Origin: an uncultured Anaerolineales bacterium
GTDB taxonomy: Bacteria; Planctomycetota; Phycisphaerae; FEN-1346
Assembly: GCA_964461715.1 (NCBI GenBank)
Contig: CAYWVR010000001.1
Location: 14,400 to 78,399, forward strand
Length of the DNA: 64,000 nucleotides
Direction of reading: 5' to 3'
Positions 1 through 64,000 of this stretch are shown piece by piece; position 1 is the stretch's first letter, and the number at the start of each line of letters is the position of its first letter. Made by a program: the position numbers and the translations under genes. Below the pieces are notes generated by a model. The model was not told the origin of the DNA and did no database searches. It saw nothing but the letters and a program-made list of their open reading frames with translations.

Positions 1-341
1 CCTCCTTCGGGTTCCTCTGGTATAACTGCAGCCCGGCCCGGGTCTTCATGGGCGACACGGGCAGCCTGGCCCTGGGCGGGGCCATTGGGTACGTGGCCCT
101 GGCGACGCGGCAGGAGGTGCTGCTGCTCTTTGCGGGGGGCCTCTTTGTGCTGGAGGCGCTCAGCGTTATGAGCCAGGTTGTCTACTTCAAGCTGACGGGC
201 GGGAAGCGGATCTTCCTGATGTCGCCGATCCACCACCATTTCCAGCTCAAGGGCTGGACGGAGACACAGACGGTCGTGCGTTTCTGGCTGCTCGGGGCGA
301 TGTTCGCCGCCCTCGCCCTGGCGACCTTGAAGCTGCGGTAG
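1..341 (+). CDS. mraY: Phospho-N-acetylmuramoyl-pentapeptide transferase MraY, C-terminal part (5' end outside window)
   Basis: In-frame translation from nt 3 gives ...[29 protein letters not shown]...[11 protein letters not shown], the conserved MraY C-terminal motifs. Sits at the head of a dcw cluster. Confidence 0.85.
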
Positions 342-354
342 CGGGAGACACACG

Positions 355-1554
355 ATGACAATCCTGGCGTCGCGCGAGCTTGCCGCCGGTCGGACCGCGG
401 ACGAGGTCCGGCCCGTGGCGCCCTATGCGGCCCTGGTGGCGACGGTGCTGGCCCTGATGGCCGTCGGGCTGATGATGGTCTTCAGCGCGAGCCGCACCGT
501 CGAGGCCGAGCGCGACGGGTACTACTTCGGTCGGCACATGGTGTTCCTGCCGGTGGCGCTGGTTGTCCTGGCCGCGGCGACGCGGTTTCCGTACGCGAAG
601 CTGAACCGTCGATGGGTGGGCCTGGCGGCCCTGGCGGTGACGGTGGGTCTGCTGGTGGCGGTGCTCTTTTTCGGTCAGGAGCGGAATTACGCCCGCCGCT
701 GGTTCGCCCTTCCCCTCGGGTCGTTCAGCGTCAGCCTCCAGCCGTCGGAGATCGCGAAGCTCGGTCTGGCCCTTTTCCTCGCGTGGTACTTCAGCCGTCC
801 GGCCGTCGAGGCGCGGCGGTTCGTGGCCGGATTCGTGGTGCCGATGGCCACGGTGGGGGCGGTGGCGGCACTCATCGCGGTCGAGGACCTGGGGACGGGG
901 GCCCTCGTGGGGACGATCGGGGCGCTCGTGTGCCTCATCGCGGGGACGCGGCTGCGGTACTTCCTCCTGGCGCTGCCGCCGGCGGCCCTCGGGTTCTACG
1001 TCTTTGTCGCGCGGGTGCCCTACCGATGGGAGCGGCTGGTCGTCTTCGTCGACCCGTGGGCCCACGAGAGCGGGTCGGGATGGCACGTGATTCAGAGCCT
1101 GATGGCCATCGGGCGGGGGGGCCTGTTCGGCGTCGGAATCGGGGCGGGCGTCCAGAAATTCTACCTCCCGGAGAACGCGACCGACTTCATCTTCTCGGTC
1201 CTGTGTGAGGAGATGGGCATCCTAGGCGGCATCCTGGTCCTGGGCCTCTTCGGTGTCCTGGTCTGGCGGGCCGGGCAGGTCGTGCGGCACGCTCCGGACC
1301 GCTTCGCGCTGCTGCTGGCGTCGGGGCTTACGCTGGCCATCGGACTCCAGGCGGCGATCAACATCGGCGTGGTGACGGCGGCCCTTCCTGCGAAGGGCAT
1401 CGGATTGCCGTTCGTCAGCTACGGCGGGTCGGGGCTCGTGATCATGAGCGCGGCGGCGGGTCTGCTGGCCTCGATCGCCCGGCGGACGGCTCGCCCACGA
1501 CCCGAGGCCGTCCCGCTGGTCCATCGCCACGCCACGTCCGAGGACGGAGGATAG
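355..1554 (+). CDS. ftsW: SEDS-family peptidoglycan glycosyltransferase / cell division protein FtsW
   Basis: Polytopic membrane protein with the FtsW/RodA signature (GSGWHVIQSLMAIGRGGLFGVGIGAGVQKFYLPENATDFIFSV). Position between mraY and murG. Confidence 0.85.
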   Translation: MTILASRELAAGRTADEVRPVAPYAALVATVLALMAVGLMMVFSASRTVEAERDGYYFGRHMVFLPVALVVLAAATRFPYAKLNRRWVGLAALAVTVGLLVAVLFFGQERNYARRWFALPLGSFSVSLQPSEIAKLGLALFLAWYFSRPAVEARRFVAGFVVPMATVGAVAALIAVEDLGTGALVGTIGALVCLIAGTRLRYFLLALPPAALGFYVFVARVPYRWERLVVFVDPWAHESGSGWHVIQSLMAIGRGGLFGVGIGAGVQKFYLPENATDFIFSVLCEEMGILGGILVLGLFGVLVWRAGQVVRHAPDRFALLLASGLTLAIGLQAAINIGVVTAALPAKGIGLPFVSYGGSGLVIMSAAAGLLASIARRTARPRPEAVPLVHRHATSEDGG

Positions 1555-1560
1555 AGACCC

Positions 1561-2769
1561 GTGACGGAGCTCCGCGAGAATCGGCGGCGCGTTTTCCTGG
1601 CCGGCGGCGGGACGGGGGGGCACCTGTACCCTGGCCTCGCCGTGGCGCGCGCCCTCTGCGCGGCGCGACCGGAGACGGCCGTCGCCTTCTCGACGACGCG
1701 TAAGACCATCGACCGGCGGATCCTCGCCGAGACCGACTATCCGGCCACACCCATCGCCGCCGTCCCCTTCCGCAAGGCCCCCTGGACTTGGCCGCGCTTC
1801 CTCTTGAGCCTGGCCCACACGGGCCTCCAGGTGCGGCGTCGGTTCCGCGAGTTCTGCCCGGATGTCGTGGTGGGCCTCGGAGGCTACGGGAGCTACGCCC
1901 CCGGGCGCGTCGGCCGCAAGTATGGTTGTGCGACGGTCCTCCTGAACCCGGACATCGTTCCCGGCAAGGCGAACCGCGTCCTCGGCTTGTCGGTCGACCT
2001 GGTCTGCTGCCAGTTCGAGGAGACGCTGGAGGTTTTCGGTGACCGGGCCCGACTGACCGGGTGCCCCATCCGTCCCGACCTCCTGGACGCGACGCGCCCC
2101 GAGGCCCTCGAAGCCTACGGCCTGGACCCGGAGCGCAAGACGCTGCTCGTCACGGGTGCAAGCTCCGGCGCGCGGACCGTCAACCGGGCCGTCTGCGCGA
2201 TGCTCCGGGAAGGGCGGCTGCCGGACGGCTGGCAGATGCTCCACCTCGCGGGGCCGGCCGACCACGCCCACGTCGAGGCGGTCTACGGCGATGCCCGCGT
2301 CCCCGGGACGGTCCTCGCCTACGAGCACGCCATGGGCCGGGCCTACGCGGCGGCGGACCTCGCGATCGCCCGGGCGGGGGCCTCGACCGTGGCGGAGCTG
2401 ACGGCCTGCGGCGTGCCCGCGATCTTCCTGCCCTATCCCTTCCACCGGGACCAGCACCAGATGCGGCAGGCGCGGGCGGTCGAGGCCCAAGGGGCGGCGG
2501 TGGTCGTCGAGGACCGCCCGGAGGCCCCGCAAGCGACGTGGCGGGACCTGGCGGAGACCGTGGCGACGCTGGCGCGGCACGAGGTTCGGCGGGCGGAGAT
2601 GCGGCGGGAGGCTCGCCGTCGGGGCCGTCCCGACGCCGCCAAAGCCGTGGCCGAGGCCGTTCTGGAGCTGGCCGACGCCGCCTGCCGCCGCCGCCATGCC
2701 GCCCTTCGCGGCGACGTTGACAAGGCGCCGCCCGCGTCGTACACTCCGCAAGGAGAGCCGCACGGATGA
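1561..2769 (+). CDS. murG: UDP-GlcNAc:lipid I N-acetylglucosaminyltransferase MurG
   Basis: N-terminal GGGTGGHLYPGLAVA motif. GT28 architecture. dcw context. Confidence 0.9.
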   Translation: MTELRENRRRVFLAGGGTGGHLYPGLAVARALCAARPETAVAFSTTRKTIDRRILAETDYPATPIAAVPFRKAPWTWPRFLLSLAHTGLQVRRRFREFCPDVVVGLGGYGSYAPGRVGRKYGCATVLLNPDIVPGKANRVLGLSVDLVCCQFEETLEVFGDRARLTGCPIRPDLLDATRPEALEAYGLDPERKTLLVTGASSGARTVNRAVCAMLREGRLPDGWQMLHLAGPADHAHVEAVYGDARVPGTVLAYEHAMGRAYAAADLAIARAGASTVAELTACGVPAIFLPYPFHRDQHQMRQARAVEAQGAAVVVEDRPEAPQATWRDLAETVATLARHEVRRAEMRREARRRGRPDAAKAVAEAVLELADAACRRRHAALRGDVDKAPPASYTPQGEPHG

Positions 2770-4244
2770 CCCCCGATGCCACCCCCAATCCGCAGGGCCC
2801 CTTCGCCGGCCGCGCGATTCATTTCGTCGGCATCGGCGGGTGCGGAATGTCCGGGCTGGCGGCGTTCGTGCTGAACGAGGGGGCGAGGGTCTCCGGCTCC
2901 GATGTCCGCGCCGGCGCCGTCACCCAGCGCCTCGCTTGTCTCGGCGCGACCGTCCACGTCGGTCACGCCGCCGAGAACGTCCCGCCCGAGGCCGACACCC
3001 TCGTCGCGAGCGCGGCCGTCCAGGGCGACAATCCGGAACTGGTCGAGGCCCACCGCCGTGACATCCGTGTCGAGAAGTACGCGGTGTTCCTTGGGCGGCT
3101 GATGGCCCTTCGGGAGGGCATCGCGGTCAGCGGCACGCACGGCAAGAGCACGACCACCGCGATGCTGGCGTTCGTCCTGAGGGAGGCGGGACTGGACCCG
3201 AGCTTCGTTGTCGGGGCCGACGTGCCGCAGCTGGGTGGCGGGTCGCGCGCGGGGCAGGGGCGGCACTTCGTGGCGGAGGCGTGCGAGTTTGACCGCTCGT
3301 TCCACAACCTGAGCCCCCGGGCCGCCGCCGTTCTCAACGTCGACGAGGACCATCTGGACTGCTTCCCGGGTGGCATCGCGGAGATTCGGGCCGCATTCCG
3401 CACCTTCGCGTCCCGCGTTGCCCCGGACGGCCTCCTGATCGTCAACGGGGCCGACCCCGACACGGCCGACGCGGCGCGGGGCCTGGAGCGGCCCGTCACG
3501 ACGTTCGGCATGGGCGGCGCGTACGACTGGCGGGCCGAGAACCTCGAGGAGCACACCGGCTGCTACGCCTTCGACGTTTATCGTGGGGCGGATGTCTACG
3601 CTCGCATGCAGCTCTCGCTACCGGGGCGGCACAACGTGCTCAATGCCCTTGCGGCCGCGGCGCTGGCGGACTGGGCGGGTGCGGAGGCGGAGGACGTGGC
3701 CGGGGCCCTCGGACGCTTCGCGGGCTGCCGCCGGCGGATGGAGGTCCTCGGCACGGCGGGGGGCGTGACGGTGGTCGACGACTACGCCCATCACCCGAAC
3801 GAGATCGTCGCCACGTTGAAGGCCGCCCGCGAGCGGTTCAAGCCGAACCGGCTCTGGGTCGTTTTCCAGCCGCATCAGCACAGCCGGACGCGGTTCCTCC
3901 TGAAAGACTTCGCGCTGGCGCTGCTGCATGCCGATAAGGTGATTGTGCCGGACATCTACTTCGTCCGGGACAGCGAGGTCGAGCGGCAGCAGGTGCACAG
4001 CCGCCATCTGGTCGGGCAGATGGAGGGCCGGGGGGACGCCCTCTACATGAAGGACTTCGAGAGCATCCGGCGGTACCTCACGGAGAGCCTGGAGCCCGGC
4101 GACGTGCTGCTCGTCATGGGCGCCGGCGACATCGGGCGCATCGCCCCGCCGCTGATGGCGAACCTGGCGGCCCGCGCCGCCTCTTCGGATCGGGCCGCGG
4201 CCCCCGGAGCAAGGACAGAGAATGGCCATCTTCAAGGGACTTGA
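2766..4244 (+). CDS. murC: UDP-N-acetylmuramate--L-alanine ligase MurC
   Basis: HFVGIGGCGMSGLA N-terminus and GTHGKSTTTAM P-loop (Mur ligase). Start overlaps the murG stop. Confidence 0.9.
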   Translation: MTPDATPNPQGPFAGRAIHFVGIGGCGMSGLAAFVLNEGARVSGSDVRAGAVTQRLACLGATVHVGHAAENVPPEADTLVASAAVQGDNPELVEAHRRDIRVEKYAVFLGRLMALREGIAVSGTHGKSTTTAMLAFVLREAGLDPSFVVGADVPQLGGGSRAGQGRHFVAEACEFDRSFHNLSPRAAAVLNVDEDHLDCFPGGIAEIRAAFRTFASRVAPDGLLIVNGADPDTADAARGLERPVTTFGMGGAYDWRAENLEEHTGCYAFDVYRGADVYARMQLSLPGRHNVLNALAAAALADWAGAEAEDVAGALGRFAGCRRRMEVLGTAGGVTVVDDYAHHPNEIVATLKAARERFKPNRLWVVFQPHQHSRTRFLLKDFALALLHADKVIVPDIYFVRDSEVERQQVHSRHLVGQMEGRGDALYMKDFESIRRYLTESLEPGDVLLVMGAGDIGRIAPPLMANLAARAASSDRAAAPGARTENGHLQGT

Positions 4245-5109
4245 CGAGATCATCCAGACGGACGCCCCGCTGGGGGCCATGACGACCTTCGGCGTCGGCG
4301 GGTCGGCCGAGTACCTGGCCCGGCCCCGCGACGAGGGCGAGCTGCACCAAGTCCTCGGGCAGGCCGATGCGGCGGGCCTGGAGGTCCACGCTATCGGGCG
4401 CGGCTCGAACATCCTCGTGCGCGACGAGGGCGTCGAAGGCGTCGTCGTCCAGCCCGACCGCAAGGGCTTCGGCCGCATCGAGGTGACCGAGGACCTGATG
4501 CGGGCCGGGGCCGCGGCCCCGCTCCGCAAGGTTGTCGAGGAGGCCGCGCGCCAGGGACTTTCGGGCATGGAGTGCCTCGTGGGCATCCCGGGCACGGTGG
4601 GGGGCGGGGTGCGGATGAACGCCGGCGGCGCCTTCGGCGACATCGGCCAGACCGTCGAGCGCGTCAAGGTCATGGACGTCCACGGCCAGACCTTCTACCG
4701 CGAACGCGACGACCTGGCCTTCGGCTACCGCACGAGCAACATCTCCGCCCGCTTCGTCCTGGAGGCCGAGCTGCGGCTCCTGCCGGACGCCGAGAAGGCC
4801 ATCCTCGCCCGCATGCGGAAGATTTGGATCGCCAAGAAGAACTCCCAGCCCACCGGGTCCTCCAGCGCCGGGTGCATCTTCAGGAACCCGCGGGGGCTCT
4901 CGGCCGGGGCCCTGATCGACCAGGCGGGCCTCAAGGGTGAGCAGGTGGGCGGGGCCATGGTCAGCCACAAGCACGCCAACTACATCGTCGTCAAGGACAG
5001 GGCCGCCGCCACCGCCGCCGACATCCTGGAGCTCATCGAGACGATGCGCGCGGCCGTGAAGGAACGCTTCGACGTGTATCTGGAACTCGAGATTCAGGTC
5101 TGGCCGTGA
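4222..5109 (+). CDS. murB: UDP-N-acetylenolpyruvoylglucosamine reductase MurB
   Basis: FAD-binding MurB-like N-terminus (TTFGVGGSAEYLARP). C-terminal MurB domain. dcw context. Confidence 0.85.
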   Translation: MAIFKGLDEIIQTDAPLGAMTTFGVGGSAEYLARPRDEGELHQVLGQADAAGLEVHAIGRGSNILVRDEGVEGVVVQPDRKGFGRIEVTEDLMRAGAAAPLRKVVEEAARQGLSGMECLVGIPGTVGGGVRMNAGGAFGDIGQTVERVKVMDVHGQTFYRERDDLAFGYRTSNISARFVLEAELRLLPDAEKAILARMRKIWIAKKNSQPTGSSSAGCIFRNPRGLSAGALIDQAGLKGEQVGGAMVSHKHANYIVVKDRAAATAADILELIETMRAAVKERFDVYLELEIQVWP

Positions 5110-6080
5110 CCCGAACCGCCGCGACCGCCGGAGCCGAGACCCGCATGGACCGAACCGTACGCACGGTCGGCGTGCTGATGGGCGGATGCTCGAAGGAGCG
5201 CGCCATCAGCCTCCAGACGGGCCGCGCGATCGCCGACGCCCTGGGCCGCGCCGGCTGCGACGTCCGTCCCACCGACGTGAGGCCCGGTCAGGTCACCCGC
5301 GACCTCGTCGATGGCCTCGACGTGGTGTTCCTCGCGTTCCACGGGACGTGGGGCGAGGACGGCGGCGTCCAGAACGAGCTCGAGGCCCTCGGGGTCCTCT
5401 ACACCGGATGCGGGCCGGAGGCCAGCCGGTTGGCGATGGACAAGCCCGCCGCCAAGGCGCGGTTCCTTGAGGCGGGCGTCCCGACCCCGGCGTTCCGGAT
5501 CGCGTCGCGCGGCGATGAGGCGGCCTTGGCCGAGGCGCTCGAGACGCTGGGACCGAAGCTGGTGGCGAAGCCGACTGCCGAGGGCAGCTCGATCGGCATT
5601 CACATGTGCACGGGTCTCGCGGCGCTGCGGCACGGGGCGGAGGCCGTCTGGGCCGACCACGAGGCCGTGCTCATCGAGCGCCGTATCGAGGGACGCGAGC
5701 TGACCGTCGGAATCTTGGGCGAGACGCCGCTGCCCGTCACCGAGATCGTCCCGCCCAAGCCGGGCCGCTGGTTCGACTTCGAGAACAAGTACCACGCCGA
5801 TTGCGCCCGCTTCGACCACGATCTGTCGCCCGAGGTCGAGCGGCACGTTGCGGAGACGGCCCTGGCGGCCCATCGGACCCTCGGCTGCCGCGACCTCTCG
5901 CGCGTGGACCTGATGCTGACGGCCGAGGGCGAGCCCCGTGTCCTGGAGGTCAACACGATCCCCGGCTTCACGGATCACAGCCTGGTGCCGAAGGCGGCCG
6001 AGCGGGCGGGCCTTTCGTTCGCGCGGCTGTGCGAGCGGATCGTCGAGTTGGCGTGGGCCCGCCGCACGGAGACGGGCTGA
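5106..6080 (+). CDS. ddl: D-alanine--D-alanine ligase (true start possibly at ~5148, MDRTVRTVGVLMGG)
   Basis: VGVLMGGCSKERAISLQTG N-terminus, ATP-grasp core and EVNTIPG C-terminal motif. Confidence 0.85.
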   Translation: MTRTAATAGAETRMDRTVRTVGVLMGGCSKERAISLQTGRAIADALGRAGCDVRPTDVRPGQVTRDLVDGLDVVFLAFHGTWGEDGGVQNELEALGVLYTGCGPEASRLAMDKPAAKARFLEAGVPTPAFRIASRGDEAALAEALETLGPKLVAKPTAEGSSIGIHMCTGLAALRHGAEAVWADHEAVLIERRIEGRELTVGILGETPLPVTEIVPPKPGRWFDFENKYHADCARFDHDLSPEVERHVAETALAAHRTLGCRDLSRVDLMLTAEGEPRVLEVNTIPGFTDHSLVPKAAERAGLSFARLCERIVELAWARRTETG

Positions 6081-6095
6081 CCCAAGGAGCTTCCC

Positions 6096-7082
6096 ATGCC
6101 GCGCAAGAGAAAGGTCAAGATTCAGAAGGCCGGCCGGTTCCCGGGCCTCAGCGTCCGCCTCGCGAAGGGGGTGGGGGCGGTGGCGGCGGTGGCGGCGGGG
6201 GTGTGCGGCCTCGTCTGGGGGTTTCAGGAGCTGGGGGCCTCGGTCGCGACGCATCCGGACTACGTCGTCTCGCGGGATGAGTTGGAGCTGGCCGCCGGGC
6301 CGTCCTGGATGACCCCCGCGATGCTCGCGGAGCTGGACCTTCGGACGCTGGACCCGGAGTTCCCCGCCACGTTCAGCCTGCTGGACCCGGCGGTGTGCGC
6401 CCGGCTGGCGGCGGCGTACGCGCGGTCGCCGTGGGTCGAGCGGGTGGAGCGGGTTGTGAAGCACGACCCTCGATTTGCCGCCCGGGCCCAACGGGCCGCC
6501 GCGGATGATCCCGAGGCCGACCCGCCGCGCGCACTGGAGGTGCAGCTCGTGTTCCGGCGTCCGCTGGCGTTCGTCGAGCGGGCCGGGGGCCTGGCCCTGG
6601 TAGACGAAAAGGGCGTCCGGCTGCCCGGCACGTATCGCGAGCCGCGCCTGCGGCCGGTCGGGGCCACGGAGGACCTGAGTCTCCTGGTCATTACCGGGGT
6701 GCGCTCCGCGCCGCCGGAGCCGGGCCGGCGCTGGGACGACGCGACCGTGGAGGCCGGCGTCAAGGTGGCCCGGGGTCTGGCGCCGCGGCGGGCCCGGTTC
6801 GACCTGGCGAAGATCGACGTCTCGAACGTCGGCTACCGGCAGGACTCGCAGCGGAGCGAGGTGGCCGTCTACACGAGCCGCGGCACGGAGATTCGTTGGG
6901 GCAAGGCCCCGACGCGTCAGGCGGCCCTTCTGGAGGAGAAGACGGTCGGCGAGAAGGTCGGGTTCCTCGACTACGTCTACCAGCGGTTCGGCGGTCTCGA
7001 CGGCCGGTTCGAGTACATCGACGTCCCGAATCACGTGTACAAGCCCCGGGCCACGCCCCCGGTCCACCGGTTGCGGAGCTGA
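6096..7082 (+). CDS. ftsQ: Cell division protein FtsQ/DivIB-like (POTRA-containing)
   Basis: Basic N-terminus, single TM, then a periplasmic domain. Position directly after ddl as in canonical dcw clusters. The sequence assignment is weaker than for the mur genes. Confidence 0.55.
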   Translation: MPRKRKVKIQKAGRFPGLSVRLAKGVGAVAAVAAGVCGLVWGFQELGASVATHPDYVVSRDELELAAGPSWMTPAMLAELDLRTLDPEFPATFSLLDPAVCARLAAAYARSPWVERVERVVKHDPRFAARAQRAAADDPEADPPRALEVQLVFRRPLAFVERAGGLALVDEKGVRLPGTYREPRLRPVGATEDLSLLVITGVRSAPPEPGRRWDDATVEAGVKVARGLAPRRARFDLAKIDVSNVGYRQDSQRSEVAVYTSRGTEIRWGKAPTRQAALLEEKTVGEKVGFLDYVYQRFGGLDGRFEYIDVPNHVYKPRATPPVHRLRS

Positions 7083-7085
7083 CCC

Positions 7086-7775
7086 GTGGACGCCCCCCCG
7101 AGTGCCTCCTCCCGCGTGCTTCTGCCGGCGGTGTGGTGCGTGTGGCTGGCGGCGTGGCTCGTGCCCGCATTGCTGATCGCGCCGCACCTGGACGTCGTGC
7201 CCGCGTGGGTGGGGGCGGACGCGGCCCCGGCGGCGACGATGGCCGGGGCGGTCGTGTTCCTGGCGGCGCTCTGGCCGTTTTGGCCGGCGTGGGCGGGTCC
7301 CGTGAACGGGCGGATTCAGGCCCGGTGGGTCGGACTCGGCGTCCTGGAGCTCGCGACGCTCCTGGCCTTGGCCGCCCCGTTCGTCCTGGTGGCCCGGGCG
7401 GTGGGCAGCCGGGCGGTCGAGGTCACCTGGGTCGCGCTCGGATTGGCGGTGGCGGGCGCGCTGGGCCTCGGGTTCCGGATCGCGTGGGGTGGATGCGGAC
7501 CGGCGGCCGGACGGTGGCTGATGATGGCGGCGATGCTCCTGGTGGCCCTTCCCGTAGGCCTTGCGTACGTCGTCGCGGAGACCATGAACATGGCCCTGGT
7601 GCGCGTTTTCGAGGCCGGGCCGATCGCGGCGTCGATGTACGTGGCGCTCGAAGGGGCGCCCGAGACGACGTGGCGTCTCTTCACGGGTCTCGTTCTCTGG
7701 CCCGTGGCGGGCGCGGTGCTCGTGGCCGTCGGCCTCTCAGAGCAGGCGTGGCGGTATCGGCGCGGGGAGGGATGA
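7086..7775 (+). CDS. Hypothetical polytopic inner-membrane protein (Trp/Ala/Leu-rich, ~6 TM)
   Basis: ORF overlaps the ftsQ stop and shares its strand. Composed of hydrophobic helices. No recognisable domain. Confidence 0.45.
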   Translation: MDAPPSASSRVLLPAVWCVWLAAWLVPALLIAPHLDVVPAWVGADAAPAATMAGAVVFLAALWPFWPAWAGPVNGRIQARWVGLGVLELATLLALAAPFVLVARAVGSRAVEVTWVALGLAVAGALGLGFRIAWGGCGPAAGRWLMMAAMLLVALPVGLAYVVAETMNMALVRVFEAGPIAASMYVALEGAPETTWRLFTGLVLWPVAGAVLVAVGLSEQAWRYRRGEG

Positions 7776-8699
7776 TCACTTCTTCGCCCGCCGCTCCTCG
7801 GGCGGACGCGTCTTCCAGCGGCGGTGGACCCAGAGGTATTGGCCGGGGGCCATGCGAACGAGGCGCTCCAGCGCCGTCGTGTAGCGCTGCGTGATTGCCA
7901 GGGCCCCGTCCACGCCCTCGTAGCCCGCGGGGTCGATGACGTCCGTGACCGCGGTCCGAAAGCGGCAGCGGTGGCCCAGGCGGTACGTTCCCCCGACGTA
8001 GATGGGCACGCCCATCTCCATCGCCAGGTACGCGATGCTCTTGTAGGCGGAGGCTTTGCGGCCGAGGAACTCGACGAAGAAGCCGCGGCGGCCCGCGTCC
8101 TGGTCGGCCGGGAAGGCCAGCCGCTCGCCGCGCGCCAGCCTCGCCACCGCCTCCTCCGTCACGCCGAACTTCGAGAGGATCGTCTGGCCGGCCCGCTGGC
8201 GAAGGGTGAGGATGTGGCGGTCGAGGTAGGGGTTGTCGAGCGGGCGCCCCACCGACACCGTCGGGAAGCCCATCTCCGCAAGGATGTAGGCCCCCACCTC
8301 CCAGTTCCCGAAATGCCCGCCCACGAGGATGCACGGGCCGCCCGCCGCCACGCGCTCCAGGGGCCCCACGGCGCTCGGGTCCAGCTCGATCCGCTCGAAC
8401 CAGCGGTTGAACTGCATGGTGCGCGGCATGGTGAGGACCTCGACGCCGACCATGATCATGTGCTCGAAGCTCTTGCGGGCGAGACGACGCAGCTCGCGCT
8501 GCGAGGCGTCCGGGAAGCTTGCCCGGAGATTGGCCAGAGCGATCTTCCGGTGTCGCCGGTCGAGGAGATAGAGGAGCCACCCGACGAAGCGGGCAGTCCG
8601 CAGGTTCGCGTCGACGGGGAAGCATCCGAGGAGCATCTCGACGAACCGCAGGGCCCCGTACTGGAGGAGCCAGACGAAATGGCGGGGGGGCTTGCTCAC
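7776..8699 (-). CDS. Lipid A biosynthesis lauroyl/myristoyl (LpxL/HtrB-family) or lysophospholipid acyltransferase
   Basis: LpxL-family features: conserved N-terminal region, H(X4)D-like box (GGHFGNWE) and C-terminal basic tail. Confidence 0.7.
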   Translation of the reverse strand: MSKPPRHFVWLLQYGALRFVEMLLGCFPVDANLRTARFVGWLLYLLDRRHRKIALANLRASFPDASQRELRRLARKSFEHMIMVGVEVLTMPRTMQFNRWFERIELDPSAVGPLERVAAGGPCILVGGHFGNWEVGAYILAEMGFPTVSVGRPLDNPYLDRHILTLRQRAGQTILSKFGVTEEAVARLARGERLAFPADQDAGRRGFFVEFLGRKASAYKSIAYLAMEMGVPIYVGGTYRLGHRCRFRTAVTDVIDPAGYEGVDGALAITQRYTTALERLVRMAPGQYLWVHRRWKTRPPEERRAKK

Positions 8700-8756
8700 G
8701 GGCGGTAATTGTACGGCGTTGCCGGGCCCTCAGCAAGCGACTACAATCCTTTGCCC

Positions 8757-9803
8757 ATGGATGCCCTCGCCGACTACGATTACGACCTTTCGCCCGAGCG
8801 GATCGCGCAGGCGCCCGCCCGGCCGCGCGACGCGGCGCGGCTGATGGTGCTGCCGCGCGAGACCGGCCGCATCGAGCACCGCGGGTTCCGGGAACTGCCC
8901 GCGTTGCTGGACCCGTCGGATCTGGTGGTGATGAACGATACGCGGGTGATCCCGGCGGCGGTGACGGCGCGACGAGCGACGGGCGGGCGGATCGAGGGCT
9001 GTTTCCTGCGCGAGCGCGCCGACGGGCTCTGGGAGATGCTTCTCGCGGGAAGGGGACGCATCCGGGAGGGCGAGACGCTGGCGCTGGTCGATGCCGAGGG
9101 CGAAGCCGCGGCCGAGATCACGCTCCGCAAGCGCGGCGAGCGGGGGCTCTGGCATGTGCGGCCGCCGGCGGGAACGGACGCGACGGCGCTGCTCGAGCGC
9201 GTGGGCCGCCCGCCCCTGCCGCCCTACATCCGCCGCGACGCCGCCGACCCGCTCGACCGGGAGGACTACCAGACCGTCTACGCTTGCCGCGACGGGGCCG
9301 TCGCCGCCCCCACCGCCGGGCTCCATTTCACGCCACGCGTCCTGGCGGCGATGGACGCGCGCGGCATCGAGCGGGCCCGGGTGACGCTGCACGTGGGCCC
9401 GGGCACGTTCCAGCCGATCACGGTCGAGCGCCTGGCTGCCCATCAGATGCACGAGGAGGCGTACGAGGTTCCGCCGGAAACCGCCGAGGCGGTGCGCGCG
9501 GCCCGGGTGGCCAGGCGGCGGATCGTGGCCGTGGGGACGACGACGGTGCGGACGCTCGAGTCGGCGGCCGGGGAGGGCGGCGAAGTGCGGGCCGGGCCGG
9601 GGATGACGCGGCTCTTCATCCGTCCGCCGCACGCGTTCCGAGCGGTCGACGCGATGATCACGAACTTCCACCTGCCGCGCACGACGCTTCTGGTGATGGT
9701 GGCGGCGTTTGCGGGGCGCGAGCGGATTCTCGAAGCGTACGAGGAGGCGATGCGGGCGGGGTATCGGTTCTACAGCTACGGGGATGCGATGCTGATCGTG
9801 TAG
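8757..9803 (+). CDS. queA: S-adenosylmethionine:tRNA ribosyltransferase-isomerase QueA
   Basis: MDALADYDYDLSPERIAQAP...HFTP...FHLPRTTLLVMVAAF...FYSYGDAMLI, full-length QueA signature. Start chosen at the internal ATG of the 8709 ORF. Confidence 0.9.
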   Translation: MDALADYDYDLSPERIAQAPARPRDAARLMVLPRETGRIEHRGFRELPALLDPSDLVVMNDTRVIPAAVTARRATGGRIEGCFLRERADGLWEMLLAGRGRIREGETLALVDAEGEAAAEITLRKRGERGLWHVRPPAGTDATALLERVGRPPLPPYIRRDAADPLDREDYQTVYACRDGAVAAPTAGLHFTPRVLAAMDARGIERARVTLHVGPGTFQPITVERLAAHQMHEEAYEVPPETAEAVRAARVARRRIVAVGTTTVRTLESAAGEGGEVRAGPGMTRLFIRPPHAFRAVDAMITNFHLPRTTLLVMVAAFAGRERILEAYEEAMRAGYRFYSYGDAMLIV

Positions 9804-9861
9804 ACCCGACCAGCCGTCGCGGCGGGTCAGGAAGCCCACCGCGCCAAGGGCTCCCGGATGG

Positions 9862-11367
9862 CTACAGCTCCGGCCCCAGGTACAGGTCCTCTGTCACCCG
9901 GCGTATCCCTCGCCGCGCGATCTCCTCCTCGAGGGCCGGCCGGTCGTGGGCGGCCAGGGGGCTGATCTCGACCGCGTGGACGGGGTCGCCGGACGGGTCG
10001 CGGGGCACCTCGACGCCGACCTCCTCGAGACGCGCCGCATCGAGACGGATCATGTCGCGGCGGGCGGTGGCGGGGGAATCCTCGCCCTCGGCGTTCTTGA
10101 CGGGGCTGAACTCCTTCGCCCGGTCGATCTCCAGCACCAACGGGTTCTGGGCCCGGGGCAGGGCGTCGAAGACGAACGTCTCGAACTTGACGCCGTTGGG
10201 CGCCTTGGGCTCGTGCACCTCGCCGTCCTCGTTGACGCGGGGGATTGTCTTGTCGGCCCGGTGGAAGGGCAGGCCGAACCGCTTCCCGCCTCCGATCCGC
10301 TCGACGAACTCCCGGCGGAGGGCGTGGATGGCGATGCTTCCCGCCTCGAACTGCAGACGCCCGTCCTCGGTCCGTTTCCGGGCCAGGTCCGCCGGCATGT
10401 CGCTGTACTCGACGACGTGGAGGCGGCCCTCCGAGACGACAAAGTGTCCCAGCCTCTCCCGGGGGTCGCGTTTGCGGGCCATCTTCGAGCTCATTTCGCT
10501 GCCCGTCTCGTCGTGGTACCCGAGAAACACCGGGTCCAGTGGGGGGACGAGCGGGTTATCGACCTGGAAGTAGCTGACGTGATCGATGCCGCGCGCGGCC
10601 ATGTCGTCGGTCATCCCCGTGCGCACGAGGGCCCGCAGGGACCCGCCGTGGCCGTCGGGGCTCCAAAAGAGGCGGTCGGTGTCGGCCAGGATCAGCTTCC
10701 CCTCGAAGTCGACCGCGGGCATCATGCCCTGGCGGAAGAAGCGGACGTCGGAGCGGGGCAGGTCGAAGTAGTTGTGGGCCTCGAAGAAGTCGACCGTCGC
10801 CTGATGGTTGGTGCGGCTGGTCATGATATACCAGGGGATGGAGGCGCCCGAGGCCCGGCGGGCGGCCAGGATGCCCTCGGCGAAGATCGCGAAGAGGGGT
10901 TTCTCGGAGATCGGGCCGACGGGGAAGGCCCCCTTGGGCCCGTCGTATCCGAGGCGGGTGCCCTGGCCCCCGGCGACGACGAAGGCCGCGACGCGTCCGG
11001 CGGCGATGAGGGCCTCGCCGCGGCGCTGCATCTCGGCTCGCTCGCGCCGCTGGGCGTCCGAGGAGGGCCGGGGCACGAACGGGGCCGGCTCCATGTCGGG
11101 GGGCAGCTTGTAGGCACTCTCCGAAAGGACCAGCTCCTCCACCAGCTCGGCGAGCTCCTCGAAGTCGACCTCGGCCACCTGCCCGAGGAGCTGTTCCCGC
11201 CCGGCCTCCGAGAGCCGGTCCCAGAATCGGAAGACGTGGCCCTGACCGGCGTCCTCGGCCCGCTGTCGGAGGGTGTTAAAGCCTTTCGCGCTTTGCGTCA
11301 CGGCGATTCCTTTCGCACGGCGGGGTGCCCCGAGGCTAAACCTAGCAGAGGGCCGCCTCGCCGACAA
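9862..11367 (-). CDS. UDP-sugar (UDP-GlcNAc/UDP-Glc) pyrophosphorylase, UDPGP/UAP1-like. Start uncertain (the track uses TTG; a GTG near 11301 is also plausible)
   Basis: AGGQGTRLGYDGPKG nucleotide-binding loop and UDPGP-family core. Confidence 0.75.
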   Translation of the reverse strand: MSARRPSARFSLGAPRRAKGIAVTQSAKGFNTLRQRAEDAGQGHVFRFWDRLSEAGREQLLGQVAEVDFEELAELVEELVLSESAYKLPPDMEPAPFVPRPSSDAQRRERAEMQRRGEALIAAGRVAAFVVAGGQGTRLGYDGPKGAFPVGPISEKPLFAIFAEGILAARRASGASIPWYIMTSRTNHQATVDFFEAHNYFDLPRSDVRFFRQGMMPAVDFEGKLILADTDRLFWSPDGHGGSLRALVRTGMTDDMAARGIDHVSYFQVDNPLVPPLDPVFLGYHDETGSEMSSKMARKRDPRERLGHFVVSEGRLHVVEYSDMPADLARKRTEDGRLQFEAGSIAIHALRREFVERIGGGKRFGLPFHRADKTIPRVNEDGEVHEPKAPNGVKFETFVFDALPRAQNPLVLEIDRAKEFSPVKNAEGEDSPATARRDMIRLDAARLEEVGVEVPRDPSGDPVHAVEISPLAAHDRPALEEEIARRGIRRVTEDLYLGPEL

Positions 11368-11420
11368 GGCTTTTGGGCCTTCGTCGGGGCCCGTTCGGGG
11401 GCTGTCGCGAGCTTTTGCGT

Positions 11421-11449
11421 TTGACAGGTTTTGAGGCAGGCGCGATAAT
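11421..11449 (+). promoter_or_regulatory. Near-consensus sigma-70 promoter (TTGACA-17 nt-GATAAT) ~200 nt upstream of the DUF1559 gene
   Basis: TTGACA at 11421-11426 and GATAAT at 11444-11449 with exactly 17-nt spacing. Confidence 0.45.
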
Positions 11450-11655
11450 ACGGATAGGAAGGGGGCGCCTGCCCCGAAGACGCACCCGTGCAGAAGACAG
11501 GCAGGATGGGGGAGAAGGGAAAGGAGGCGATGCTCGAACTGCCGTAGCCGTACCGCCGTACCTTGTAGACCGGCCCATGTGGCCTTGTTTCAACTTATTT
11601 TCCTTTTCCTTAGTGGAAGGCGCTTCCCGAAGCGCCAAGATTCGGAGGACACCAG

Positions 11656-12603
11656 ATGAAACGTCGTGCGTTTACTCTGGTCGAGCTCCTCGTCGTCATC
11701 ACCATCATCCTGATGCTCATGGGCATCCTGATTCCGGCGGTGTTTGACGCACTGGAGCAGGCCCGCCGCACGCAATGTGCGAGCAATCTCAGCCAGATCG
11801 GCAAGAGCTGCCGAACCTGGGCCTCGTCCCACCGACAGGCGTGGCCGGACGTTTTCACGTCCGATTCCGCCGAGTGGGACGACGTCGGCAACACCCGGGT
11901 CGACGAGTACGACCCCGCCACGGCGACCGAACAGCCGAGTATGGTCCCCGAGGACGAGCCGGACGACGGCGATCCGATCAACTCGAACACCGGGAACTTC
12001 TGGCGGCTTTGCAGCGGCATGGGGCTGGACCCCGAGATCTTCATCTGTCCGTCGCAGAGCAGCCATCAGCCCGACCAGGTGGTCGACTACACGCAGGTCC
12101 GGGATTTCCGCGGTGAGAACTTCGTCAGCTACTCCTACCAGAACGTCTTCGGGGCCTACAAGCTGACCGAGGCGTCCGGCAAGGCGGCCCAGCTGGCTGT
12201 CGCCGCCGACGCCAACCCTCAGCGCCAGGACTTCTACGGGTCTGCCGAGTTAGTCACGGACCAGTACCTCGCCGGCGAACCGAAGTTCCAGCCGTCCGAC
12301 GCTGCCGACGAGTGGAACCAGGACGTCGATGCCATCACCGATCCCTGGGACCTGAACAGCCCGAACCATCAGTTTGCCGGACAGAACGTCCTCTATCTGG
12401 ACGGTCACGTCCTTTGGCAGGACCATCCTTACTGCGGCTCGCAGTGGGACAACATTTGGACCTCCAAGGACCTGACGGTGACCGATTCGATCGATCCGAC
12501 CGACATCACGTCGCTCCAGGGCTTTGTCGACACGGCGTCCTACACGACGAACGACGAGGGTCTGACCGCCGGCGCGATCGGCGACTCATTCCTCGTGCCG
12601 TAG
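11656..12603 (+). CDS. Prepilin-type N-terminal cleavage/methylation domain protein with C-terminal H-X9-DG (DUF1559) domain
   Basis: [25 protein letters not shown] class-III leader. C-terminal ...[10 protein letters not shown] motif. GGAGG RBS 8 nt upstream. Confidence 0.8.
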
Positions 12604-12629
12604 GGTTGGACCTAGAGGCAGGCGCTTCC

Positions 12630-12675
12630 GGCGGCCTCGGCTCCTTGCGAGTCGGGGCCGCCGCTCTTTTTTCTT
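12630..12675 (+). terminator. Intrinsic terminator after the DUF1559 gene
   Basis: GGCGGCC...GGCCGCC stem (12630-12662) followed by GCTCTTTTTTCT. Confidence 0.6.
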
Positions 12676-12733
12676 CTGAAGGCTACACGGGCCCCTATAA
12701 TGGCCGGACTTGTTCCACAGGTGGATGCAGCGC

Positions 12734-14440
12734 ATGGCAGAAGAGGTGCGACAACCGGCGGTCCTTGGCATCGACGTGGGCACGAGCGGCATCAAGCTGC
12801 TGGTCGTCCCTGTCGACGGGACCGCGGAGCCGCGCGTCAGCCGCGCCGGTGTCCGCGTCCGCCGCGCCCCGGACGGGACCAGCGAGATCGATCCGGCCGC
12901 CTGGTGGCGGGCCGTCGTCCGGGCCGCCCGCGGGCTTGATCTCGACGGGCTGCGCGTCGTCGGCGTCGGGACGAGCACGCTCTTTCCGGCGCTGGTGGCC
13001 CTGGATGCCCGGGGTCGGGCCCTGCGGCCGGCGGTCCTGTATGACGACGCTCGCAGCGGTCCCCAGGCCCGGGACCTGGCCCGGCGGCCCCTGACGAGCC
13101 CGGCCGTCCAGCACCTGCTGACCGGCAACCGGGTGCGGCCGGGGACCATCAGCCTCTCCAGCCTCCTGTGGCTGCGGGAGACGGAGCCGGAGGTGTATCG
13201 GCAGGCGTCCCTGTTCGGCCATGCCGGGACGTACCTGGGGCACCGGCTGACCGGCCGCTTTGCCATCGACGCGACCAACGCCAGCCTGACGGGCCTCTAT
13301 GCGGCGGCGTCGGGCGAGGCGTGGTTGCGGGGGGTGTGTGCGGCTGGCGGCTTGGGGCCCCACGAGCTGCCCCGGCGGCTCGGGCGGCTCACTTGCCGCG
13401 CCTACCTCGACCTGCTGGCCCGGGGCCGGCCGGAGCTGCGGGATTCGTTCTTGGCGGACCTGCCGCCCGGCGTCGACGCCGAGTCGCTCCTGGCGGAGCA
13501 CGTGGCCCTGCCGGAGCGGGGCTGGGTGGCGGCCCTGCTGGATGCGGTGGGCCTGGCGCAGGCGCGGCTCCCGGAGGTCGTGTGGCCGACCGAGCGGCTC
13601 GGTGAGCTGACGGAAGAGGCCGCCGAGGCCTTGGGCCTCGATGCGGGCCTGCCGGTGGCGGCGGGGGCGGGCGACACGGTCTGCGGGTGCCTGGGCGTGG
13701 GCCTGGAGGCCGCCGACGAGGTCGTGGCCCTGTGCGGGTCGACCGACTGCATCGCGGCCGTCCAACGGTCGGCGGTCTTCTCGACGCGGACCGTCAACAT
13801 GGCGTACCTGGACGAGGAGACGTGGGTGGCCGTGGCCCCGATGAACGCGACGGGGTCGGCGGTGGATTGGGTAGCCCGGACGCTCCTCGGAGGGGGGAAG
13901 CGACGGTTCGACCGTCTGTTTGCCCTGGCGGCCGAGGCGGAGGCGGGATCGGGCGGCGTAGTGTTCCTGCCGTATTTGGCGGGGGAGCGAAGCCCCGTCT
14001 ACGACCCGGACGCCAAGGGCATCTTTTTCGGCCTGACCCTGGCGACGGGCCGGCCGGAGATGGCCCGGGCCGTGCTCGAGGGTATCGGCTTCGGGCACCG
14101 CCAGATTCTCCGGCACGTGGATTTGAGGGCCGGCGCGCCGGTGCGGCGGGTCCGGGCGGCGGGGGGCGGGACGGCGGCCCCGCTCCTTCGGCGCATCCGG
14201 GCTGATGCCGCCGACCGTACGTACCTTTACGCCGGCATGACCGAGGTCACCGCCCTGGGGGCGGCCTTGCTGGGCGGCGTGGCGGCGGGCGTCTGGGGGA
14301 CATGGCAGGAGGCGGCGGCGGAGGCGCGCCGGCGGACCGACTGGGAGGCCGTCGAGCCCGACCCCGACGCCTGGCATTGCCTCAAACGCAACTACGAGGT
14401 CTACACGAGCCTCTACGGGGCCCTGGAGCACTGTTTCTAG
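12734..14440 (+). CDS. FGGY-family carbohydrate kinase (xylulokinase/glycerol-kinase-like)
   Basis: VLGIDVGTSGIKLLVV N-terminal ATPase motif. FGGY C-terminal domain (GGGTAAPLL). TATAAT at 12695-12700 upstream. Confidence 0.8.
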   Translation: MAEEVRQPAVLGIDVGTSGIKLLVVPVDGTAEPRVSRAGVRVRRAPDGTSEIDPAAWWRAVVRAARGLDLDGLRVVGVGTSTLFPALVALDARGRALRPAVLYDDARSGPQARDLARRPLTSPAVQHLLTGNRVRPGTISLSSLLWLRETEPEVYRQASLFGHAGTYLGHRLTGRFAIDATNASLTGLYAAASGEAWLRGVCAAGGLGPHELPRRLGRLTCRAYLDLLARGRPELRDSFLADLPPGVDAESLLAEHVALPERGWVAALLDAVGLAQARLPEVVWPTERLGELTEEAAEALGLDAGLPVAAGAGDTVCGCLGVGLEAADEVVALCGSTDCIAAVQRSAVFSTRTVNMAYLDEETWVAVAPMNATGSAVDWVARTLLGGGKRRFDRLFALAAEAEAGSGGVVFLPYLAGERSPVYDPDAKGIFFGLTLATGRPEMARAVLEGIGFGHRQILRHVDLRAGAPVRRVRAAGGGTAAPLLRRIRADAADRTYLYAGMTEVTALGAALLGGVAAGVWGTWQEAAAEARRRTDWEAVEPDPDAWHCLKRNYEVYTSLYGALEHCF

Positions 14441-14461
14441 CGACGAAGGAGCACCATTAGC

Positions 14462-17400
14462 GTGTCGAGGAAACGCATTGGATTCCTGGTGGCCGCGGTC
14501 GGCGTGGTCGTGCTCCTTTCGAGCTGGGGACGCGTCGCGGACTGGACCGAGGCCGTGCTGCGCGGCGAGGAGCAGGTCCGTTCCAAGAAGGTCGTTTACT
14601 GGACCACCTCCGGCTCCCCCGAGGTCAACCTGAAGCGGGCCCGCCAGTTCGAGCAGATGTACCCGGACATCAACGTCGAGCCGAACTTCCGCGAGACGGG
14701 CGGCATCCAGGACATCCTCTTCGTCTCTTTCCTCAGCGGCAACCCGCCCGACTTCATGGGCAACACGAAGGTCAACGAGCTCCGCAAGTACATCCTCATG
14801 GGGGGTGTGCGGCCGCTGGACGACCTGATGCGGCGCGAGGACGCCTTCCTCCGCAACCAGTACCTGAAGCGGGGCCTCAAAGCCTACCGCGAGGTCCGCG
14901 AGTACGAGCCCGGCGAGCTGATCCAGACGGACGTCCTGCGGCGCGAGAATCCGAATCTGGAGGCCGAGCTGCTGGGCCATCGCCTGCGCGAGTGGACCGA
15001 GTCGTTCCGCGAGCGCCAGGGCCGCGCCCCCACCGAGGCTGAAACGGACGACGCCCGGGCTCGCCTCGCCCGGGCCCTGGCCGCCGAGACACAGGACCTC
15101 TACTTCCGCCAGCACCTCATGGGCGAGGCCCGCCTCTTTCGCTTCAAGCTGAATCCCGAGGACGCGTATCTCCAGAACCTGGAGGCCAACCCCCTGGAGG
15201 CGGCGCGCCTGCTGCACATGAACGGCAAGGCCGTTGCCTTCCGCGACATCGCCATGCCCCGCATCCTCACCTACAACAAGCGCCTCTTCCGGGAGGCGGC
15301 GACGATGTTCCCGGAGGCGGGGCTGGTGGACGGTCATGGCGACCCGGTCCCGCCGTCGACGTGGCTCGAATTCTACCGGACGGCCCGGCTCCTCTCGGAG
15401 TACGGTCGCCGCGCCGCCGTCGACCGCGGCCTGGCCGAGCCCATCTGCTACGGCCTGACGATGCAGGGCCAGCGCGACCGCGACCTGATGCGGGGCATCT
15501 GGCCGCTCGCCCGACGGGCCGGGTCCATGCAGTTCGAGTACCGCGGCGACACGGAGCGCGTGGCCCGCCACTTCGACCGCGAGACCGAGGCCGGCCGCGA
15601 GGCCGCCCGGGCCTTCGGCGACCGGCCCATCGGGTACTTCGATTACGAGGACGACGCTTACCTGGCCGCCTTCGCCCTCCTCTATAAGCTCCGCCAGGAC
15701 GGCTACGTGCTGCCGGGGGTCGAGTCGCGGCACTACGAGGACGTGCGGACGGCCCTGGCGTCCGGTCAGGCGGGCATGTTGCTGGACGGTTGGCACGCGG
15801 CCCTGATCGGGGCGGAGCGCGTGCCGTGGGCCGCCCAGGACCTCGGCAGCGCCCCCGTGCCCTTGCCCTATCACGACGTCGACCCCGACGCGGGCTGGCC
15901 CGCCGAGGCCGTCGCGAAGGAGAAGGAGGAGCTTTCGGAGCTCCTCTCGCTCGACGAGGCGGGTGTCACGCTGCCTCCCGGCAACAAGCTCCCCCAGTCG
16001 GCCGCCGACAACGTCACGCTCTTCACGAGCCTCTGCCGCGACCCCGACGCCGCCTGGGAGTGGAACCACTTTGCCAACCGCAACATCGAGGTGATGAAGA
16101 CCGAGACGCGGCGCGGGACGGTGCGGATGGAGCGGGAGGCCGTGGCCCACATCGGCGACCCGGAGTGGTTCCCCTATCCCTACCAGGAGCAGGTTTACGG
16201 GATCATCGAGCACCACTGCGCCATGTGGCCGGAGCGGCCGCTGCACGGGCCCGTCGAGGTGCCCAACGAGCGGGAGATCTTCTACCGCTGGTTCTACCAG
16301 ACCGACACGAACGACCTCGGCCTCATCCTCACCCGGGCCCGCGAGCAGCTCCAGACCTTCTCCGACGCCGCCAACGCCGACCTCGCCCGACGCATCCGGG
16401 ACGGATTGGTGCGGCCGGAGAACTGGACCTTTCCCGATTTCGAGCCGCAACGGGCCGAGGCGTTCTTCGCCCGCCAGCAGAACCCGGAGGTCGACCCGGA
16501 CGCCGAGGCGCGCCTCGGCGAGGCCCGGGCCAAGCTTATCGCCTGGGCCCGGGCGCACCCCGAGGCGGGACTGCTGAACGAGGCGGGGACGGACATCCGC
16601 GAGGACATCTGGCAGTGGAAGGCCAGCACGTCCCCGTGGCAATTGCTGTGGATCCCGGGCCTGATGGCGGGGGTGGTCCTGGGCTGGTTCGCGTGGACGG
16701 GCCTCCGGCACGCCTTCGGCCGGAAGCCGACCGAGGGACGCTTGCTCGGGCGGGCTCGCCGCGGATGGTGGGGCTACGTCTTCGCCCTCCCGGGCATGCT
16801 CGTCGTCTTCGCCTTCGCCATCTACCCGTCGCTCTACCAGTTCTTCCTGGCCCTGCACACGGGCGACGGGCTCGGGCCCATGCGCTACGTGGGCCTGGGG
16901 AACTTCCATCGCATCTTCACCCGGGACATGACCTTCTGGACGACGGTCCTCCCGAACACGGCCGTTTTCATGGTGCTGGTGGCCGTGGGGCAGATCGTGC
17001 TGGGCCTGTTGTTCGCCTCGCTCCTGAACCTGCCCTTGAAGGCCAACCGTCTCTACCGCCTCCTGTACTTCATCCCCCTCGTGACGAGCCTGGCGATCGT
17101 CAGCGTCATCCTCATCGGCCTCCTGAAGGGCGAGGCCTCGGCCCTCAATGCCCTGCTGACCTCGCTCTCGTGGTGGCACCTGGCGCTCGCGGCCCTGGCG
17201 CTGGTGGCCCTGGGCCTGGTGCTGACGCTCCTGTTCACCCTCTGGCTCCGGCCGCAGGGCTCGGCCGCGTCACGGGTCGCGCAGGGCGTGGTGCTCCTGG
17301 TCCTCCTCGCCGTAACGGGGCTGGGCCTGCACGCTCTCCTGGCCGGCAACAGCCAGATCGCCGCGTGGCTGGGCTTGGCGCGGCCCCTCGGGAACCTCGC

Positions 17401-17944
17401 CTTCTGGCTGGGCCTGGCGGACGAGCCCGGCAAGCAGGTCGACTGGCTGGGCCAGGACGTGGGCCTCTACACGATCGCCGGCGTCGCCATCTGGCACGGT
17501 CTGGCCATGCGCATCATCCTGCTTCTGGCCGGGCTCCAGTCGATCAACCCCGAGCTCTACGAGGCGGCCAAGGTGGACGGGGCGGGGCCCTGGAGCCGGT
17601 TCTGGCGTGTCACCTTGCCGGAGATCATGCCCATCCTCATCATTATCGCCTTCATGGCCTTCATCGCCGCCGCCCGCGCCTTCAGTCCCGTCTACGTCCT
17701 GACCGAGGGCGGCATCAATCACTCCAGCGAGGTCGTCGCCACCTACATCTTCAAGAAGGGCTTCACGAAGCCGGAGGGCACCGAGCCCGACCTCGGCTAC
17801 GCCTCCGCCCTCGGCATCGTCTACAGCGGCATGCTCGCGGTGCTGACCCTGGCGAACGTCATCATCATCGTCCGACGATGGAAACGCCGCCTCCAGATGG
17901 AGCGGCAGGCCGGCGGGCCCGCGACCGAAAGGGCCAAGGCATGA
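14462..17944 (+). CDS. Fusion protein: very large extracellular solute-binding domain (~730 aa) fused to a MalF/UgpA-type ABC permease domain
   Basis: GTG start after an AAGGAG RBS. N-terminal signal anchor. C-terminal 6-TM permease with the EAAKVDGAGPWSRFWRVTLPEI 'EAA' loop. Continuous 1160-aa ORF. Confidence 0.7.
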   Translation: MSRKRIGFLVAAVGVVVLLSSWGRVADWTEAVLRGEEQVRSKKVVYWTTSGSPEVNLKRARQFEQMYPDINVEPNFRETGGIQDILFVSFLSGNPPDFMGNTKVNELRKYILMGGVRPLDDLMRREDAFLRNQYLKRGLKAYREVREYEPGELIQTDVLRRENPNLEAELLGHRLREWTESFRERQGRAPTEAETDDARARLARALAAETQDLYFRQHLMGEARLFRFKLNPEDAYLQNLEANPLEAARLLHMNGKAVAFRDIAMPRILTYNKRLFREAATMFPEAGLVDGHGDPVPPSTWLEFYRTARLLSEYGRRAAVDRGLAEPICYGLTMQGQRDRDLMRGIWPLARRAGSMQFEYRGDTERVARHFDRETEAGREAARAFGDRPIGYFDYEDDAYLAAFALLYKLRQDGYVLPGVESRHYEDVRTALASGQAGMLLDGWHAALIGAERVPWAAQDLGSAPVPLPYHDVDPDAGWPAEAVAKEKEELSELLSLDEAGVTLPPGNKLPQSAADNVTLFTSLCRDPDAAWEWNHFANRNIEVMKTETRRGTVRMEREAVAHIGDPEWFPYPYQEQVYGIIEHHCAMWPERPLHGPVEVPNEREIFYRWFYQTDTNDLGLILTRAREQLQTFSDAANADLARRIRDGLVRPENWTFPDFEPQRAEAFFARQQNPEVDPDAEARLGEARAKLIAWARAHPEAGLLNEAGTDIREDIWQWKASTSPWQLLWIPGLMAGVVLGWFAWTGLRHAFGRKPTEGRLLGRARRGWWGYVFALPGMLVVFAFAIYPSLYQFFLALHTGDGLGPMRYVGLGNFHRIFTRDMTFWTTVLPNTAVFMVLVAVGQIVLGLLFASLLNLPLKANRLYRLLYFIPLVTSLAIVSVILIGLLKGEASALNALLTSLSWWHLALAALALVALGLVLTLLFTLWLRPQGSAASRVAQGVVLLVLLAVTGLGLHALLAGNSQIAAWLGLARPLGNLAFWLGLADEPGKQVDWLGQDVGLYTIAGVAIWHGLAMRIILLLAGLQSINPELYEAAKVDGAGPWSRFWRVTLPEIMPILIIIAFMAFIAAARAFSPVYVLTEGGINHSSEVVATYIFKKGFTKPEGTEPDLGYASALGIVYSGMLAVLTLANVIIIVRRWKRRLQMERQAGGPATERAKA

Positions 17945-19737
17945 CACGAGACGGTCCCCGCATCGACAAGGCCCTCCTCCACCGCTACCGGGCGGGCTTC
18001 TGGACCTGGATTTGCTACCACTGGCCCATGGTCCTCGTGCACCTCGCCCTCCTGACCCTCGGCCTCGTCAACCTCTACCCCTTCATCTGGATGCTCGGCA
18101 CGAGCTTCAAGTCCGAGCAAGAGGCTTCCATCGAGAAGCTCCGGCCCGTGCCCGGGCCCAAGTACAAGCTGGCCGAAGGGTTTGACCTGGAGACGGTCGT
18201 GCCCGCCGCCCTGGAGCCCGACCTTGCGGCCGCCGAGGGCGAGGCTCGCCTCGATGCCCTCAACCTCGTCCGCCGCAAGCTCGAGGTGCTTCACGACCTC
18301 CAGCGACGGGCCTGGGCCGAGCGCGTCGAGCACGAGGTCAGCTTGGTCGTCGGTCCCCTGGACGATGAGATCGTCCGCCTCAAGGCCGAGGCGGACCGTC
18401 TGGCCCGGGTGTGGGACGCCAAGCGCGAGGCCGCCCGGCGAGGCGAGGTGCCCTGGCCCGAGGTCGACGCATTCGAGGCCCGGCTCGACGCCGCCCGACG
18501 CGCCTACGAGACGGCTCGCGACGCCGCCACCGGGGCCGCCGTGCGCGGGCTTCTGGAGCGCGGCGTGCTTGTGGAGGACCCGGTCCATGACAGCCTCTGG
18601 TTCTCCGAGGCGGGTTTCGCCCGGACCTGGCCCAAGGCCCTGACCCCGCGCCAGAGGGCCGCGTCCGAGGCCCTCTGGGACCATTTCACCCTCGGCCCCA
18701 TCCGCTACGCGAACACCGTGGCGGTTGAGCTCGAGACCGCCCGCCGCCAGATGGCCGAGTGGGCCACCATCGCGGGCGGCATCCTGGTTCCCGTCGGCGA
18801 AGCGGTCGAGGGCGAGACGGTTTATCGCCTGGCGGAGGGGGGGCGCGGCCGGATCTACCGCGACCTCTATCCCCGCCAGATTCTCGCCCTCTGGCTTATG
18901 CACGCCGAGAACACCCGCCGTGCCGAGAGCCGCAACACCTTTGCCACCGACCGCTGGAGCCCGGAGGATTACGGCAAGTATTTCGGTCTGGCCGACGTCG
19001 AGCAGGCCCGGGCGGAGCTCCGGGAGGCCGTCGAGGCCGGGTACCTGGCCGACGGGACGGCCCAGCCGATTAACTACTGGGTCGTGCTGAAGGAGGAGAA
19101 CTTCCTGCTCCACTTCCTGACGAGCCTCCTCATCACGAGCGTCGTTGTGGTGGCCTCGATCCTGCTCTCCTCCATGCTCGGATACGCCCTGGCTCGCGGC
19201 TCGTTCCCCGGCAAGATGCTCGTGCTGGGCGTCCTGATTGCGGCCTCCATCCTTCCGACCGAGGCCCGCATCATCCCCATCTTCAAGATGCTCCTGGCCG
19301 TGGGGGCCCTGGAGAACCTGTGGGGCATGGTGGCCTGGCTCTCGAGCGCCGGCGTGGGCCAGACGCTCCTGATGGCGGGCTTCTTCCTGACGCTTCCGAA
19401 GGAGGTGGACGAGGCGGCCGAGGTGGACGGGGCGGGCATCTTCCGGAAGTTCTTCGACATCGCTCTGCCCATGGCCCGGCCCATCGTCATGACCGTGGGC
19501 CTCTTCGCGTTCCTCGGGGCATGGAACAACTTCCTCGTGCCGCTCCTGTGCACCATCTCCCGCCCCAGTATGCAGCCGCTGGCCGTCGCCGTGTACAGCT
19601 TCCAGCAGGGCCACCCCGGCAAATGGCACCAGATCAACGCCGCCGCCGCCGTCATGATCATCCCCGTCATCGTCATGTTCCTGTTCGTGCAAAAGCATGT
19701 CGTCAAGGCCATCGCCGTCGGGGCGGTCAAGGGATAA
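17941..19737 (+). CDS. ABC sugar permease (MalG/UgpE-like) with a ~300-aa periplasmic insertion between TM1 and TM2
   Basis: ATGA overlap with the upstream gene. TM1 YPFIWMLGTSFK, EAA loop (EAAEVDGAGIFRKFFDIALPMARP) and C-terminal TMs. Confidence 0.75.
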   Translation: MTRDGPRIDKALLHRYRAGFWTWICYHWPMVLVHLALLTLGLVNLYPFIWMLGTSFKSEQEASIEKLRPVPGPKYKLAEGFDLETVVPAALEPDLAAAEGEARLDALNLVRRKLEVLHDLQRRAWAERVEHEVSLVVGPLDDEIVRLKAEADRLARVWDAKREAARRGEVPWPEVDAFEARLDAARRAYETARDAATGAAVRGLLERGVLVEDPVHDSLWFSEAGFARTWPKALTPRQRAASEALWDHFTLGPIRYANTVAVELETARRQMAEWATIAGGILVPVGEAVEGETVYRLAEGGRGRIYRDLYPRQILALWLMHAENTRRAESRNTFATDRWSPEDYGKYFGLADVEQARAELREAVEAGYLADGTAQPINYWVVLKEENFLLHFLTSLLITSVVVVASILLSSMLGYALARGSFPGKMLVLGVLIAASILPTEARIIPIFKMLLAVGALENLWGMVAWLSSAGVGQTLLMAGFFLTLPKEVDEAAEVDGAGIFRKFFDIALPMARPIVMTVGLFAFLGAWNNFLVPLLCTISRPSMQPLAVAVYSFQQGHPGKWHQINAAAAVMIIPVIVMFLFVQKHVVKAIAVGAVKG

Positions 19738-19995
19738 GGACGTCCGGCCGTCGAGGGGAAGGGGTGATGAGGCATGCGCCGGCGCCGCATCGCCGCCGCC
19801 ACGGATGACGGGGTTGGCGTCCGGGGCGGCGCGACGGGCGAGCCGGTGGCGGCCCTACCCGCGGGACGCGGCGTCAAGCGGCTGGTCTTCTCGCCGGACG
19901 GCCGCACCTTCACCAGTGCGAGCGACGACACGACGCGGCTGGCGTGGGAGAAGCCGAAGGACCTGGCCGAACATTCGCAACCGGCCGAGGGACGC

Positions 19996-21033
19996 TTACC
20001 GGAGCACGAAGTACCCGTGCCCGACCACATCGAAGACCTTCTCCTCGAGGATCGCGAGGCCCGCCGCGCGGAAGAGGGCGCGCCACTCGGCGGCGGTGCC
20101 GATCGTCTGGTTCGTGAGGTCGTGGTAGAGGTGGTGCTCGAGGAAGGCGGTGGGGCTCTTGCGGAGCTTTTCGTGGGGCTGCTTGCAGAACTCGCCGATG
20201 TAGAGCAGGGCCCGTGGGAACTGCGTCCGGAGCGACCTCAGGAGACCCACGATCCGATCCGGGCCCTCGTCCAAGTACTCGTGGTACGTATCGACGGCGG
20301 TGACGGAATCGACGTCCGCGTGCTTTTCTGCGACGGCCGCCAAGTCGAACATGTCGCCGTCGCGGACCTCGATCCGCTCGCTGAAACGGCTTTCGGCCAA
20401 GACCTCACGGGCGTAGCGGACCGTGGGCGGGTCGTTGTCGACGCCCACGGCCCGGATCGCCGGGTCCGTCTCGGCCAGGTAGAACAGGAACGCCAGGTCC
20501 CCGCAGCCGAGGTCCAGGACCTTGCGGGCCCCGTGCCGGTGCAGCATGTCCGCGAGGACGGGGTAGGGCAGCGTGCGGCAGAGTTGGCCGCTGCCGCGCC
20601 CGACGTACTTGCCGATCCTCTGGACGTCGTCGGGATAGGCGGCCTCGCCCCTGAGGAGGTCGGGCAGGGCGTCGAAAACGGGGGCGTAGGCGTAGGTCAG
20701 CTCGAAGAAGCCCCGGGGCTCGCCCATCAGGCGTCTCAGCTTCGGCAGGGCCCGGACCCCGCCGCCCTCGACGCGCACCAGGCTCAGGCCGTCGAGGTAG
20801 TCGAGGACGCTCTCGAGGACGCGGCGGTCGAGCTTGCCCTTGCCTGCCAGGTCCTCCAGGGCGACCGATTCGGTCTCCAGGAGCCGGTCCAGGACGCCCG
20901 TCTCCAGCAGGGCCCAGAGACACCCGCAGGTGGCGTAGCCGCGGACGTAGGGCAGGGCCTCGTCGAATCGCCGCTTCAAGCGGATGCTGCGGCGAAAGCC
21001 CAGCAGCTTCATCACTTCGAGGGCTTGGCTCAT
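19996..21033 (-). CDS. Class I SAM-dependent O-methyltransferase-like protein (with N-terminal dimerisation/wHTH domain)
   Basis: VLDLGCGDLAFLFYLAE motif I and an acidic motif (VDND). Start MSQALEV overlaps the upstream stop by ATGA. Confidence 0.75.
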   Translation of the reverse strand: MSQALEVMKLLGFRRSIRLKRRFDEALPYVRGYATCGCLWALLETGVLDRLLETESVALEDLAGKGKLDRRVLESVLDYLDGLSLVRVEGGGVRALPKLRRLMGEPRGFFELTYAYAPVFDALPDLLRGEAAYPDDVQRIGKYVGRGSGQLCRTLPYPVLADMLHRHGARKVLDLGCGDLAFLFYLAETDPAIRAVGVDNDPPTVRYAREVLAESRFSERIEVRDGDMFDLAAVAEKHADVDSVTAVDTYHEYLDEGPDRIVGLLRSLRTQFPRALLYIGEFCKQPHEKLRKSPTAFLEHHLYHDLTNQTIGTAAEWRALFRAAGLAILEEKVFDVVGHGYFVLR

Positions 21034-21791
21034 GGCGTCGGCTCCTCGGCGGGGGCGGCCTCGATGACGAGGGCGTCGTAGCGGGCCCGGACCCGCTCTC
21101 CGGGCGACAGGACGAGGAACCGCTCCGGGTCCCATCGTCCGTCCAGGCCCTCCTGCACCAGCCCCAGGTCCCCTTGGACGTCCATGAACTCCCATCCGCG
21201 CTCGGCGCAGATCTCGCGGACCCGCTGCTTCAGCTCTGGCGGCCGGTGGAAGGGGAACTCGATCAAGGCCCCGTGCGTGTAATGCTCCTCCCACCCGCCC
21301 ATGACCTCCGCGAGGTACCGGGCGTTCTCCTCGCCGTACTTCGCGACCCGCTCGTCCCACTTGGCCCGCCTGTACTCGGGACCCAAGCCGCTCTTGGCCA
21401 TCGGCTCAACCTGTTCGGCCCGGTCGCGGCATTCGAGCCACCCGCTCGAGTACCAGTACGTGCCCGGGTGCCGCTCGAAAAGCTCTGCGTACCGTTCCTT
21501 GGAGCCCAGAAGGAGCGTGATGCAGTCGTGGGCTCGCGGGACGACCAAGGGCACGCGACCCGCCCGGATGCCGTCCATGGCGTTGTTGCAGAGGCCGTAG
21601 CCTAGGACGAGGGCGTCGTAGCGGTCCGGGTCGGTGTCGTCGACGAGGGGCTGGAGTCGGTCGCGGCAGAGGTCGCTGTTGTCGTGGAGGCCCTGGGGCA
21701 GCAGGACGACGTCGACGACGGCCTCGGCCCGGGCGGCGCAGCGGTACATTTCGCGCCGAAGCACGTCGCAGGCCACCACCCGGAGTCGCAT
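21030..21791 (-). CDS. DUF1638 domain protein
   Basis: ...ALVLGYGLCNNAM...PRAHDCITLLLGSKERY..., resembling the DUF1638 signature. TGATG overlap with the GH3 stop. Confidence 0.55.
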   Translation of the reverse strand: MRLRVVACDVLRREMYRCAARAEAVVDVVLLPQGLHDNSDLCRDRLQPLVDDTDPDRYDALVLGYGLCNNAMDGIRAGRVPLVVPRAHDCITLLLGSKERYAELFERHPGTYWYSSGWLECRDRAEQVEPMAKSGLGPEYRRAKWDERVAKYGEENARYLAEVMGGWEEHYTHGALIEFPFHRPPELKQRVREICAERGWEFMDVQGDLGLVQEGLDGRWDPERFLVLSPGERVRARYDALVIEAAPAEEPTP

Positions 21792-23515
21792 CACGCGTCC
21801 TTCCGTTCGCGGGCGACCCTGTAACACGCGCTGCCGGGGAACCGGCGCTCGAATTCCACGTCGCCGACGAGGAACTTGTGCTTGTACTGCTCGACACGTC
21901 CGCCCGTCCGGTCGATGGCCTCCGTGTCGTAGGCGTGCCACGTGCCCGGCGGGAGCGTCCGGACGCGGATGGGGTCGAGGCGTCCGCTGGCCCGTTTGGC
22001 GGCGTACTCGATGTTCAGGTCCACGAGGGCCCGCTCCACGGCTTCGGCCAGGGCCGGCCCGCGTTCGGGCGCCACGGCGGCCTCCTCAACGAGGAGGTCG
22101 TAACAGGGCGCCTCGTCCCAGACGGGGCAGAGGCAATAGCTCTCGACCGGCAGGCCCAGGGCCGCCACGGCCCCGTTGACGGCGGTCACGACCTGGTGCT
22201 CGGTCAGCTTCTCGCCCGTCAGGCTGGAAACGTGCCCCCCTTTGTTCAGGAACCGGATGACGGGGACGGGACCGGACCGGCCGGTCACCTCGACCAGATC
22301 GCCGATATCGTAGCGGAAGAGTCCGGAGGGGGTCGTCAAGACCAGGAAGTACCGTTCGCCCACCTGCGTCTCGTGCGGCAGGAGCGTCGGAGCGTCGGGC
22401 CGGCCCGCCTCCTCCTCGGGCAGGAACTCGAACACGGTGCCCCGGACGTCCAGCACGCCGGCCGATCCGTTCGTCTGGAGGGGCACGGAGAAGCGGCCCT
22501 CGCTGGCCAGCAGGCCGATGTCGCGGACCGGGACGTCGCCCCACACCTCGGGCATCCGCCGCAGGTAGAGCTCCAGCGTCCCGCCCTTCCAGGTTCCGAT
22601 CAGCGGCACGTCCCAGGTGTCCTTCGGGTAGAGGTGGCCGGTGGCCCGGACGATGCGTTCCAGGGCCCGGGCGCGGTCGGGCATGGCCTTCAGGGCCCGC
22701 TCGATGCGGGCCCGGTGCTCCCGGTCGAGGGCGAGGTCGGTCCGCAAGGTCCCGTCTGAAAGGTCGCGCAGCAGGTCGTCCTTTGCCTCGTCCATCGTCC
22801 GCGCGAGGCCCAGCAGCGTGCTCGGATTGGCCGTCAGCGGCATCAGTCGCCGCACCTGGAGGCCCAGGCGGCACGCGAGATAGTACTTCGTGGCCGTGGT
22901 GCCGCTATAGGCGCTCTCGGGGGGCATGATGTAGAGCCAGCGGATGCTGCGTCGCTGGGCCTGGGCCGTCAGGCCGCTCATGGCCCCGGCGGGTACGCCG
23001 GAGGGCGTCGACTCCTCGTCCATGCGGCTGGCGAGTTGGAGGAGCTTGGCGCCGAAGGCGTCGTAGTGGTCGTTGAGTGCATGGACGCCCCAGACGTGCC
23101 ATCCCTCGCGGTAGGCCTTCAGGAGGGCGTCCGTCACGGGGATGTACTTCGGCGTGCCCGTCGTGCCGCTCGTCAGGGCGAACATGTGAACCGGGGTGTC
23201 GGGGCCGAAGAGGGCGGAGAGATCGCCCTCGCGGACGCGTTGGATGTAAGGCTCGGCCCTCTCGTAGCCCGCGATGGGCATGGCTCGGCGCAGGTCGTCA
23301 AGGGTGCGGACGCGGTCGAGGCCGTGATCGCGGGCGAAGTCGCTGCCCTCGACGATCTCGAAGATGCGGCGGAGGACGCGGGACTGGATTTCCGGCCCGC
23401 GCTGGACGGCCCGGTTCCAGCAGGCGACGTGCCGACAGGCCTCCAGGCGCAGGGGCGTCCAGAGGACCCGTCGCATCCGGATGGCCAGCGGGGTACCCAC
23501 GGTCGCTCCCGTCAT
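21791..23515 (-). CDS. GH3-family acyl-acid amido synthetase (adenylate-forming)
   Basis: FALTSGTTGTPKYIPVT phosphate-binding loop typical of GH3/JAR1-like enzymes. ~570 aa. The ATG at 23513-23515 overlaps the upstream hydrolase stop (ATGA). Confidence 0.75.
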   Translation of the reverse strand: MTGATVGTPLAIRMRRVLWTPLRLEACRHVACWNRAVQRGPEIQSRVLRRIFEIVEGSDFARDHGLDRVRTLDDLRRAMPIAGYERAEPYIQRVREGDLSALFGPDTPVHMFALTSGTTGTPKYIPVTDALLKAYREGWHVWGVHALNDHYDAFGAKLLQLASRMDEESTPSGVPAGAMSGLTAQAQRRSIRWLYIMPPESAYSGTTATKYYLACRLGLQVRRLMPLTANPSTLLGLARTMDEAKDDLLRDLSDGTLRTDLALDREHRARIERALKAMPDRARALERIVRATGHLYPKDTWDVPLIGTWKGGTLELYLRRMPEVWGDVPVRDIGLLASEGRFSVPLQTNGSAGVLDVRGTVFEFLPEEEAGRPDAPTLLPHETQVGERYFLVLTTPSGLFRYDIGDLVEVTGRSGPVPVIRFLNKGGHVSSLTGEKLTEHQVVTAVNGAVAALGLPVESYCLCPVWDEAPCYDLLVEEAAVAPERGPALAEAVERALVDLNIEYAAKRASGRLDPIRVRTLPPGTWHAYDTEAIDRTGGRVEQYKHKFLVGDVEFERRFPGSACYRVARERKDA

Positions 23516-24558
23516 CCCGCCTTCTGGCGGGGTTCCTCGGCGGCGTCCGGGCCGCACAGATACCGGTCGAAGAACGCCACCAGGTGGGCGGCATAGGTCG
23601 CCCGCTCGGCGACGACGGCCTGGTTATGCTTGGCCCCGGGGCAGATCCAGAGGTCTTTCCCGCCGGGCTTCTGCTCGTAGAGGGCCCGCGTGTGCTCCGG
23701 CCGCACATACGTATCGCGCTCGCCGCTGATAAACAGCATGGGCACATCCCTCAGCCGCGCCAAGGCCTTTTTCATGCTGGGGAAGCGGCAGCGGAGCTTC
23801 AGCTCGACGTAGAGCATGGTCATGGCCCGCATGAAGCGGCAGACGGGCGGGGAGGCGAGGTTGACGCGGGCGAAGATCTGGCCCCACCGCGTGATGAGCT
23901 GCTCGATCGTGTAATCGGTCGAGAAGACCCCGTCAAGGGCCAGGCACCGGATCGCGGGCTCCAGTACCGCCGCCACCGCCGCGGCGCTCGCCCCGCGACT
24001 GACGCCCAGGACCCCGAGGCCCCGCCGGCCGAGGTCGCGGCAGCTCTGGACGTAGGCGACGGCGGCCCGCACGTCGTTGACCTCGTGATGGCTGGGCCAG
24101 TGGCGGGGCTCGAAGTGCGGCGGGGTGAAGCTGCGGCCGTGGCCGCGAAAATCGAACGTGAAGACCTCGTAGCCTGCCTCGACGAGCGGCCAGGCGTACC
24201 GTCCCGCGCTGAACATGTCGCTGGCGAACTCGTGGCAGAAGATCACGAGGCCCCGTTCGGGCGCCCCCTTCGGACGCTCGACGAACATGCCCCGCAGGCT
24301 CCGCCCGTCCAGGCTCGGGAACGCGACCACTTCGCCCGTGGGAGGCTCGTAATCCTGGAGGTTGGCCGTGACGGGCAGCGGCGTGTCGAGGAAGATGTTC
24401 ACGCAAAGACGCAGATACCGGGCCAGAATGACCATCAGGACCAGCGCCGCCAGGCTGAGGACGGCAATGATCACCAGAGCGGGCCAGTGGTCGGCGAGGG
24501 ATGCGGGCGCGGATTCCGCGAGAAACCCGGTGCTCGGCCCTATCCATGCCGCTCTCAC
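23512..24558 (-). CDS. Alpha/beta-fold hydrolase with N-terminal TM anchor (possible thioesterase/lipase)
   Basis: N-terminal hydrophobic helix. HGRSF and GVSRG (GxSxG) nucleophile elbow. Confidence 0.65.
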   Translation of the reverse strand: MRAAWIGPSTGFLAESAPASLADHWPALVIIAVLSLAALVLMVILARYLRLCVNIFLDTPLPVTANLQDYEPPTGEVVAFPSLDGRSLRGMFVERPKGAPERGLVIFCHEFASDMFSAGRYAWPLVEAGYEVFTFDFRGHGRSFTPPHFEPRHWPSHHEVNDVRAAVAYVQSCRDLGRRGLGVLGVSRGASAAAVAAVLEPAIRCLALDGVFSTDYTIEQLITRWGQIFARVNLASPPVCRFMRAMTMLYVELKLRCRFPSMKKALARLRDVPMLFISGERDTYVRPEHTRALYEQKPGGKDLWICPGAKHNQAVVAERATYAAHLVAFFDRYLCGPDAAEEPRQKAG

Positions 24559-24639
24559 GGGTCGGCCTCCTGCGAAGTACCCGGATACCTCCGTAGCCGG
24601 GCGAGCGGGTGCAGAGAACGGCCGCGCCGGCGCCCCGGA

Positions 24640-25932
24640 TCAGGACTCCGCGTACTTCCTCACGATGAGGGAATCGTTCTGGCCGCCGAAGCCGAACGAG
24701 TTGGACATGGCGACCTCGACCTCGGCCTGGCGGGCGGCGTTCGGCACGTAGTCCAGGTCGCACTCCGGGTCCGGGTTCTCCAGGTTCATGGTCGGCGGCA
24801 GAATCCCGTCGCGGATGGCCATGACGCAGGTCATCAGCTCGGTGGCCCCGGCGGCGGCGATGAGGTGCCCCAGCATGCTCTTGACACTCGAGACGGGCAC
24901 CTTCGTGGCCGCATCGCCGAAAACGACCTTGATGGCCCGGGTCTCGACCTTGTCGTTCTCGGTCGTTCCGGTGCCGTGGGCGCTGATGTAGTCGATCTGG
25001 CCGGGGGCCACGCCCGCGTTGTCGAGGGCCATCTGCATGGCGGCGGCCGGGCCGCGACCCTCCGGATGGATGTCGGTCATGCGGTAGGCGTCGCTGCTGG
25101 TTCCGAAACCGATCAACTCGCCGTGGATGCGGGCCCCGCGGTCCCGGGCGGCCTCCAGCTCCTCCAGGACCATGATCGTCGAGCCCTCGCCGAGGACGAA
25201 CCCGGCCCGTTCTCGGTCGAAGGGGCGGCTGGCCCGCCAGGGCTCGTCCTTCGGCTCCGTGGAGATGGCCGTCAGCAGGTTGAAGCCCGTCACTCCGAGG
25301 GGGTGGATCATCGAGTGCGTGCCCCCCGCGAGCATCCGGTCCGTCCGCCCGGTGCGGACCAGCTCCAGGGCCTCGCCGATGGCCTGGGTGCTGGCTGCAC
25401 AAGCCGTCAGACACGAGAAGACGGGCCCGCCGAGGCCGTACTCGCTCGCCAGGTGATTGGCGGGCATATTCGGCTCCTGCTCCAGCTCCCGCATGGCCTG
25501 GAACGTCTCCTCGCCCTTTCGGGCGAAGCGGGCGATGTCGAGGTCGCCGTCGGCGCCGAGGGCGTAGAGTGTGGAGACGGCCAGGCTCTCGAAGTCGATG
25601 GCCCCTTCGCCGCTCCCGAGGTAGATGCCGAACCGGTCCCGGTCCACGGCAGCCAGGTCCAGCCCCGAATCGTCCAGGGCCATCCGCCCGGCGGCGGCGG
25701 CGAAGCGGACGTTGCGCCCCCCGGCCGCGTACCGGGACGGGTCGCGAACGTACGCTGCGAGGTCGAATTCGGGCACTTGGGCCGCGAACGTCGTCGGGAA
25801 CGTCGACGCGTCGAAGATCTCGATGGGCCGGATGCCGCTCTTGCCCGCCACCAGGCCCGCCCACGTCTCTTCGTACGTGAAGCCGAGGGGCGTGATCGAG
25901 CCGATGCCCGTGATGACGACGCGTCGCTTCAT
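24640..25932 (-). CDS. Beta-ketoacyl-ACP synthase (FabF/KAS II-like), catalytically complete
   Basis: MKRRVVITGIGSITPLG. Cys in LTACAAST, His in SAHGTGT, Lys/His in VKSMLGHL. Confidence 0.85.
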   Translation of the reverse strand: MKRRVVITGIGSITPLGFTYEETWAGLVAGKSGIRPIEIFDASTFPTTFAAQVPEFDLAAYVRDPSRYAAGGRNVRFAAAAGRMALDDSGLDLAAVDRDRFGIYLGSGEGAIDFESLAVSTLYALGADGDLDIARFARKGEETFQAMRELEQEPNMPANHLASEYGLGGPVFSCLTACAASTQAIGEALELVRTGRTDRMLAGGTHSMIHPLGVTGFNLLTAISTEPKDEPWRASRPFDRERAGFVLGEGSTIMVLEELEAARDRGARIHGELIGFGTSSDAYRMTDIHPEGRGPAAAMQMALDNAGVAPGQIDYISAHGTGTTENDKVETRAIKVVFGDAATKVPVSSVKSMLGHLIAAAGATELMTCVMAIRDGILPPTMNLENPDPECDLDYVPNAARQAEVEVAMSNSFGFGGQNDSLIVRKYAES

Positions 25933-25969
25933 GGTCCCTCGCGCGGCGGGACGGGCCCGCACGCCTCTC

Positions 25970-27298
25970 CTATCGGTTCAGGCGGACGACGGTGGCGGCG
26001 GTCTGGCCGCCGACGCCCCCGCTCGTGATGAGGGCTAGGTCGGACTCCATCGCCGCAGGTTCGCCCCGAACGAGCCTCAGGGCCACGTCGGGGGCGGGAT
26101 CGTCACAGTTCAGGACAGGCGGGACCTGGCGGGTCCGGGCCAACTTGCACAGGACCGCCAGGTCCGCGGCCCCGCTGGCGGCGCCCATGTCGCCCGTGAC
26201 GCCTTTGGTGGCGGTCACCGGCACGCGGGAGGCGGCCGACCCGAGGGCGGCCTCCAGGCCCGCGGCCTCGCTCGTATCCTGCGGCGGATAGGCCGATCCG
26301 TGGGCCACGACGGCCCCCAGGTTCCCCGGATCGACACCGGCGGCGTCCAAGGCGGCCTCGACCGCGAGGCGCGTGGCCCGTCCGTCGGGGTCGCACGCGT
26401 TGACGCCCGCGACCGTAACGGAGGCCCCGCAACCGAGGATTTCGCCGTAGACGCGGGCCTCGCGGGCCTCGGCTCCCTCCGCCGACTCCAGCATCAGGAT
26501 CGCCGCCCCTTCGGCCGCCACGAAGCCCGTCCGGGCGGCGTCAAAGGGTCGGGAGGCGGCCGCGGGGTCGCCCTCGGTGGTGGCCAGGCGGCCCAGCATC
26601 TGCATCCGCAGCATCAGGACGGGGTTGACGCGGCTCTCCGCGCCCCCCGCGAGCATCCGGTCGGCCGCCCCGCGCGTGAGGATCCGCGTCGCCTCGTCCA
26701 GGGCCAGCAGCCCCCCCGCGTCCCCGCACGTCAGCGAATTCGAGGGCCCCCGGGCGTCCCAGAGCACGCCCGTGTGGCAGGTGTGCATGTTCGGGAGGTA
26801 CTTGAGGAGCCACAGCGGGAACATCTGCGGGATGCCCCGCTCGCCCCAGCCCGTCATATCGAACTCGCCGTCCTCGGCGGCAGCCCGGACCGGACGGGCG
26901 ATGTCCTCGATCTCGGTGGGGATGAAGTTCGTGCCGAAGACGAGGCCGAACCGTGCGGGGTCGATGTCCGGAAGAACGGGCTCCTTGGCCTTGAAATCGC
27001 CGATTCTGAGGCCGGAATCGAGGATTGCCAGGTTTGAGGCGGCCACGGCCATTTGGATGTCGACGGCCATGACCTTGGCGTTCTTCTTGATGTAGCGGCT
27101 CTGGTCCTTGCGGACGCCGGCGGCGGGGTCGAACTCCAGGACCTCCCCGGTCACGTGGCTCGAAAAGGCGGACGGATCGAAGCGCCGGAGGGTCCGGACG
27201 GCACTGCGGCCGTCGCGAACGGCCTCGGCGAGGGCCCCGGCCCCGACGCCGGGGGGGCTGACCACCCCCAGCCCGGTGATCACGACACGACGTTCCAC
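25970..27298 (-). CDS. KS-like partner / chain-length-factor-like beta-ketoacyl synthase paralogue (second catalytic His replaced)
   Basis: MERRVVITGLGVVSPPG thiolase fold. First His retained (VAHGSAY). The GHL motif reads GDMGAASG (His to Asp). Confidence 0.7.
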   Translation of the reverse strand: MERRVVITGLGVVSPPGVGAGALAEAVRDGRSAVRTLRRFDPSAFSSHVTGEVLEFDPAAGVRKDQSRYIKKNAKVMAVDIQMAVAASNLAILDSGLRIGDFKAKEPVLPDIDPARFGLVFGTNFIPTEIEDIARPVRAAAEDGEFDMTGWGERGIPQMFPLWLLKYLPNMHTCHTGVLWDARGPSNSLTCGDAGGLLALDEATRILTRGAADRMLAGGAESRVNPVLMLRMQMLGRLATTEGDPAAASRPFDAARTGFVAAEGAAILMLESAEGAEAREARVYGEILGCGASVTVAGVNACDPDGRATRLAVEAALDAAGVDPGNLGAVVAHGSAYPPQDTSEAAGLEAALGSAASRVPVTATKGVTGDMGAASGAADLAVLCKLARTRQVPPVLNCDDPAPDVALRLVRGEPAAMESDLALITSGGVGGQTAATVVRLNR

Positions 27299-27314
27299 GG
27301 TCCGGGTCGACTCC

Positions 27315-27815
27315 TCAGCCGGCGGTCTCGTCCGACGCGCCGAGCTTCTTCAGGTCGCGCATGCGGAGCATGCGGACGAAATCCTCGTTGAAGACGAAAT
27401 TCTCGCCGCCGGCCTCCACGGGGGCCCGCGACTGGTCGAGGTGGGCGAACATCAACTCCACCTCCCCCACCACCTCCTCGCCGCGCGTAATGCGGCCCTC
27501 GATGGAGGCCCCCTCCGGCCGCACCTCGCCCCGCACCGTCGCCTCGAAGCGGATCTGGTCGCCGGGGAGGACGAGACGGTGGAACGTGGCGCGCGTGACC
27601 TTCGCCAGGACCACCTTTTCCCGGAAATCGAAGGCCTCGCCCACCAGCACGCCGCCCGTCTGGGCCATGCCCTCGATCATCAGCGTGGGCGGATGGACGG
27701 GAAAGCCCGGGAAATGGTCGTGGAGATGCTCCTCGGCGAGCGTGACGTTCTTGACCGCGACGGCCCGCCGCCCGCTCTCGAACTCGAGGAACTTGTCGAT
27801 CCAAATCCAACGCAT
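27315..27815 (-). CDS. FabZ-like 3-hydroxyacyl-ACP dehydratase (hotdog fold)
   Basis: HFPGFPVHPPTLMIEGMAQ active-site His/Glu motif. Confidence 0.8.
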   Translation of the reverse strand: MRWIWIDKFLEFESGRRAVAVKNVTLAEEHLHDHFPGFPVHPPTLMIEGMAQTGGVLVGEAFDFREKVVLAKVTRATFHRLVLPGDQIRFEATVRGEVRPEGASIEGRITRGEEVVGEVELMFAHLDQSRAPVEAGGENFVFNEDFVRMLRMRDLKKLGASDETAG

Positions 27816-27893
27816 GGGGCGCTCCGCCGCTTTCGCTGCCGCGCGGCACGCGCCGCCGGCGGCTCGGGAGTCCGGCCGTCGGGCCGACGGGCC

Positions 27894-28292
27894 TCAGGCG
27901 CTTTCGCCCTCGAGCTTCGCCTCGATGTACTTGACGATCATGTCCACGGTGAAGAGGTCGGACATGTCCTGGACGGTCGGGTTCTTCTCGAACTCCTCGA
28001 GGTCGGCGTACGGCATCCGCTCCCGCAGCTCCGCCAGGCCCTTCTCGGTGAATTTCCCGTCCTGGACGAACTCATCGCTGTTCAGGACGTTGTCGGGGAA
28101 CAGGTCGCCGCGGGGCACCTTGATGTTGAAGGTCTTCTCGAGGCGGAAGACGATGTCGAGGAAGTCGATGCTTTCGGCCCCCAGGTCGGCCTGGATGCGG
28201 GCTTCCGGAGTCACCTCGTCCTCATCGACGCCCAAGGCGTCCACGAGGGCTTCCTGGATCTTCTCGAAGATCTCGTCGCGGCTCAAAGCCAT
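27894..28292 (-). CDS. Acyl carrier protein, elongated (132 aa)
   Basis: DLGAESIDFLDIV phosphopantetheine-attachment motif. ~50-aa acidic C-terminal extension. Confidence 0.7.
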   Translation of the reverse strand: MALSRDEIFEKIQEALVDALGVDEDEVTPEARIQADLGAESIDFLDIVFRLEKTFNIKVPRGDLFPDNVLNSDEFVQDGKFTEKGLAELRERMPYADLEEFEKNPTVQDMSDLFTVDMIVKYIEAKLEGESA

Positions 28293-28349
28293 CTCGCTTG
28301 ACCTCCACCTAATGTGTGTCGCGCCCGTCCCCGCCCCAAGATCGTCCGC

Positions 28350-28847
28350 TCAGCGGGCGGCGGACGCCTCCAGAGCCCGGGGACCTCCCATCAGTCGAAA
28401 CCGCTCCCTCAGGTGCTCTCGCAGCCGGTCGTCGATGTCGGTTCGGGCCGGGTCCTCGTCGACCACGTTCCGATGTGTCAGGACGAGCCGGGCCTGAATC
28501 CCCACCGTCCCGTCCCATCGTCCGAGGGCCTTGAATCGGCTCTCGTCGGGGCCGATCTCCCGGGCCTCGCACTCCAGGATCATCTGCCCGCCCGGCCGAA
28601 GAAAGTTGCCGTATCGGACGTTCCGGGCCTCCTTCAGGAGCACCAGCGTCCGACCGTAATCCGTCTCCAGCCGCACCAGCCACGCCGCCGCCTGCACCAG
28701 CGCCTCCAGCATCATGACGCCCGGCAGCACGGGATACGCGGGAAAATGGTCCGCGAGGTACTCCTCGCCCAGGGCCAGGCTCTTGACCGCGACGATCTTC
28801 TTGCCCGGCACGATCTCCTGGATGCGATCAACGAGATAGAATCTCAT
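28350..28847 (-). CDS. Second FabZ/FabA-like hotdog dehydratase
   Basis: ADHFPAYPVLPGVMMLEALVQ motif. Confidence 0.75.
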   Translation of the reverse strand: MRFYLVDRIQEIVPGKKIVAVKSLALGEEYLADHFPAYPVLPGVMMLEALVQAAAWLVRLETDYGRTLVLLKEARNVRYGNFLRPGGQMILECEAREIGPDESRFKALGRWDGTVGIQARLVLTHRNVVDEDPARTDIDDRLREHLRERFRLMGGPRALEASAAR

Positions 28848-28910
28848 GGCATCCCCGGCGGCCGTATTCTATCGCGGCCCGGCCTCGGCGTGCAAAGCTT
28901 TTCGCCCGCA

Positions 28911-28943
28911 AGCCCCGCACGGGGCCCTTTCCCCCCGGGAAAG
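28911..28943 (-). terminator. Pair of GC-rich hairpins between the aminotransferase and the dehydratase (possible weak terminator/attenuator)
   Basis: GCCCC-GCAC-GGGGC and CTTTCCC-CCC-GGGAAAG stems. No strong U-tract. Confidence 0.25.
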
Positions 28944-29001
28944 TCGAGAAACTTAGCAGAACCCTCACGGACACGCAAGGCAAAAAGCGCTTCCGCCGCC
29001 T

Positions 29002-30090
29002 TCAGGCCATCTGTTCCGCCACCTTCGAGAGCACCTCCAGCCCCCGCTCGATTGCCGCGGGCTCGGCGACGTACGAGATGCGGAAGTGCGTGTCCCGCTC
29101 GCTGAAGACGTTCCCCGGGATCACCAGGACCCCCGACTCGATGGCCCGGGCGCAGAAGGCCGTCCCGCTGCCGCCGGGGGCCTCCGGGAAGATGTAGAAC
29201 GCCCCGCCCGGCCGCACCACCTCGAATCGCTTCGAGAGGCCCTCGTAGACGAGGTCCCGCCGCGCGCGGAACGACTGGGCCAGGTCCGTCGTATCGGTCT
29301 CCAGGGCCGCCACGGCCCCCCATTGGAGCGGCGACGGGGCGCAGACGAACGTGTACTGCTGGAGCGTGGTCATCGCCCCGATCACCTCGGCCGGCCCGGC
29401 CGCGTACCCCATCCGCCAGCCCGTCATGGCGTGGGTCTTGGAGAACCCGCGAAGCAGGATGACGCGGTCGTAGAGGGGCCAGGGCGTGGGGCTGGGGCCG
29501 TCGTAGCTGAACAGGTTGTAAATCTCGTCCGAAAGAACCACGAGCCCGTGCCGCCGGGCCACCTCCACCGCCCCCGCCACCTCCTGCTCGGTATAGACCG
29601 CTCCGGTGGGGTTCGTGGGGCTGTTCAGGACCAGCATCCGCGTCCGTTCCGTCACGGCCGCCTCCAGCCGGTCGGCCCGCAGACGGAAATCCGGGTACGT
29701 GTCGACGAAGACGGGCGTCGCCCCGATCAGGTTCACGAGGTGCTTGTACATGACGAAGTACGGGTCGGGAATGAGCACCTCGTCGCCGGGGTTGACCGTG
29801 GCCAGCAGGGCCAGAAGAATTCCGCCGGAAACGCCGCTGGTGATCAGCAATGGGGCCTCGAAGGTCCCGAATTCCTCCGCCAGGCGCCCCCGCACCGCCT
29901 CCCGCAGGGCCGCCTCGCCCTGGGTCACGGTGTACCGGTTCGAGCCACGGCGGATGGCCTCGATGGCGGCTTCCTTGCACGCTTCGGGCACGTCGAAATC
30001 CGGCTGGCCGATCGAAAAGTTGATCGGGTTATCGAGCTTGGCCGCCAGCTCGAACACCTTCCGGATGCCGGAGGCGTCCACGAGGTCCAT
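29002..30090 (-). CDS. Pyridoxal-phosphate-dependent aminotransferase, class I/II (AspC-like). Start approximate
   Basis: IGQPDFDVP, NRYT, SKTHAMTGWRMGY (PLP-lysine) and C-terminal fold. Confidence 0.8.
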   Translation of the reverse strand: MDLVDASGIRKVFELAAKLDNPINFSIGQPDFDVPEACKEAAIEAIRRGSNRYTVTQGEAALREAVRGRLAEEFGTFEAPLLITSGVSGGILLALLATVNPGDEVLIPDPYFVMYKHLVNLIGATPVFVDTYPDFRLRADRLEAAVTERTRMLVLNSPTNPTGAVYTEQEVAGAVEVARRHGLVVLSDEIYNLFSYDGPSPTPWPLYDRVILLRGFSKTHAMTGWRMGYAAGPAEVIGAMTTLQQYTFVCAPSPLQWGAVAALETDTTDLAQSFRARRDLVYEGLSKRFEVVRPGGAFYIFPEAPGGSGTAFCARAIESGVLVIPGNVFSERDTHFRISYVAEPAAIERGLEVLSKVAEQMA

Positions 30091-30245
30091 GCGGCAAGCC
30101 AGGCGGGACGATTCGGCCACGGACAGGCTCCTTTCGGCTCTGGAAGGGCCTCTTCGTCGGAAACAGCCCCGCCCCGCGGCCCGCTTCCATCGGCGGACAG
30201 GGGGCGGACGAATCGGTCTCGGGCGACGCACGGCGGCGACCGGGC

Positions 30246-30503
30246 TCAGCTCTCCTCGGTTTCCGGCACGGTCTCGCCTTCGGCGGCTTCGAGGGCGGCG
30301 GCGGCTTCGGCGGCCTTTTCGGCGGCGGCGGCCTTCTTGCGGGTCTGGACCTTGCGATGGGCCACTTTCGGCAGGCCGAAGACGTCGCCCTCCTCGTCCC
30401 AGCGATCCTCCTCCTGGAGGACCTCGACCCGTTCGGCCCGCGTCAGCACGTTCCGGTGCCGCTCCAGCTCGCCCTTACTCCGAAGACTCTTATCCATCGA
30501 CAT
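30246..30503 (-). CDS. Small conserved basic/acidic protein (85 aa), function unknown
   Basis: MSMDKSLRSKGELERHRNVLTRAERVE... followed by a Lys/Ala/Glu-rich tail. Clean ORF with consistent codon usage. Confidence 0.45.
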   Translation of the reverse strand: MSMDKSLRSKGELERHRNVLTRAERVEVLQEEDRWDEEGDVFGLPKVAHRKVQTRKKAAAAEKAAEAAAALEAAEGETVPETEES

Positions 30504-30548
30504 CGGTGACTCCTTGTCCTCCGGGGGACCCGAGAAGGCCGTTCTCGG

Positions 30549-31322
30549 CTATTCAACCAGCACCGTGTACGCGTCCGCGGACGTGTACCAGCCGGTCTCG
30601 CGGCCGAATTCCCGGAGCAGCTCGTTCATCGTCCGTGCGTAATCGTTCGTCTCGGCCTCGGTGGCGAATCGACGTTTCGTATACAAGATGTAGTACCCGC
30701 CCCGCGAGACGATCTCCAAATCTATGCCCCGCTGCTGGAGGAACGCCAGCAAACGGTTCGTGTACTCCTCCTTCGCGACCGATAGACGCATTAACCGGAC
30801 GCGATACCGCTCGGCGGGCGTCTCAGGCGGCATCTCCTCGGCCCCGTCGGGCGTCTCGGCGACGGCTTCTTCCTCGCCCGCAGTAGCGTTTTCGGATGCG
30901 TCAGGGCCGATTTCGCGCTCTTCGCCCGCTCCCGGTATCTCGGCCAGGCCCGGCGTCACGGCCCCCTTTCGGACCGCCTCGAAGGCCGGCTCGCGGGGCG
31001 GGGAGGGCAGCTTCTCGCCCGTTTCGCCGCCTCCGCCGCTCAGCCGGGCCCCGAGGAAGTAGAAGATCGCACACAGGCACAGCACGGCGACGATCACCAC
31101 CGCCAGCCAGTAGTACGAAATCCACACCCCGCCGTACGCAATCGGCGTCTGGAGCGGCACGCCGGCACGGGCCGGTTTTTCGTCCCCCCGGGCCGCCGAA
31201 GGTTTCTGAGGCCGCCGTACGACCGGTTCCGGCCGGGCCGGCGCCTCCCCCTTTTCGTCCCGCTCCTCGCGTTCCCGGGCAAGGAGCTCAAAGAGGGCCC
31301 GGTGCTGCGGTTTCTTGGCCAT
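30549..31322 (-). CDS. Membrane-anchored protein with C-terminal SPOR-like domain (possible septal peptidoglycan binder)
   Basis: Basic N-terminus, single TM (WISYYWLAVVIVAVLCLCAIFYF), Glu/Pro-rich linker. C-terminal ~80 aa with a SPOR-like pattern (YRVRLMRL...YYILY). Confidence 0.4.
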   Translation of the reverse strand: MAKKPQHRALFELLAREREERDEKGEAPARPEPVVRRPQKPSAARGDEKPARAGVPLQTPIAYGGVWISYYWLAVVIVAVLCLCAIFYFLGARLSGGGGETGEKLPSPPREPAFEAVRKGAVTPGLAEIPGAGEEREIGPDASENATAGEEEAVAETPDGAEEMPPETPAERYRVRLMRLSVAKEEYTNRLLAFLQQRGIDLEIVSRGGYYILYTKRRFATEAETNDYARTMNELLREFGRETGWYTSADAYTVLVE

Positions 31323-32077
31323 CGCGTCCTCTCCGGGCGCACCATCATCGCCGGGCAGTGCGCAGAGTATAGATGCCTCGGCCGCCGGCCGTCAAGGGGC
31401 AAGGGAACACAATCGGGCATCTATACGCGTAGGGCACCGGAGCCGTGACGGTCTCGGATGGGGCGCGCCCTCCCGCGGGTGTTAACCTGGGAAAGATGGG
31501 TAAGCTTCCCGCCCCTTTTGGCGGGATTCGTGAAACGTTTTACCCCTAAGCGACACACTTTTCGCGACTTTTTGGGGGGTAGTCGGGGGGTTCTCGAACG
31601 TTTTGCCCCCTTTCTTGCGCGAACTTGCCCCCCTTTTGACCCCCTTTCGTCCGCATCTTCTAGATCTTCGTCGGCCGATCTGCCGCATAGAGCGAAACCG
31701 CCTGCGCAAAAACGAACGCCCTGCCCGAAATCCCCGGCGTCCGCGCCCGCCGTCGCCCGGTGCTCGGCGGCCCCCCCGTGCATCCGGGGCTTAGGATATC
31801 TGGAATCTATATTGTACACAAGCCCCGGCCGGGGCGATGGTCGGGACGGTCGGCGAGAGCGTCGCGCCGCCGCTGCGGGGACCGAAAAAAGGATAGATAT
31901 AAAGGACGGGCCGTATCTCGATCCTGCCCGGAGCTTGCGCGCCCGGCCCGCTTGCGGGCCGGCGAAACGGGCGCGGGGGTGCGCGGGGGCCCGTTGTCCC
32001 TTCGGCCCTTCCGTCTTTGACGTTGCCCCTGCCGCGCTCGCGCGGTTCAATAGGCGGCGGGGACGGAGGGAACGCGG
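31323..32077. other. ~750-bp non-coding region with lower-GC islands and direct repeats
   Basis: No credible ORF. Motifs GAAACGTTTTACCCC / GAACGTTTTGCCCCCTTT / CCCCCCTTTTGACCCCCTTT repeated. Contains TATATTGTACA and GATAGATATAAAGGA AT-islands. Confidence 0.5.
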
Positions 32078-33367
32078 ATGCGGATCGGGTGGATGATGGT
32101 GACGATGCTCGCGGCGGGGAGTGCGGCGATGGCGGCGACGAACGACGCGCTTTCGAGAAAGGCGATCCAGGCGCGGATCCGGGAGCATCGGACGGCGGAC
32201 CTGGAGGTCACGGTCGTCGATGCGGGCGGGGAGCCCGTGCCGGGGGCGAAGGTGACGGTTCGGCAGGTGCGGCACGCGTTCCTTTTCGGGGCGAACGCGT
32301 TCCCATTGAAGCCCGGGGATGCGAGCGAGAAGCAGCGGGCGTACCAGGCGAGGTTCACGGACCTCCTCAACTTCGCGACGCTCGCCTTCTACTGGGGATC
32401 GTTCGAGCGGCAGCCCGGCCGCCTCGCCACCGAGGATCGCCGCGCCCGGGCGGCGTGGCTCCTCGAGCGCGGCATTCGCACCAAGGGGCATCCGCTCCTT
32501 TGGAACATGGTCCCGCCGCGTTGGCTGCCGGAGGACCTGGAGGAACTCGAACGGCTCCAGATGGGGCGCATCACGCGGGAAGTCGCGGCGTGTAAGGGAC
32601 AGATCGACACGTGGGACGTCGTCAACGAGATGGTTCGGATGCCCGACGACAAGCAGCATGTCAACCCCATCACGCACCTCGCGAAGAAGCTCGGACGGGT
32701 CGAGACCGTGAAGCGCGCCTTTGCCCGGGCCCGGGCCGCCCACCCGAAGGCGACGCTCCTCATCAACGACTTCCGCGTCGACGCGGCTTACGAGCGGCTG
32801 ATCGAGGCGTGTCTCGAAGCGGGCGTCACGATCGATGCGATCGGCCTTCAGTCGCACATGCATCGCGGGGCGTGGCCCAGCGAGAAGGCGTGGGAGGTGT
32901 GCGAGCGGTTCAAACGCTTCGGCAAGCCCCTTCACTTCACGGAGGTCACGATCATCTCCGGCCGCCTGCGCGACGACATGCGGTGGGAAGGGCGGCACGA
33001 GGACTGGCCGACGACGCCGGAGGGCGAGGCTCGCCAGGCGCAGGAGGTGCGAGACTTCTACACGGTCCTTTTCTCGCACCCGGCGGTCGAGGCGATCACG
33101 TGGTGGGACCTGGTGGACGGGCACTGGCTCGGCGCACCCGCCGGCCTCCTGCGCCGGGACATGAGCGCGAAGCCCGCCTACGCGGAGCTTAGGAAGATGA
33201 TCAAGGGCGAATGGTGGACCGACGAGACCGTCGAGACGGGCGAGGATGGGCGGGTGACTGTGCGGGGGTTCCGGGGCGAGTACGAGGTGGCGGCGCCGGG
33301 GGCGAAGCCCGTGATGGTCCGGATCGAGAAGGGCGGGGCGAAGGCGACGGTGAAGCAACAAGAATGA
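32078..33367 (+). CDS. Secreted glycoside hydrolase family 10 endo-1,4-beta-xylanase
   Basis: Signal peptide. GHPLLWN, WDVVNE (acid/base Glu) and HFTEVTI (nucleophile Glu) motifs. Confidence 0.85.
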   Translation: MRIGWMMVTMLAAGSAAMAATNDALSRKAIQARIREHRTADLEVTVVDAGGEPVPGAKVTVRQVRHAFLFGANAFPLKPGDASEKQRAYQARFTDLLNFATLAFYWGSFERQPGRLATEDRRARAAWLLERGIRTKGHPLLWNMVPPRWLPEDLEELERLQMGRITREVAACKGQIDTWDVVNEMVRMPDDKQHVNPITHLAKKLGRVETVKRAFARARAAHPKATLLINDFRVDAAYERLIEACLEAGVTIDAIGLQSHMHRGAWPSEKAWEVCERFKRFGKPLHFTEVTIISGRLRDDMRWEGRHEDWPTTPEGEARQAQEVRDFYTVLFSHPAVEAITWWDLVDGHWLGAPAGLLRRDMSAKPAYAELRKMIKGEWWTDETVETGEDGRVTVRGFRGEYEVAAPGAKPVMVRIEKGGAKATVKQQE

Positions 33368-33381
33368 CGAAGGAACACGCC

Positions 33382-34185
33382 ATGAAACCCACGCGATACG
33401 CCCTCCTCCTCGCTTGCCTGACGGCCCCGGCCCTCGGCGCCGCCCCCGAGAAGCCCGACGCGCCCGAGGGCGAGAAGCCGAACCCCGGCCGCATCATCAA
33501 GGGGGTGCTGACGCCGCCCGAGCGGGTGCTGGAGGCGTATCTCCGGGACCGGGGGCCGGATACGAAGGTCCCGATCGTCGTCGACCCGAAGACGGGGGCG
33601 TTCGAGGCGACGGGCCTCAAGCTCGGGACGTACGACCTGGTGATCCGAACGCCGTGGGGGCGGCTGGAGGGGCTCGACATGGCCCCGACCGTCTCCGAGT
33701 ACGACGCCCTTATCCCCGAGGAGTACCGCACGACCGACCTCGGCGGCAAGACCGGGGGCGCGCTCGATGAGGCCGACCTCGCCGCCATTCGCCGCCACAT
33801 CCACGAGGTCAAGCGGCACGAGAACCGGATCCGCGACCTTCGGATCGAGGGCGACGCGAACCGCGCGGTGGCCCTGGTGGAGTTGATGCTCGATCAGGAC
33901 TTCGTCGGCCGCAAGGGCGACGAGGTCATCTGGCGGGTCGAGCAATGGTATTACGAGAAGAACTACGATGCGTGGACGCGCTTCCGGACGCGGGTCCTGA
34001 CGCGGCGCCGCGTCTCGAAGAAGACGTGGGCGACATGGGGATGGATGTTCGAGCCGAAGCTCGGGGGGCTCCACGTCACGGAGGAGCGCGCGGAGCCGAT
34101 TGTCGTTGCGTACAGGGTCCCCGAGAAGCCGGACCCGGCGATGGGCCTCGCGGGGACGGGCATGCCGCCGGCCGATAGGAAGTGA
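33382..34185 (+). CDS. Secreted hypothetical protein
   Basis: AAGGAA RBS. Signal peptide (MKPTRYALLLACLTAPALGAAP). No known domain. Confidence 0.5.
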   Translation: MKPTRYALLLACLTAPALGAAPEKPDAPEGEKPNPGRIIKGVLTPPERVLEAYLRDRGPDTKVPIVVDPKTGAFEATGLKLGTYDLVIRTPWGRLEGLDMAPTVSEYDALIPEEYRTTDLGGKTGGALDEADLAAIRRHIHEVKRHENRIRDLRIEGDANRAVALVELMLDQDFVGRKGDEVIWRVEQWYYEKNYDAWTRFRTRVLTRRRVSKKTWATWGWMFEPKLGGLHVTEERAEPIVVAYRVPEKPDPAMGLAGTGMPPADRK

Positions 34186-34314
34186 TGCGTCCCGTGGGGG
34201 CGAACGGGGCGCGCGGCGCAAGCGCCGGGACGACCGAGGCAGGCAGGAAGCAAGGTCCGGTTCGGCCCCCGCGGGCCCGGGGCGCGATCGAACATGACCG
34301 TCGTTCTGCCTGCC

Positions 34315-35172
34315 TCAGTAACGGGCCAATCGACGAAGGGCGCGAAGGTTCGTCGGGTCCATATCCTGGCCCTTCGGCCCTTTCTTCGGCGTCTCGAGGA
34401 TGAAGGGCAGGGGGGCGAGCGACGGGTGGGCGAGGATCGCCCGGAAACCGTCGCGGCTGATCCGGCCCCGCCCGATGTGGGCGTGACGGTCGCGGCGCGA
34501 GCCGAGGGGGCCGGCGGCATCGTTGGCGTGGACGAGGGCGACGCGGGCCAGGCCCCCCGCCGTATCGAACGCGCGAACCGTCGCGTCGACCGACTCGGGC
34601 GTCCTCAGGTCGTACCCCGCGGCGAGAAGGTGGCAGGTGTCGAGGGCCACCCCGAGCCGCGCCCCGCACCCGCACGCCGCGAGGACGGCGGCCAGTTCCT
34701 CGAATGTGCCCCCCAGGGCCCCGCCGCCCCCCGCGGTCGATTCGAGCAAGATGCGGCACGTGTGGTCGGGCCGGGCCTCGTGCAGCCGGTCGAGGGTCTC
34801 CGCAACGCGGGCGATCCCGGCCTCGGCGCCCGATCCGACGTGCGAGCCCGGATGAAGGACGAGCCCGGAAAGCCTCAGCTTCTCGGCCCGGTCCCACTCG
34901 CGTCCCAGGCAGTTCCGCGACCGGGTCCGCAGCGGCCGGTCGGGGCTCGCGAGGTTCAGCAGGTAGGAGGCGTGCCCGACGACCGGGTCGAGCCCGGCCT
35001 CCTCGGCCGCCTCCCGGAAGCGGGCGACCTCGCTCGGTCCGAGCCGCGTGAAGCGCCACCGGCGAGGGCTTTTGACGAAGATCTGGAGACAGTCGCACCC
35101 GAGGGCGACGGCCCGCTCGACGGCCATCGAGGGACCGCCCGCGACCGAGAGGTGGGCGCCGAACCGGGGCAC
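34315..35172 (-). CDS. nfo: Endonuclease IV (AP endonuclease, Nfo)
   Basis: PRFGAHLSVAGG N-terminus aligns with Nfo. TIM-barrel metal ligands (HASYLLNL, HPGSH, ALDTCH). GTG start overlaps the upstream stop (TAGTG). Confidence 0.8.
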   Translation of the reverse strand: MPRFGAHLSVAGGPSMAVERAVALGCDCLQIFVKSPRRWRFTRLGPSEVARFREAAEEAGLDPVVGHASYLLNLASPDRPLRTRSRNCLGREWDRAEKLRLSGLVLHPGSHVGSGAEAGIARVAETLDRLHEARPDHTCRILLESTAGGGGALGGTFEELAAVLAACGCGARLGVALDTCHLLAAGYDLRTPESVDATVRAFDTAGGLARVALVHANDAAGPLGSRRDRHAHIGRGRISRDGFRAILAHPSLAPLPFILETPKKGPKGQDMDPTNLRALRRLARY

Positions 35173-36497
35173 TATTCGGCTCCCGTGCCCGCCGAAGCCG
35201 GGGGCGCCACGACCGCCGCGGCCCGCCGCTGTGTCGCGAAGACCGTCTCGGCCGCGCGACGGAGATCGTCGTTCGTCACGGCTTCGAGGGCGTCGGCCAG
35301 TTCGGCGGGGGCGAGACCCAGTTGCCGCCGCCGCCCGATTCCGAACGCCACGCCGTAGGGATTTTGGGCCAGGGCCCGTTCCGGCAAGCCGGGCAGGCCC
35401 AGAACCAAGCCGAACGCGCCGCGGGCGCCGTTGACGTCCTCGCGCGTAAGTTCCGCCGCCGTGGCCGTGTCGACGAACGCTTGGAGGGCGGCGAGGGCCT
35501 CGTCGGCGGTCGACCCCGCGACCGCGGCCTGGATGAAGATGACGTCCGGGTCGTCGAGCGGGGCGAAGCGGGCCTGCGGCATGGCGTGCAGGGGGCCGCG
35601 CGTCTGGGCCTGTCGCCACAGCCGCGCCACCAGAACCAGGAACGGTGCGTAGTGCGGGTCGTCCGGCTCGGGCGCGGCCCACGCGAGACAGGCCGCCGAC
35701 CCGTCGGGGAGGGGGCCCTCGGCCGGCCCGACGATCTCGTGCGCCGGAAGCGACGGCGCGGGCGATTCCGGCGCCGCGGGGACGGCCTCGCCCTCGGGGA
35801 GCGTGCCGAAGTAGTATGCGATGCGCTCCTCGACGGCCGCCGGGTCGACGGCGCCGGCCAGGACGAGCGTCGCGTTGTTGGCCCGGTAGAGCGCCGCCCA
35901 GCGATCCTGGAGGGCCTCGGCGGTCAGCCTCTCGATGTGCTCCGGCACGCCGCCCTTGCGCCCGCCGCGCGGCCGGGGACGGACCGCGGCCCGGGCCCGG
36001 TTCATGGCGGCAAGCGCGGGCATGGTGCGATACATGTTAGCTAGTTCGGAAAGGACGCGGCGTTGCTCGCGGGCCACATCCGCCGGCTCGATATGCAGGT
36101 CCCCGAGCCTCGAGGCGGCGTCCCGCAGCTCGTCCTCCAGTTGCTCGGGCGGGAAGACGCACGCCACGACCGTGTAGTCGGCGCCGGTCTGGGCGTTCCA
36201 GCCCTGCCCGTAGCGGGCGACGTACTCGGTCATCGTCCGCCCCGGGGTGCGGCCCGCCCGGGCGGTGACGTAGCCGTGCTCGAGCAGGTGGCCGAGGCCG
36301 CTCGCGCCCTCGGGGTCGTGGCACTCGCCGACGGGGAAGAGGACGACCTCGGCGATCTCCGTGGCCCCGTCGAGCGGCCGGACGAGGACCGTCAGACCGT
36401 TGTCGAGACGGAATTCGTGCGGGGCCTCGGCGGACCCTCCGCCGCATCCGGCCGTCAGGGCGATCAGGACGAGCAGCATCAGGCGTCGGGTCGGCAT
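35172..36497 (-). CDS. M16 (pitrilysin/insulinase) family zinc peptidase lipoprotein
   Basis: Lipobox LTAGC. Inverted zinc motif HLLEH (HxxEH). Confidence 0.75.
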   Translation of the reverse strand: MPTRRLMLLVLIALTAGCGGGSAEAPHEFRLDNGLTVLVRPLDGATEIAEVVLFPVGECHDPEGASGLGHLLEHGYVTARAGRTPGRTMTEYVARYGQGWNAQTGADYTVVACVFPPEQLEDELRDAASRLGDLHIEPADVAREQRRVLSELANMYRTMPALAAMNRARAAVRPRPRGGRKGGVPEHIERLTAEALQDRWAALYRANNATLVLAGAVDPAAVEERIAYYFGTLPEGEAVPAAPESPAPSLPAHEIVGPAEGPLPDGSAACLAWAAPEPDDPHYAPFLVLVARLWRQAQTRGPLHAMPQARFAPLDDPDVIFIQAAVAGSTADEALAALQAFVDTATAAELTREDVNGARGAFGLVLGLPGLPERALAQNPYGVAFGIGRRRQLGLAPAELADALEAVTNDDLRRAAETVFATQRRAAAVVAPPASAGTGAE

Positions 36498-36558
36498 GGG
36501 CGGAGTCCTCCCGAATCGTGCGACAGACGCGGCGCGCCGGGCCGCGGCGGCCGGGCCC

Positions 36559-36972
36559 CTAGGGGGCCGCGATGGCGTCGGCGCGGAAGCCCTCGGCGCG
36601 GTGCAGGAGGGCCTCGGGATCGGCCGGGCGGCGCTCGGCCATCGTGAACGTGAACTGGTGCGTGTCGTAGCGTTGACCCGGCACGACCGTCTCGAACGCC
36701 AGGTCCGCGGGCACCCACTGATAGGGCGGGGCGTTGACCTTCGCCTCCGCCACGAGCGGCTCGTAGCCCGGGTGCTCGAGCCGCACCGCGTACGTGCCGT
36801 ACCACGTGAAGGGCACCGTGACGGGGGTGCGGCCGATCTCGTTGTCGTTGAGCCAGACCCGGGCCCCCTCGGGCTCGGACTCGATGGTGATCATCCGGTG
36901 GACCTGGCCGTAGCATCCGCCGACCAGGAGCGTGAGGGTGGCCAGCGCGAGCGGGGCGAGCGTGCGGGTCAT
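36559..36972 (-). CDS. PEGA-domain lipoprotein
   Basis: Lipobox LLVGGC. ESEPEGARVWLNDNEIGRTP PEGA motif. Confidence 0.65.
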   Translation of the reverse strand: MTRTLAPLALATLTLLVGGCYGQVHRMITIESEPEGARVWLNDNEIGRTPVTVPFTWYGTYAVRLEHPGYEPLVAEAKVNAPPYQWVPADLAFETVVPGQRYDTHQFTFTMAERRPADPEALLHRAEGFRADAIAAP

Positions 36973-37463
36973 GAGGCGGCTCCGAAGCGTGAGATCTCGA
37001 CGACGTCCGCCGAGAACGTGTCGGTGTCGACGAGGGCGACGGTGGCCCGGCCGGTCACCCACCCGCAGGTTTCGCCGGGGTTGACGACGAGGCGTCCCTC
37101 GTCGCGCTCGACCTGGGGCCGGTGGGTGTGGCCCACGATGAGGAGGTCGGCGGCCTCCTCGTCCTCGTGATGGAGATTATCGCGTATATGGATAAGGCAG
37201 ATCTTCCGGCCGCCCAGCTCCAGGTGCTTCGGCCCGTCCGAGAGCTCCGGCAACAGGGCCGCGAGGCCGGTCCGCTCGCCGTCGCAGTTGCCGAAGACGC
37301 CGTGGACGGGCAGGCGCGATTGGAGGATGCGCTTGAGGGCGAACGGGGCGCAGTAGTCGCCCGCGTGGATGAGGGCCTTGACGCCGGCCTCCCGGAACAC
37401 CTCCAGGGCCGCGTCGATGGCCGCCACGTGGTCGTGGGTATCGGAGAGGACGCCGATCTTCAT
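36969..37463 (-). CDS. YfcE/MJ0936-family metallophosphoesterase
   Basis: MKIGVLSDTHD, GDY, GNCD and GHTH metal-ligand motifs. Confidence 0.8.
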   Translation of the reverse strand: MKIGVLSDTHDHVAAIDAALEVFREAGVKALIHAGDYCAPFALKRILQSRLPVHGVFGNCDGERTGLAALLPELSDGPKHLELGGRKICLIHIRDNLHHEDEEAADLLIVGHTHRPQVERDEGRLVVNPGETCGWVTGRATVALVDTDTFSADVVEISRFGAAS

Positions 37464-37670
37464 GGCTGAGTGGCTCCCGCCGCCGTCGGCACGCGGAGTA
37501 TAGAAGCGGCCGGCGGTGCGTGTCAAGGCAAACGGACCCTCCCCACGACGCGAAAACATTTCCATTCGCCCCCGAATTCGCTATCGTGACCCCCCGTGGA
37601 TTCCGCGCGAATAGGGCCCCGGCGGGCGGCGTAGGCTATGGGTGTGGGACGGAACAAGGTCCAGCGGCCC

Positions 37671-38216
37671 ATGGACGCATCGGAAGCGGCGATCCTCCAG
37701 CGATGTCGGCGCGGCGACAAGGAGGCGTTCGGCGAAATCGTCAAACGCTATGCCGGACCCGCCACCGGCGCCGCCACTCTCCTCCTCGGCTCACGCGACG
37801 ACGCGCTCGATGCCTCCCAGGAGGCCTTCGTGCGGGCTTGGCGGCACATTCGGCGGTTCGACCCGGCCCGGCCCTTCTATCCCTGGTACGCCACGATCCT
37901 CCGAAACATCTGCATCAGCCGCCTCCGCCGCCGCACGCGACGCAAGACCGTCGAGCTGCCCGACGGCCATCCCGACGGCCGCCGCGACGCGAGCCCGGAG
38001 GCCCTGGTCGAGCGGTCCGAGCGGAAGGACCGCCTCTGGCACGCCGTCGGCGCGCTGCCGCTCCATCATCGCGAGATCCTCGTGCTCTACCACTTCCAGG
38101 ACCTTGCGTATCGCGAGATCGCCGACGCCTTGGGGGTCCCGATCGGAACCGTCATGTCGCGCCTGCATAACGCCCGGCGGGCGCTTCGGGAGAAACTGGC
38201 AGGTGAGCTTCCATGA
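37671..38216 (+). CDS. ECF-subfamily RNA polymerase sigma-70 factor
   Basis: Region 2 (FVRAWRHIRRFD...FYPWYATILRN) and region 4 HTH (YREIADALGVPIGTVMSRL). Confidence 0.85.
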   Translation: MDASEAAILQRCRRGDKEAFGEIVKRYAGPATGAATLLLGSRDDALDASQEAFVRAWRHIRRFDPARPFYPWYATILRNICISRLRRRTRRKTVELPDGHPDGRRDASPEALVERSERKDRLWHAVGALPLHHREILVLYHFQDLAYREIADALGVPIGTVMSRLHNARRALREKLAGELP

Positions 38217-38662
38217 GCTGTGACGCGTTCGAGCCGCTTCTGACCGGCTACGTCGACGGCGAACTGAGCGACGAGGATCGCCGCCGCGTCGAGGATCACG
38301 TCGCGTCGTGTCCCCGGTGCCGCGAGGCGCTGGCGGAGCTGCGCGGCCTGAAGGAGGAGCTGGCGATGATGACGTTCAAGGAACCGTCGGACGTCGAGCT
38401 CGAGCGGTACTGGGCCTCCGTCTACAACCGGCTCGAGCGGGGCCTGGCCTGGGTGCTGCTGTCGGTGGGCGCGGGGGTCCTGCTCTCGTACGCGGCCTTC
38501 TGCCTGATCGAGGACTTCATCAAGAACCCGACGGTGTCGCTGGTCCTGAAGATCGGCGTCGTCGCGCTCGTGGTCGGCGGGGTGGTTCTTTTCATCTCGC
38601 TGCTGAGGGAGCGCCTCACGGTCGGCCGGTCCGACCGCTACTCGAAGGAGGTCGACCGATGA
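38213..38662 (+). CDS. Zinc-finger anti-sigma factor with two TM helices
   Basis: HVASCPRCREAL ZAS-type motif. ATGA overlap with the sigma gene. Confidence 0.65.
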   Translation: MSCDAFEPLLTGYVDGELSDEDRRRVEDHVASCPRCREALAELRGLKEELAMMTFKEPSDVELERYWASVYNRLERGLAWVLLSVGAGVLLSYAAFCLIEDFIKNPTVSLVLKIGVVALVVGGVVLFISLLRERLTVGRSDRYSKEVDR

Positions 38663-38973
38663 TCCTCACTACCACCGAACACATTCCCGGCCGGCGCATC
38701 CAAGACGTGCTGGGGATTGTGCGCGGCAACACGATCCGCGCGCGGCACATCGGCCGGGACATCCAGGCCGTGTTCCGCAACGTGATCGGCGGCGAGGTGA
38801 CCGAGTACACGAAGCTCATGGGCGAATCGCGCGAGCAGGCCCTCGACCGCATGATCGCGAACGCTCGCGAGCTCGACGCCGACGCCATCGTCTGCGTCCG
38901 ATTCTGCACCAGCCAGCTCATGGGGGGAGCCGCGGAGCTCCTCGCCTACGGAACGGCCGTCAAGATCGAATGA
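38659..38973 (+). CDS. YbjQ/DUF74 (UPF0145) family protein
   Basis: MILTTTEHIPGRRIQDVLGIVRGNTIRARHIGRDI..., full-length match to the YbjQ fold family. ATGA overlap with the anti-sigma gene. Confidence 0.75.
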   Translation: MILTTTEHIPGRRIQDVLGIVRGNTIRARHIGRDIQAVFRNVIGGEVTEYTKLMGESREQALDRMIANARELDADAIVCVRFCTSQLMGGAAELLAYGTAVKIE

Positions 38974-39020
38974 CGCGAAGGGGCGGCACTCGAACCGAAT
39001 CGATCGTCAGGAGTCAACCC

Positions 39021-40919
39021 ATGCATCTCATTCGCATAGCCGTCGTCGTCCCGACCGCGCTCGCCTGCCTGGCGGGACTGCTCGCGGCCGCCGAAGACGT
39101 CTCGCTCGAATCGATCCTCGCCCGGGTCCCGGCCGAGGCCGCCCTGGTGATCGCGGTGAAGAGCCCGGAGGTCGCCATGAGGGATGCGGCGGCCCTGGTG
39201 GGGCCCGCCCTCGAAACCGACAAGGTCCGGGAGGCGATCGGCGAAATCTTCCGCCACGGGACCCTCGCCGTCATCGGTGACCCGGCGGGGCCGGTCGTCT
39301 TGGCCGTCGTCATGGACGAGGAGGGCCGGCCCGTGGTCCTGGAGGCGCGTCGTCTGGCCACGGGGTCGGCCTTGCCGGGCGAGGTTCTGGAGGGCGGCGT
39401 GATGAAGACCTTCCCGCCGCATATCCAGATGCCCGGTCCGGAGGGCGGTCCGCCGCGGGTCCCCCCGCCGGAGTACCTGCGCGAGATCGGGCCGTGGGTC
39501 GTCCGGTCCGCGAGCGAAGCCCTCGTCCGAAGCGTCGGCACCGGGGCGACGTTCGCCGGCGCCGCGGCGCTCGCCCGGCGGATGGAGACACAACTCGTCG
39601 CGGGGACGATGGACGTGCCCCGCTTCAAGCCCCTCATCCAGGCCATGCGGCAGCAGATGGAGGCCCAGAGGCAAGGGGCGGGCCCCGGCGGCGCGCCTTC
39701 GGGGCTCGGAAAGCTCTTCGACGGGTACGGGGCCCTGGTGGACCAGATCGAGACGGTCGACTTCCGTCTGCGGATGGGCGCCGCCGGCGCCGAGGCGGCC
39801 TTCGACGTTCGGCTCCGCGAGGGCGAAGCCATGCTCGAGGCCGCCCGGGCCCTCCACCCCGTCGACCCGAAGGCCGGCCCGGCCTTGCCCGCCGGCGACG
39901 GGCTTTCCATGGCCGCCTGGGCCCGGCTCGATTGGCCGAAGGCGATACCCGCCATGCAGGCCCTCTACCAGCCCCTCATCGACATCGTCGCCGAGGGGCT
40001 CGAGCCGGAGCCGCGCAAGCAGCTCGAAGCGTTCTGGGAGGACGTCGGGAAATGGAAGGACGTCCTCGGACCGGGTCTGGCCTTCAGCCTCGAGCCCGCC
40101 TCCCCCGGTCACGGCATGTTCGCTTTTGTCGAGACGTTCGACGTTGCCGACGCCGGCGCCTACGAGAAGCTCATGGGCGAATGGATGACCGCCGGCGAGG
40201 ACCTGATGAAGGCCTACCTGCAGCAGTTCGGCATGCTGCCCGGCGGCGTCCAGATGGATACGACCATGGCGTTCAGGAAGAAGGCCGAGACGATCGAGGG
40301 CGTTGCCGTGGACCACATGACTTTGCAGTGGGAAATCCGGGCCCCCGAGGGGGCTTCGCCCGAGATGGTCGCCGGGATGCGCCAGGCCCTCGAGGCCATG
40401 TACGGGCCCGGCGGCCTCGTCATCCGCATGGCCCTTGTGGAGAAGGTCGGCGTCGTGACGCTGGGCGGCCCCCGGATCATGGCCCGGGCCGTCCGGACGG
40501 CGCGCGGCGGGGCTCCGGCCCTGCACACGGTGGAGCCGGTGGCGTCGGCGCTCGCGAAGATGCCCCCCGGGGCCATCGGGGCCGCGATCCTCAACGCGCC
40601 GAGCCTCATCCGCCAGGGGCTCACGATGACCGACCGGATGATGCTCGACTCCCTGCCGAGCGAGGTCCAAGAGCGGGCCGCCACCGAGGCCCCGTGGCTG
40701 CCGGTCGTCTCGGGCGAGACGCCGCCGGCGCGCATGGCGGTGGCCCTGGAGGATCGGACGCTGGGGATCGGCGTCGCCGTCCCCGCCGAGCAGGTCCGGG
40801 CCACGGTCCGCCTCTTCGCCGCCGTCGGCGCCCGCATGGAGTGGTTCATGCACGAGCACCGCAAGCTCCAGATGCGGCAGATGGAGCCGGCCTCCGGCGA
40901 AACGCCGCCGAGCGAGTAG
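39021..40919 (+). CDS. Large secreted hypothetical protein (633 aa)
   Basis: AGGAG RBS. Signal peptide. Ala/Glu/Met-rich. No recognised domain. Confidence 0.5.
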   Translation: MHLIRIAVVVPTALACLAGLLAAAEDVSLESILARVPAEAALVIAVKSPEVAMRDAAALVGPALETDKVREAIGEIFRHGTLAVIGDPAGPVVLAVVMDEEGRPVVLEARRLATGSALPGEVLEGGVMKTFPPHIQMPGPEGGPPRVPPPEYLREIGPWVVRSASEALVRSVGTGATFAGAAALARRMETQLVAGTMDVPRFKPLIQAMRQQMEAQRQGAGPGGAPSGLGKLFDGYGALVDQIETVDFRLRMGAAGAEAAFDVRLREGEAMLEAARALHPVDPKAGPALPAGDGLSMAAWARLDWPKAIPAMQALYQPLIDIVAEGLEPEPRKQLEAFWEDVGKWKDVLGPGLAFSLEPASPGHGMFAFVETFDVADAGAYEKLMGEWMTAGEDLMKAYLQQFGMLPGGVQMDTTMAFRKKAETIEGVAVDHMTLQWEIRAPEGASPEMVAGMRQALEAMYGPGGLVIRMALVEKVGVVTLGGPRIMARAVRTARGGAPALHTVEPVASALAKMPPGAIGAAILNAPSLIRQGLTMTDRMMLDSLPSEVQERAATEAPWLPVVSGETPPARMAVALEDRTLGIGVAVPAEQVRATVRLFAAVGARMEWFMHEHRKLQMRQMEPASGETPPSE

Positions 40920-40994
40920 GCCGCCCAGAGGCCCTGGTGGCACGGGCAGCCTGTCTGGCCGTGCGTCTCCCGCTTGCGCACGAGCCGCGGCCGC

Positions 40995-41864
40995 TCACGA
41001 GCCTCGCCGCGCCAAGGGGTTGACGTGCGCCCATACCTCGTCCTCCTCGATGGACGCCATCTCCCCGTCGGCCGCGCGAACCACCCGCACGTGTTCGCCG
41101 CGCGGGGCCCAGACCCGTGGGTCGGTCGGTCCGAAGAGGGCCACCGTCGGTGTCGGGCGTCCGTCCGGCCGCCGCACCGCAGCCGCGAGGTGCGTGATGC
41201 CCGAATCGTTGCCGACGTAGAGCCTCGCGCCGGCGAGCGCTGCCGCCACCTCCGCCAGCACCCTCGGCCCGAGCACCTGCCCGCGGCGCGGTTCAGTGCC
41301 GCGCTCCCGCTCCGCCGGGCCGAGAAGCCACCGTACCTCCAGATGCGCCTCGTCCTCGATTTGCCGCGCGAGCGCCTCGAACCGCGGGAGGGGCCAGTTC
41401 TTGCGCACGGAACCGCTCCCCGGATGGAGGACCGCGCGGGGGGCGAGCGATGCGCCGGGGACGGGAATCTCGGGGACCGGAGGAGCGGCGGGCGTGTCGA
41501 GCGCGGTGGCCACCTCGCCGAGGAGCCACGCCGCCGCACCCCGCGTCCAGTCGGCCGGGGGCAGGGGGGCGATCGTCGCGACCTTCCCGCCGAGCGCCGC
41601 CTCCAGACGGCCGCGCGTCAGGAAGTCGATGATGCGGTCGGCGGCCGCGAGCGCGGGCGCGGTCTCGGGCCGCTCGAGGCCCGCCGTCTCGATGCTCCGG
41701 CACCGGTCGGCTGCGCCCGCCATGACCGCGAGCGCGCCGCGCTCCGGATGCCCGAGGAGCGTCACCCGCGCCCCCGGACGGGCCGCCCGCGCCGCGCGCA
41801 TCGCCGGGATTGCCTGCACGAGGTCGCCGATGCCGCCGGTGTGGATGATGACGAGCTGAGGCAT
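40995..41864 (-). CDS. Glycosyltransferase family 9 (heptosyltransferase-like)
   Basis: C-terminal GNDSGITHLAAA motif of GT9. Confidence 0.7.
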   Translation of the reverse strand: MPQLVIIHTGGIGDLVQAIPAMRAARAARPGARVTLLGHPERGALAVMAGAADRCRSIETAGLERPETAPALAAADRIIDFLTRGRLEAALGGKVATIAPLPPADWTRGAAAWLLGEVATALDTPAAPPVPEIPVPGASLAPRAVLHPGSGSVRKNWPLPRFEALARQIEDEAHLEVRWLLGPAERERGTEPRRGQVLGPRVLAEVAAALAGARLYVGNDSGITHLAAAVRRPDGRPTPTVALFGPTDPRVWAPRGEHVRVVRAADGEMASIEEDEVWAHVNPLARRGS

Positions 41865-41866
41865 CC

Positions 41867-42946
41867 TCAATCCCTGAGCGCCCTTGCGATCCATCCCCCG
41901 CCGAGGACCCGGTCGCCCTCGTAGAACACCGCGGCCTGGCCCGGCGTGACGGCGTGCTGCGCCACGTCGAAACGGACCTCGGCCCCGTCCGGCCCGACCG
42001 CGAGGACCGTCGCGGGGGCCGCCGTGTGGCGGTATCGCACCTGCACCTCGGCCCGCACGCCCTCGGTCGGGGCCGGGGCGTGCCAGACGACCTCCTCGGC
42101 CGCGAGGCCCGCAGCGCGGCAGGCCTCGGCGGGTCCGATGACGACGGCCGCGGTCTCGGGCCGGATTTCGACGACGTATCGCGGCGCGCCGACGGCGACG
42201 CCGAGTCCCCGCCGCTGCCCGATCGTGAAGTGGACGATCCCTTCGTGCCGCCCGAGCTCGCGCCCCTCCAGGTCGAGGATCGGCCCGGGCCGCACGAGGT
42301 CCGGCCGCCTCGCGCGCACCAGCTCGCCGACCGTCCCCTCGACAAAGCAGATGTCCTGGCTCTCGGCCTTCTCGTGGACGGGGAGCCCGAGCTGCGCCGC
42401 GACCTCGCGGACCTCGGCCTTCGTCATCTCCCCGAGCGGCAGCCGCACGCGCTCCAGCGCCGCCGGCGCGAGGGGAAAGAGGACGTACGACTGGTCCTTC
42501 GCCCGGTCCGCCCCGCGCGCCAGGCGCGCCCGCCCCTCCTCGTCGCGGACGATCCGGGCGTAGTGACCTGTCGCGACGTGCGACGCGCCGAGGAGATCGG
42601 CGTACTCGAAGAGGCGGCCGAACTTGAGGTCGCGGTTGCAGAGGACGCACGGGTTCGGCGTCCGCCCGGCGCCGTACTCGGCCGAGAAGCGGTCGATGAG
42701 GCGCTCGAAATCCGCCGCGAAGTTGAGCGCGTAGAACGGGACCCCCAGCCGCCGCGCGACCTGCCGCGCATCGAGTGCGTCCTCCGCCGAGCAGCACCGC
42801 GGGGCGCCCGATTCGTCCTCGCGCACGTGGACGCCCGAGCGCATGAAGACGCCGAGCGGCGCATCGCCCGACTCCTGGACGAGGTGCGCGGCGACCGACG
42901 AATCCACGCCGCCCGACATCGCCACCAGGACCTTCGCGCCGCTCAT
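41867..42946 (-). CDS. mnmA: tRNA-specific 2-thiouridylase MnmA
   Basis: VLVAMSGGVDSSVAA PP-loop and CNRDLKFGRLFEYA motif. Confidence 0.9.
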   Translation of the reverse strand: MSGAKVLVAMSGGVDSSVAAHLVQESGDAPLGVFMRSGVHVREDESGAPRCCSAEDALDARQVARRLGVPFYALNFAADFERLIDRFSAEYGAGRTPNPCVLCNRDLKFGRLFEYADLLGASHVATGHYARIVRDEEGRARLARGADRAKDQSYVLFPLAPAALERVRLPLGEMTKAEVREVAAQLGLPVHEKAESQDICFVEGTVGELVRARRPDLVRPGPILDLEGRELGRHEGIVHFTIGQRRGLGVAVGAPRYVVEIRPETAAVVIGPAEACRAAGLAAEEVVWHAPAPTEGVRAEVQVRYRHTAAPATVLAVGPDGAEVRFDVAQHAVTPGQAAVFYEGDRVLGGGWIARALRD

Positions 42947-43929
42947 GGCCGTATTGTAGCGGTCTTGCCCGGCGAGGGCCAATCGCCGGTCGCCTCCTCA
43001 GGGCCGAAGCGCTTCAGCTCCTCGGCCCGGAACGTCCAGGTCGGCGTGCGGAGCGCGGCCCCGAAGTCCGCCCGGTACCACGGGTCGCCGGCCCCTCGCG
43101 CCGGGTTCGCGAGGACGTGCAGGTCCTGGGCGGGCATGAAGCTCTGGGCCAACAGCATCGCCCGCTGCCCGGCATCGTCCGCGGCCACGTCCACGACGAT
43201 GGCGGCATGGCCTGGGTGGCCGCCGCGGATGAAGACGTCGCCGATCCGGACCGTCGCGGGGTCCGCGCCGCCTGAGAGCTCACGACTGAGCGACGTCGTC
43301 CCGGCGTACTGAAAGACGACATCCAAATACAGGCGGAAGTTGTCATAGGAGCGGTCGGGGGGCGCGCCGCGGGCCCACTGAACGCGATCGTTCCGGACGA
43401 TCGGGCGCCGGCCGGCGGCCCAGCCGGTCCAGTCACACCGGTCGCCGCTCGTGAAGTTGAAGGCGATGGCGTCCTCCAGCCCCCGGGCGAAGAGGTACTC
43501 GGCCCGCAGGCGGATCACCGCGTCGGCGCACTGCTGAAGGTCGCGCGGGCCGACGTCGAGGTCGACGACCGCCACGTGGACCGGAGGGCCGCCGGTCGCG
43601 CGGCCGTTGTAGAGTCGCACCGGCGGGCGACCGGGCTTGAGCGGCAGGTGCCGCAGCCAGTCGCCGAACGTGCCGGGCGCAGCCGGCACGCGCGCCATCC
43701 CCGGCGGCGCGGGGATACGGGCGACCAGGCTCTGGGCCGGGTCGTAGTGCTCGATCCACGGGTACGGCACGGCCGGCGGATCGGACGGGACGAAGCCCGG
43801 GGGCGCTTCCGCCGCGGGCGCAGACTCGGCGGCGGGCACCGGTTCGGCCGATGGCGTGGAAACCGGGTCGCAGCCCCCGAGACCGGCCGTCGCCGCGAGA
43901 TACACCAAGGCCCACACGACCGGCCGCAT
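42943..43929 (-). CDS. Lipoprotein of unknown function (possibly DUF4846-like)
   Basis: Lipobox LGGC at internal Met (MRPVVWALVYLAATAGLGGC). The ORF's N-terminal extension belongs to a decayed upstream gene. Confidence 0.5.
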   Translation of the reverse strand: MRPVVWALVYLAATAGLGGCDPVSTPSAEPVPAAESAPAAEAPPGFVPSDPPAVPYPWIEHYDPAQSLVARIPAPPGMARVPAAPGTFGDWLRHLPLKPGRPPVRLYNGRATGGPPVHVAVVDLDVGPRDLQQCADAVIRLRAEYLFARGLEDAIAFNFTSGDRCDWTGWAAGRRPIVRNDRVQWARGAPPDRSYDNFRLYLDVVFQYAGTTSLSRELSGGADPATVRIGDVFIRGGHPGHAAIVVDVAADDAGQRAMLLAQSFMPAQDLHVLANPARGAGDPWYRADFGAALRTPTWTFRAEELKRFGPEEATGDWPSPGKTATIRP

Positions 43930-43930
43930 G

Positions 43931-44343
43931 TCAGGTCCCCTCGGGACAAAGCGGCCTCTCCGTCGTCTCGACCAGCACGACGGCCCAGGGCGCGAGCGTG
44001 AGGTCGAGGCGGAACGTCTCCGGGGTGTCCGTTTCGAGGACGGCCCGCGCGGCCTTGGGCGTCGCGTGACGGCGTAGCCCTCGCCCTCGGCGAGGAGCGT
44101 CTCCCCCAGCCGCGCGAGCATCGCGAAGGCCCAATACGTCGGCTTCGGGAGGCCCTGGAAATCGGCCCTGAGATTAAGGGTCGCGTGCCCCGCCCGCACG
44201 CACTCGGACCAGATCGGCGCGAGCCTCCGCCCCTCGTCCGCAAGATTCGCCCTGACCGTCCTCATGCCGCCCGCTCCGCTCGTCCCCCGCCGGCCGCCGT
44301 CTCTACCGGACGCGGGCGGCCAGTTCAACCGAAAAGCAGGCAC
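43931..44343 (-). pseudogene. Frameshifted 3' remnant of a glycoside hydrolase gene (GH39/GH5-like C-terminus)
   Basis: Frame A gives ...GLPKPTYWAFAMLARLGETLLAEGEGYAVTRR. Frame B gives ...ETFRLDLTLAPWAVVLVETT. These are typical GH C-terminal beta-sandwich motifs. No catalytic domain upstream. Confidence 0.45.
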
Positions 44344-44423
44344 GATGGGTTCGGCTTGATTCGCGGCGCGCCCCTGCTAGAATGCCGCCCGCTTCCCTGC
44401 GACACGAAAGGACGAGACGACCG

Positions 44424-46892
44424 ATGGCCAAGCGCAAGACGACCCGGAGACCAAAACCCGCCAAACCCTTCCAATTCGGCAAGTACGGGCGGTTCTCCGA
44501 CGACGGGCGCGAATTCATCGTCACGCATCCGCTGACGCCGCGCCCCTGGATGAACGTCCTCTCGAACGGCCTGTGGTGCGCGCTGACGTCGCACATGGGC
44601 GGGGGGTACTCGTTCCTGGAGGACCCGCTCCTGAGACGCATCACCCGGTGGCACGTCGACGGCGTGCCGCGCGAGACGGTCGGCCGGTTCCTCTACCTGC
44701 GCGACGAGAAGACCGGCCGCTGGTGGTGCGCGAACGGGTACCCGCCGACGCGGCCGCTCGACGCATGGGAGTGCCGCCACGGGCTCGGGTACACGACGAT
44801 CCGCTCGGAGCACGAGGGGATCGGGGCCGAGATCACGTACTTCGTGCCCGAGAAGGACCCGTGCGAGGTGTGGCTGGTGACGCTGGAGAACCGGACCCGC
44901 CGGACGCGGCGCCTCTCGGCGTTCGAGTACGTCGAGTTCGGCCTCGGGAACTATAAAGAGGAGGTGACGTGGCGCGAGTTCTATAACATCTTCAACCGGA
45001 CGCGGATCGAGGCCGGGACCATCTACGCGACGAGCACCCAGTGGATCAAGCACTCGGCCGCCTGGCAGAGCGTCGGGGCCGAGGGCAACAACATCACGCT
45101 CGACGTCCAGGCCTTCCTCGCTTCCAGCAAGAGGCCCGCCGGCGCCGAGACCGACCGGTACCGCTTCGTGGGCCTGTACCACGACCTCAAGGACCCGGCC
45201 GCCGTGGCCGACCGGGGCGACCTCGCGGGCGCGCCGCGCGTCGAGGGGCGCGACGCCTGCGGGGCCCTCCAGCAGAAGGTGACCTTGAAGCCGGGGGCCA
45301 AGACCACCTTCGTCGTCCTCCTCGGCACGATCCCCTGCGACGCCCCGAATGCCGACAAGCTGAAGAAGAAATATCTGGTCGTGGCGAAGGCCCGGAAGGC
45401 CTTGCAGGCGCGGGTGGCGTACTGGGACCGGATGCTCGAGAGCCCGACCGTCGAGACGCCCGACGGGGACCTCAACCGCTGGTGCAACATCTGGCTGCGG
45501 TACCAGGCCGGGAACCTGGCGTGGTGGTCGCGGAACGTGGGTTATTGTTACATGGGGATTTACGGATACGGGACGCGGGACGAGTGCCAGGACCTGATCG
45601 CCCACCTGCCCGGCGACCCGGCCCACGTACGCCGGTGGATTCTCGAGCGCCTCGCCGTCTGGATGTACGAGGACGGGCGCGTCGTCCATTCCTCCAGCCA
45701 GACGACCCGGTCCGGCACGTTCACGAACCACGCGGACGACCCGGTGAACCTGATGTTCATCGTGTCGAAATACATTCGCGAGACGGCCGATTGGGCGGTC
45801 CTCGACGAGTCCGTCTCGTACTACGAGTCGGGCGGCAAGACCGGTTCCCTCTATGAGCACTGCATGCGGGGGTGGCGGCGGTTTTTCCGCCGGTTCTCGA
45901 AACGCGGCCTGCCGCTCATGCTCCAAGCCGACTGGAACGACGCCTTCGACCAGGCCGGGCACAAGGGGCGCGGCGAATCGATCATGCTGGCGGGGTGGGC
46001 GTCGTATATTCTGGACATGTTCATCCCCATCGCGCGGCGGTACGGGAAGAGAAAAGACGCGGCGCAGCTGAAGCGCAAGCAGACCGTCATGAAAAAGGCG
46101 GTCAACCGATACGGCTGGGACCGGAAGGGCGAGTACTACATCCGCGCGACCCACGACGACGGCACGCGGCTCGGGGCGTCCACCGAGGCCGAGGGCAAGA
46201 TCTGGGCCAACGCCCAGAGCTGGTCCATCCTCGGCGGCATCGCGGACGAGGCGCGCACACAGAAGTGCCTCGCGGCCATGGATAAGAATCTGACGGTCTC
46301 AAAGGGGAGCCTGACGTTCTGGCCGGCGTTCACCGAGCCCGACAAGCACTACGGCGTCATCAGCCGTTTCGCCCCGGGCGTCAAGGAGAACGGGGCGGTG
46401 TTCAGCCATAACCTGATGTGGCGGCTCATGGCCGAGACGCGCTGCGGGCGCGGCGACGTGGCATGGTCGATCCTCTCGTCGAACCTGCCCACGCGGCTCG
46501 CGGCCGAGGACCCGGACCTCTACAAGGTCGAGCCCTACGTCCAGCGGCAATACACCTACGCGCCGATGAGCCAATGTTATGGCGAAGGCTCACATTCCTG
46601 GGCCACCGGGGCCGCCATGTGGAACTGGCACGTCGTGCTGGAGGGCATCCTGGGGGTCGTCCCGGAGCTCGACGGTCTGCGCCTGGACCCGTGCCTGCCT
46701 TCGACGTGGAAGAAGGCCCGCCTCGTGCGGCGCTGGCGCGGCAGCGAATTCGACATCCGGGTCCGCAACCCCCACGGCGTCCAGAAGGGCGTCGTCGAGG
46801 TCCGCATCGACGGCGAGAGCCAGGGGGCCGATAACCTCCTGAAGCCTCCCGCGAAGAAGGGGCGGCACACGGTCGAGGTGGTGATGGGGTAG
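44424..46892 (+). CDS. Glycoside hydrolase family 94 disaccharide phosphorylase (cellobiose/chitobiose phosphorylase-like)
   Basis: FQFGKYGRFSDDGREFIVTHPLTPRPW...GGGYSFLEDPLLRRITRW N-terminal signature. Size ~820 aa. Confidence 0.8.
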   Translation: MAKRKTTRRPKPAKPFQFGKYGRFSDDGREFIVTHPLTPRPWMNVLSNGLWCALTSHMGGGYSFLEDPLLRRITRWHVDGVPRETVGRFLYLRDEKTGRWWCANGYPPTRPLDAWECRHGLGYTTIRSEHEGIGAEITYFVPEKDPCEVWLVTLENRTRRTRRLSAFEYVEFGLGNYKEEVTWREFYNIFNRTRIEAGTIYATSTQWIKHSAAWQSVGAEGNNITLDVQAFLASSKRPAGAETDRYRFVGLYHDLKDPAAVADRGDLAGAPRVEGRDACGALQQKVTLKPGAKTTFVVLLGTIPCDAPNADKLKKKYLVVAKARKALQARVAYWDRMLESPTVETPDGDLNRWCNIWLRYQAGNLAWWSRNVGYCYMGIYGYGTRDECQDLIAHLPGDPAHVRRWILERLAVWMYEDGRVVHSSSQTTRSGTFTNHADDPVNLMFIVSKYIRETADWAVLDESVSYYESGGKTGSLYEHCMRGWRRFFRRFSKRGLPLMLQADWNDAFDQAGHKGRGESIMLAGWASYILDMFIPIARRYGKRKDAAQLKRKQTVMKKAVNRYGWDRKGEYYIRATHDDGTRLGASTEAEGKIWANAQSWSILGGIADEARTQKCLAAMDKNLTVSKGSLTFWPAFTEPDKHYGVISRFAPGVKENGAVFSHNLMWRLMAETRCGRGDVAWSILSSNLPTRLAAEDPDLYKVEPYVQRQYTYAPMSQCYGEGSHSWATGAAMWNWHVVLEGILGVVPELDGLRLDPCLPSTWKKARLVRRWRGSEFDIRVRNPHGVQKGVVEVRIDGESQGADNLLKPPAKKGRHTVEVVMG

Positions 46893-46898
46893 CGCGGC

Positions 46899-48683
46899 TT
46901 ACCATTGCTCGAGCGGCGCGAAGTCGATGTCCGGCCGGTCGAAGGTGTCGGTGCCGACGATCGTCTGGTCGTCGCCGGCGCGGCGCCAGTAGTAGTTGCG
47001 GCCGGCGGCCACCCGCCACGTCTCGCCGGTCTCGGGGTCCCGAAGGTCCGTCAGGCCGAGCGTCGTGTTCGACCACTTCCGGGCGACGTCGTCCCGGGCG
47101 GCTTGGGTCGTCTCGTAGGTGTCCTGGATGATCTTCGAGACGGCACGGGAGGTCTGGCTGACGATGTCCGAGACGTTCGCCGTCACGCCTTGTTGCATGC
47201 GGACCCACTCGGGGTTGAGGCGGACCGAGGCGACCACGTGCCCGAGAATCCGCGCCGCCCGCGGGGCGGCTTCCCGCGTCGCGAGGAACCCGTACAGATC
47301 GCTCACCTGCCACGTGCCCGTGCCCTGCATCTCGGTCAGCATCGTGCCGGCGAAGACGTACCCCTCGCATGGACGGTCGCCGTCGGTGAACGTGAACGAG
47401 ACGTCGCCGCAGTCGAGCCGCGTCATGGCGCCGGTGGCGGCGCCGGCCTGTCGGTAGAGGGCGTTGAGGCGGGCCGCCAGCTCCGACCGGTCGCGGACCT
47501 GCATGAACGCCAGGTTCTGCACCGCCGGCGCCACGAACTGCTGGACGTAGTGCCGCGCGAACGCCGCCCCGCCGGTGTACCGCATCACCTGGAACGTCTG
47601 GCCGTAGCCCGGCGAGTACGCCGAGCCCTCCGTAAAGCCCGTCTGCTCGAGCATGGGCGTGGGGGTGACGAAGGCCGGGACGCGCGTGTCGCCGCCCAGC
47701 AGGTGGATGGCCCCGTCGGGACTGGAAGCCCGGAGGATGGACCGCGGGTCGAGGGCCGAGAGCCGCGCCAGGCCTCCCTCCACCTTCCACCCCGCGGGCA
47801 CCTGCATCGTGAAGGCCCCCTCGTTCGGGTCGCGGAACGTCGTGTAGCGGACCCGGGCGGGGGGCGCTTGGACGGGGCGCGTCGGCTGGGCGAATCGGAC
47901 GCTCCGAAGGATTCCCAGCAGCGTCGGCCGCCGCGCCTCGAACCGGGCCGCCGGCGCCGCGACGACATAGAGCATGCCGCTTCGACCGACGACGCTCGCG
48001 AGCATCCGCGCCCGGCCCGGGCCTTCGGGCGACTGCCAGGCCAGTTCGGCCCGGACCTCCCCCGTGCGCCCGGGGACGGCCTCGAAGCGGGCGATGTGCG
48101 CGCCCGGCAGGACGGGCGCCAAGTGCCGGGGCGCCTGGCGGGCCCACGTTGCCGCGTCCGTCGTCTCGCGGGCGAAGATCGGGACGACGATCACGGCCTC
48201 CGCGCCGCCGGGGCTGCGGGCGACGATGAACCCTTCGTCGAGGGCTTGGACGCTCCAGCCCGGCGGCGTCGCGAGCGAGAAACCGCGCGGGTCGTCGCGG
48301 CGGGTCATCGGCTCGGCCGGCGGGGGCGAGGCCGGCGCCGGCGGGGCCGCGGGCGTGGGCGTCGGATGCGGCGGCGCGGCCGGGGTGTGGCCGAAGTCGC
48401 GGGCCAGATCAAGGGTGCCTTCCGGCAGAGGCTCCTCGCGCGGCGGGGTCGGGGTTGGCGCGGCCTCGGCCTCGCGGTGCCAGGGTAGGGCGGCGTCGCC
48501 GGCGGACGGCGCCGGCGTGGCACCCTCGCCGTCGGGGCCGCGGTGCCAGGGCAGGGCGCCGGCGGCCGGGTCGCGGGCCGTCTCCTGGTCAGGCAAGGGT
48601 GCGGGCGCGTCGGAATCGGAACCGGAGCAGGACGCGAGGGCGACCGCCCCCGCCATGAGAAGGGCCGCAAGTACGGGTCGCAT
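46899..48683 (-). CDS. Lipoprotein of unknown function with Pro/Thr/Ala-rich linker and duplicated 'ALPWHR' motif
   Basis: Lipobox ALASCSG. Low-complexity linker. ~400-aa C-terminal globular part with no recognised domain. Confidence 0.5.
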   Translation of the reverse strand: MRPVLAALLMAGAVALASCSGSDSDAPAPLPDQETARDPAAGALPWHRGPDGEGATPAPSAGDAALPWHREAEAAPTPTPPREEPLPEGTLDLARDFGHTPAAPPHPTPTPAAPPAPASPPPAEPMTRRDDPRGFSLATPPGWSVQALDEGFIVARSPGGAEAVIVVPIFARETTDAATWARQAPRHLAPVLPGAHIARFEAVPGRTGEVRAELAWQSPEGPGRARMLASVVGRSGMLYVVAAPAARFEARRPTLLGILRSVRFAQPTRPVQAPPARVRYTTFRDPNEGAFTMQVPAGWKVEGGLARLSALDPRSILRASSPDGAIHLLGGDTRVPAFVTPTPMLEQTGFTEGSAYSPGYGQTFQVMRYTGGAAFARHYVQQFVAPAVQNLAFMQVRDRSELAARLNALYRQAGAATGAMTRLDCGDVSFTFTDGDRPCEGYVFAGTMLTEMQGTGTWQVSDLYGFLATREAAPRAARILGHVVASVRLNPEWVRMQQGVTANVSDIVSQTSRAVSKIIQDTYETTQAARDDVARKWSNTTLGLTDLRDPETGETWRVAAGRNYYWRRAGDDQTIVGTDTFDRPDIDFAPLEQW

Positions 48684-48897
48684 GGCCGACCTCCTTTTCT
48701 CGAACGCTCGACGCGTGGATTATAGACCCGAAGCGGGGGCGCGACGCAAGGTCAAAAGGCCGGACGGCCGTCGCCGCGCCGCCCGGCCCGCCGGGTGTCG
48801 GCTTTTTGCCGCGCGCTTGCGTCGGCGCGGCCGCCGACGGTAGGATGGGGTCAAGCTGGAGGAGAAGGGGGGGACCCCGAACGAACGGAGACCTGCG

Positions 48898-49395
48898 ATG
48901 CTCAGCAAGAAGATGGAGAAGGCCCTCAACGATCAGATCAATGCCGAGTTCTACTCGTCGTACCTGTACCTGTCGATGTCCGCGTGGTTCACGGACCAGA
49001 ACCTGCGCGGCATGGCCCGGTGGATGGGCCTCCAGGCCCGGGAGGAATGGGGCCACGGGATGAAGATTTTCGACTACGTGCAGGAGGCGGGCGGCACGGT
49101 GAAGCTGGCGGCCCTCGAGGCCCCGCCGACGACCTTCAAGTCGCCGCTGGCCATCTTCCAGGCCGCCCTCAAGCACGAGCGGAAGGTCACCACCCTCATC
49201 GACAAGCTCGCCGACACCGCCGCCGCCGAGAAGGACAAGGCCACGGGCATCTTTCTCCAGTGGTTCATCACCGAGCAGGTGGAGGAGGAGGCGAACGCCA
49301 CGGAGATCGTTGCCCGCCTCGAGATGGTCGAAGGCGGCGCGCCCCATGCCCTGATGATGATCGACTCGACCCTCGGCCGGCGCGGCGAGGAATAG
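48898..49395 (+). CDS. ftn: Ferritin (non-haem, FtnA-like)
   Basis: Ferritin-like di-iron ligands (EFYSSYLYLSMSAW, EEWGHGMK, ALKHERKVT). Confidence 0.85.
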   Translation: MLSKKMEKALNDQINAEFYSSYLYLSMSAWFTDQNLRGMARWMGLQAREEWGHGMKIFDYVQEAGGTVKLAALEAPPTTFKSPLAIFQAALKHERKVTTLIDKLADTAAAEKDKATGIFLQWFITEQVEEEANATEIVARLEMVEGGAPHALMMIDSTLGRRGEE

Positions 49396-49563
49396 GTCCG
49401 AAGTCGGAAGCGGGTTGTCGGAAGGAAGGGCTCCGGCCGCGTGGGCCGTCATTATCCCGCGCGCACGCCCGAGACGCCTTTCCACCGAGACGCCTTTCCA
49501 TTGCGGCGCGCGGCGGGGGCCGGTACACTCGCCCGACCCGACCCGCGCGTGGAAAGGACCTCG

Positions 49564-51346
49564 GATGGGCGACGCGCCCGTGACGATGCCCGACGGCCGG
49601 CCCTTCGAGTTCTGGGACGACGAGACCGCCTGCACGCAGGTCTACCACGTTGCCCGGGCCCATCCGAAGGCCGCCGACACGAACCCCGGCACCGAGGACG
49701 CGCCGTGGGCGACGATCGGCCGCGCCGCCAAGGCCCTTGAGCCCGGCGAGAAGGTCGTGGTGCACGCGGGTGTGTACCGCGAGTGCGTCCGCCCCGCGCG
49801 GGGCGGGACGGGCCCGGACCGCATGATCGCCTACGAGGCGGCGGCGGGCGAGGAGGTCGTCGTCCGCGCCTCGGAGGTCCTCGCGGGGCCCTTCGAGCCG
49901 AGCGAGGGATGGAAGCTGGGCGACGCACGCGAGGGCGTCACCGTCTGGATGGCCGACCTGCCGCGCGACGCGTTCGGTGGATACAATCCCTTTGCCGTGC
50001 CGAACCTCTCCTCCGAGTACACAACCTTCACGAAGGACTGGTCGTGCGAGGAGACGGAGCGGCAGCTCCTTCGGCGCGGGATGGTGTTCGTGGGCGGCTT
50101 GCCGCTGGCGCAGGTCTATCGCTCGGAGTCGCTCGGGACGCGGGACGGGACGTTCTGGGTGGAGGAACCGGGCCTGCGAATCCACTTTCGCCTGTCCGGC
50201 GATGCCGATCCGGGCTCCGGGACGATCGAGGTCAGTGTCCGCGAGCAGTGCTTCGCGCCGTCGGAGCGCGGCGCGGGGTTCATCCGCGTCCAGGGCCTGG
50301 TGTTCGAGCATGCCGCCAACGGCCTCCCCGTGCCGCAGCGCGGGATGGTGAGCGCCGGCCGCGGGCATCACTGGATCATCGAGGGATGCACGATCCGGCA
50401 TGCGAACGCCCTGGGCCTGGACCTGGGCAAGGAGAGCTGGCACGCCCCGAAGCCGTCGGAGGAGGCGCGATGGACGCGCCACGTCGTCCGGGGCAACCGG
50501 GTGTCGGACTGCGGGGCGTGCGGCATTGCGGCGGTGGACACGAACGCGGGGACCCTGGTCGAGGACAACATCGTCGAGCGGATCGGCGGCCTCGACGTCG
50601 AGCGGGTCTGGGAGACGGCGGGCCTGAAGTTCCACCGGTGCGACCACGTCCTCATCCGCCGCAACGTCTTCCGCCACATCCGAGGCGCCCCCGGCGTGTG
50701 GCTCGATTTCCTGAACCGGAACTCCCGCGTCACCGAGAACGTCTTCGCCGACGTCGAGGGCATCCTCGGCGGGTGCTACGTCGAGGTCAGCCACGCCCCG
50801 AACCGCATCGACCACAACGTCTTCTGGGACATCCGCGGGACCGACGTGCCGGCTGACCGGGCGTACGCGGGCCCGGCGTGCAACGTCGACTCGGGCGAGC
50901 TCTGCCAGGTCGACCACAATTTTTTCGGCCGCGTCCGCGACCATTACGCCGTCGCGGTCCACCTGACGCAGAAGGCCCGCGTCGTGGGCGGCCGGGTCGG
51001 CTTGGGGGTGCGCCACACGGTCACGCGGAACGTCTTCGTCGAGACGCCGCGCCGCGTGTTCCTCTCGCGACGCGACGAGAACACGTGCGACGCGAACCTG
51101 TACGATGCGCGCGACGACCGCATGTCCCTCGCCATCGAGTATCCCGAGCCGCGCGCCGACCTGACGCTGGCGGCGTGGCAGGAGTACTTCGGCCTCGACA
51201 CGTCGAGCACGCAGGCCGGCCTCGAGGCGTCGTTCGACCCGGAGACGCTCGAGCTGGTCCTCAAGATCGACGGCGATCTTCCCGAGGGCGGAGCCGGGCC
51301 GTGGGACCTCGAGCCGGGGCGGCACGCGTACCGGCTCTTTTCGTAG
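49564..51346 (+). CDS. Right-handed parallel beta-helix repeat protein (pectate-lyase-fold)
   Basis: Repeated ~22-aa PbH1-like segments (NRVSDCGACGIAAVDTNAG, RNVFRHIRGAPGVWLD, HNVFWDIRG...). Confidence 0.6.
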
Positions 51347-51475
51347 CGGTTCTCTTGAGCGCGGCCGCATCCTTTTGCTCAACTTATCGGACGCTCCGCG
51401 CCGATGACCAGACCGGGCCTTGCCCCAGGGGGATGGTGGGGGATTCCTGTACGGGGGCAAGCGGAGGGACCGCCA

Positions 51476-51912
51476 TGAGCACCATGCTCGTGTGGGCGGC
51501 GGCGGCCGTGGGGGGGGTGCTGGTGACGGGGGCCTTGTTCTGGATCGCGGCCAAGGTCGTCCGCGTCCAGAGCGCGGGGCTCGGCGGACGGGCGATGCTC
51601 TCGGCCGTCTTCTGCGCAATCGTGGCGGCAGCGGTGCTCGCCTCGATCTGCATCCTTACCAGCTACGGCCGCGCTGGATGCACGTTCCAGGTCCGATGGC
51701 TCGCCGGGCTGCTGGCGATGATCGTGTGCGTGGCGGTCCTGAAGACGGGCCTCGAAGCGACTTTCGCCAAGGCCCTGGCCGTCTGGTGCGGGGCCTTGGG
51801 GATGGCGGCGGTGCTGGCGATGGTGGCGCTGCCGGGCATTGTCTATGCGTGTGCATATCTGGGATTAGGCACTCCGGGGGAATGCCTGAGCCTGCTGGAT
51901 ACGCCTCGCTAG
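51476..51912 (+). CDS. Small hydrophobic membrane protein (145 aa)
   Basis: GGAGGG RBS. Four predicted TM helices. Confidence 0.45.
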
Positions 51913-52004
51913 GGGCGGCCGTTTGGGTCCGCGGGCCTTCAGGCTCCGGGGCGTCGACGCCCAAGGCCAGGGCGGTCATGGCGTCAGGGCCCGGAGCCGT
52001 GGGG

Positions 52005-53114
52005 CTACGGGCTTGAGGATGCGTCCGATGGGCGTCCCTCCCCCGCGGGCTCCGGCGCGGCCTGGCCGACGGCAACGGTCTTGGCGGTGCGGTAGTCCTC
52101 GGGGGCGGGCTCGGGGACCGTGGTCAGGAGTCGCTGGACGATGTGTTCGGGCGTGATCCGCTCGGCGTCGGCGTTGAAGTTCGTGAAGAGCCGGTGCCTG
52201 AGGACCGGTGCGGCGATGGCCCGGACATCGTCGCAAGTGACGTGGACCCGGCCGCCGAAGATGGCATGGGCCTTGGCCCCGAGGACGAGGTACTGGCCGG
52301 CCCGGGGGCCCGCACCCCAAGTCAGCCACTCGTTGATGAACTGGGGGGCGTCCGGCGTGTCGGGCCGCGTCGCCCGCACCAGGTTCACGGCGTAGTCGAC
52401 GACGTGCTCGGAGACGGGCACCTTCCGCACGATCTTTTGGATGGCCAGGATGTCCTTGCCGCCCAGGACGAACTTCAGGTCGACGTCCCGGTCGCTGGTG
52501 GTGGTCTTGACGATGGTCCGCTCGTCGTCGCGTGGTGGGTAGGAGACGTTGACCATGAACATGAATCGGTCGAGCTGGGCCTCGGGCAGGGGGTAGGTGC
52601 CCTCCTGCTCGATGGGGTTCTGGGTCGCGAGGACGAAGAACGGGAGGTCCAGCGGGTAGCTCTGGCCTCCCGCCGTGACGTGGTACTCCTGCATGGCCTG
52701 GAGGAGGGCGGCCTGGGTCTTGGGCGGGGTTCGGTTGATCTCGTCGGCGAGGATGATGTTGGCGAAGATGGGGCCCTTGATGAAGCGGAAGCTTCGTTCG
52801 CCGGTGGTCCGGTTCTCCTCGATGACGTCCGTGCCCGTGATGTCGGAGGGCATGAGGTCGGGGGTGAACTGGATGCGGTTGAACTTGAGCTTGAGGACGC
52901 TGGCGATCGTGGAGATCAGGAGCGTCTTCGCCAGGCCCGGCACGCCCACCATCAGACAGTGGCCGCGCGAGAACATCGCCAGAAGGAGCTGCTCGATGAC
53001 CTCGTCCTGGCCGATGATGACCTTGTGAATCTCGCCGAGCAGGCGGGTCCGGGCGGCGCCGAGCTGTTCGACGACCTTCATCTCTTCGGGGCTGCGGGCG
53101 GGGCGATCGGGCAA
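52005..53114 (-). CDS. MoxR-family AAA+ ATPase
   Basis: VIIGQDEVIEQLLLAMFSRGHCLMVGVPGLAKT Walker A and ILADEINRTPPKTQAALLQAMQE Walker B/sensor. GGGAGG RBS. Confidence 0.9.
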   Translation of the reverse strand: MPDRPARSPEEMKVVEQLGAARTRLLGEIHKVIIGQDEVIEQLLLAMFSRGHCLMVGVPGLAKTLLISTIASVLKLKFNRIQFTPDLMPSDITGTDVIEENRTTGERSFRFIKGPIFANIILADEINRTPPKTQAALLQAMQEYHVTAGGQSYPLDLPFFVLATQNPIEQEGTYPLPEAQLDRFMFMVNVSYPPRDDERTIVKTTTSDRDVDLKFVLGGKDILAIQKIVRKVPVSEHVVDYAVNLVRATRPDTPDAPQFINEWLTWGAGPRAGQYLVLGAKAHAIFGGRVHVTCDDVRAIAAPVLRHRLFTNFNADAERITPEHIVQRLLTTVPEPAPEDYRTAKTVAVGQAAPEPAGEGRPSDASSSP

Positions 53115-53189
53115 CGCGGAGTCCTCCCTACGGTCAGAGCGCGCCGCGGCGGGTCACCGACCCACCGCGCTCATCGTTGCGGCTCGCGA

Positions 53190-54722
53190 TCAGTGCGTCA
53201 TGGCGTAGACGAGGATGTTGATGCCCACGCGGAGGGCGTCCTCGCGCTCCAGGCCCCGGGCGTACGGATTCGGGGCCCCGGACCACCCGTTCGTCATGCC
53301 GTACGAGCTGTAGACGACGCGGAGCTGGTTCTCCAGGATGATCCCCTCCAGGGCCGGTTGCACCATCCCCGGCTGCTCATGCAGGACGAGCGGCGTGTAC
53401 TCGATCCGCGTGATCGGGTAGACGCTCCGATAGACGGGATGGTCGGCGGGGAGACGGCCGAGCTTATGGTCGGGCAGCACGCGGCGGATCTCGCGTCGGA
53501 ATGCCTCGTCGAAGGAGGTCCGGCCGCAGCAGGCGTTCGCGAACAGGACGCCCCCGGCCGCCAGATACCGGCGCAAATTCTCCACCTCCTCGGTTGTCCA
53601 CGTAAAGTCCTCGTGGCCCGTGAGGTAGAGGATGGGGTGGGCGAAGGCGTCGATGGTCTTGAGGTCGACCGACTCCTTCGTGAACTTGACCTCGACGGTC
53701 GAGTTCTCCGCCAAGTGCTTCAGCAGGACGGCCATGGCGGCGGGCTGGGGGTCCCAGTCGCCGTCGTGGCGGACCTGGGCGATGACGAGCTGGTCGCGGG
53801 TCGGGTCGCCCGCCTGGTGGTAGATGGGTTCGGTGGAGAGGAACCGGGCCAGCTCGTAGGTGGCCAGGCAGTAGGTGACGATGTTGGCCCCGAGGTTCCG
53901 GGCGTCGCCGGGCATGATGCGTTTGCCGTGTTCGTGGAGGTGCCCGTCCCAGCCGCACGAGCAGTCGTAACCGCCCGTGTAGACGATGGCCGAGCGGCAG
54001 CCGAGGTCGACCGACTCGAGGCAGGGCCGGTCGGTCCACTCCCGCTTCTCCTCCTTATAGCGGACGGTCGTGATGTGGTAGAAGCTGGAGTAGAGCGGGT
54101 GGTCGGGCGGGACCCGCTTCATGGGCCGCTGCGGGAAGAGGCTGTGGGACAGGGCCCGGAAGGCCCGGTCGAAGTCCTCCGCGCCGCAGCAGGCGTCCCC
54201 GAGGATCGTCCCGCCGTCGATGCAGTACTGCCGCAGCTTCGGCAGGAGCGTCTCGGGCACCTCGAAGGCGTCGTGGCCGGTAAAGTAGAGGATGGGCAAC
54301 TCGGTCGGGTTGTAGGAGAACTCCGGCAGCGACGAGTCGACCGCGCGGTACCGGATGTTGAGCTGGCGGTTGGTCCAGCGGAGCAGGTTGCGGATGTCGT
54401 TCGGGTCGGTCATCCAGTCGCGGTAGCTGTAACGTTGGCCGTCGCGGGTGACCCACTTGACGTCGCCGAGGATGACCTTGCCGACGAGGGCGGGCGGGCT
54501 CGGCTCGCGCTTCTTCTCGGAGCGGCGCAGGGGTGTGGCGGGTAGCGGCAGCGGTGGGAACGATTCCGCCGCCGTCCGGCGCTGCGGTTTGGCGGGCGGT
54601 GGGGGCCCGCACGTGCGAGGCTCGGCCCGGGCCTCGACGGCCAAGGCGGCCGCCACGGCAACGAACGTGAGCACGCCGAACAAGCGAACCGCATGGGCCG
54701 ACGTCGGCATCACGCGAGACAT
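53190..54722 (-). CDS. Secreted tandem-repeat protein, DUF4159-like (two ~200-aa repeats), immediately upstream of MoxR
   Basis: Signal peptide. Duplicated ILYFTGHDAFE...ACCGAEDFDRAFR / ILYLTGHEDFT...ACCGRTSFDEAFR modules. Confidence 0.5.
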   Translation of the reverse strand: MSRVMPTSAHAVRLFGVLTFVAVAAALAVEARAEPRTCGPPPPAKPQRRTAAESFPPLPLPATPLRRSEKKREPSPPALVGKVILGDVKWVTRDGQRYSYRDWMTDPNDIRNLLRWTNRQLNIRYRAVDSSLPEFSYNPTELPILYFTGHDAFEVPETLLPKLRQYCIDGGTILGDACCGAEDFDRAFRALSHSLFPQRPMKRVPPDHPLYSSFYHITTVRYKEEKREWTDRPCLESVDLGCRSAIVYTGGYDCSCGWDGHLHEHGKRIMPGDARNLGANIVTYCLATYELARFLSTEPIYHQAGDPTRDQLVIAQVRHDGDWDPQPAAMAVLLKHLAENSTVEVKFTKESVDLKTIDAFAHPILYLTGHEDFTWTTEEVENLRRYLAAGGVLFANACCGRTSFDEAFRREIRRVLPDHKLGRLPADHPVYRSVYPITRIEYTPLVLHEQPGMVQPALEGIILENQLRVVYSSYGMTNGWSGAPNPYARGLEREDALRVGINILVYAMTH

Positions 54723-55065
54723 GCGCCGTCCTCCCTGGATCGGGACTCGCCGCAGAACACGGAACCTTGATCGTCGCCGCCGCGCCCCGCGGGCTCCCTT
54801 GCCTTAAAGCCTTAAATCGGCGCGCGCGGCGCAAGGGACCGCCAAAAATGAGCACATCCTGTCCGCCGGCGCGCACCTCCCACGGGCATTATACCTCAGA
54901 AAGGGCCGGAAATCGCACGAAAAGGGCCGGGGTTCGCACTCCCGGGCGGCCCGCGGCGGCGCAAAATTCGGAGCCGGGTCGGCCCCGCGCCGGCCCGGCT
55001 CCCTGCCCGACTGCCAACGTCCTGCGATTCCAACCTCCCAAAAGGCGTCTTCCCTGACGCGTCGG

Positions 55066-55323
55066 TTACAGGCCCAGCTCCTCCATGAGACGCCGGACGG
55101 TCCCGTCGATCCGCTCCGGGGTCTCGAACTCGCCCCGAGCGATCAGCTCCCGCATCCGCTGGACCTTCTCGAAGCGGATGTCGGGCATGCGGCTGATCTT
55201 CTCGAACAGCCGCACGGTGTCGCCCATGTCGGGCCCTTCCGCGAGGGGTGGGGGGACCGGCCGGCCCGTGGGGGCCGGGGTCTCCAACTCGTGCTTCATC
55301 AGCTCGCGTCTTCGGTCACGCAT
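55066..55323 (-). CDS. flgM: FlgM-like anti-sigma-28 factor
   Basis: C-terminal IRFEKVQRMRELIARGEFETPERIDGTVRRLMEEL resembles the FlgM sigma-28-binding helix region. Confidence 0.5.
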   Translation of the reverse strand: MRDRRRELMKHELETPAPTGRPVPPPLAEGPDMGDTVRLFEKISRMPDIRFEKVQRMRELIARGEFETPERIDGTVRRLMEELGL

Positions 55324-55781
55324 CTCTCACTCGCTCCTGTTTCGTCCCGCCGGCCCGGACGCGGCGACGCCCGAGGGCTGCGGCGGCTCCCAGTGCGGCC
55401 GGAGGCGTGGGTCTGGGCCGGTTCCGGGCTTCCCCTTGGTTCCGCGACCGGGTCCGGCGCCTCACGTCCCGGCTCCCCGTCGCGTCACTATTGGTATCGG
55501 CGTAGACGGCCAAGGCCTTGAGGCGAAGGGCCGCCGGCCCGATTCTTCCTAACTCTCTTTCCCACAGTAGTTTACGAGGATTTCGCCGGTTCGTCCAGCC
55601 GGATTCCCGCGAAAATTCTTGTGGCCCCGAAAGCGTTTCCAGTTAGCAAGCTTCGCCAGATTCCCTATCTTCTCAAGCGGGCCCCCTGAGACGCCGACAA
55701 ACCGGGGTGGAGCACAAGGTGTTGCACCCGCTCGCGGGGACCTCTACCCCGGGGGCCGCCCGGCGTGCGGGGGAGGGCCCT

Positions 55782-57029
55782 ATGACGAATCCCCGGAGAC
55801 GCGCCGTCCTCCTGGCATCGACCGCGGCGGCGGTCGTGGCCCTGGCCGCAGTGGCGCGGGGCGGGAGTCGGGTCCGCCGCGAGGGCAACGACCTCTGCCT
55901 CGACACGACGCATTACACCGTCCGCACCGACCACGCCGAGGCCGTGCTTCGGACCGTCGCCGCCCAGCAGGAGGCCCTTCACACCGAGCTTCATCGCCGC
56001 ATGGGCGGCCTGAAGCCCGCGGGCGCCCCCGGCCGCATGACCGTCCTCGTCTGCCGCACACGGGAGCGGTATCTCGAAGAGGTGGGGGAGGAGGGGGGCG
56101 GCTCGCGCGGCGCGTACATGCCGCCCCGGAACCTGCTGGCCTCGTGGGCGGGCCCGGAGGAGATCGACGCGCTGCTGGCGACCCTCCGGCACGAGGGCAC
56201 CCACCAGTTCGTCGCCCACTTCGTCGGCCCGGGCTGCCCGGTCTGGCTCAACGAGGGCCTGGCCGTCCTCTACGAGCACGCCGAGTTCGCGGGCGGCCGG
56301 CTCCAGGTCGGGCGGCTCGTGCCGCGCCGGGTCACGGCCCTGAAGCGGGCCATTGCCGAGGGGACGGTGGTGCCCCTGGGGACGATGCGCCGCATGAGTG
56401 CCGAGGAGTGGCTCCGGCGTGTCGCCCGGGGCGGCGAGGAGGGGACGCGCCTCTACGACCAGGCGTGGGCCATGGTCCATTTCCTGGCCTACGCCGAGGG
56501 CGGCAAGTACCAACGACCCTTCTACGATTGCCTCGCCCTCCTGGCTGCCGGCCGCGACCCCGATGCCGCGTGGGCCGAGACCTTCGGCACGAACGACCGG
56601 GGGTTCCAAGCCTGGTGGAAGGCGTACGTGCGGGAGATGGTCGCTCCGCCGGACGCCGACTGCCGCACGCGGCTCGAGATTCTGGGCCGGGTGCTGGCGG
56701 AGGTGTACCGGAATCGGCCGGAGCTGGCCCGCGATCCGGAGACGTTTCGCAACGCGATGCTTGACGGACGCCTCGGGACGTGGCACATTCATCTGGCGGG
56801 CGGCGAGACGATCACGAGCGACGCGCGGGACCGCCCGGCCGCCCTGTTCCGCTGCCCGGCCGACCGGAGCGGCGGCGAGGTGATCCATACGTGGATTCCG
56901 GCGCGTGGCGGCGAGCCGCCGCGTCTGAAGTGCACGCACCACACGGGCGTGGTGCTGGAGACGCGGGTGGTCCGCGGCGCGGACGGCGAGACGGACGTGG
57001 TCGTCGTGGCGACGGCGGCGCGCCCCTGA
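55782..57029 (+). CDS. DUF1570-family protein (putative metallopeptidase-like)
   Basis: HEGTHQFV...WLNEGLAVLYE motif pair typical of DUF1570. Signal peptide. Confidence 0.6.
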   Translation: MTNPRRRAVLLASTAAAVVALAAVARGGSRVRREGNDLCLDTTHYTVRTDHAEAVLRTVAAQQEALHTELHRRMGGLKPAGAPGRMTVLVCRTRERYLEEVGEEGGGSRGAYMPPRNLLASWAGPEEIDALLATLRHEGTHQFVAHFVGPGCPVWLNEGLAVLYEHAEFAGGRLQVGRLVPRRVTALKRAIAEGTVVPLGTMRRMSAEEWLRRVARGGEEGTRLYDQAWAMVHFLAYAEGGKYQRPFYDCLALLAAGRDPDAAWAETFGTNDRGFQAWWKAYVREMVAPPDADCRTRLEILGRVLAEVYRNRPELARDPETFRNAMLDGRLGTWHIHLAGGETITSDARDRPAALFRCPADRSGGEVIHTWIPARGGEPPRLKCTHHTGVVLETRVVRGADGETDVVVVATAARP

Positions 57030-57056
57030 GGACCCCGGCCTCCCGAGGAGACGAGC

Positions 57057-57512
57057 ATGATCGACGGCGTCAAGGTCACGAAGCTGCGGGCGATCCCCGA
57101 CGAGCGAGGTCGCCTGATGGAGATGTTCCGAAGCGACGACGAGGACTTCGAGCGGTTCGGCCAGGTCTACCTGACGACGGCCTATGCGGGTGTCGTCAAG
57201 GCGTGGCACTACCACAAGAAGCAGACGGACAATTTCGTGTGCGTACAGGGGATGATGAAGGTGGCCCTGTATGATGCGCGGAAGGATTCGCCGACCCGCG
57301 GCGAGGTGAACGAGTTCTTCCTCGGCGTGTGGAACCCGATCCGGGTCCGCATCCCGAAGGGGGTCTATCACGGGTTCAAGTGCATCTCGACCGGCGAGGC
57401 GATGATCGTCAACGTTCCGACGGAGGTCTACAACTACGACGAGCCCGACGAGCATCGCCTGCCCGCCCACACCGACGAGATTCCGTACGACTGGGGGCGC
57501 GAGGATCGATAG
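57057..57512 (+). CDS. dTDP-4-dehydrorhamnose 3,5-epimerase-like cupin (RmlC family)
   Basis: RmlC-family cupin core: DERG...YHKKQTDNFVCVQG...HGF. Confidence 0.7.
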   Translation: MIDGVKVTKLRAIPDERGRLMEMFRSDDEDFERFGQVYLTTAYAGVVKAWHYHKKQTDNFVCVQGMMKVALYDARKDSPTRGEVNEFFLGVWNPIRVRIPKGVYHGFKCISTGEAMIVNVPTEVYNYDEPDEHRLPAHTDEIPYDWGREDR

Positions 57513-57535
57513 GGCTGGATCGGGGGAGGCACGCC

Positions 57536-58024
57536 ATGGCGAGATCCGTCCCGGGCCAGGGCTTGGCGCTGATCGTTTTCCTGCTGGTGGTCGGCCTGGC
57601 GGCGATGACGGGGGGAATCCTGACGTCGGCGGGCGTGGGGTCGTGGTACCAGGAAATCATGAAGCCCCCCTGGACGCCGCCCGACTGGGTCTTCGCCCCG
57701 GTGTGGACGGTGCTGTACGTAATGATGGCCGTGGCGGCGTGGCTCGTCTGGCGGGCCGAGGCGCCGCGGCGGCTGCGGGGATGGGCGCTGGGGCTTTGGG
57801 GGCTTCCGCTCGTCCTCAACGTGGCCTGGTCGGGGCTCTTTTTCTACCTGCGGATGCCGGGGGCGGCCTTTGCCGAGGTCGTGGTCCTCTGGGCGGCCAT
57901 CCTCGCGACCACCGCCGCCTTCTGGCGGGTCACGATCCTCGCCGGGGTCCTCTTCCTCCCCTACCTCGCCTGGACGACCTTCGCTGCCGTCTTGAATTTC
58001 GTGATCTGGCGCATAAATATCTAG
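57536..58024 (+). CDS. tspO: TspO/MBR tryptophan-rich sensory protein
   Basis: Five TM helices with WYQEIMKPPWTPPDWVFAPVWTVLYVMMAVAAW. Confidence 0.85.
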   Translation: MARSVPGQGLALIVFLLVVGLAAMTGGILTSAGVGSWYQEIMKPPWTPPDWVFAPVWTVLYVMMAVAAWLVWRAEAPRRLRGWALGLWGLPLVLNVAWSGLFFYLRMPGAAFAEVVVLWAAILATTAAFWRVTILAGVLFLPYLAWTTFAAVLNFVIWRINI

Positions 58025-58083
58025 TGTTGCTGAGGCCCAGGGCTTGGAGGCCCCGGGGCGTGAAGGGGCGCCCCTTGTAACTC

Positions 58084-59076
58084 ATGCCACGCCGGATTAT
58101 CCTGGCCCGCATGCCCGACCACGACGATCTCGCCCCGGACGCCCTCCGCGACGCGGTGCTTGCGCACCTTGAGAGCGACGCGGAGATCACCGCTTTCGAG
58201 CCCATCCCGACCGGCAAGTTCAACACCTCCTGGACCGTCTCCACGGAGGAGGGCGACTACGTCCTCCGTGTCGCCCCGCCGGACGACGCCGTCTACCTTT
58301 TCTACGAGCGGCGGATGATGCACCAGGAGCCCGATCTGCACCGGCTCCTCCGGGCCGAGACGAACGTGCCCGTGGCCGAGATCGTCGCCTTTGACGCCGG
58401 CCGGACGCTCCTGCCGCGCGACTTCCTCCTCATGGAGCGGCTGCCCGGACGGGCCCTGGCCGAGGCCCCGGCCCTCGACCACGACCGCGTCCTCTGGCAG
58501 ACGGGGGAGTGCCTGGCCCAGGTCCATCGCCTGACGGCCGACCGGTACGGATACCTCGGGGCCCACCGGCCCATGGCGCCGCAACCGACGTGGGCCGAAG
58601 CCTTCCGCGTCATGTGGTCGAAACTCCTGGCCGACGTGGCGGACGCCGGCTTCTACGGCGCGGCGACGGTCCGGCGCATGGAGGCTCTGCTGGAGGAACG
58701 GCTCGACCTCTTCGCCGACCGGGGCCCCGCGCGGCTGCTGCACATGGACATCTGGAGCCAAAACCTGCTGGTCGACGCGTCCGGCGATCTGACGGGCATC
58801 GTCGACTGGGACCGGGCCCTCTGGGGCGACCCGGAGATCGAGTTCGCCGTGCTTGATTACTGCGGCGTCTCGGAGCCGGCCTTCTGGTCGGGTTACGGCG
58901 CCGAGCGCGATGCCTCGCCCGAGGCGGGCGTCCGCCGCGTCTTCTATCTCCTCTACGAGATCCAGAAATACATCGTCATCCGCGCCGGCCGAAGCGGCGA
59001 TCGCGCCGCCGCCGACCGCTACGCCCGCCAATCGCTCGGCATCGCCGAGCGGGCCTTTGGATGTGCCCTCGCATGA
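58084..59076 (+). CDS. Aminoglycoside/phosphotransferase (APH) family kinase-like protein
   Basis: HMDIWSQNLLVD catalytic loop and IVDWDRALWGDPEIEFA. Confidence 0.75.
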   Translation: MPRRIILARMPDHDDLAPDALRDAVLAHLESDAEITAFEPIPTGKFNTSWTVSTEEGDYVLRVAPPDDAVYLFYERRMMHQEPDLHRLLRAETNVPVAEIVAFDAGRTLLPRDFLLMERLPGRALAEAPALDHDRVLWQTGECLAQVHRLTADRYGYLGAHRPMAPQPTWAEAFRVMWSKLLADVADAGFYGAATVRRMEALLEERLDLFADRGPARLLHMDIWSQNLLVDASGDLTGIVDWDRALWGDPEIEFAVLDYCGVSEPAFWSGYGAERDASPEAGVRRVFYLLYEIQKYIVIRAGRSGDRAAADRYARQSLGIAERAFGCALA

Positions 59077-59354
59077 GCCGCCGCCCGAACCTGCTCTTCG
59101 TCTTTGCCGACCAGATGCGGGCCATGAAGATCGGCGGGCCGCCCCCGCCCGGGCCGCACACGCCCGTCCTCGACCGCCTCGCCGCCGAGGCCGACCTTCG
59201 GACCGGCCTGGACGAGCCGCTCGACCGCACGTTGGAGGACGCCGGCGATGCCTTCCGGCCGCGGGACGCGCGGAAGCGCGCCCTCGGCCTTGTCGACCTC
59301 TGGAACGCGCGGGAGCTGCTGAGGCACGGCGAGTTCTCGCGTCTCGTGCTATAA
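59073..59354 (+). pseudogene. Truncated sulfatase N-terminal remnant
   Basis: MSRRPNLLFVFADQMRA...HTPVLDRLAAEA matches the sulfatase N-terminus (catalytic Cys/Ser box absent). The ORF ends after 93 aa. Confidence 0.45.
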
Positions 59355-59384
59355 TCCCACCACGCCCGAAGCAAAGGGAGACCC

Positions 59385-62072
59385 ATGCCGAAGCGCCTGA
59401 CCGTCCACGTCCTCAGCCACACCCATTGGGACCGCGAGTGGTACCAGCCCTTCCAGAGCTACCGCAAACGGCTCCTTTTCCAGACCGGCAAGCTCCTGGA
59501 CCTGCTCGAGTCGAAGCCCGCCTATAAGCACTTCCACTTCGACGGGCAGACGGCGCTCCTGGAGGACCACCTCGCCGTCCGCCCGCAGGACCGGCCGCGC
59601 CTCGAGCGCCTCATCCACGCGGGGCGCATCCTCGTCGGCCCGTGGTACGTCATGCCCGACGAACTGCTCCTTTCGGGTGAAAGCCTCGTGCGGAACCTGA
59701 TGCGCGGGACGCGCTTGGCCCGCGACTTCGGCGGCCGGCCCATGTCGTGCGGCTATGCCGTCGATGTCTTCGGCCACGTGTCCCAGCTCCCGCAGATTCT
59801 CGCGGGCTTCGGGATCACCGCGGCCATGCTCCATCGCGGCACGAGCGGTCACGAGGAGCAGGCCGAGATGAGCTGGGTCGGGGCCGACGGCACGCGGTGC
59901 CTGCTCCTGAAGGTCCATCTCTGGTCGGGCTACAACGACTTCATCAGCCTGACTCGGTGGGACAAGTTCGACCTGCCGGAGTACGAGCGGCAGAAGCTCG
60001 AGTTCGCCTCCTCGACCGTCGCCTTCGCCCTTGACGGCAACGACCACGCCCCCGCCGATCCCGAGGTGCCCGAGCTGATCCGCGACCTCAACCAACGAAG
60101 CCGGGATTTGCGGTTCGTCCATTCCTCGATGCCCAAGTTCCTGCGGGCCGTCCGCAAGGCCATGGGGGCCCGGTGGTGGCAGGGGCGAAAAAGACTTCGC
60201 GGCGAGCTGCGAAGCCCCGCCCGCCAAGGCATGCACAACCAGAGCTTCAACGGCATCGGCTCCTCGCGGCCGTACCTGAAGCAGTGGAACACGCGGATCG
60301 AGACGATGCTGACGCAGTGGGCCGAGCCCTTCCACGGGTTCGCCCGCACTCTCGGCGCGGACGACCAGGCCGCCTTCCTCGACCTTGCGTGGCGGTACCT
60401 CCTCTTGAACCACCCGCACGATTCGATCGTCGGCTGCTCCGTCGACGACGTCCATCGCGACATGCTCTACCGGTTCCGCCAGGCGTGGCATCTCACGCGC
60501 GACGCGACGAACGAGAGCCTCCTGGCCCTTGCGGGCGCCGCCGACACGGCCTCCCTCCCGCGCGGCGAGCCGGCCCTTGTCCTCTTCCGGGCCGCCCCCT
60601 CCGGCGACCCCGTGACCGTCGTCGATGTCGACGTTCCCCGCGACGTGGCCGCGGCGGCCCGCGACGAGGGCCTCCTGCCGCGCGTTTTTGACGAGCGGGG
60701 CGAGGCCCTGGCGGCCCAGCTCGTCGAGGTCCGGGAGAAGGCGCCGCCCGCGTTCCCGATGAAGAAGACCCTCTCCCCGCGGCCCATCTACGGGAATCCG
60801 GCCGGGCGTCCCGGGGCCGCCGGGCCGGTCGACCGCCTGCGGATGGCCGTCGAAGCACCGGCACCGGCGTACGGGTACCGCGCCCTCGGCTTCGGTTTCG
60901 CGGAGGGCGACGGGCCGGCGCCGGTGGAGACGGTCGCCGTCGGCGATAGGTCGATGGAGAACGCCCACCTGCGCGTCACGGTCCGACCCGACGGACGGTG
61001 GGACCTCGCGGACAAGGCGCGCGGCATAACGTACCGTGGCTTGGGGGGCCTGGAGGACGCCGAGGACGCGGGCCATGGGTGGAACTTCATTCCGCCCGGC
61101 TCGGACCGGGACGGGTTCGACTTCCGTCCGGCCCGGGTGGAGACGACCCTGAGCCGCGGCGCGAAGGCCCGCGTCCGCGGGGGGCCGGCAGGGCCGCTTT
61201 ACGCGTCCCTCGAGATTCGCTTCGACTGGCGCGTGCCGGACCACAGCCCCGGCGCCCGCCGCGGGCGCATGGCGACGCTGGCCGTCACGACAACGCTCGC
61301 GCTCGCTGCCGGATCGCCCGCCCTCATGGTCCGGACGGTGATCGCGAACACGGCGTCGCGGCACCGGGTGCGGGTCCGGTTCCCGACGAAGATCGACGCG
61401 TCGAGCTACTTCGCTGACACCGCCTACGACCTCGTCGAGCGGCCCGTCCGAGTGCCCGACACGCGCCGGTGGAAGGAGCACGCGTTCCCGTGGGGGCCGA
61501 TGAAGGGCGTCCTCGCGATGCACGACGGGCGGCGAGGGCTGGCGATCCTGACGCGGGGTCTCCAGGAGGGCGGCGTGGAGGACACCGCCAGGCGGACGAT
61601 GACCCTCACGCTCTTCCGGAGCTTTATCGAGCGGATCGGCGGCACGGAAACGGTCGACAGCCGCCTCCTCGGCGATGTCGCGAGCGAGTACGCCCTCGTG
61701 CCCTTCGCGCCCGACGCCGGATGGCAGGCGGGACTCCTTACGCGATGCCGCCATCTCAACGCCCCGGAGCGAGCCATTCTCATCGACAAAGCGCCGGGCG
61801 ACGAGCCGACCGCGCGCAGTTTCCTCGAACTCGACGGGCCCGTCGTCGTCGAGGCCGTCAAGGCGGACGAGGATGGAAAGGGCCGCCGCGTCGTCCGCCT
61901 CCTCAACCCGTCCGAGGAGAAGGTGACCGCGCGCGTGCGGCTCGCCGGCGCGGGCGGCAAGGCGTGGCAGGCCCGGCTCGACGAGACGCACCGGCGCCCG
62001 CTTCGCGTCCGCAAGGACGGGGCTGTTACCGTCCGCCTGAAGCCCAAGGAAGTCGCGACGGTCATCCTCTAA
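59385..62072 (+). CDS. Glycoside hydrolase family 38 alpha-mannosidase
   Basis: VHVLSHTHWDREWYQPF N-terminal metal-binding motif, GPWYVMPDE, and full GH38 length. Confidence 0.85.
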   Translation: MPKRLTVHVLSHTHWDREWYQPFQSYRKRLLFQTGKLLDLLESKPAYKHFHFDGQTALLEDHLAVRPQDRPRLERLIHAGRILVGPWYVMPDELLLSGESLVRNLMRGTRLARDFGGRPMSCGYAVDVFGHVSQLPQILAGFGITAAMLHRGTSGHEEQAEMSWVGADGTRCLLLKVHLWSGYNDFISLTRWDKFDLPEYERQKLEFASSTVAFALDGNDHAPADPEVPELIRDLNQRSRDLRFVHSSMPKFLRAVRKAMGARWWQGRKRLRGELRSPARQGMHNQSFNGIGSSRPYLKQWNTRIETMLTQWAEPFHGFARTLGADDQAAFLDLAWRYLLLNHPHDSIVGCSVDDVHRDMLYRFRQAWHLTRDATNESLLALAGAADTASLPRGEPALVLFRAAPSGDPVTVVDVDVPRDVAAAARDEGLLPRVFDERGEALAAQLVEVREKAPPAFPMKKTLSPRPIYGNPAGRPGAAGPVDRLRMAVEAPAPAYGYRALGFGFAEGDGPAPVETVAVGDRSMENAHLRVTVRPDGRWDLADKARGITYRGLGGLEDAEDAGHGWNFIPPGSDRDGFDFRPARVETTLSRGAKARVRGGPAGPLYASLEIRFDWRVPDHSPGARRGRMATLAVTTTLALAAGSPALMVRTVIANTASRHRVRVRFPTKIDASSYFADTAYDLVERPVRVPDTRRWKEHAFPWGPMKGVLAMHDGRRGLAILTRGLQEGGVEDTARRTMTLTLFRSFIERIGGTETVDSRLLGDVASEYALVPFAPDAGWQAGLLTRCRHLNAPERAILIDKAPGDEPTARSFLELDGPVVVEAVKADEDGKGRRVVRLLNPSEEKVTARVRLAGAGGKAWQARLDETHRRPLRVRKDGAVTVRLKPKEVATVIL

Positions 62073-63406
62073 GGCTCGCCGGCCGGCTTGAACCCATCGA
62101 GGCCCGGCCAGGGCTTCGTGAGGAGCACGTCGGCGGGCACGACCTGCCGGTCGATGCCAGGACCGCTCCAGGAGAGGGTGATCTCGCCGCCGGCGCTGCG
62201 GTTGTAGAACTCGACGACCAGCTCGTGGAGTCCTTCCTCAAGCGTCCCCTCCGCCTTCTTCTCCGTCGGCCCGTGGTCGGACCAGTCGTTGATCAGGGTC
62301 CGGCCGTCGATCTTCAGGCGCTGGCCGTCGTCGGAGACGGAGTAGAAGGTGTACGTGCCCGGCCGGTCGATCCGAAGAAAGCCCGTCCAGCGGACCGAGA
62401 TGTTCTCTTCGCGCCCGCCGGGGAAGGGCGACGCGCTCGTGTGGAAGCGGACGCCGCGGTCGAGTCGCTCGAGAACAAGGTTCCCGAAGTCGGTCCCCTC
62501 GAAGTACTGCCCGTGCAGGCCGCGCGCCATAAGGTTGAGCTGCGGGGCCCGGGCCATGGCCCACGCGGCGGCGGCGGGGTCGCCGGAGGCCAGGGCCGCC
62601 TGGATCGTTCCGTGGACGAAGTCGAAGGCCCCCGGGTCGCCCGCGAGGCGTCCGAAGCGCTCGGCGTCGCCTCCCGCGGCCCGGCCGACGGCCCCCGCGA
62701 GGATGCCGACGAGCCGGCGCTGCGTCTCGCCCTCGGTGGCGCGGGCCCGGGCGAGGATCTCGGCCACGATCGTCCCGTGCGACTCATCCAGCACGCGGCC
62801 GAGGGCGGCGGCGAGGGTCTCGACAAGGGGGTCCCGGGGGTTCGCCAGGAGGCGCTCCCAGAGGTCGGGCGCGGCCGGCGCGTGGTCGATCTCGGCCAGC
62901 GTGCCGGCGGCCCGGGCGGCGACGGGCGGGGCGGCCTCGCGGACGGCTTTGCGGAGGTAAAGCGCCCCGACATCGCCGGCCTGGCGGAGCTCGCGGCGGG
63001 CGATGGCGACCACGGCCGGGTCGTCGGAGGCCAGCTTCCGGACGGCGTAGGGCAACCCGACCGCCTCCTGCTTCGCCTCCTTGAGACGAGCGACGAGGGC
63101 GTCCAGCTCGCGGCGCCGGGGGTGGGTGCGGAACTCGGACCGCGCCTCGCGGGCGGCGTTATGGGCTTCGTTCAGATCGGCGGCCTGCTCGAGCGCGGCG
63201 ACGCGGATAAGGGCGGCCTCGAGGTCGGCCGGCGGCTGGGAGGGCGAAGGGAGCGGCGGCTCCGGCTCGGGAGGGGGAGGCGCAGGGTCGGGTGCGGGGG
63301 ACGTCTCCTGGGCGGAAGACGGCGGCTTTGGCGCGGGCGCGGGGTCTTCGGCGCAGCCCCCGACCAGGAGCGCGGCAAGGACGAGAAGGACGGCGGCGCG
63401 GATCAT
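62069..63406 (-). CDS. Lipoprotein with Pro-rich linker, helical repeat region and C-terminal PA14 domain
   Basis: Lipobox LLVGGCA. PA14-like region: GLHGQYFEGTDFGNLV...VRWTGFLRIDRPGTYTFYSVSDDGQRLKIDG. Confidence 0.65.
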   Translation of the reverse strand: MIRAAVLLVLAALLVGGCAEDPAPAPKPPSSAQETSPAPDPAPPPPEPEPPLPSPSQPPADLEAALIRVAALEQAADLNEAHNAAREARSEFRTHPRRRELDALVARLKEAKQEAVGLPYAVRKLASDDPAVVAIARRELRQAGDVGALYLRKAVREAAPPVAARAAGTLAEIDHAPAAPDLWERLLANPRDPLVETLAAALGRVLDESHGTIVAEILARARATEGETQRRLVGILAGAVGRAAGGDAERFGRLAGDPGAFDFVHGTIQAALASGDPAAAAWAMARAPQLNLMARGLHGQYFEGTDFGNLVLERLDRGVRFHTSASPFPGGREENISVRWTGFLRIDRPGTYTFYSVSDDGQRLKIDGRTLINDWSDHGPTEKKAEGTLEEGLHELVVEFYNRSAGGEITLSWSGPGIDRQVVPADVLLTKPWPGLDGFKPAGEP

Positions 63407-64000
63407 GGCGCGGCCCTCGGAGAGCTGCGGTAGAGACGGGCCATCTCCTCCGGCGTCAGGGCCCGGCGGTAGACCCGCAGGTCGTCCATCATCCCGTCGT
63501 AATGGGCGTCGTTGGTGGTCTCCCAGTTGCTTTCGCCGATCAGGTTGCTTGTGCGGACGACGTCGCGCGGGATGCTGGTCTTCCCCCCGCCGAGTTTCTT
63601 GCCGCCGACGTACATGGCGACGTTGCCCTCGGCATCAGCGGTGCCCGCGAGGTGCTGCCACGTCTCGGTCTTCAGGGTGTCCGGGGCGGTGTTGATGCCG
63701 CCGGTCCGCTCGTCCTCGGCGTAGACGTAGAAGGTCAGGTCGTCGGAGCTGCTCTCGCGGGCCAGGACGATGTTATCCTCGCCGGCCCCGTTGCCGAAGT
63801 CCACGAAGCGGGCCCAGTTGCCGGGCTTCTCGAGGCGGGCCCAGACGGAGACGGTCACGCCCTCCGGGAAGCTCTTGAACCCCTCGGGCAGGCGGAGGGC
63901 ATCGTCGACGCCGTCGAAGCGGACGGCCGGGCCGGTTTCGGTCTCGACGAGCGTGGGACGCTTCTTCGGATCGTCCTGGGTGGCGTCGACGCCCGCCGGG
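63403..64000 (-). CDS. Concanavalin-A-like lectin/LamG domain protein, C-terminal part (5' end outside window)
   Basis: LamG-like motif: DLTFYV...NVAMYVGG...DGMMDDLRVYRRALTPEEMARLY. Confidence 0.6.
   Translation of the reverse strand, partial: PAGVDATQDDPKKRPTLVETETGPAVRFDGVDDALRLPEGFKSFPEGVTVSVWARLEKPGNWARFVDFGNGAGEDNIVLARESSSDDLTFYVYAEDERTGGINTAPDTLKTETWQHLAGTADAEGNVAMYVGGKKLGGGKTSIPRDVVRTSNLIGESNWETTNDAHYDGMMDDLRVYRRALTPEEMARLYRSSPRAAP

Follow-up and report, generated by a model that had tools for sequence, protein, structure and literature searches.

In the 64-kb window, by which we mean the whole stretch of DNA analysed, two overlapping plus-strand genes of a planctomycete encode what appear to be the membrane subunits of a sugar-type ABC importer. 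The first (14462..17944) starts with a GTG codon, has the Shine-Dalgarno-like hexamer AAGGAG 10 nt 5' of it (14446..14451, read from the sequence), and encodes a 1160-aa protein in which a transmembrane (TM) anchor, a solute-binding protein (SBP) ectodomain, a further TM helix and a MalF/SugA-type permease core follow one another. The second (17941..19737) encodes a 598-aa permease of the MalG/UgpE/SugB type, as assigned by Pfam, NCBIfam, AF2 and Foldseek. A preliminary description had noted both the single 1160-aa ORF, joining an SBP-like ectodomain to a MalF-type permease, and the ATGA overlap with the next gene; the former is borne out by Pfam matches to SBP_bac_1 and BPD_transp_1 and by an LYEAAKVDGAG loop, and the latter by the partner ATG at 17941, which lies inside the stop codon of the fusion gene (catga; 4 nt shared). 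Distant relatives retain this 4-nt overlap, which suggests that the two genes are translationally coupled.

The AF2 models of the two proteins have a pLDDT of 85.9 (fusion) and 86.6 (partner) and a pTM of 0.79 and 0.78, respectively. The fusion protein begins with a hydrophobic helix (residues ~5–26; 14474..14539), detected by hydropathy and modelled as helix 3–20/22–33, which contains a tryptophan (W22) invariant across the family alignment and would serve as a signal anchor, if uncleaved, or as a signal peptide. The solute-binding domain proper follows (residues ~40–600; 14579..16261), with a CUT1/MalE-like fold according to Pfam, Foldseek and AF2. SBP_bac_1 matches the protein in two stretches (43.2 bits, gathering cutoff 26, E=6e-11), the best of them covering residues 266–488, and the pLDDT of the domain is mostly >90. 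Foldseek aligned the ectodomain with MalE, TMBP, NagB2, GacH, RafE, BxlE and UgpB at a probability of 1.0 and a target TM-score of 0.6–0.73; by sequence, it resembles solved SBPs only marginally (E>=0.03 for any of them), and free SBPs match it only at E>1e-9 in a search of 1.84 billion representatives. The ectodomain is thus predicted to be a divergent, two-lobed, MalE-like SBP of the CUT1 carbohydrate type, and this fold predicts that it may bind a ligand. The preliminary description had proposed an HMM search of the N-terminal 730 aa and structure prediction, with lack of an SBP fold as grounds for rejection, and both Pfam and Foldseek recover that fold.

The additional size of the ectodomain is accounted for by helical additions that are partly lineage-specific, with no sign of an enlarged binding cleft. 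The suggestion of the preliminary description that an oversized, tethered SBP suits a cell without free periplasmic SBP diffusion, or one that handles large oligosaccharides, is speculative. In the N-lobe region, a charged helical insertion (residues ~120–215; 14819..15106), delimited by alignment and modelled as helices 120–139, 156–186 and 192–210, occurs only in the closest clade; segment lengths of other relatives at that spot are 23–31 residues. The SBP fold is followed by a family-conserved helical extension (residues ~603–698; 16268..16555; AF2 helices 603–612, 619–646, 662–673 and 679–698) that carries conserved motifs in the family alignments, gives no Pfam match, and is joined to the membrane by a linker of ~25 residues. 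The fusion junction itself is a TM helix (residues ~725–753; 16634..16720; AF2 helix 725–753) that leads the chain back to the cytoplasm and is followed by an Arg-rich cytoplasmic loop; around it, the family alignment shows little or no variation at P732, Y772 and F774. With an N-terminal TM helix on either side, the binding domain probably has both of its ends tethered.

The permease core of the fusion protein (residues ~769–1149; 16766..17908) matches BPD_transp_1 over residues 979–1129 (48.3 bits, cutoff 26.4). Its best NCBIfam matches, all under cutoff, are UgpA, GlcT and MalF, and it resembles SugA both in sequence (phmmer, 9e-17) and in structure (Foldseek target TM-score 0.75–0.81). The EAA coupling loop, LYEAAKVDGAG...LPEIMP, is encoded at 17555..17632, and L1032, A1035, D1039, G1040, R1046 and P1053 within it are invariant in the family. 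Hydropathy reveals two additional hydrophobic helices in the loop between TM3 and TM4 of the core (residues ~894–961; 17141..17344; pLDDT about 60), which are found in this protein only, all 16 other aligned sequences shown having a gap at this position. A 15-nt tandem repeat detected by TRF (17171–17221) lies inside this segment.

The partner had been described as a MalG-type permease (EAAEVDGAG) with a ~300-aa insertion between TM1 and TM2, and we place in that position a segment of ~330 aa. BPD_transp_1 matches residues 412–591 only (52.5 bits, cutoff 26.4), within the TM2–TM6 core (19102..19731). The best NCBIfam matches are GlcU, UgpE and MalG, and Foldseek retrieves SugB, MalG and AlgM2, with target TM-scores of 0.52–0.61 against SugB and MalG. 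The partner EAA loop (residues 488–514, DEAAEVDGAG...ALPMARP; 19402–19482, plus strand) contains seven residues invariant in the partner family (E491, A492, A493, D496, G497, A498 and G499), and the conserved P3 'scoop-loop' region is also kept. Neither subunit reaches a named NCBIfam equivalog such as MalF, MalG, UgpA or UgpE (48–85 bits against curated cutoffs of 261–392), and therefore no substrate can be assigned. Taken together, profile matches and models argue that both subunits are type I importer permeases of the CUT1 (MalFG/UgpAE/SugAB) group, one MalF/UgpA/SugA-like and the other MalG/UgpE/SugB-like.

TM1 of the partner spans about residues 20–55 and TM2 begins at about residue 388. 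The intervening insertion in the P1 periplasmic loop (residues ~56–387; 18106..19101), which precedes the NYW...TS motif ahead of TM2, is modelled with a pLDDT of 95–98 and has no Pfam match. It appears to combine helical hairpins with tandem winged-helix-like modules, and its variable length is reflected in family partners of 371–755 aa. The hairpins (residues ~100–206; 18238..18558; AF2 helices 100–122, 126–140, 142–166 and 172–206) are highly variable across the family, at 29–216 residues. Module B (residues ~233–300; 18637..18840), which is missing from the shortest family members, has the AF2 pattern helix-helix-helix-strand-strand; its profile A5 matches PefI (1.8e-4), MarR (6e-4) and the LexA DNA-binding domain (2e-3) in the PDB, and its profile A6 matches MarR, eS25 and LexA, so that every PDB profile match is a winged-helix protein. 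Module C (residues ~309–376; 18865..19068), defined from family alignments, is the only universally conserved module of the insertion (PRQ..L...EN.RR.E.R...Y...A..EL). It has no PDB sequence match of its own, and hhalign relates its helices 2–3 to module B at a probability of 67%. The winged-helix assignment rests on profile E-values of 2e-4 to 2e-3 together with the secondary-structure pattern.

Upstream of the pair lie an FGGY carbohydrate kinase gene and a gene for an N_methyl/DUF1559 protein, the neighbours named in the preliminary description, and both are linked to the pair in the closest relatives only. The kinase (12710..14440, plus strand; Pfam FGGY_N and FGGY_C) is xylulokinase-like, with XylB as its best NCBIfam match at 278 bits, under the cutoff of 380. 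It ends 21 nt before the fusion gene, is syntenic only in loci L001 and L002 and identical contigs, and in this lineage alone probably heads the transcription unit of the pair. The DUF1559 gene (11656–12603, assigned by Pfam) is separated from the kinase by a terminator with a 15-bp stem (12629–12663) and is therefore a separate transcription unit. Downstream, a plus-strand ORF at 19774–21081 was discarded as spurious, the gene calls of identical contigs there being on the minus strand (methyltransferase, DUF1638 and GH3). Elsewhere in the window, GH10 and GH94 genes are found 12–25 kb from the pair. The partner gene lies immediately 3' of the fusion gene in 30 of 30 loci with downstream sequence, and nothing else is conserved across these loci. 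Neighbouring genes in relatives are unrelated and often housekeeping (alaS, oxaloacetate decarboxylase, dcw/lipid A genes), the 30 loci contain no CAZyme or regulator gene linked to the pair, and most of the genomes sampled have a single locus.

No ATPase gene accompanies the permeases. A tblastn search of the 64-kb window with an approximate E. coli MalK query gave no match better than E=1.2; a Walker A motif is absent from every frame of the window, and its sole LSGGQ-type match falls in no inferred gene. Likewise, of 30 related loci, 29 have no ATPase gene adjacent to the pair. The preliminary description was thus right about the absence, and its treatment of this as a special trait does not hold, because CUT1 systems commonly share an ATPase encoded in trans, such as MsmK/MsiK (PMC4519317); a missing ATPase gene is ordinary for such systems and no peculiarity. 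Conservation of the EAA loops implies that an ATPase is still needed.

Separate SBP and permease genes could in principle have been merged by an assembly or sequencing error, through a frameshift or the loss of a stop codon near 16600–16700. Long ORFs are commonplace in this 70% GC DNA, as illustrated by a spurious 1494-aa antisense ORF over 12695–17179. Nevertheless, in-frame GC3 is 0.92–0.97 along the whole fusion ORF and 0.94–0.95 over 16262–16861, spanning the junction, and three assemblies (NCBI and two Logan runs) contain exactly this protein. Some 45 protein clusters of 36–63% identity, drawn from independent PVC/Phycisphaerae assemblies of unrelated samples, likewise combine both domains in a single ORF; their alignment runs unbroken through the junction, with its invariant residues and TM helix. 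Full-length relatives of the ectodomain all measure 850–1090 aa, and relatives of the fusion protein also match SBP_bac_8. GC3, the Pfam matches, the homologous clusters and the confident structure model therefore support the fusion beyond chance. The ORF is genuine and conserved, the split into two genes that the preliminary description had asked to be excluded is not seen, and the artefact reading, whose probability we consider negligible, is refuted for practical purposes.

We propose, with a probability of roughly 0.7, that the gene pair encodes the heterodimeric membrane part of a CUT1-like (MalFG/SugAB-like) type I ABC importer in which the SBP is built into the MalF-like subunit. The ectodomain would be exported and stay tethered beside its own translocator, one per transporter, and the fusion and partner proteins, given the gene overlap and their homology to MalFG/SugAB, would pair as a 1:1 heterodimer. 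The tethered domain may capture a carbohydrate-type solute and dock on the periplasmic face. MalG-P1 and MalF-P2 contact the N-lobe of MalE (PMC6906923), and since the P1 insertion occupies the matching position, we speculate that it could be a scaffold on which the tethered domain docks or is positioned. A MalK/MsiK-type ATPase dimer, its genes lying elsewhere in the genome, would presumably power transport, and the kinase encoded upstream in this lineage may phosphorylate the sugar once imported.

The same machine might instead be a housekeeping or envelope-recycling importer of a non-nutritional or non-oligosaccharide solute, comparable to trehalose recycling by LpqY-SugABC or to UgpABCE, rather than a device for polysaccharide foraging. 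A self-contained two-gene module, present mostly once per genome amid unrelated and often housekeeping genes, with no linked CAZyme or regulator, would fit such a role, as would the best sequence and structure matches of the permeases to SugA/SugB and UgpA/UgpE. However, the closest clade has the linked xylulokinase-like kinase, the structural neighbours of the ectodomain retrieved by Foldseek are mostly oligosaccharide binders, and GH10 and GH94 do occur in the window, albeit at a distance; we regard this alternative as unlikely. A complex that is mainly a sensor or regulator and does not transport, in which the tethered domain and the winged-helix modules would sense a ligand or polymer and signal across the membrane, or a binding domain reduced to a degenerate structural lid, is very improbable. 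In its favour stand the rarity of winged-helix modules outside the cytoplasm, the strong divergence of the ectodomain and the lack of a nearby ATPase. Against it, neither permease core lacks any part, the EAA loops being invariant and the P3 loop conserved, a pattern that points to selection maintaining both translocation and the coupling to an ATPase. Moreover, neither protein has a Pfam-detectable output domain (kinase, GGDEF or cytoplasmic DNA-binding), and homology-based topology places the winged-helix modules in the periplasm, where they cannot reach cytoplasmic DNA.

The proposed CUT1-like importer shares with E. coli MalFGK2-MalE and mycobacterial LpqY-SugABC the heterodimer of MalF/SugA- and MalG/SugB-type permeases with EAA loops and the MalE-like (SBP_bac_1) binding-protein fold, and its fusion subunit, like MalF, has its six-helix core preceded by two additional TM helices at the N-terminus. 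In contrast to these systems, the SBP is neither free nor lipid-anchored but inserted between the extra N-terminal helices, the operon is devoid of malK/sugC, and a MalF-P2-type domain is absent, the large periplasmic domain being instead the winged-helix/helical P1 of the MalG-type subunit. Module B resembles MarR, LexA and PefI over H1-H2-H3-wing, with the same order of elements in the AF2 model, but the P1 modules differ from these proteins in lying in the periplasmic loop of a permease and in having no Pfam match; DNA binding is not expected of them, and a role in protein–protein docking seems plausible.

The binding domains of OpuA and GlnPQ belong to structural cluster F. These type I importers of Lactococcus lactis have covalently linked substrate-binding domains (PMC11065425, citing van der Heide & Poolman 2002; PMC8025302), and their tethering through a short linker and a TM anchor, which ensures a high local concentration, is similar to the arrangement seen here. 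They are, however, Gram-positive homodimers with two or four small domains that bind compatible solutes or amino acids and with ATPase genes in the operon, whereas the present system would have one large MalE-like, carbohydrate-type domain on a heterodimer in an outer-membrane-bearing bacterium of the PVC group; OpuA and GlnPQ chains are not among the sequence matches to the fusion protein. Closer in design is the maltose/maltodextrin transporter of Bdellovibrio bacteriovorus, for which PMC6906923 cites a functional MalE-MalF fusion and a structure of its MalE domain, PDB 6FFL (Licht et al. 2019, Res Microbiol 170:1). There, too, a CUT1-type domain is covalently attached to the MalF-type subunit of a heterodimer, one per transporter. 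The ectodomain studied here is larger (about 690 against 388 aa), its partner carries the ~330-aa P1 insertion, no ATPase gene is adjacent, and 6ffl is matched only marginally (E=0.06–0.16, over ~70 N-terminal residues), so the fusion most likely arose independently. By sequence comparison, we did not detect homology with any of the fused families described (OpuA, GlnPQ and Bdellovibrio).

A sugar-type permease with a tethered SBP was therefore already known, as PMC6906923 relates for the Bdellovibrio MalE-MalF. What is newly seen is an SBP placed between two TM helices, a P1 insertion of variable length with winged-helix-like modules, and synteny confined to the two genes. The SBP–permease fusion with its insert-bearing partner is a real, conserved yet uncommon variant of a well-known transporter type.

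The window has a G+C content of ~70%, so long open reading frames (ORFs) occur in several frames; an antisense ORF of 1494 aa (12695-17179) overlaps the fusion-gene region. Despite this long antisense ORF, the plus-strand ORF at 14462-17944, encoding the 1160-aa fusion protein, is clearly a real gene. Its GTG start codon lies 10 nt past an AAGGAG sequence. GC3 is 0.92-0.97 in each 300-nt block, the proposed junction (16262-16861) included, and its phase does not shift until the next gene starts. Within this one polypeptide, Pfam recognizes both SBP_bac_1 (43.2 bits; cutoff 26) and BPD_transp_1 (48.3 bits). The next gene (17941-19737, +) shares nucleotides with the fusion-gene stop codon: its ATG, at 17941, is part of the sequence 'catga'. 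It encodes a 598-aa partner permease in which BPD_transp_1 is confined to residues 412-591. An EAA coupling loop is present in both proteins and invariant in both families. A preliminary description had reported a fusion of a solute-binding protein (SBP) to a permease, an overlapping permease gene with an insertion, an FGGY kinase and a DUF1559 protein as neighbors, and no ATPase gene nearby, and all parts of this observation were confirmed. A frameshift or assembly artefact, which would split the ORF into separate SBP and permease genes, is ruled out by the GC3 phase and by conservation of the single-ORF architecture in ~45 clusters and 30 loci. That the N-terminal region might lack an SBP fold, also raised in the description, is contradicted by the SBP_bac_1 match and by Foldseek matches to carbohydrate SBPs.

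The order of elements in the fusion protein was taken from an AlphaFold2 model (pLDDT 85.9, pTM 0.79) and from hydropathy. An N-terminal hydrophobic helix (residues ~5-26), with a basic N-terminus and an invariant W22, is followed by an alpha/beta binding domain (~40-600), a helical extension conserved in the family (~603-698), a linker of about 25 residues (~699-724), a TM helix (725-753), an Arg-rich cytoplasmic loop after residue 753 and a six-helix permease core (769-1149). The model thus places the binding domain between two N-terminal TM helices, a position taken in E. coli MalF by the short P1 loop that connects TM1 to TM2. The domain is probably tethered at both ends, provided that the first helix is not a cleaved signal peptide. 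When compared with the PDB by Foldseek, the ectodomain matched Xanthomonas MalE, Thermococcus TMBP, the chitin-oligosaccharide binder NagB2, GacH, RafE, BxlE and UgpB with a probability of 1.0 and TM-scores to target of 0.6-0.73. The core matched SugA of LpqY-SugABC (TM-score to target 0.75-0.81), and by sequence it is nearest to SugA (9e-17), followed by AlgM1 and MalF.

Parts of the fusion protein vary between lineages. A charged helical insert at residues ~120-215 is lineage-specific, measuring 23-31 residues in most relatives. Two added Leu/Ala-rich hydrophobic helices (residues ~894-961; 17141-17344) in the TM3-TM4 loop of the core are found only in the query protein, with a gap in all 16 other sequences shown in the alignment and an AlphaFold2 confidence of only ~60. 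In this segment a 15-nt unit is present in 3.3 tandem copies (17171-17221), which suggests a recent origin by repeat expansion. A related protein, P0033, carries an extra ~120-aa insertion directly after the N-terminal TM helix (alignment columns 85-200), so lineage-specific additions are tolerated ahead of the binding domain as well. No Pfam match was found in the SBP helical insert, the C-terminal helical extension or the P1 insertion of the partner, each searched in isolation.

The AlphaFold2 model of the partner permease reached a pLDDT of 86.6 and a pTM of 0.78, with 95-98 in the insertion, and Foldseek matched its core to SugB, MalG and AlgM2. On the N-terminal side of the insertion is TM1, which ends in the MalG-like motif NLYPF.WM.GTS.K, and on its C-terminal side an NYW...TS motif precedes TM2. 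Judged from the sequence, the insertion occupies periplasmic loop P1, because the core topology is conserved, with a cytoplasmic EAA loop, and the N-terminus is basic. In the model the insertion comprises helical hairpins (residues 100-206) and, C-terminal to them, winged-helix-like units. In module B (233-300) the order of elements is helix-helix-helix-strand-strand, and the family profile of this module retrieved only winged-helix proteins from the PDB: PefI (1.8e-4), MarR (6e-4) and the LexA DNA-binding domain (2e-3), with SelB and eS25 also among the matches. Module C (309-376) gave no PDB match in a profile search on its own and aligns to module B across helices 2-3 (hhalign probability 67%). 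A winged-helix fold is probable for these modules. A profile of the P1 insertion run against the 5.8-billion-protein set matched no protein, family members included, and so carries no information. Across 56 clusters the partner measures 371-755 aa; the helical part of the insertion spans 29-216 residues, and the shortest partners retain module C alone, the universally conserved part. A comparison of insertion lengths between the two subunits over 21 pairs gave Spearman coefficients of 0.41 (p=0.07) and 0.62 (p=0.003); any co-variation is confounded by phylogeny, and we set it aside as evidence. P0101, a distant MalG-type relative of 799 aa from an 11.5-kb ENA contig, combines a Pfam alpha-amylase domain (PF00128) with BPD_transp_1 in one fusion, which would amount to an ABC permease with an integral glycoside hydrolase domain.

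When 5.8 billion proteins were searched, 45 clusters were matched, nearly all of 920-1100 aa with both Pfam domains and 36-63% identical to the query. They derive from NCBI, ENA, JGI and Logan assemblies labelled Phycisphaerae, Planctomycetota, Brocadiia or 'PVC group', and the fusion protein itself was found in identical form in three assemblies. Family alignments are unbroken across the junction, where a TM helix is conserved; P732 is nearly invariant and Y772 and F785 are invariant. With the ectodomain alone as query, HMMER was run exhaustively against 1.84 billion representatives and returned no more than 35 proteins at E<1e-3. Of these, 22 were strong matches (E<1e-10), among which all proteins longer than ~700 aa measure 850-1090 aa, consistent with the fused form, and free SBPs (420-560 aa) surface only at E>1e-9. 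These results indicate a small and highly divergent ectodomain family that is known in fused form only; word searches of the literature reached no description of it. Records with the fusion among loci L001, L002, L006, L009, L010 and L022 are labelled Anaerolineales, Verrucomicrobia or Victivallales. These labels of metagenome-assembled genomes may be unreliable, because N_methyl/DUF1559 proteins, a typical feature of Planctomycetota, are also encoded in the closest loci, L001 and L002.

Among 30 loci (26 in genomes, 4 on contigs), every one with downstream sequence has the partner gene after the fusion gene, and the 4-nt overlap is retained in distant relatives. All-against-all ORF clustering of the 30 loci gave only the pair and antisense shadows, with no further conserved neighbor, and we rejected conserved neighbors as a clue to the substrate. 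Upstream of the pair, Pfam identified an FGGY kinase and an N_methyl/DUF1559 protein. The kinase is xylulokinase-like (278 bits, under the XylB cutoff of 380); its gene ends 21 nt from the fusion gene, a linkage limited to the nearest relatives. The DUF1559 gene looks like its own transcription unit, given a near-consensus sigma-70-like promoter site upstream (11421-11449; 11/12 matches) and a strong intrinsic-terminator-like hairpin (12629-12663; 15-bp stem and T-run) directly after it, which separates the kinase gene. A 435-aa ORF at 19774-21081 (+) was considered as a third component and rejected. On identical contigs the genes called downstream are on the minus strand, and the ORF, antisense to a methyltransferase gene (19996-21033, -) and a DUF1638 gene (~21030-21790, -), is thus a high-GC shadow; the antisense 1494-aa ORF and a 983-aa ORF (23077-26028) probably are likewise.

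Several other regions of the window were also annotated. The minus-strand run (~19996-28500) comprises, with the methyltransferase and DUF1638 genes, those for a GH3-family adenylating enzyme (acyl-adenylate/amido synthetase), an alpha/beta hydrolase and two ketosynthases; on a matching contig the run goes on to encode a FabA/ApeI-like dehydratase and an ACP. Its content resembles that of an aryl-polyene-like cluster or one for the biosynthesis of unusual lipids/polyketides. The region 355-7775 contains a cell-wall cluster of the dcw type (ftsW/rodA-family, murG, murC, murB, ddl), followed by two ORFs without a Pfam match (6096-7082, 328 aa; 7086-7775, 229 aa) in the position usually held by ftsQ/ftsA/ftsZ. 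A GH10 xylanase-family protein (32078-33367, +) and a GH94 cellobiose/chitobiose-phosphorylase-type protein (44382-46892, +), together with the xylulokinase-like kinase, hint at hemicellulose or beta-glucan use; the GH10 and GH94 genes are 12-25 kb from the transporter and have no synteny to it elsewhere.

We detected no ABC ATPase in the 64 kb by tblastn with an E. coli MalK query (best E=1.2). A Walker A motif is absent in all frames of the window, and the sole LSGGQ-type match falls outside the inferred genes. No MalK-like ATPase adjoins the pair in 29 of the 30 loci; in L020, weak ABC-ATPase-like matches 3-4 kb away (26-28% identity) are probably unrelated. The absence is unremarkable, because ATPase sharing among MalFG/UgpAE/SugAB-like (CUT1) importers is well documented, as for MsmK (PMC4519317). 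In the interpretation offered by the preliminary description, the architecture stands, and too much was made of the missing ATPase as a peculiarity and of the DUF1559 neighbor, which the terminator sets off. The adaptive rationale given there, that a tethered SBP would suit cells lacking free SBP diffusion or taking up large oligosaccharides, is speculative.

Fused binding domains have so far been found mainly in Gram-positive bacteria, with an amino-acid or osmolyte theme. OpuA and GlnPQ, as portrayed in PMC11065425 and PMC8025302, are homodimeric Gram-positive systems with small, covalently linked binding domains. The Bdellovibrio bacteriovorus MalE-MalF is a fused sugar-type transporter that works (Licht et al. 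2019, as related in PMC6906923), and its 388-aa MalE domain was solved as PDB 6FFL (PMC6906923). The match of our ectodomain to 6FFL is marginal (E=0.06-0.16), and the present fusion is therefore probably independent. In comparison with these systems, the new features are an oversized, divergent binding domain between two TM helices, a MalG-type partner with periplasmic winged-helix-like modules and a two-gene design conserved across a PVC/Phycisphaerae clade.

The overlapping genes encode two type I importer permease subunits, with a MalE-like domain in cis. The pair would form a MalFG/SugAB-like heterodimer bearing exactly one tethered binding domain, which would capture a carbohydrate-type solute and dock on the periplasmic face, while a trans-encoded MalK/MsiK-type ATPase dimer would engage the EAA loops. 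MalG-P1 and MalF-P2 touch the N-lobe of MalE, as outlined in PMC6906923. Because the insertion is in the MalG-P1 loop and the MalF-type subunit of the fusion is without a P2 domain, the winged-helix/helical insertion might serve to dock or position the tethered domain. The structural neighbors of the ectodomain and the FGGY kinase suggest an oligosaccharide or sugar as substrate, but a recycling role is also conceivable, given the stand-alone, housekeeping-like contexts. We consider it possible, with a probability of roughly one in four, that this pair embodies a self-contained 'cis-SBP' design for sugar import found specifically in Phycisphaerae/PVC bacteria, in which the periplasmic winged-helix modules of the MalG-like subunit replace MalF-P2 and clamp, position or gate the doubly tethered domain, and the lineage-specific helical expansions of both subunits form a joint periplasmic stalk, possibly fitting uptake to the enlarged planctomycetal periplasm. 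If this proposal holds, a winged-helix fold would serve an ABC transporter as a docking device outside the cytoplasm, a use for which we know of no description.

The current annotations, 'extracellular solute-binding protein' or 'ABC transporter permease subunit', are both incomplete for these proteins. The family represents a second, apparently independent and far more elaborate carbohydrate-type SBP-translocator fusion, conserved across a whole outer-membrane-bearing lineage. With a fixed 1:1 tethered MalE-like domain and a structured P1 domain, it offers a natural system for the control of SBP docking and release in type I importers, and it may bear on how planctomycetes organize uptake in their unusual periplasm.

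Follow-up and report, generated by a model that had tools for sequence, protein, structure and literature searches.

What does a planctomycete operon produce when it joins a FAS-II-like chain-building module to a GH3-family amido synthetase? The question is raised by ten intact minus-strand genes (19996-30120) of the 64-kb window, i.e., the whole stretch of DNA analysed, which the initial annotation had read as a biosynthetic operon with a ketosynthase (KS), a KS-like partner, two hotdog dehydratases and an acyl carrier protein (ACP) wired to GH3. This reading is supported by the present analysis, which established directly what genes are present, to which families they belong, which catalytic residues they keep and how widely they are conserved. 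With a probability of about one half, the operon is considered to be a dedicated lipid pathway with an end product of the N-acyl amino acid (lipoamino-acid) type; the most likely product is an uncharacterised fatty-acyl amino-acid lipid, in this organism probably built on a methylated amino acid.

The ten-gene operon is real. GC3 frame analysis and the ORF listing delimit ten co-directional genes, a public assembly holds identical gene models, and the coordinates give intergenic gaps of -4 to 154 bp. The operon begins with an aminotransferase (AT) and continues through a hotdog dehydratase (HD1, after 154 bp), the ACP (57 bp), a second hotdog (HD2, 78 bp), a KS paralogue (KSb, 16 bp), a FabF-like KS (KSa, 37 bp) and an alpha/beta hydrolase (ABH, 81 bp) to GH3, a DUF1638 protein and a methyltransferase (MT), the last three junctions measuring -4, -1 and -4 bp. 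Each domain predicted earlier was confirmed in the HMM check (Pfam), including the PF03321-type GH3 domains and PF07796, and the motifs FALTSGTTGTPKYIPVT and VLDLGCG were both found in the translated ORFs. A ketoreductase (KR), an enoyl reductase (ER) and a transporter, noted at the outset as missing from the cluster, occur neither in the operon nor anywhere in the 64-kb window.

Two syntenic minus-strand genes lie upstream. The nearer encodes a small basic protein (30246-30503, 85 aa) that scores 76 bits against TIGR04137 (cut-off 50). A homologue stands upstream of AT in all close relatives and directly upstream of GH3 in two further loci (L067 and L085), and small ORFs without annotation (112 and 89 aa; candidate equivalents only) occupy this position in the divergent variants L091 and L092; membership of the small basic protein in the pathway is uncertain. 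The second gene encodes a 257-aa membrane protein (30549-31322) with a single strongly hydrophobic segment (KD 2.91), zero family matches in Pfam and NCBIfam, and homologues of 30-44% identity at the same position in close relatives. The only sigma-70-like promoter match on the operon strand is located at 31395-31366, and this gene is possibly co-transcribed with the operon.

The extent of conservation was assessed with GH3-clade loci drawn from at least 581 planctomycete genome hits, among which 54 non-redundant related loci with at least 7 kb of upstream sequence were informative. The set of six core genes upstream of GH3 is complete in 41 of these 54 loci, which puts a chance arrangement far out of consideration. 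The core order is hotdog-(FabG)-ACP-hotdog-KSb-KSa-hydrolase-GH3, with a FabG-type KR inside the cluster in many relatives; in Kolteria, the SDR encoded there scores above the cut-off of the FabG equivalog (310.7, cut-off 297.75). An ER was found in none of the type II cluster versions examined. In one lineage, which keeps GH3, the type II core gives way to a type I PKS that is fully reducing, has an ER domain and terminates in a thioesterase. The GH3-DUF1638-MT trio, highlighted initially as a unit, did not withstand the neighbourhood check, as DUF1638, MT and AT are add-ons confined to one Phycisphaerae-like clade and most GH3-clade members have no MT. The unit conserved throughout the phylum is ABH-GH3 with the KS/ACP/hotdog core.

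Within this core, KSa (24640-25932, 430 aa; PF00109/PF02801) is predicted to be an active FabF-like ketosynthase. Its Cys-His-His triad aligns with that of E. coli FabF, it scores 474.9 against TIGR03150 fabF (cut-off 493.75) and 466.5 against the subfamily model NF005589 (cut-off 387), and its nearest solved structures are FabFs (354 bits), followed by the actinorhodin KS (279) and Iga11 (245). The gene for KSb (25970-27298, 442 aa; PF00109/PF02801) is situated just upstream, as amxFabFmut is before amxFabF2 in anammox bacteria, and its product reaches only 257 on the FabF equivalog (cut-off 494). KSb had been described as lacking one catalytic His; the second His is indeed absent (Asp here, Asn or Gln in relatives), but the catalytic Cys is lost as well (Asp here, Glu or Asp in three relatives inspected), and the same residue pattern has been reported for R. 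baltica RB4527 (PMC2649909). These substitutions mark KSb as a putatively dead, chain-length-factor-like partner of KSa, with which it would form a heterodimer. In one locus (L001), HD2 and KSb are fused into a 613-aa protein.

The remaining core proteins are likewise well conserved. HD1 (28350-28847, 165 aa) is a FabZ/FabA-like hotdog dehydratase (PF07977, 1.3e-15; FabZ equivalog 81 bits, cut-off 113); across 44 orthologues its catalytic His never varies, and the catalytic Glu, retained here, is Gln in 15. The FabZ-like HD2 (27315-27815, 166 aa; PF07977, 3.9e-14) keeps the His in 46 of 47 orthologues and the Glu in all 47, and precomputed Pfam matches include ApeI-like ones for both hotdogs. 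In the ACP (27894-28292, 132 aa), PF00550 covers residues 10-65 only and NF002150 is passed (68.3, cut-off 66); the phosphopantetheine motif DLGAESID is invariant (n=46 orthologues), and an insertion of about 45 residues ahead of the last helix is kept phylum-wide.

ABH and GH3 constitute the tightest pair of the operon: the stop codon of ABH overlaps the start of GH3 by 4 bp, the two adjoin in 58 of 70 loci, and some loci hold the pair without KS genes. ABH (23512-24558, 348 aa; Hydrolase_4, Abhydrolase_1) displays Ser187 (GxSxG), Asp282 and His311, all invariant in 63 orthologues, and an N-terminal hydrophobic segment (KD 3.23), present in 66 of 66 orthologues, as its predicted membrane anchor. 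GH3 (21791-23515, 574 aa) is an acyl-acid amido synthetase by family, with N, M and C domains (Pfam, 6e-54), nucleotide-binding motifs TSGTTxxxK, ASEG and GLxRYxxxD that are invariant in 84 sequences, and JAR1 as the nearest solved structure. Its sole NCBIfam match is the OlsH model at 109 bits (cut-off 620), against which 11 GH3-clade members, one of them from a Singulisphaera genome, score 88-144 bits; for ABH, the OlsI model yields nothing at E <= 0.1. Since both proteins fall below these cut-offs, they are paralogues or analogues rather than members of the OlsH and OlsI families, GH3 being a probable planctomycete-wide paralogue of OlsH, and the transfer of function rests on analogy. Conjugation of an amino acid, as initially proposed, is the best-supported role for GH3, given the invariant motifs, the proximity to JAR1 and the OlsH precedent. 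Furthermore, GH3 appears to act on released acids, because its orthologues stand behind thioesterase-terminated PKSs: in Laterigemmans, GH3 begins 1 nt after a type I PKS (KS-AT-DH-ER-KR-ACP-TE), and in a Thermoguttaceae MAG a PKS with a terminal thioesterase, an ABH homologue and an MMPL exporter precede it. In locus L076, a thioesterase domain and an ABH homologue are both present, and release may therefore be the task of an enzyme other than ABH.

Two of the clade-specific genes, AT and MT, probably concern the amine partner. AT (29002-30120, 372 aa) is a class I (AspC-like) PLP aminotransferase (PF00155, 2e-63) with GntC (282 bits, cut-off 415) and generic aspartate aminotransferases as its best NCBIfam matches, all under cut-off; it stands upstream of HD1 in 13 of 13 close relatives with enough upstream sequence, while the clusters of Gemmatales, Isosphaerales and Kolteria lack it. 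MT (19996-21033, 345 aa), which starts at 21033 in overlap with the DUF1638 stop, is a two-domain SAM methyltransferase (Methyltransf_31). Its earlier designation as a lipid O-methyltransferase is not supported: the O-MT dimerisation domain match is marginal (E 0.0085), and the only named relatives are the alpha-keto-acid beta-C-methyltransferases MppJ, MrsA, SgvM and ApyS (best NCBIfam matches, 2-ketoarginine MT at 113 bits with a cut-off of 425, and ApyS; nearest solved structures, MppJ at 2e-12, MrsA and 8ftr). In the alignment with MppJ, MT residues H251 and H304 fall opposite H243 and H295, which by position would correspond to the SgvM metal ligands H244 and H296 (PMC10502145), and this His pair is retained in 16 of 16 family sequences covering those columns. 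Hence, MT is placed by homology among the metal-dependent alpha-keto-acid beta-C-methyltransferases (MppJ/MrsA/SgvM). AT and MT together probably make a beta-methyl amino acid, by analogy with known cassettes in which such enzymes are paired, and the suggestion that the aminotransferase supplies the amine partner is probably right.

AT and MT occupy opposite ends of the operon, were gained together in a monophyletic GH3 clade, and co-occur in the variants L091 and L092. As L092 retains AT, the core, ABH and MT with a Methyltransf_20 gene in the place of GH3, the AT/MT pair has no strict need of GH3; another locus (L020) has MT and no AT within 9 kb. The accessory genes of L076 also encode amino/keto-acid enzymes (HMGL-like and AsnB-like). 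The DUF1638 protein (21030-21791, 253 aa; PF07796, 2e-36) is a clade-specific accessory, dispensable within its own clade, and may act with a DUF362/ferredoxin gene, found in relatives and missing here, as a redox helper pair for MT.

In the proposed pathway, KSa would pair with KSb and prime itself via malonyl-ACP decarboxylation, after the model of the anammox amxFabF2/amxFabFmut heterodimer, and the pair would build the acyl chain on the private ACP with its 45-residue insertion. HD1 and HD2 would carry out dehydration, while ketoreduction (and enoyl reduction, if any) would be borrowed from the housekeeping FabG and FabI in this lineage. Membrane-anchored ABH would employ its Ser/Asp/His triad to free the chain from the ACP, either hydrolysing it to the free acid or transferring the acyl group, or both, and the translationally coupled GH3 would adenylate the free acid with ATP and amidate it with an alpha-amino group, as OlsH does with ornithine. 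The amino acid would probably be tailored beforehand, with AT forming the alpha-keto acid, MT methylating C-3 and AT restoring the amine to yield a beta-methyl amino acid (the logic of MppJ, MrsA/MrsB and SgvM); DUF1638 and, in relatives, the DUF362/ferredoxin gene would serve as accessories. The parts of this scheme that we infer are the pairing of KSa with KSb, the way in which the chain is released, which acid and which amine are joined, and how saturated the chain is; the evidence is genomic, and amino acid, chain length and saturation lie beyond what the sequence can tell.

Other readings of the same genes have to be weighed against this one. The substrate of AT, MT and DUF1638 might be the acyl chain or its starter and not the amine partner, e.g., through a beta-methyl alpha-keto acid decarboxylated to a branched primer, or MT might methylate the finished lipid, as first suggested. 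L092, in which no amide-forming role is needed, and the position of AT at the operon start beside the chain-building genes agree with such a scheme, which is nonetheless unlikely: an alpha-keto-acid decarboxylase or dehydrogenase and a loading enzyme were not found in the cluster or the window, every named relative of MT places its methyl group on C-3 of an alpha-keto acid, which subsequently becomes an amino acid by transamination or persists as a keto-acid terminus, and the O-MT dimerisation match is, as stated, marginal. In an aryl-polyene-like reading, near to the initial one, GH3 would adenylate a starter acid and load it onto the private ACP in place of an ApeH-type AMP ligase, KSa/KSb, a KR and the two dehydratases would build a polyene without ER, ABH would serve as releasing thioesterase or as an acyltransferase that anchors the lipid, and MT and AT would tailor the product. 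In its favour, highly reducing type II PKS and aryl-polyene (APE) systems have a core of the same make-up, in which a KS and its dead partner are joined by two hotdogs and a single ACP; the ApeI-like hotdog matches, the lack of an ER in every type II version and the membership of GH3 in the ANL adenylating superfamily agree with it as well. Nevertheless, a polyene is not established and its synthesis in this manner is unlikely. Relatives possess a FabG-type KR and one lineage a fully reducing PKS; GH3 orthologues downstream of type I PKSs with their own loading AT domain and terminal thioesterase (including ER-containing ones) disfavour GH3 as a loader; and ABH-GH3 pairs exist without a nearby ACP. 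Characterised GH3s, including OlsH, all transfer to an amino-acid amine without ACP or CoA, the MT family uses alpha-keto acids and not polyene carboxylates, KSa is nearer FabF than type II PKS ketosynthases, and ApeH ligase, LPLAT acyltransferase, glycosyltransferase and LolA/MMPL export genes were not found in the cluster or the window.

Two further readings would make the operon more ordinary. If it were an orthologous ornithine-lipid pathway, GH3 would make the lyso-ornithine lipid, ABH would add the second acyl chain, MT would N-methylate the head group and the FAS-like genes would only supply a 3-hydroxy fatty acid. The enzyme classes are those of the Singulisphaera operon and OlsH is the only NCBIfam model matched by GH3; orthology is, however, very unlikely in view of OlsH scores far below 620 in the 11 clade members scored (including the protein from a Singulisphaera genome), the missing OlsI match of ABH, the kinship of OlsG to phospholipid N-methyltransferases while MT is of the MppJ/MrsA type, and the absence of MT from most clade members. 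It is most improbable that the KS, ACP and hotdog genes are housekeeping FAS-II, with ABH, GH3, DUF1638, MT and AT as unrelated neighbours held together by chance or conserved gene order. Although KSa lies narrowly under the FabF equivalog and clears a KAS-II subfamily model, as the ACP does with one model of its own subfamilies, and the Kolteria SDR exceeds the FabG cut-off, the dead KS partner, second hotdog and ACP insertion are not housekeeping features, fabD, fabH and plsX were not found flanking the cluster, and ABH, GH3, DUF1638 and MT are tied by overlapping stop/start codons. Moreover, one lineage swaps the type II core for a type I PKS and retains GH3, the canonical FabF genes of anammox bacteria are separate from the FabF/FabFmut pair, and R. 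baltica has five FabB/F paralogues, one of them KSb-like (PMC2649909).

The lipoamino-acid pathway favoured here has partial counterparts among known systems. As anticipated, no characterised cluster matching the operon was found in the literature searched. The beta-methyl amino-acid cassettes of MppJ (beta-methyl-Phe), MrsA/MrsB (3-methyl-Arg) and SgvM (beta-methyl-Leu), each with an aminotransferase, share a two-domain SAM methyltransferase with the metal His pair and a class I aminotransferase in one cluster; however, MT scores only about 50 bits with MppJ and 113 bits with the MrsA equivalog (cut-off 425), too little to assign its substrate, and AT and MT lie at opposite ends of a lipid operon instead of in an NRPS or toxin cluster. 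The legionellol cluster lpg2225-2234 of Legionella pneumophila (Johnston et al., 2016, PMC5640695) likewise has a bacterial GH3 gene among discrete FAS/PKS-like genes (KS, KR and ACP) and a product with amide-linked, modified ornithine, whereas its ketosynthases are of the KAS III type and an alpha/beta hydrolase partner is absent. Knock-out of that GH3 left the cluster product unchanged (PMC5640695); its role is thus unproven, which counts against the lipoamino-acid reading here.

APE and ishigamide (Iga11/Iga12) systems resemble the operon in a discrete KS with a CLF-like partner, two hotdogs, a discrete ACP, the lack of an ER and the presence of a KR, the latter found here in many relatives. 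Ishigamide is a polyene acid in amide linkage with an amino acid, but to our knowledge GH3 is not the described amide-forming enzyme class in these systems. KSa and KSb are both nearer FabF than Iga11 or the actinorhodin KS/CLF (354 vs 245-279 bits), and the ApeH-type ligase, LPLAT acyltransferase, glycosyltransferase and LolA/MMPL export genes of APE clusters are absent here. The core also has a counterpart in anammox 'Cluster I' of the same phylum, comprising amxACP, amxFabZ, amxFabFmut and amxFabF2 (Rattray et al., 2009, PMC2649909; Granatino et al., 2026 preprint, 10.64898/2026.05.19.726425), in which an inactive FabF paralogue without the Cys-His-His triad precedes a FabF-like KS in the same order, the cluster also having an atypical ACP of its own and a FabZ-like dehydratase. 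The amxFabF2/amxFabFmut heterodimer has been demonstrated and decarboxylates malonyl-ACP (10.64898/2026.05.19.726425), an activity that would account for the missing KAS III gene. In contrast, Val or Thr takes the place of the Cys in amxFabFmut, and Asp or Glu does so in KSb, as in R. baltica RB4527; the phytoene-desaturase-like and B12 radical SAM genes are not in this window (L092 has a B12 radical SAM gene); and the operon ends with ABH-GH3, an ending that the anammox cluster lacks.

The view that the architecture was unrecognised overlooks the closest functional precedent, the OlsH/OlsI/OlsG ornithine-lipid operon reported in 2025 from a planctomycete, Singulisphaera acidiphila, the characterised carrier of OlsH (PMC12493201). 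There, the GH3 enzyme OlsH forms N-acyl ornithine from a free fatty acid and ATP and works with the alpha/beta hydrolase OlsI of the same operon (PMC12493201). A Singulisphaera genome carries a member of the present GH3 clade as well. The two operons differ in that ABH is membrane-anchored and 348 aa long, compared with 272 for the OlsI model, MT is of the alpha-keto-acid C-methyltransferase type while OlsG is a PmtA-like N-methyltransferase, the order is ABH-GH3 instead of OlsH-OlsG-OlsI, and only the present operon has its own KS/CLF-like, ACP and dehydratase module. Both, however, belong to the same phylum and combine an ATP-dependent GH3 amide synthetase with an alpha/beta-fold hydrolase and (here, in one clade) a SAM methyltransferase; GH3 retains the nucleotide motifs of its family, and an N-acyl amino-acid lipid is the product class expected here.

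The operon comprises ten intact genes on the minus strand (19996-30120); raw ORF lists were noisy because the window is about 70% G+C, and the genes were resolved via third-position GC phasing and translations. In the direction of transcription, they encode an aminotransferase (AT; 29002-30120, 372 aa), a FabZ-like hotdog protein (HD1; 28350-28847, 165 aa), an acyl carrier protein (ACP; 27894-28292, 132 aa), a second hotdog protein (HD2; 27315-27815, 166 aa), a ketosynthase-like paralogue (KSb; 25970-27298, 442 aa), a ketosynthase (KSa; 24640-25932, 430 aa), an alpha/beta hydrolase (ABH; 23512-24558, 348 aa), a GH3 protein (21791-23515, 574 aa), a DUF1638 protein (21030-21791, 253 aa) and a methyltransferase (MT; 19996-21033, 345 aa). 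An identical public contig carries the same gene models, and every domain named in the initial annotation was confirmed by Pfam, including PF03321 and PF07796. According to the coordinates, the intergenic gaps from AT to ABH are 154, 57, 78, 16, 37 and 81 bp, and the last three junctions overlap (ABH/GH3 by 4 bp, GH3/DUF1638 by 1 bp, DUF1638/MT by 4 bp), a sign that ABH, GH3, DUF1638 and MT are translationally coupled.

Upstream of AT lie two co-directional minus-strand genes, encoding a small basic protein of 85 aa (TIGR04137; 30246-30503) and a 257-aa membrane protein without family match. All close relatives keep the former in synteny with AT, and two Planctomycetales loci without ABH (L067 and L085) have its homologue directly 5' of GH3, about 590 bp away. 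Weak evidence was obtained from the promoter and terminator scans: a single sigma-70-like match on the operon strand (31395-31366) lies 5' of the 257-aa gene, and terminator-like sites were no more frequent than in shuffled sequence. The promoter-like match falls within the ~730 bp (31323-32053) between the 257-aa gene and a divergent GH10 gene, a stretch with no coding-phase GC3 signal. An Rfam scan of the whole window found no riboswitch or leader. At the operon 3' end, a sugar-type ABC permease is convergent with MT; the plus-strand segment 14441-19737 holds an unusually long BPD_transp_1 ABC permease (1160 aa) followed by a 598-aa permease, both convergent on the operon.

Elsewhere, the window carries a dcw cell-wall cluster, an LpxL-like acyltransferase, queA, glycoside hydrolases, an ECF sigma/anti-sigma pair and MoxR-type genes. 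The division and cell-wall cluster (331-6080, plus strand) includes ftsW/rodA-like, murG, murC, murB and ddl genes, i.e., peptidoglycan synthesis genes in a planctomycete-type genome, and is followed by a 333-aa ORF without family match (6081-7082). The envelope-lipid gene, similar to lauroyl/myristoyl acyltransferases of lipid A biosynthesis (PF03279, 5e-43; 7776-8729, minus strand), lies about 11 kb from the operon. The ECF sigma factor and its zf-HC2 anti-sigma factor precede a 770-aa protein without Pfam match (37635-40919, plus strand), and further large ORFs without Pfam match occur at 46899-48719 (minus) and 33193-34185 (plus). No FabG, FabI, FabD, PPTase or lipid exporter was found in the whole 64-kb window.

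The chain-building module is FAS-II-like. KSa scores 474.9 bits on the FabF equivalog TIGR03150, just under its cut-off of 493.75, and exceeds that of the KAS-II subfamily model NF005589 (466.5 vs 387). Of the solved structures, FabFs are the nearest to KSa (354 bits); the actinorhodin KS (279) and the ishigamide KS Iga11 (245) score lower. The Cys-His-His triad is kept in an alignment with E. coli FabF. KSb, encoded 37 bp upstream of KSa, is likewise FabF-derived (257 bits on TIGR03150, cut-off 493.75). The loss of a catalytic His reported for it in the initial annotation holds, as the second His is replaced by Asp (Asn or Gln in relatives), but the loss of the catalytic Cys had been overlooked: that position is occupied by Asp in the window and by Glu or Asp in the three relatives inspected. 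A Cys two residues upstream of the catalytic position in the window KSb is not conserved. An active KS next to a Cys-less homologue is the pattern that defines a KS/CLF pair, and KSb is, to judge from its sequence, a dead, chain-length-factor-like partner. The same Glu163/Asn333 pattern was recorded without function in 2009 for R. baltica RB4527 (Rattray et al., PMC2649909). Further, a fusion of HD2 with KSb in one related locus (L001) hints at a complex.

HD1 (81 bits) and HD2 (86 bits) fall below the cut-offs of the FabZ equivalogs (NF000582, 113; TIGR01750, 155), and both retain the catalytic His and Glu in the window. Among orthologues of HD2, the FabZ His is present in 46/47 and the Glu in 47/47; for HD1, the His is invariant and Gln replaces Glu in 15/44, which suggests an asymmetric dehydratase pair. 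The DLGAESID motif of the ACP is invariant, and about 45 residues are inserted ahead of its last helix, a feature kept phylum-wide.

Downstream of this module, the three GH3 domains (N-terminal, middle and C-terminal; PF03321/PF23571/PF23572) score 183.7, 59.1 and 66.1 bits, respectively, against a Pfam cut-off of 23.6. Three nucleotide-binding motifs have been defined for JAR1 and OlsH (SSGTSQGRPK, YGSSE and GLYRYRLGD in JAR1); the window protein has TSGTTGTPK, LASEG and GLFRYDIGD, with key residues invariant in 84 family members. For ABH, 63 orthologues all keep Ser187 (GxSxG), Asp282 and His311, and 66/66 bear an N-terminal hydrophobic anchor. In Singulisphaera acidiphila, the GH3 protein OlsH forms N-acyl ornithine from free fatty acid and ATP, ACP and CoA not being needed, and the alpha/beta hydrolase OlsI adds a second acyl chain; the gene for OlsG, a PmtA-like N-methyltransferase, lies between those of OlsH and OlsI (PMC12493201). 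Likeness to this system was judged via NCBIfam models: GH3 reaches 108.9 bits on the OlsH equivalog NF052613 (cut-off 620), ten other members of its clade, one of them from Singulisphaera, reach 88-144 bits, and the ABH proteins of the window and of Kolteria both gave no match to the OlsI model NF052614 (cut-off 385 bits) at E <= 0.1, a search in which another hydrolase was matched at 23 bits.

Database relatives of GH3 number 1331 at E <= 1e-10, the named ones being from Phycisphaerae, Planctomycetes and Gemmataceae. A genome scan with one genome per species confirmed at least 581 matches; the best 80 of these are planctomycete wherever the record title is credible, and include Phycisphaerae, Gemmataceae, Isosphaeraceae (Singulisphaera, Paludisphaera), Kolteria novifilia, Thermoguttaceae and Laterigemmans. 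In the tblastn synteny table, 54 non-redundant loci extend at least 7 kb upstream, and in 41 of them HD1, ACP, HD2, KSb, KSa and ABH all lie upstream of GH3. ABH adjoins GH3 in 58/70 loci, and in a few loci the ABH-GH3 pair stands without KS genes. An SDR gene, which in Kolteria scores above the FabG equivalog cut-off, is placed between HD1 and ACP in Gemmatales, Kolteria and others, and is absent from the Phycisphaerae-like clade and Isosphaeraceae. The GH3-DUF1638-MT trio singled out in the initial annotation does not extend across this range: AT, DUF1638 and MT are confined to one clade, delimited by a GH3 identity of at least 52% to the window protein. This clade is monophyletic in a neighbour-joining tree that otherwise follows taxonomy.

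Two relatives connect GH3 to type I polyketide synthases. In Candidatus Laterigemmans baculatus JC640 (L071:2075-11602), a GH3 orthologue (43% identical) starts one base after a fully reducing PKS of 2606 aa (KS-AT-DH-ER-KR-ACP-TE). In a Thermoguttaceae MAG (L076:1-11671), a PKS ending in ER-KR-ACP-TE is followed, in this order, by HMGL-like, AsnB-like, ABH-homologous, MMPL exporter and GH3 genes. The type I version thus includes an ER domain; no enoyl reductase was found in the type II versions of the cluster.

The methyltransferase was initially annotated as an O-methyltransferase, a call that must be revised, as its named relatives are all alpha-keto-acid C-methyltransferases and the metal-ligand His residues are kept. 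Its best NCBIfam matches are the 2-ketoarginine methyltransferase (TIGR04543; 113.4 bits, below the cut-off of 425) and the RiPP keto-acid methyltransferase ApyS; MT is related to the 2-ketoarginine enzyme, with no assignable substrate. Among solved structures, the closest to MT are MppJ, MrsA and 8ftr, which we take to be SgvM. Alpha-keto-acid C-methyltransferases cooperate with an aminotransferase to convert amino acids to beta-methyl amino acids (MppJ, MrsA/MrsB, SgvM/IlvE). The MppJ/MrsA/SgvM enzymes methylate the beta carbon of the alpha-keto acid and have a two-His metal site (H244 and H296 in SgvM; PMC10502145). A full-length alignment with MppJ covers residues 38-335 and places H251 and H304 of MT on MppJ H243 and H295, which are equated by position with the SgvM ligands; both His residues are present in 16/16 family sequences covering these columns. 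No phospholipid N-methyltransferase, the kind to which OlsG is related, is found among the named relatives of MT. With 129 proteins at E <= 1e-8, the MT family is a small one, and it is planctomycete wherever the source names an organism. AT is a class I, AspC-like aminotransferase; GntC and VioD are among its best matches, none of which reaches the cut-off.

DUF1638 scores 125.8 bits on PF07796 (cut-off 27), and four Cys, two His and one Asp are invariant. Its adjacency to GH3 and MT stands as annotated, but its functional tie to the pathway is weaker than had been assumed, since close homologues (53-56% identical) occur singly in other metagenomic genomes beside gyrB, dnaN and dnaA, 3' of cell-wall genes (L089:10001-11086, L090:10001-10810). 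These copies suggest a general cellular role. DUF1638 is absent and MT kept in four loci of the Phycisphaerae-like clade (L007, L012, L013 and L091). A gene with DUF362 and 4Fe-4S ferredoxin domains follows MT in every relative with downstream sequence (L001:13594-14685, L007:12637-13905, L019:13637-14797 and others). The whole 64-kb window lacks this gene, the corresponding 3' site being 19738-19995, and the operon is therefore one gene shorter here. DUF1638 is cofit with a split methionine synthase and with a RamA-like corrinoid reactivase that has a ferredoxin domain. Both in relatives of the operon and in corrinoid systems, DUF1638 is thus found paired with an Fe-S protein.

The operon is best read as a lipoamino-acid pathway, the proposed steps of which carry a confidence of about 0.5. 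KSa/KSb would self-prime and then extend the chain on the private ACP, with dehydration by HD1 and HD2 and ketoreduction by an in-cluster FabG in many relatives or by the housekeeping FabG in the lineage of the window. ABH would remove the chain from the ACP at the membrane, and the predicted activity of GH3 is to adenylate the free acid and then join it by an amide bond to an amino acid, which in the Phycisphaerae-like clade AT and MT would first convert to a beta-methyl amino acid. For a role of GH3 after release, the strongest support comes from its location behind thioesterase-terminated PKSs and from the behaviour of OlsH. The co-occurrence of a thioesterase and ABH in L076 implies that ABH might instead be an acyltransferase and not the releasing enzyme.

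Besides this arrangement in L076, three points are the strongest caveats to the lipoamino-acid pathway. The window proteins fall outside the OlsH and OlsI families. One Planctomycetota MAG (GCA_040755855; L092:713-12163) lacks GH3: its locus encodes AT, HD1, a B12-binding radical SAM protein, KR, ACP, HD2, KSb, KSa and ABH, then a Methyltransf_20 protein in the place of GH3, MT and DUF362/Fer4, the radical SAM gene recalling the anammox ladderane-candidate cluster. In the legionellol cluster of Legionella, a GH3 gene lies amid KAS III, KR and ACP genes, and its knock-out left the product unchanged (PMC5640695). The stieleriacine N-acyl tyrosines were considered as the product and rejected, as they are made by NasY-type synthases and not by GH3.

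A broader proposal, of a phylum-wide, undescribed planctomycetal lipoamino-acid class with a beta-methyl head group in the Phycisphaerae-like clade and a new role for DUF1638, is tentative and less likely than not. Here, a second GH3 lineage distinct from OlsH would be fed by a private synthase of FabF and dead FabF, whose ACP bears the insertion; the Phycisphaerae-like head group would be a beta-methylated amino acid made by the same operon; and the metal-dependent C-methyltransferase would have a new redox helper in DUF1638 and the DUF362/ferredoxin protein. If true, DUF1638, which the locus ties to a non-corrinoid setting, would gain its first mechanistic context outside corrinoid reactivation.

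No prior description of the cluster was found in the literature that was searched. The first function of a bacterial GH3 protein was demonstrated only in 2025, for OlsH, and several GH3 paralogues of unknown function occur in some genomes according to the same authors (PMC12493201). The locus defines one such paralogue clade, whose context is clear and testable: a KS/CLF-like module dedicated to fatty-acid synthesis and a membrane hydrolase, joined in some lineages by an exporter or by enzymes that tailor amino acids. As several hundred planctomycete species-level genomes carry the core, the product is more likely to be an envelope or membrane lipid of broad importance than a rare secondary metabolite. 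Cultured carriers (Kolteria novifilia Pan216 and Paludisphaera soli JC670) make knock-outs and lipidomics feasible, and N-acyl amino acids are of interest as biosurfactants.

With respect to known systems, the operon shares only the KS and its partner, two hotdogs and the ACP with aryl-polyene clusters; the ApeH-type AMP ligase, LPLAT acyltransferase, glycosyltransferase and LolA/MMPL export of the latter are present neither in the operon nor in the 64-kb window. Another parallel is found in anammox bacteria, where the gene of the dead amxFabFmut directly precedes that of amxFabF2; a 2026 preprint shows that the two proteins form a KS/CLF-like heterodimer that decarboxylates malonyl-ACP and prefers its own ACP, with canonical FabFs encoded elsewhere in the genome (10.64898/2026.05.19.726425). 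KSa/KSb show the same gene arrangement and would provide a second planctomycete setting for the FabF/dead-FabF heterodimer, outside ladderane producers. The locus falls outside the OlsH, OlsI, APE and MrsA equivalog families; by analogy, it would work like an OlsH/OlsI pathway combined with an amxFabF-type synthase and a beta-methyl amino-acid cassette.

Follow-up and report, generated by a model that had tools for sequence, protein, structure and literature searches.

DUF1638 as an optional, methyltransferase-linked gene in a long planctomycete GH3 operon

Four overlapping genes, which encode an alpha/beta-hydrolase, a GH3-family enzyme, a DUF1638 protein and a methyltransferase, form the end of one long planctomycete-type operon. 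This operon occupies ~11 kb of the minus strand, from ~31.4 kb to 19.996 kb of the window, by which we mean the whole 64-kb stretch of DNA analyzed (Table 1). Within it, DUF1638 is an optional component that goes with the methyltransferase and has no fixed partnership with the GH3 enzyme. The best explanation of the whole, to which we give about an even chance of being correct, is that these are the last genes of a lipoamino-acid or aminolipid pathway, that DUF1638 is a facultative accessory of the methyltransferase and that the gene junctions are routine. The overlaps themselves being routine, the content of the operon is more useful.

Table 1 Features of the operon, listed in the direction of transcription (positions in the window)
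Feature	Position	Strand	Basis
Sigma-70-like promoter match TTGACG-18-TATACT, candidate operon start directly 5′ of the first ORF	31366..31395	-	10 of 12 consensus matches; consensus not validated for this phylum
257-aa ORF, first gene of the co-directional block	30549..31322	-	Gene call in public contig L001
85-aa ORF	30246..30503	-	Gene call in L001
PLP-dependent class I/II aminotransferase	29002..30120	-	Gene call and curated profile scores
FabA/ApeI-like dehydratase (DH) 1	28350..28847	-	Pfam and gene call
Dedicated acyl carrier protein (ACP)	27894..28292	-	PF00550
FabA/ApeI-like dehydratase (DH) 2	27315..27815	-	Pfam and gene call
Ketosynthase-like, chain-length-factor-like (CLF) partner	25970..27298	-	Pfam; pairwise alignment with neighboring ketosynthase
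FabF-like ketosynthase (KS)	24640..25932	-	Pfam; NCBIfam fabF model, 475 bits
Alpha/beta-hydrolase	23512..24558	-	Pfam
ATGA overlap, hydrolase stop and GH3 start	23512..23515	-	Sequence and gene calls
GH3-family (Gretchen Hagen 3) acyl-acid amido synthetase	21791..23515	-	Three Pfam GH3 domains
TGATG overlap, GH3 stop and DUF1638 start	21789..21793	-	Sequence, gene calls and homologue N-termini
DUF1638 protein	21030..21791	-	PF07796, 125.8 bits (gathering cut-off 27)
ATGA overlap, DUF1638 stop and methyltransferase start	21030..21033	-	Sequence and gene calls
SAM-dependent methyltransferase, metal-dependent alpha-keto-acid C-methyltransferase type (MppJ/MrsA/SgvM-like)	19996..21033	-	phmmer against PDB; AlphaFold2 and Foldseek

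Stop/start junctions of the last four genes

The first-pass annotation had described a tight, translationally coupled chain of four genes, linked by an ATGA, a TGATG and a second ATGA. All three overlaps are present where it had placed them. Read from the minus strand, the hydrolase stop TGA (23514-23512) and the GH3 start ATG (23515-23513) form a 4-nt overlap. The TGA that ends GH3 (21793-21791) shares 1 nt with the ATG of DUF1638 (21791-21789), and the DUF1638 stop TGA (21032-21030) meets the methyltransferase start ATG (21033-21031) in the second ATGA. Independent gene calls on two identical public contigs (L001 and L002) give exactly the same starts and stops for the four genes, and the N-terminus of DUF1638 (MRLRVVAC) aligns with the N-termini of 29 homologues. 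Each start is also preceded, at a spacing of 4-8 nt, by a purine-rich Shine-Dalgarno-like motif (AGGAGG, AGAAGG, GGAAGGA and GAGGAG). An alternative in-frame DUF1638 start, a GTG at 21794-21792, gives a 4-nt GTGA overlap with the GH3 gene.

Since only 3.9% of third codon positions in the operon are A, the occurrence of two ATGA and one TGATG is not random. The three overlaps are ordinary operon junctions and are common in this window: a 4-nt overlap start is possible at 10 of the 35 co-directional adjacent ORF pairs (8 ATGA, 2 GTGA), and 7 of the 32 same-strand junctions outside the four-gene block permit one. A neighboring ABC-transporter gene pair likewise has a 4-nt overlap. The proposed chain is co-directional and gap-free, but its overlaps are not unusual for the genome.

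Overlapping stop and start codons of the ATGA and TGATG kinds, for example in the E. coli trp operon, are classical instances of translational coupling. Like these, the junctions in the window overlap by 4 nt or 1 nt, and a Shine-Dalgarno-like motif lies within the upstream gene; both are features of translationally coupled pairs. However, the window shows nothing unusual in comparison with the classical junctions, and sequence does not reveal the efficiency of coupling or the stoichiometry.

A sigma-70 consensus scan of positions 19996-24558 found no promoter-like or terminator-like site inside the block. Because the block is also co-directional and gap-free, co-transcription with some translational coupling is very likely. 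The further claim that the overlaps imply stoichiometric co-expression is not borne out: such overlaps are frequent in the window, and junction lengths vary widely in orthologous loci. Nor does a fixed 1:1 output follow, because all four genes are provided with Shine-Dalgarno-like sites of their own. The junctions reflect normal operon compaction in a genome of 70% G+C, probably with coupling by termination and reinitiation.

Enzymes encoded in the operon

The first two ORFs have no Pfam match, and the 257-aa ORF has no NCBIfam match either. A related locus, L004, has a similar 278-aa ORF without a Pfam match at the position of the 257-aa ORF, and small ORFs were called at the position of the 85-aa ORF in L004, L172 and L173. 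In a search for a riboswitch or other RNA element 5′ of the operon, we detected no Rfam match and no tRNA in the whole window. The best curated matches of the aminotransferase are arginine-modifying PLP enzymes, all of them below their cut-offs (GntC, 281 bits with a cut-off of 415; VioD, 142 bits).

The FabF-like ketosynthase has an intact Cys-His-His triad. When aligned with it, the neighboring ketosynthase-like protein has Asp in place of the catalytic Cys and is missing the second His. No ketoreductase is encoded in the window, although one is present in clusters of the sister clade discussed below.

The N-terminus of the hydrolase has a hydrophobic stretch, which is probably a membrane anchor. 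Its triad, Ser186-Asp281-His310, is conserved in 74 homologues, and the enzyme may act as an O-acyltransferase or thioesterase. In planctomycetes, a GH3 enzyme (OlsH) and an alpha/beta-hydrolase (OlsI) encoded in one operon were reported in 2025 to make ornithine lipid, and the two genes were reported always to share an operon (PMC12493201). The window hydrolase has the same position relative to its GH3 gene as OlsI has relative to OlsH (PMC12493201).

All three GH3 domains are matched (PF03321, 184 bits; PF23571, 59 bits; PF23572, 66 bits), and the relatives in PDB are JAR1 and GH3.8 (E 1e-23). The name GH3 could also stand for glycoside hydrolase family 3; this assignment was rejected, as the Pfam domains are those of the Gretchen-Hagen-3 amido synthetases. 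We take the nucleotide-binding motifs, as in plant GH3 structures, to be an SSGTT..K-type P-loop, a ..SE.. motif and a YR.GD-type motif. All three are found, as T115-S116-G117-T118...K123, A337-S338-E339-G340 and R401-Y402...D406, with no variation at these residues among 20 homologues. The OlsH equivalog model (NF052613) has a cut-off of 620 bits; the window protein scores 109 bits, the match being confined to the N-terminal third, and GH3 proteins of the sister clade reach 114-121 bits. Therefore, judged by these scores, the window enzyme is OlsH-like but belongs to another subfamily.

The AlphaFold2 model of the methyltransferase (pLDDT 92.7) has the predicted two-domain fold of an N-terminal helical dimerization domain and a Rossmann domain. 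Its top 24 Foldseek matches in PDB are all MppJ, MrsA or SgvM (TM 0.68-0.83), with MrsA at 0.83, MppJ at 0.75-0.78 and SgvM at ~0.70, all ahead of O-methyltransferases. The alpha-keto-acid C-methyltransferases are characterized by an N-terminal dimerization domain and a His2 metal site (PMC10502145). In the window protein, His251(-Glu252) and His304 correspond in the alignment to the two GHD motifs of MppJ, and across 111 homologues both histidines, together with DLGCGD at 174-179, show at least 97% conservation. H251 and H304 are thus the putative equivalents of the SgvM metal ligands H244 and H296 (PMC10502145). On the NCBIfam equivalog for 2-ketoarginine methyltransferase, the protein scores 121 bits against a cut-off of 425, which indicates similarity at the level of the family and not the same substrate. 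As the GH3 enzyme, the methyltransferase and the aminotransferase all fall below equivalog cut-offs, substrates are not transferable from characterized enzymes.

DUF1638 and its genomic contexts

The DUF1638 protein has an invariant Cys3-His2-Asp site (Cys8, His36, Cys68 and His88-Asp89-Cys90). Its AlphaFold2 model (pLDDT 83) has no detectable similarity to solved structures in a Foldseek search of PDB (best E 0.02, TM 0.2). The C-terminal tail varies in length and sequence among homologues.

We searched for related clusters by tblastn with the window's proteins and obtained 52 unique loci. A greedy longest-ORF caller gave many antisense ORFs in high-G+C loci, and its clusters were used only after representatives had been confirmed with Pfam. 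Trees were built by neighbor joining and carry no support values. The core DH-ACP-DH-KS-KS-hydrolase-GH3 is present in both GH3 clades, that of the window and its sister, and the hydrolase adjoins GH3 in nearly all clusters of either clade where upstream sequence exists. The methyltransferase and DUF1638 are restricted to the window's clade, except that L172 has the methyltransferase alone.

The overlaps had been thought to argue that DUF1638 is a functional partner of GH3 as well as of the methyltransferase. In its strict form, in which DUF1638 is a stoichiometric subunit of a complex with both enzymes and the overlaps enforce equimolar synthesis, we consider this idea very unlikely. In its favor, all three junctions overlap in the window, and the order hydrolase-GH3-DUF1638-methyltransferase, with DUF1638 in its fixed slot, occurs in 39 of the 52 loci. 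L009 could have the -4/-1/-4 pattern as well, although its hydrolase-GH3 junction was set to -10 by the start heuristic. The ATGA between DUF1638 and the methyltransferase is also widely conserved (overlapping in 31 of 39 loci and exactly -4 in 25; junction counts are approximate because start sites were picked by a heuristic). However, it is the only one of the three junctions of which this is true. That between the hydrolase and GH3 varies between -17 and +307 nt, and that between GH3 and DUF1638 mostly between -16 and +242 nt, exceeding 30 nt in 17 of 41 loci. In addition, six clusters (five unique loci and L172) lack DUF1638, with the methyltransferase gene directly after GH3, and are scattered over three or more places in the GH3 tree. 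The sister clade has DUF1638 in none of the 21 clusters for which 2 kb or more is available downstream, and in ~70 DUF1638 loci from other lineages neither GH3 nor a related methyltransferase gene lies within 10 kb. The frequency of overlaps in the window and the separate Shine-Dalgarno-like sites also count against enforced equimolarity. Given the clusters that lack DUF1638, a partnership with GH3 is largely refuted, and DUF1638 is probably not a GH3 subunit. Its link to the methyltransferase is plausible, because that junction overlaps so often.

A second possibility, which we regard as doubtful, is that DUF1638 is a housekeeping gene, for example in corrinoid or methionine-synthase maintenance, that is carried along in the operon and plays no part in the lipid pathway. 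The literature ties DUF1638 to B12-dependent methionine synthesis, in the split methionine-synthase/corrinoid contexts of PGA1_c13340 in Phaeobacter inhibens (PMC5764234), where there is a methionine-auxotrophy phenotype, and SPO2162 in Ruegeria pomeroyi (PMC12478193). In agreement with these papers, 22 of the ~70 non-cluster loci have URO-D/MtaA-like, B12-binding, homocysteine S-methyltransferase or RACo/RamA-like genes nearby. By sequence, the cluster protein is an ordinary orthologue of stand-alone and corrinoid-operon DUF1638, with the same site. A specialized paralogue was considered and rejected: stand-alone Phycisphaerae copies branch from inside the cluster clade, and conservation of the core residues is 95% or more in either kind of copy. 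The gene has repeatedly been lost or relocated, and in related Phycisphaerae it follows MurD or PBP2, near gyrB-dnaN-dnaA. Among the best 80 genome matches, no cluster-bearing genome shows a second DUF1638 locus, while two other genomes gave two loci each. On the other hand, the slot and the ATGA with the methyltransferase are kept down to ~52% protein identity despite the variable tail, suggesting selection for co-expression of the two genes. Moreover, the 64-kb window has no riboswitch and no corrinoid-system gene (B12-binding, RamA/RACo-like, MtaA-like or homocysteine methyltransferase).

Proposed pathway and comparison with known systems

The product of the operon is most likely a lipoamino acid or aminolipid, i.e., an N-acyl amino-acid lipid, to judge from the enzymes encoded. 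In the order of reactions that we infer, the dedicated ACP, the active ketosynthase, its inactive chain-length-factor-like partner and the two ApeI-like dehydratases would build a special acyl chain, which the hydrolase might release or transfer in the manner of OlsI. Like OlsH, the GH3 enzyme would use ATP to link a fatty acid with an amino acid through the amino group of the latter. The amino acid may be tailored by the aminotransferase and the MppJ/MrsA-like metal-dependent C-methyltransferase, through beta-methylation of its alpha-keto acid. DUF1638 would be a facultative accessory, acquired by the cluster along with the methyltransferase and usually translated from the shared ATGA junction. 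Because it is orthologous to the corrinoid-operon copies and has the same site, its most likely job would be to support the metal-dependent methyltransferase by metal or redox maintenance, a role to which gene neighborhood points. The repeated loss of DUF1638 shows that a copy encoded in cis is dispensable for the methyltransferase.

The homocysteine and MtaA-like methyltransferases of corrinoid systems are zinc-dependent. A more ambitious proposal, which we would call improbable, is that DUF1638 is a dedicated helper of metal-dependent methyltransferases (in metal insertion, redox repair or cofactor handling), whose invariant Cys3-His2-Asp site would serve those corrinoid-system enzymes and, in the Phycisphaerae clade, a Zn/Fe-dependent alpha-keto-acid C-methyltransferase. 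The operon would then make a previously undescribed class of lipid, in which GH3 links a beta-methylated amino acid, possibly one resembling arginine or ornithine, with a special acyl chain derived from the KS/CLF.

The closest precedent for the pairing of adjacent, overlapping hydrolase and GH3 genes with a methyltransferase is the Ols system. Singulisphaera has GH3, alpha/beta-hydrolase and methyltransferase genes in one operon, in another gene order (PMC12493201), and the window's hydrolase and GH3 enzyme belong to the same broad families as OlsI and OlsH. The block could thus be a trimethylornithine-lipid operon (OlsI-OlsH-extra gene-OlsG), whose methyltransferase N-methylates the lipid head group. 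We think this unlikely, as both the window's GH3 and those of the sister clade are far below the OlsH cut-off. Also, OlsG is related to phospholipid N-methyltransferases (PMC12971839), whereas the best matches of the window enzyme, which keeps both metal histidines, are alpha-keto-acid C-methyltransferases both in sequence and in fold; this argues against membership in OlsG, which was compared by description only. Finally, the KS/CLF/DH/ACP cassette and the aminotransferase are not mentioned in the published description of the Ols operon (PMC12493201), and DUF1638 is a further addition. The aminolipid pathway that we favor implies that the GH3/hydrolase route has a divergent relative, widespread in Planctomycetota metagenomes, that is equipped with a dedicated set of acyl-chain genes, to which one clade adds genes for amino-acid C-methylation. 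Such an operon points to so far undescribed membrane or signaling lipids.

Pairs of an aminotransferase and an alpha-keto-acid C-methyltransferase (MppJ, MrsA or 2-ketoarginine methyltransferase, SgvM, MarI) make beta-methyl amino acids (PMC10502145). The window enzyme matches this type over its full length in sequence and fold, including the N-terminal helical domain, the SAM motif and the two metal histidines. However, the identity is ~21%, and the known examples supply peptide natural products, whereas this operon has a GH3 ligase. The operon has a PLP aminotransferase too. This parallel is weakened because some clusters with the methyltransferase (L017, L089 and L174) are missing the aminotransferase.

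Aryl-polyene clusters are typified by aryl-starter, glycosyltransferase and export genes. The window shares with aryl-polyene and type II PKS-like cassettes a FabF-like KS, a Cys-less KS partner, two FabA/ApeI-like dehydratases and an ACP. By contrast, it has no ketoreductase, aryl-starter, glycosyltransferase or export genes, and its cassette is linked to a GH3 ligase.

Like its counterparts in the corrinoid operons of Phaeobacter and Ruegeria, the DUF1638 gene adjoins a methyltransferase gene, often overlapping it, and its product has the same Pfam domain and Cys/His/Asp site. The neighbor here differs, being a SAM-dependent C-methyltransferase in a lipid-type cluster. This is a second and independent case in which DUF1638 is linked in the genome to a methyltransferase, here one of a different mechanistic class, and methyltransferases with and without DUF1638 provide a simple test system for this protein.

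Overlapping junctions and their conservation

We confirmed the three overlaps linking the hydrolase, GH3, DUF1638 and methyltransferase genes by reading the sequence directly (see table). The assigned starts are backed by gene calls, homologue N-termini and AGGAGG-like motifs. The coordinates of the four genes are the same in gene calls on L001 and L002, two public contigs identical to the window, and the N-termini of 29 homologues align with that of DUF1638. An AGGAGG-like motif lies 5′ of all four starts, 4–8 nt from the start codon. With an alternative in-frame GTG at 21794, the GH3/DUF1638 junction would become a 4-nt GTGA overlap.

Given that A occupies only 3.9% of third codon positions in this operon, the three junctions are not random. 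Their supposed rarity did not hold up, as a start codon giving a 4-nt overlap is available in 10 of the window's 35 co-directional ORF pairs. Outside the four-gene block, this is possible in 7/32 pairs, so the three junctions are not special. The seven further candidate ATGA or GTGA overlaps lie near 2769, 5109, 33367, 38216 and 59076 (plus strand) and near 63403 and 36969 (minus strand), and include MurG/MurC, MurB/Ddl and an ECF sigma/anti-sigma pair. The neighboring ABC-transporter pair, convergent with the operon, also overlaps by 4 nt.

Homologues of all ten cluster proteins were located by tblastn in three sets of related loci: DUF1638-centred loci from species-representative genomes (L009–L088, the best 80 matches), GH3-centred loci from metagenomes (L092–L171) and individual contigs. 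The GH3 tree has two clades. The window's clade (GH3 identity at least 49%; 52 unique loci, labelled Phycisphaerae or Planctomycetes) has the gene set DH-ACP-DH-KS-KS-hydrolase-GH3-DUF1638-methyltransferase, where DH is a FabA/ApeI-like dehydratase and KS a ketosynthase. Many of these loci also have an aminotransferase gene 5′ of the set, and many a DUF362/ferredoxin gene 3′ of it. In the sister clade (GH3 identity 43–48%; 39 loci, one Gemmataceae genome among them), loci with enough flanking sequence usually share this core but stop at GH3, and those with gene calls have a ketoreductase. For 21 sister-clade loci the sequence extends 2 kb or more downstream; DUF1638 occurs in none of them and the methyltransferase in one.

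Within the window's clade, five unique loci (L095, L105, L108, L111 and L125), distributed over three or more positions in the GH3 tree, lack DUF1638 and have the methyltransferase 83–219 nt after GH3. The same arrangement occurs with a 24-nt gap in L172 (GCA_022072085.1), whose GH3 narrowly misses the 49% identity threshold.

Junction lengths in the unique loci are approximate, with start codons picked by homology: hydrolase and GH3 overlap in 25 of 45 loci (12 at −4), GH3 and DUF1638 in 19 of 41 (10 at −1; another 17 junctions exceed 30 nt, with a maximum of 242), and DUF1638 and the methyltransferase in 31 of 39 (25 at exactly −4). These counts show that gene order is conserved. Conservation of the overlaps themselves is restricted to the DUF1638-methyltransferase ATGA, which is strongly retained despite a variable DUF1638 C-terminal tail, while the other two are labile.

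A DUF362 protein with a 4Fe-4S ferredoxin domain is encoded 3′ of the methyltransferase in L004 (12076-13173) and in L009, L011, L014, L017, L089, L173 and L174, sometimes with DUF1571 next; its gene is not in the window. The L173 locus (GCA_040755855.1, JBFMAD010000005.1) has a KS/CLF/DH/ACP/hydrolase/aminotransferase/methyltransferase/DUF362 set (CLF, chain-length factor) without GH3 or DUF1638. It has instead a B12-binding radical SAM enzyme, a ketoreductase and a second (Methyltransf_20) methyltransferase.

The operon and its encoded proteins

Ahead of the hydrolase, on the same strand, are, in this order, two ORFs without a family, a PLP aminotransferase, an ApeI-like dehydratase, an ACP, a second dehydratase, a CLF-like KS and a FabF-like KS. 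The eight upstream junctions measure +16 to +154 nt, and overlaps are limited to the last three. A scan with the sigma-70 consensus found no promoter-like site inside the four-gene block, and terminator-like sites were also absent from the block. The operon ends at 19996, facing the convergent ABC-transporter gene; the same two ABC genes flank the cluster in L004. ORFs without a family match are called in L004, L172 and L173 at positions similar to those of the first two ORFs, a likeness of position only.

Coordinates of features in the window
Feature	Position	Strand	Remarks
Hydrolase stop / GH3 start	23515-23512	minus	ATGA; ...GCG GGA TGA with ATG ACG...
GH3 stop / DUF1638 start	21793-21789	minus	TGATG; ...GAC GCG TGA with ATG CGA...
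DUF1638 stop / methyltransferase start	21033-21030	minus	ATGA; ...ACG CCA TGA with ATG AGC...
Sigma-70-like promoter match	31395-31366	minus	5′ of first ORF; consensus not validated for this phylum
ORFs of 257 and 85 aa, operon start	30549-31322, 30246-30503	minus	no Pfam or NCBIfam match
PLP aminotransferase, cluster head	29002-30120	minus	best curated matches GntC (281 bits) and VioD (142 bits), arginine-modifying enzymes; both below cut-offs
CLF-like KS	25970-27298	minus	Asp replaces catalytic Cys; second His absent
FabF-like KS	24640-25932	minus	Cys-His-His triad intact
1160-aa ABC protein	14462-17944	plus	solute-binding domain fused to ABC permease domain
Following permease gene	17941-19737	plus	
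FtsW-MurG-MurC-MurB-Ddl	331-6080		

The KS pair, two ApeI-like dehydratases and dedicated ACP look like a type II PKS or aryl-polyene-style cassette. No ketoreductase was found in the window, although sister-clade clusters have one.

Sequence assigns GH3 to the Gretchen-Hagen-3 family of acyl-acid amido synthetases. It has matches to each of the three Pfam GH3 domains, its closest solved structures are plant JAR1 and GH3.8, and the residues of its nucleotide-binding motifs do not vary across 20 homologues. The hydrolase, of the alpha/beta-hydrolase family, has a conserved Ser186-Asp281-His310 triad (74 homologues) and a hydrophobic N-terminal segment that is probably a membrane anchor. DUF1638 is a clear PF07796 member. 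The methyltransferase is matched along nearly its full length by MppJ and the 2-ketoarginine methyltransferase MrsA. Its AlphaFold2 model (pLDDT 92.7) superposes on MrsA (TM 0.83), MppJ (0.75-0.78) and SgvM (about 0.70), with every O-methyltransferase lower. Alpha-keto-acid C-methyltransferases bind their metal through two histidines, H244 and H296 in SgvM (PMC10502145), which we equate with His251 and His304. Across 111 homologues, His251, His304 and the SAM motif DLGCGD show conservation of 97% or more. With the methyltransferase nearest MrsA and the aminotransferase nearest arginine-modifying enzymes, there is a hint of an arginine- or ornithine-like head group.

A GH3/hydrolase route to aminolipids was published in 2025. 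[quoted passage not shown] The three genes share one operon, and OlsH-OlsI linkage was reported for all planctomycetes examined (PMC12493201). Given this linkage, the window's hydrolase-GH3 pair, which resembles that module, is best read as OlsI/OlsH-like. The window's GH3 is not OlsH itself: its score with the OlsH equivalog model of NCBIfam is 109 bits, far short of the 620-bit cut-off.

DUF1638 and the proposed pathway

Roughly 70 DUF1638 loci outside the cluster (40-59% identity to the window protein) occur in Verrucomicrobiota, Acidobacteriota, Latescibacterota, Armatimonadota, Chloroflexota and other Planctomycetota. No GH3 or related methyltransferase gene lies within 10 kb of any of them. 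In 22, the neighbors are a URO-D/MtaA-like methyltransferase, a B12-binding protein, a homocysteine S-methyltransferase or a RACo/RamA-like activator. These corrinoid-type neighbors agree with the literature: in Phaeobacter inhibens, DUF1638 mutants resemble methionine-synthase mutants and DUF1638 co-occurs with a RamA-like protein (PMC5764234), and a Ruegeria homologue was placed alongside RamA among predicted cobalamin-recharging proteins (PMC12478193). Neither corrinoid-related genes nor a riboswitch were found in the 64-kb window.

Stand-alone DUF1638 genes in Phycisphaerae lie 3′ of MurD or PBP2, near gyrB-dnaN-dnaA. In the DUF1638 tree, these copies nest within the cluster-associated clade, and in stand-alone and cluster copies alike the conservation of Cys8, His36, Cys68, His88, Asp89 and Cys90 is 95% or higher. 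The cluster protein therefore looks, from its sequence, like an ordinary orthologue rather than a specialised paralogue. Its predicted structure (pLDDT 83) has no significantly similar solved structure.

Taken together, the evidence best supports one long operon whose product would be a lipoamino acid or aminolipid. In this reading, the KS/CLF/DH/ACP cassette would make the acyl chain, the hydrolase and GH3 would form an OlsI/OlsH-like acylation module, and the aminotransferase and C-methyltransferase would tailor the amino acid by beta-methylation via the keto acid. A plain trimethylornithine-lipid operon is a rival that shares the hydrolase-GH3 pair; however, OlsG is of the phospholipid-N-methyltransferase type (PMC12971839), and the window's methyltransferase, with its best matches among alpha-keto-acid C-methyltransferases, probably is not.

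The first-pass annotation took the overlaps to imply stoichiometric co-expression, with DUF1638 a partner of both GH3 and the methyltransferase. The overlaps do indicate co-transcription and probably translational coupling, but they do not demonstrate fixed stoichiometry. A stoichiometric three-way complex would draw on the three overlaps, and the DUF1638-less clusters and labile GH3-DUF1638 junction speak against a GH3 partnership. DUF1638 as a GH3 subunit is thus not favored; a link to the methyltransferase is plausible. DUF1638 could alternatively be a hitch-hiking housekeeping gene, a rival supported by its stand-alone occurrence and weakened by the retained ATGA. In the aminolipid reading, DUF1638 would have arrived together with the methyltransferase, would usually be translated from the shared ATGA junction and could be lost. 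On these grounds we consider it an optional helper of the metal-dependent methyltransferase; confidence in what exactly it does is low.

Stop/start overlaps are textbook. In the literature searched, we found no description of a divergent GH3 subfamily combined with a KS/CLF cassette, or of a GH3 cluster extended with an MppJ/MrsA-like C-methyltransferase, aminotransferase, DUF362 and DUF1638. Publications on DUF1638 are scarce there, and none concerns a GH3/KS/CLF cluster. The value of the finding lies mainly in the clues it offers to what DUF1638 does and to uncharacterised planctomycete lipids.

In three Phycisphaerae-type genomes (L006 8664-10813, L008 8616-10741 and L007 8094-10810), DUF1638 outside the cluster lies directly 3′ of a MurD-like ligase (twice) or of MreB-MreC-PBP2, with gyrB-dnaN-dnaA a few kb away. 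Among the best 80 matches, no second DUF1638 locus came from a cluster-bearing genome. Two loci each were found in a Verrucomicrobiota MAG (L053 and L062) and a Gemmatimonas MAG (L021 and L079), so DUF1638 paralogues exist in some lineages.
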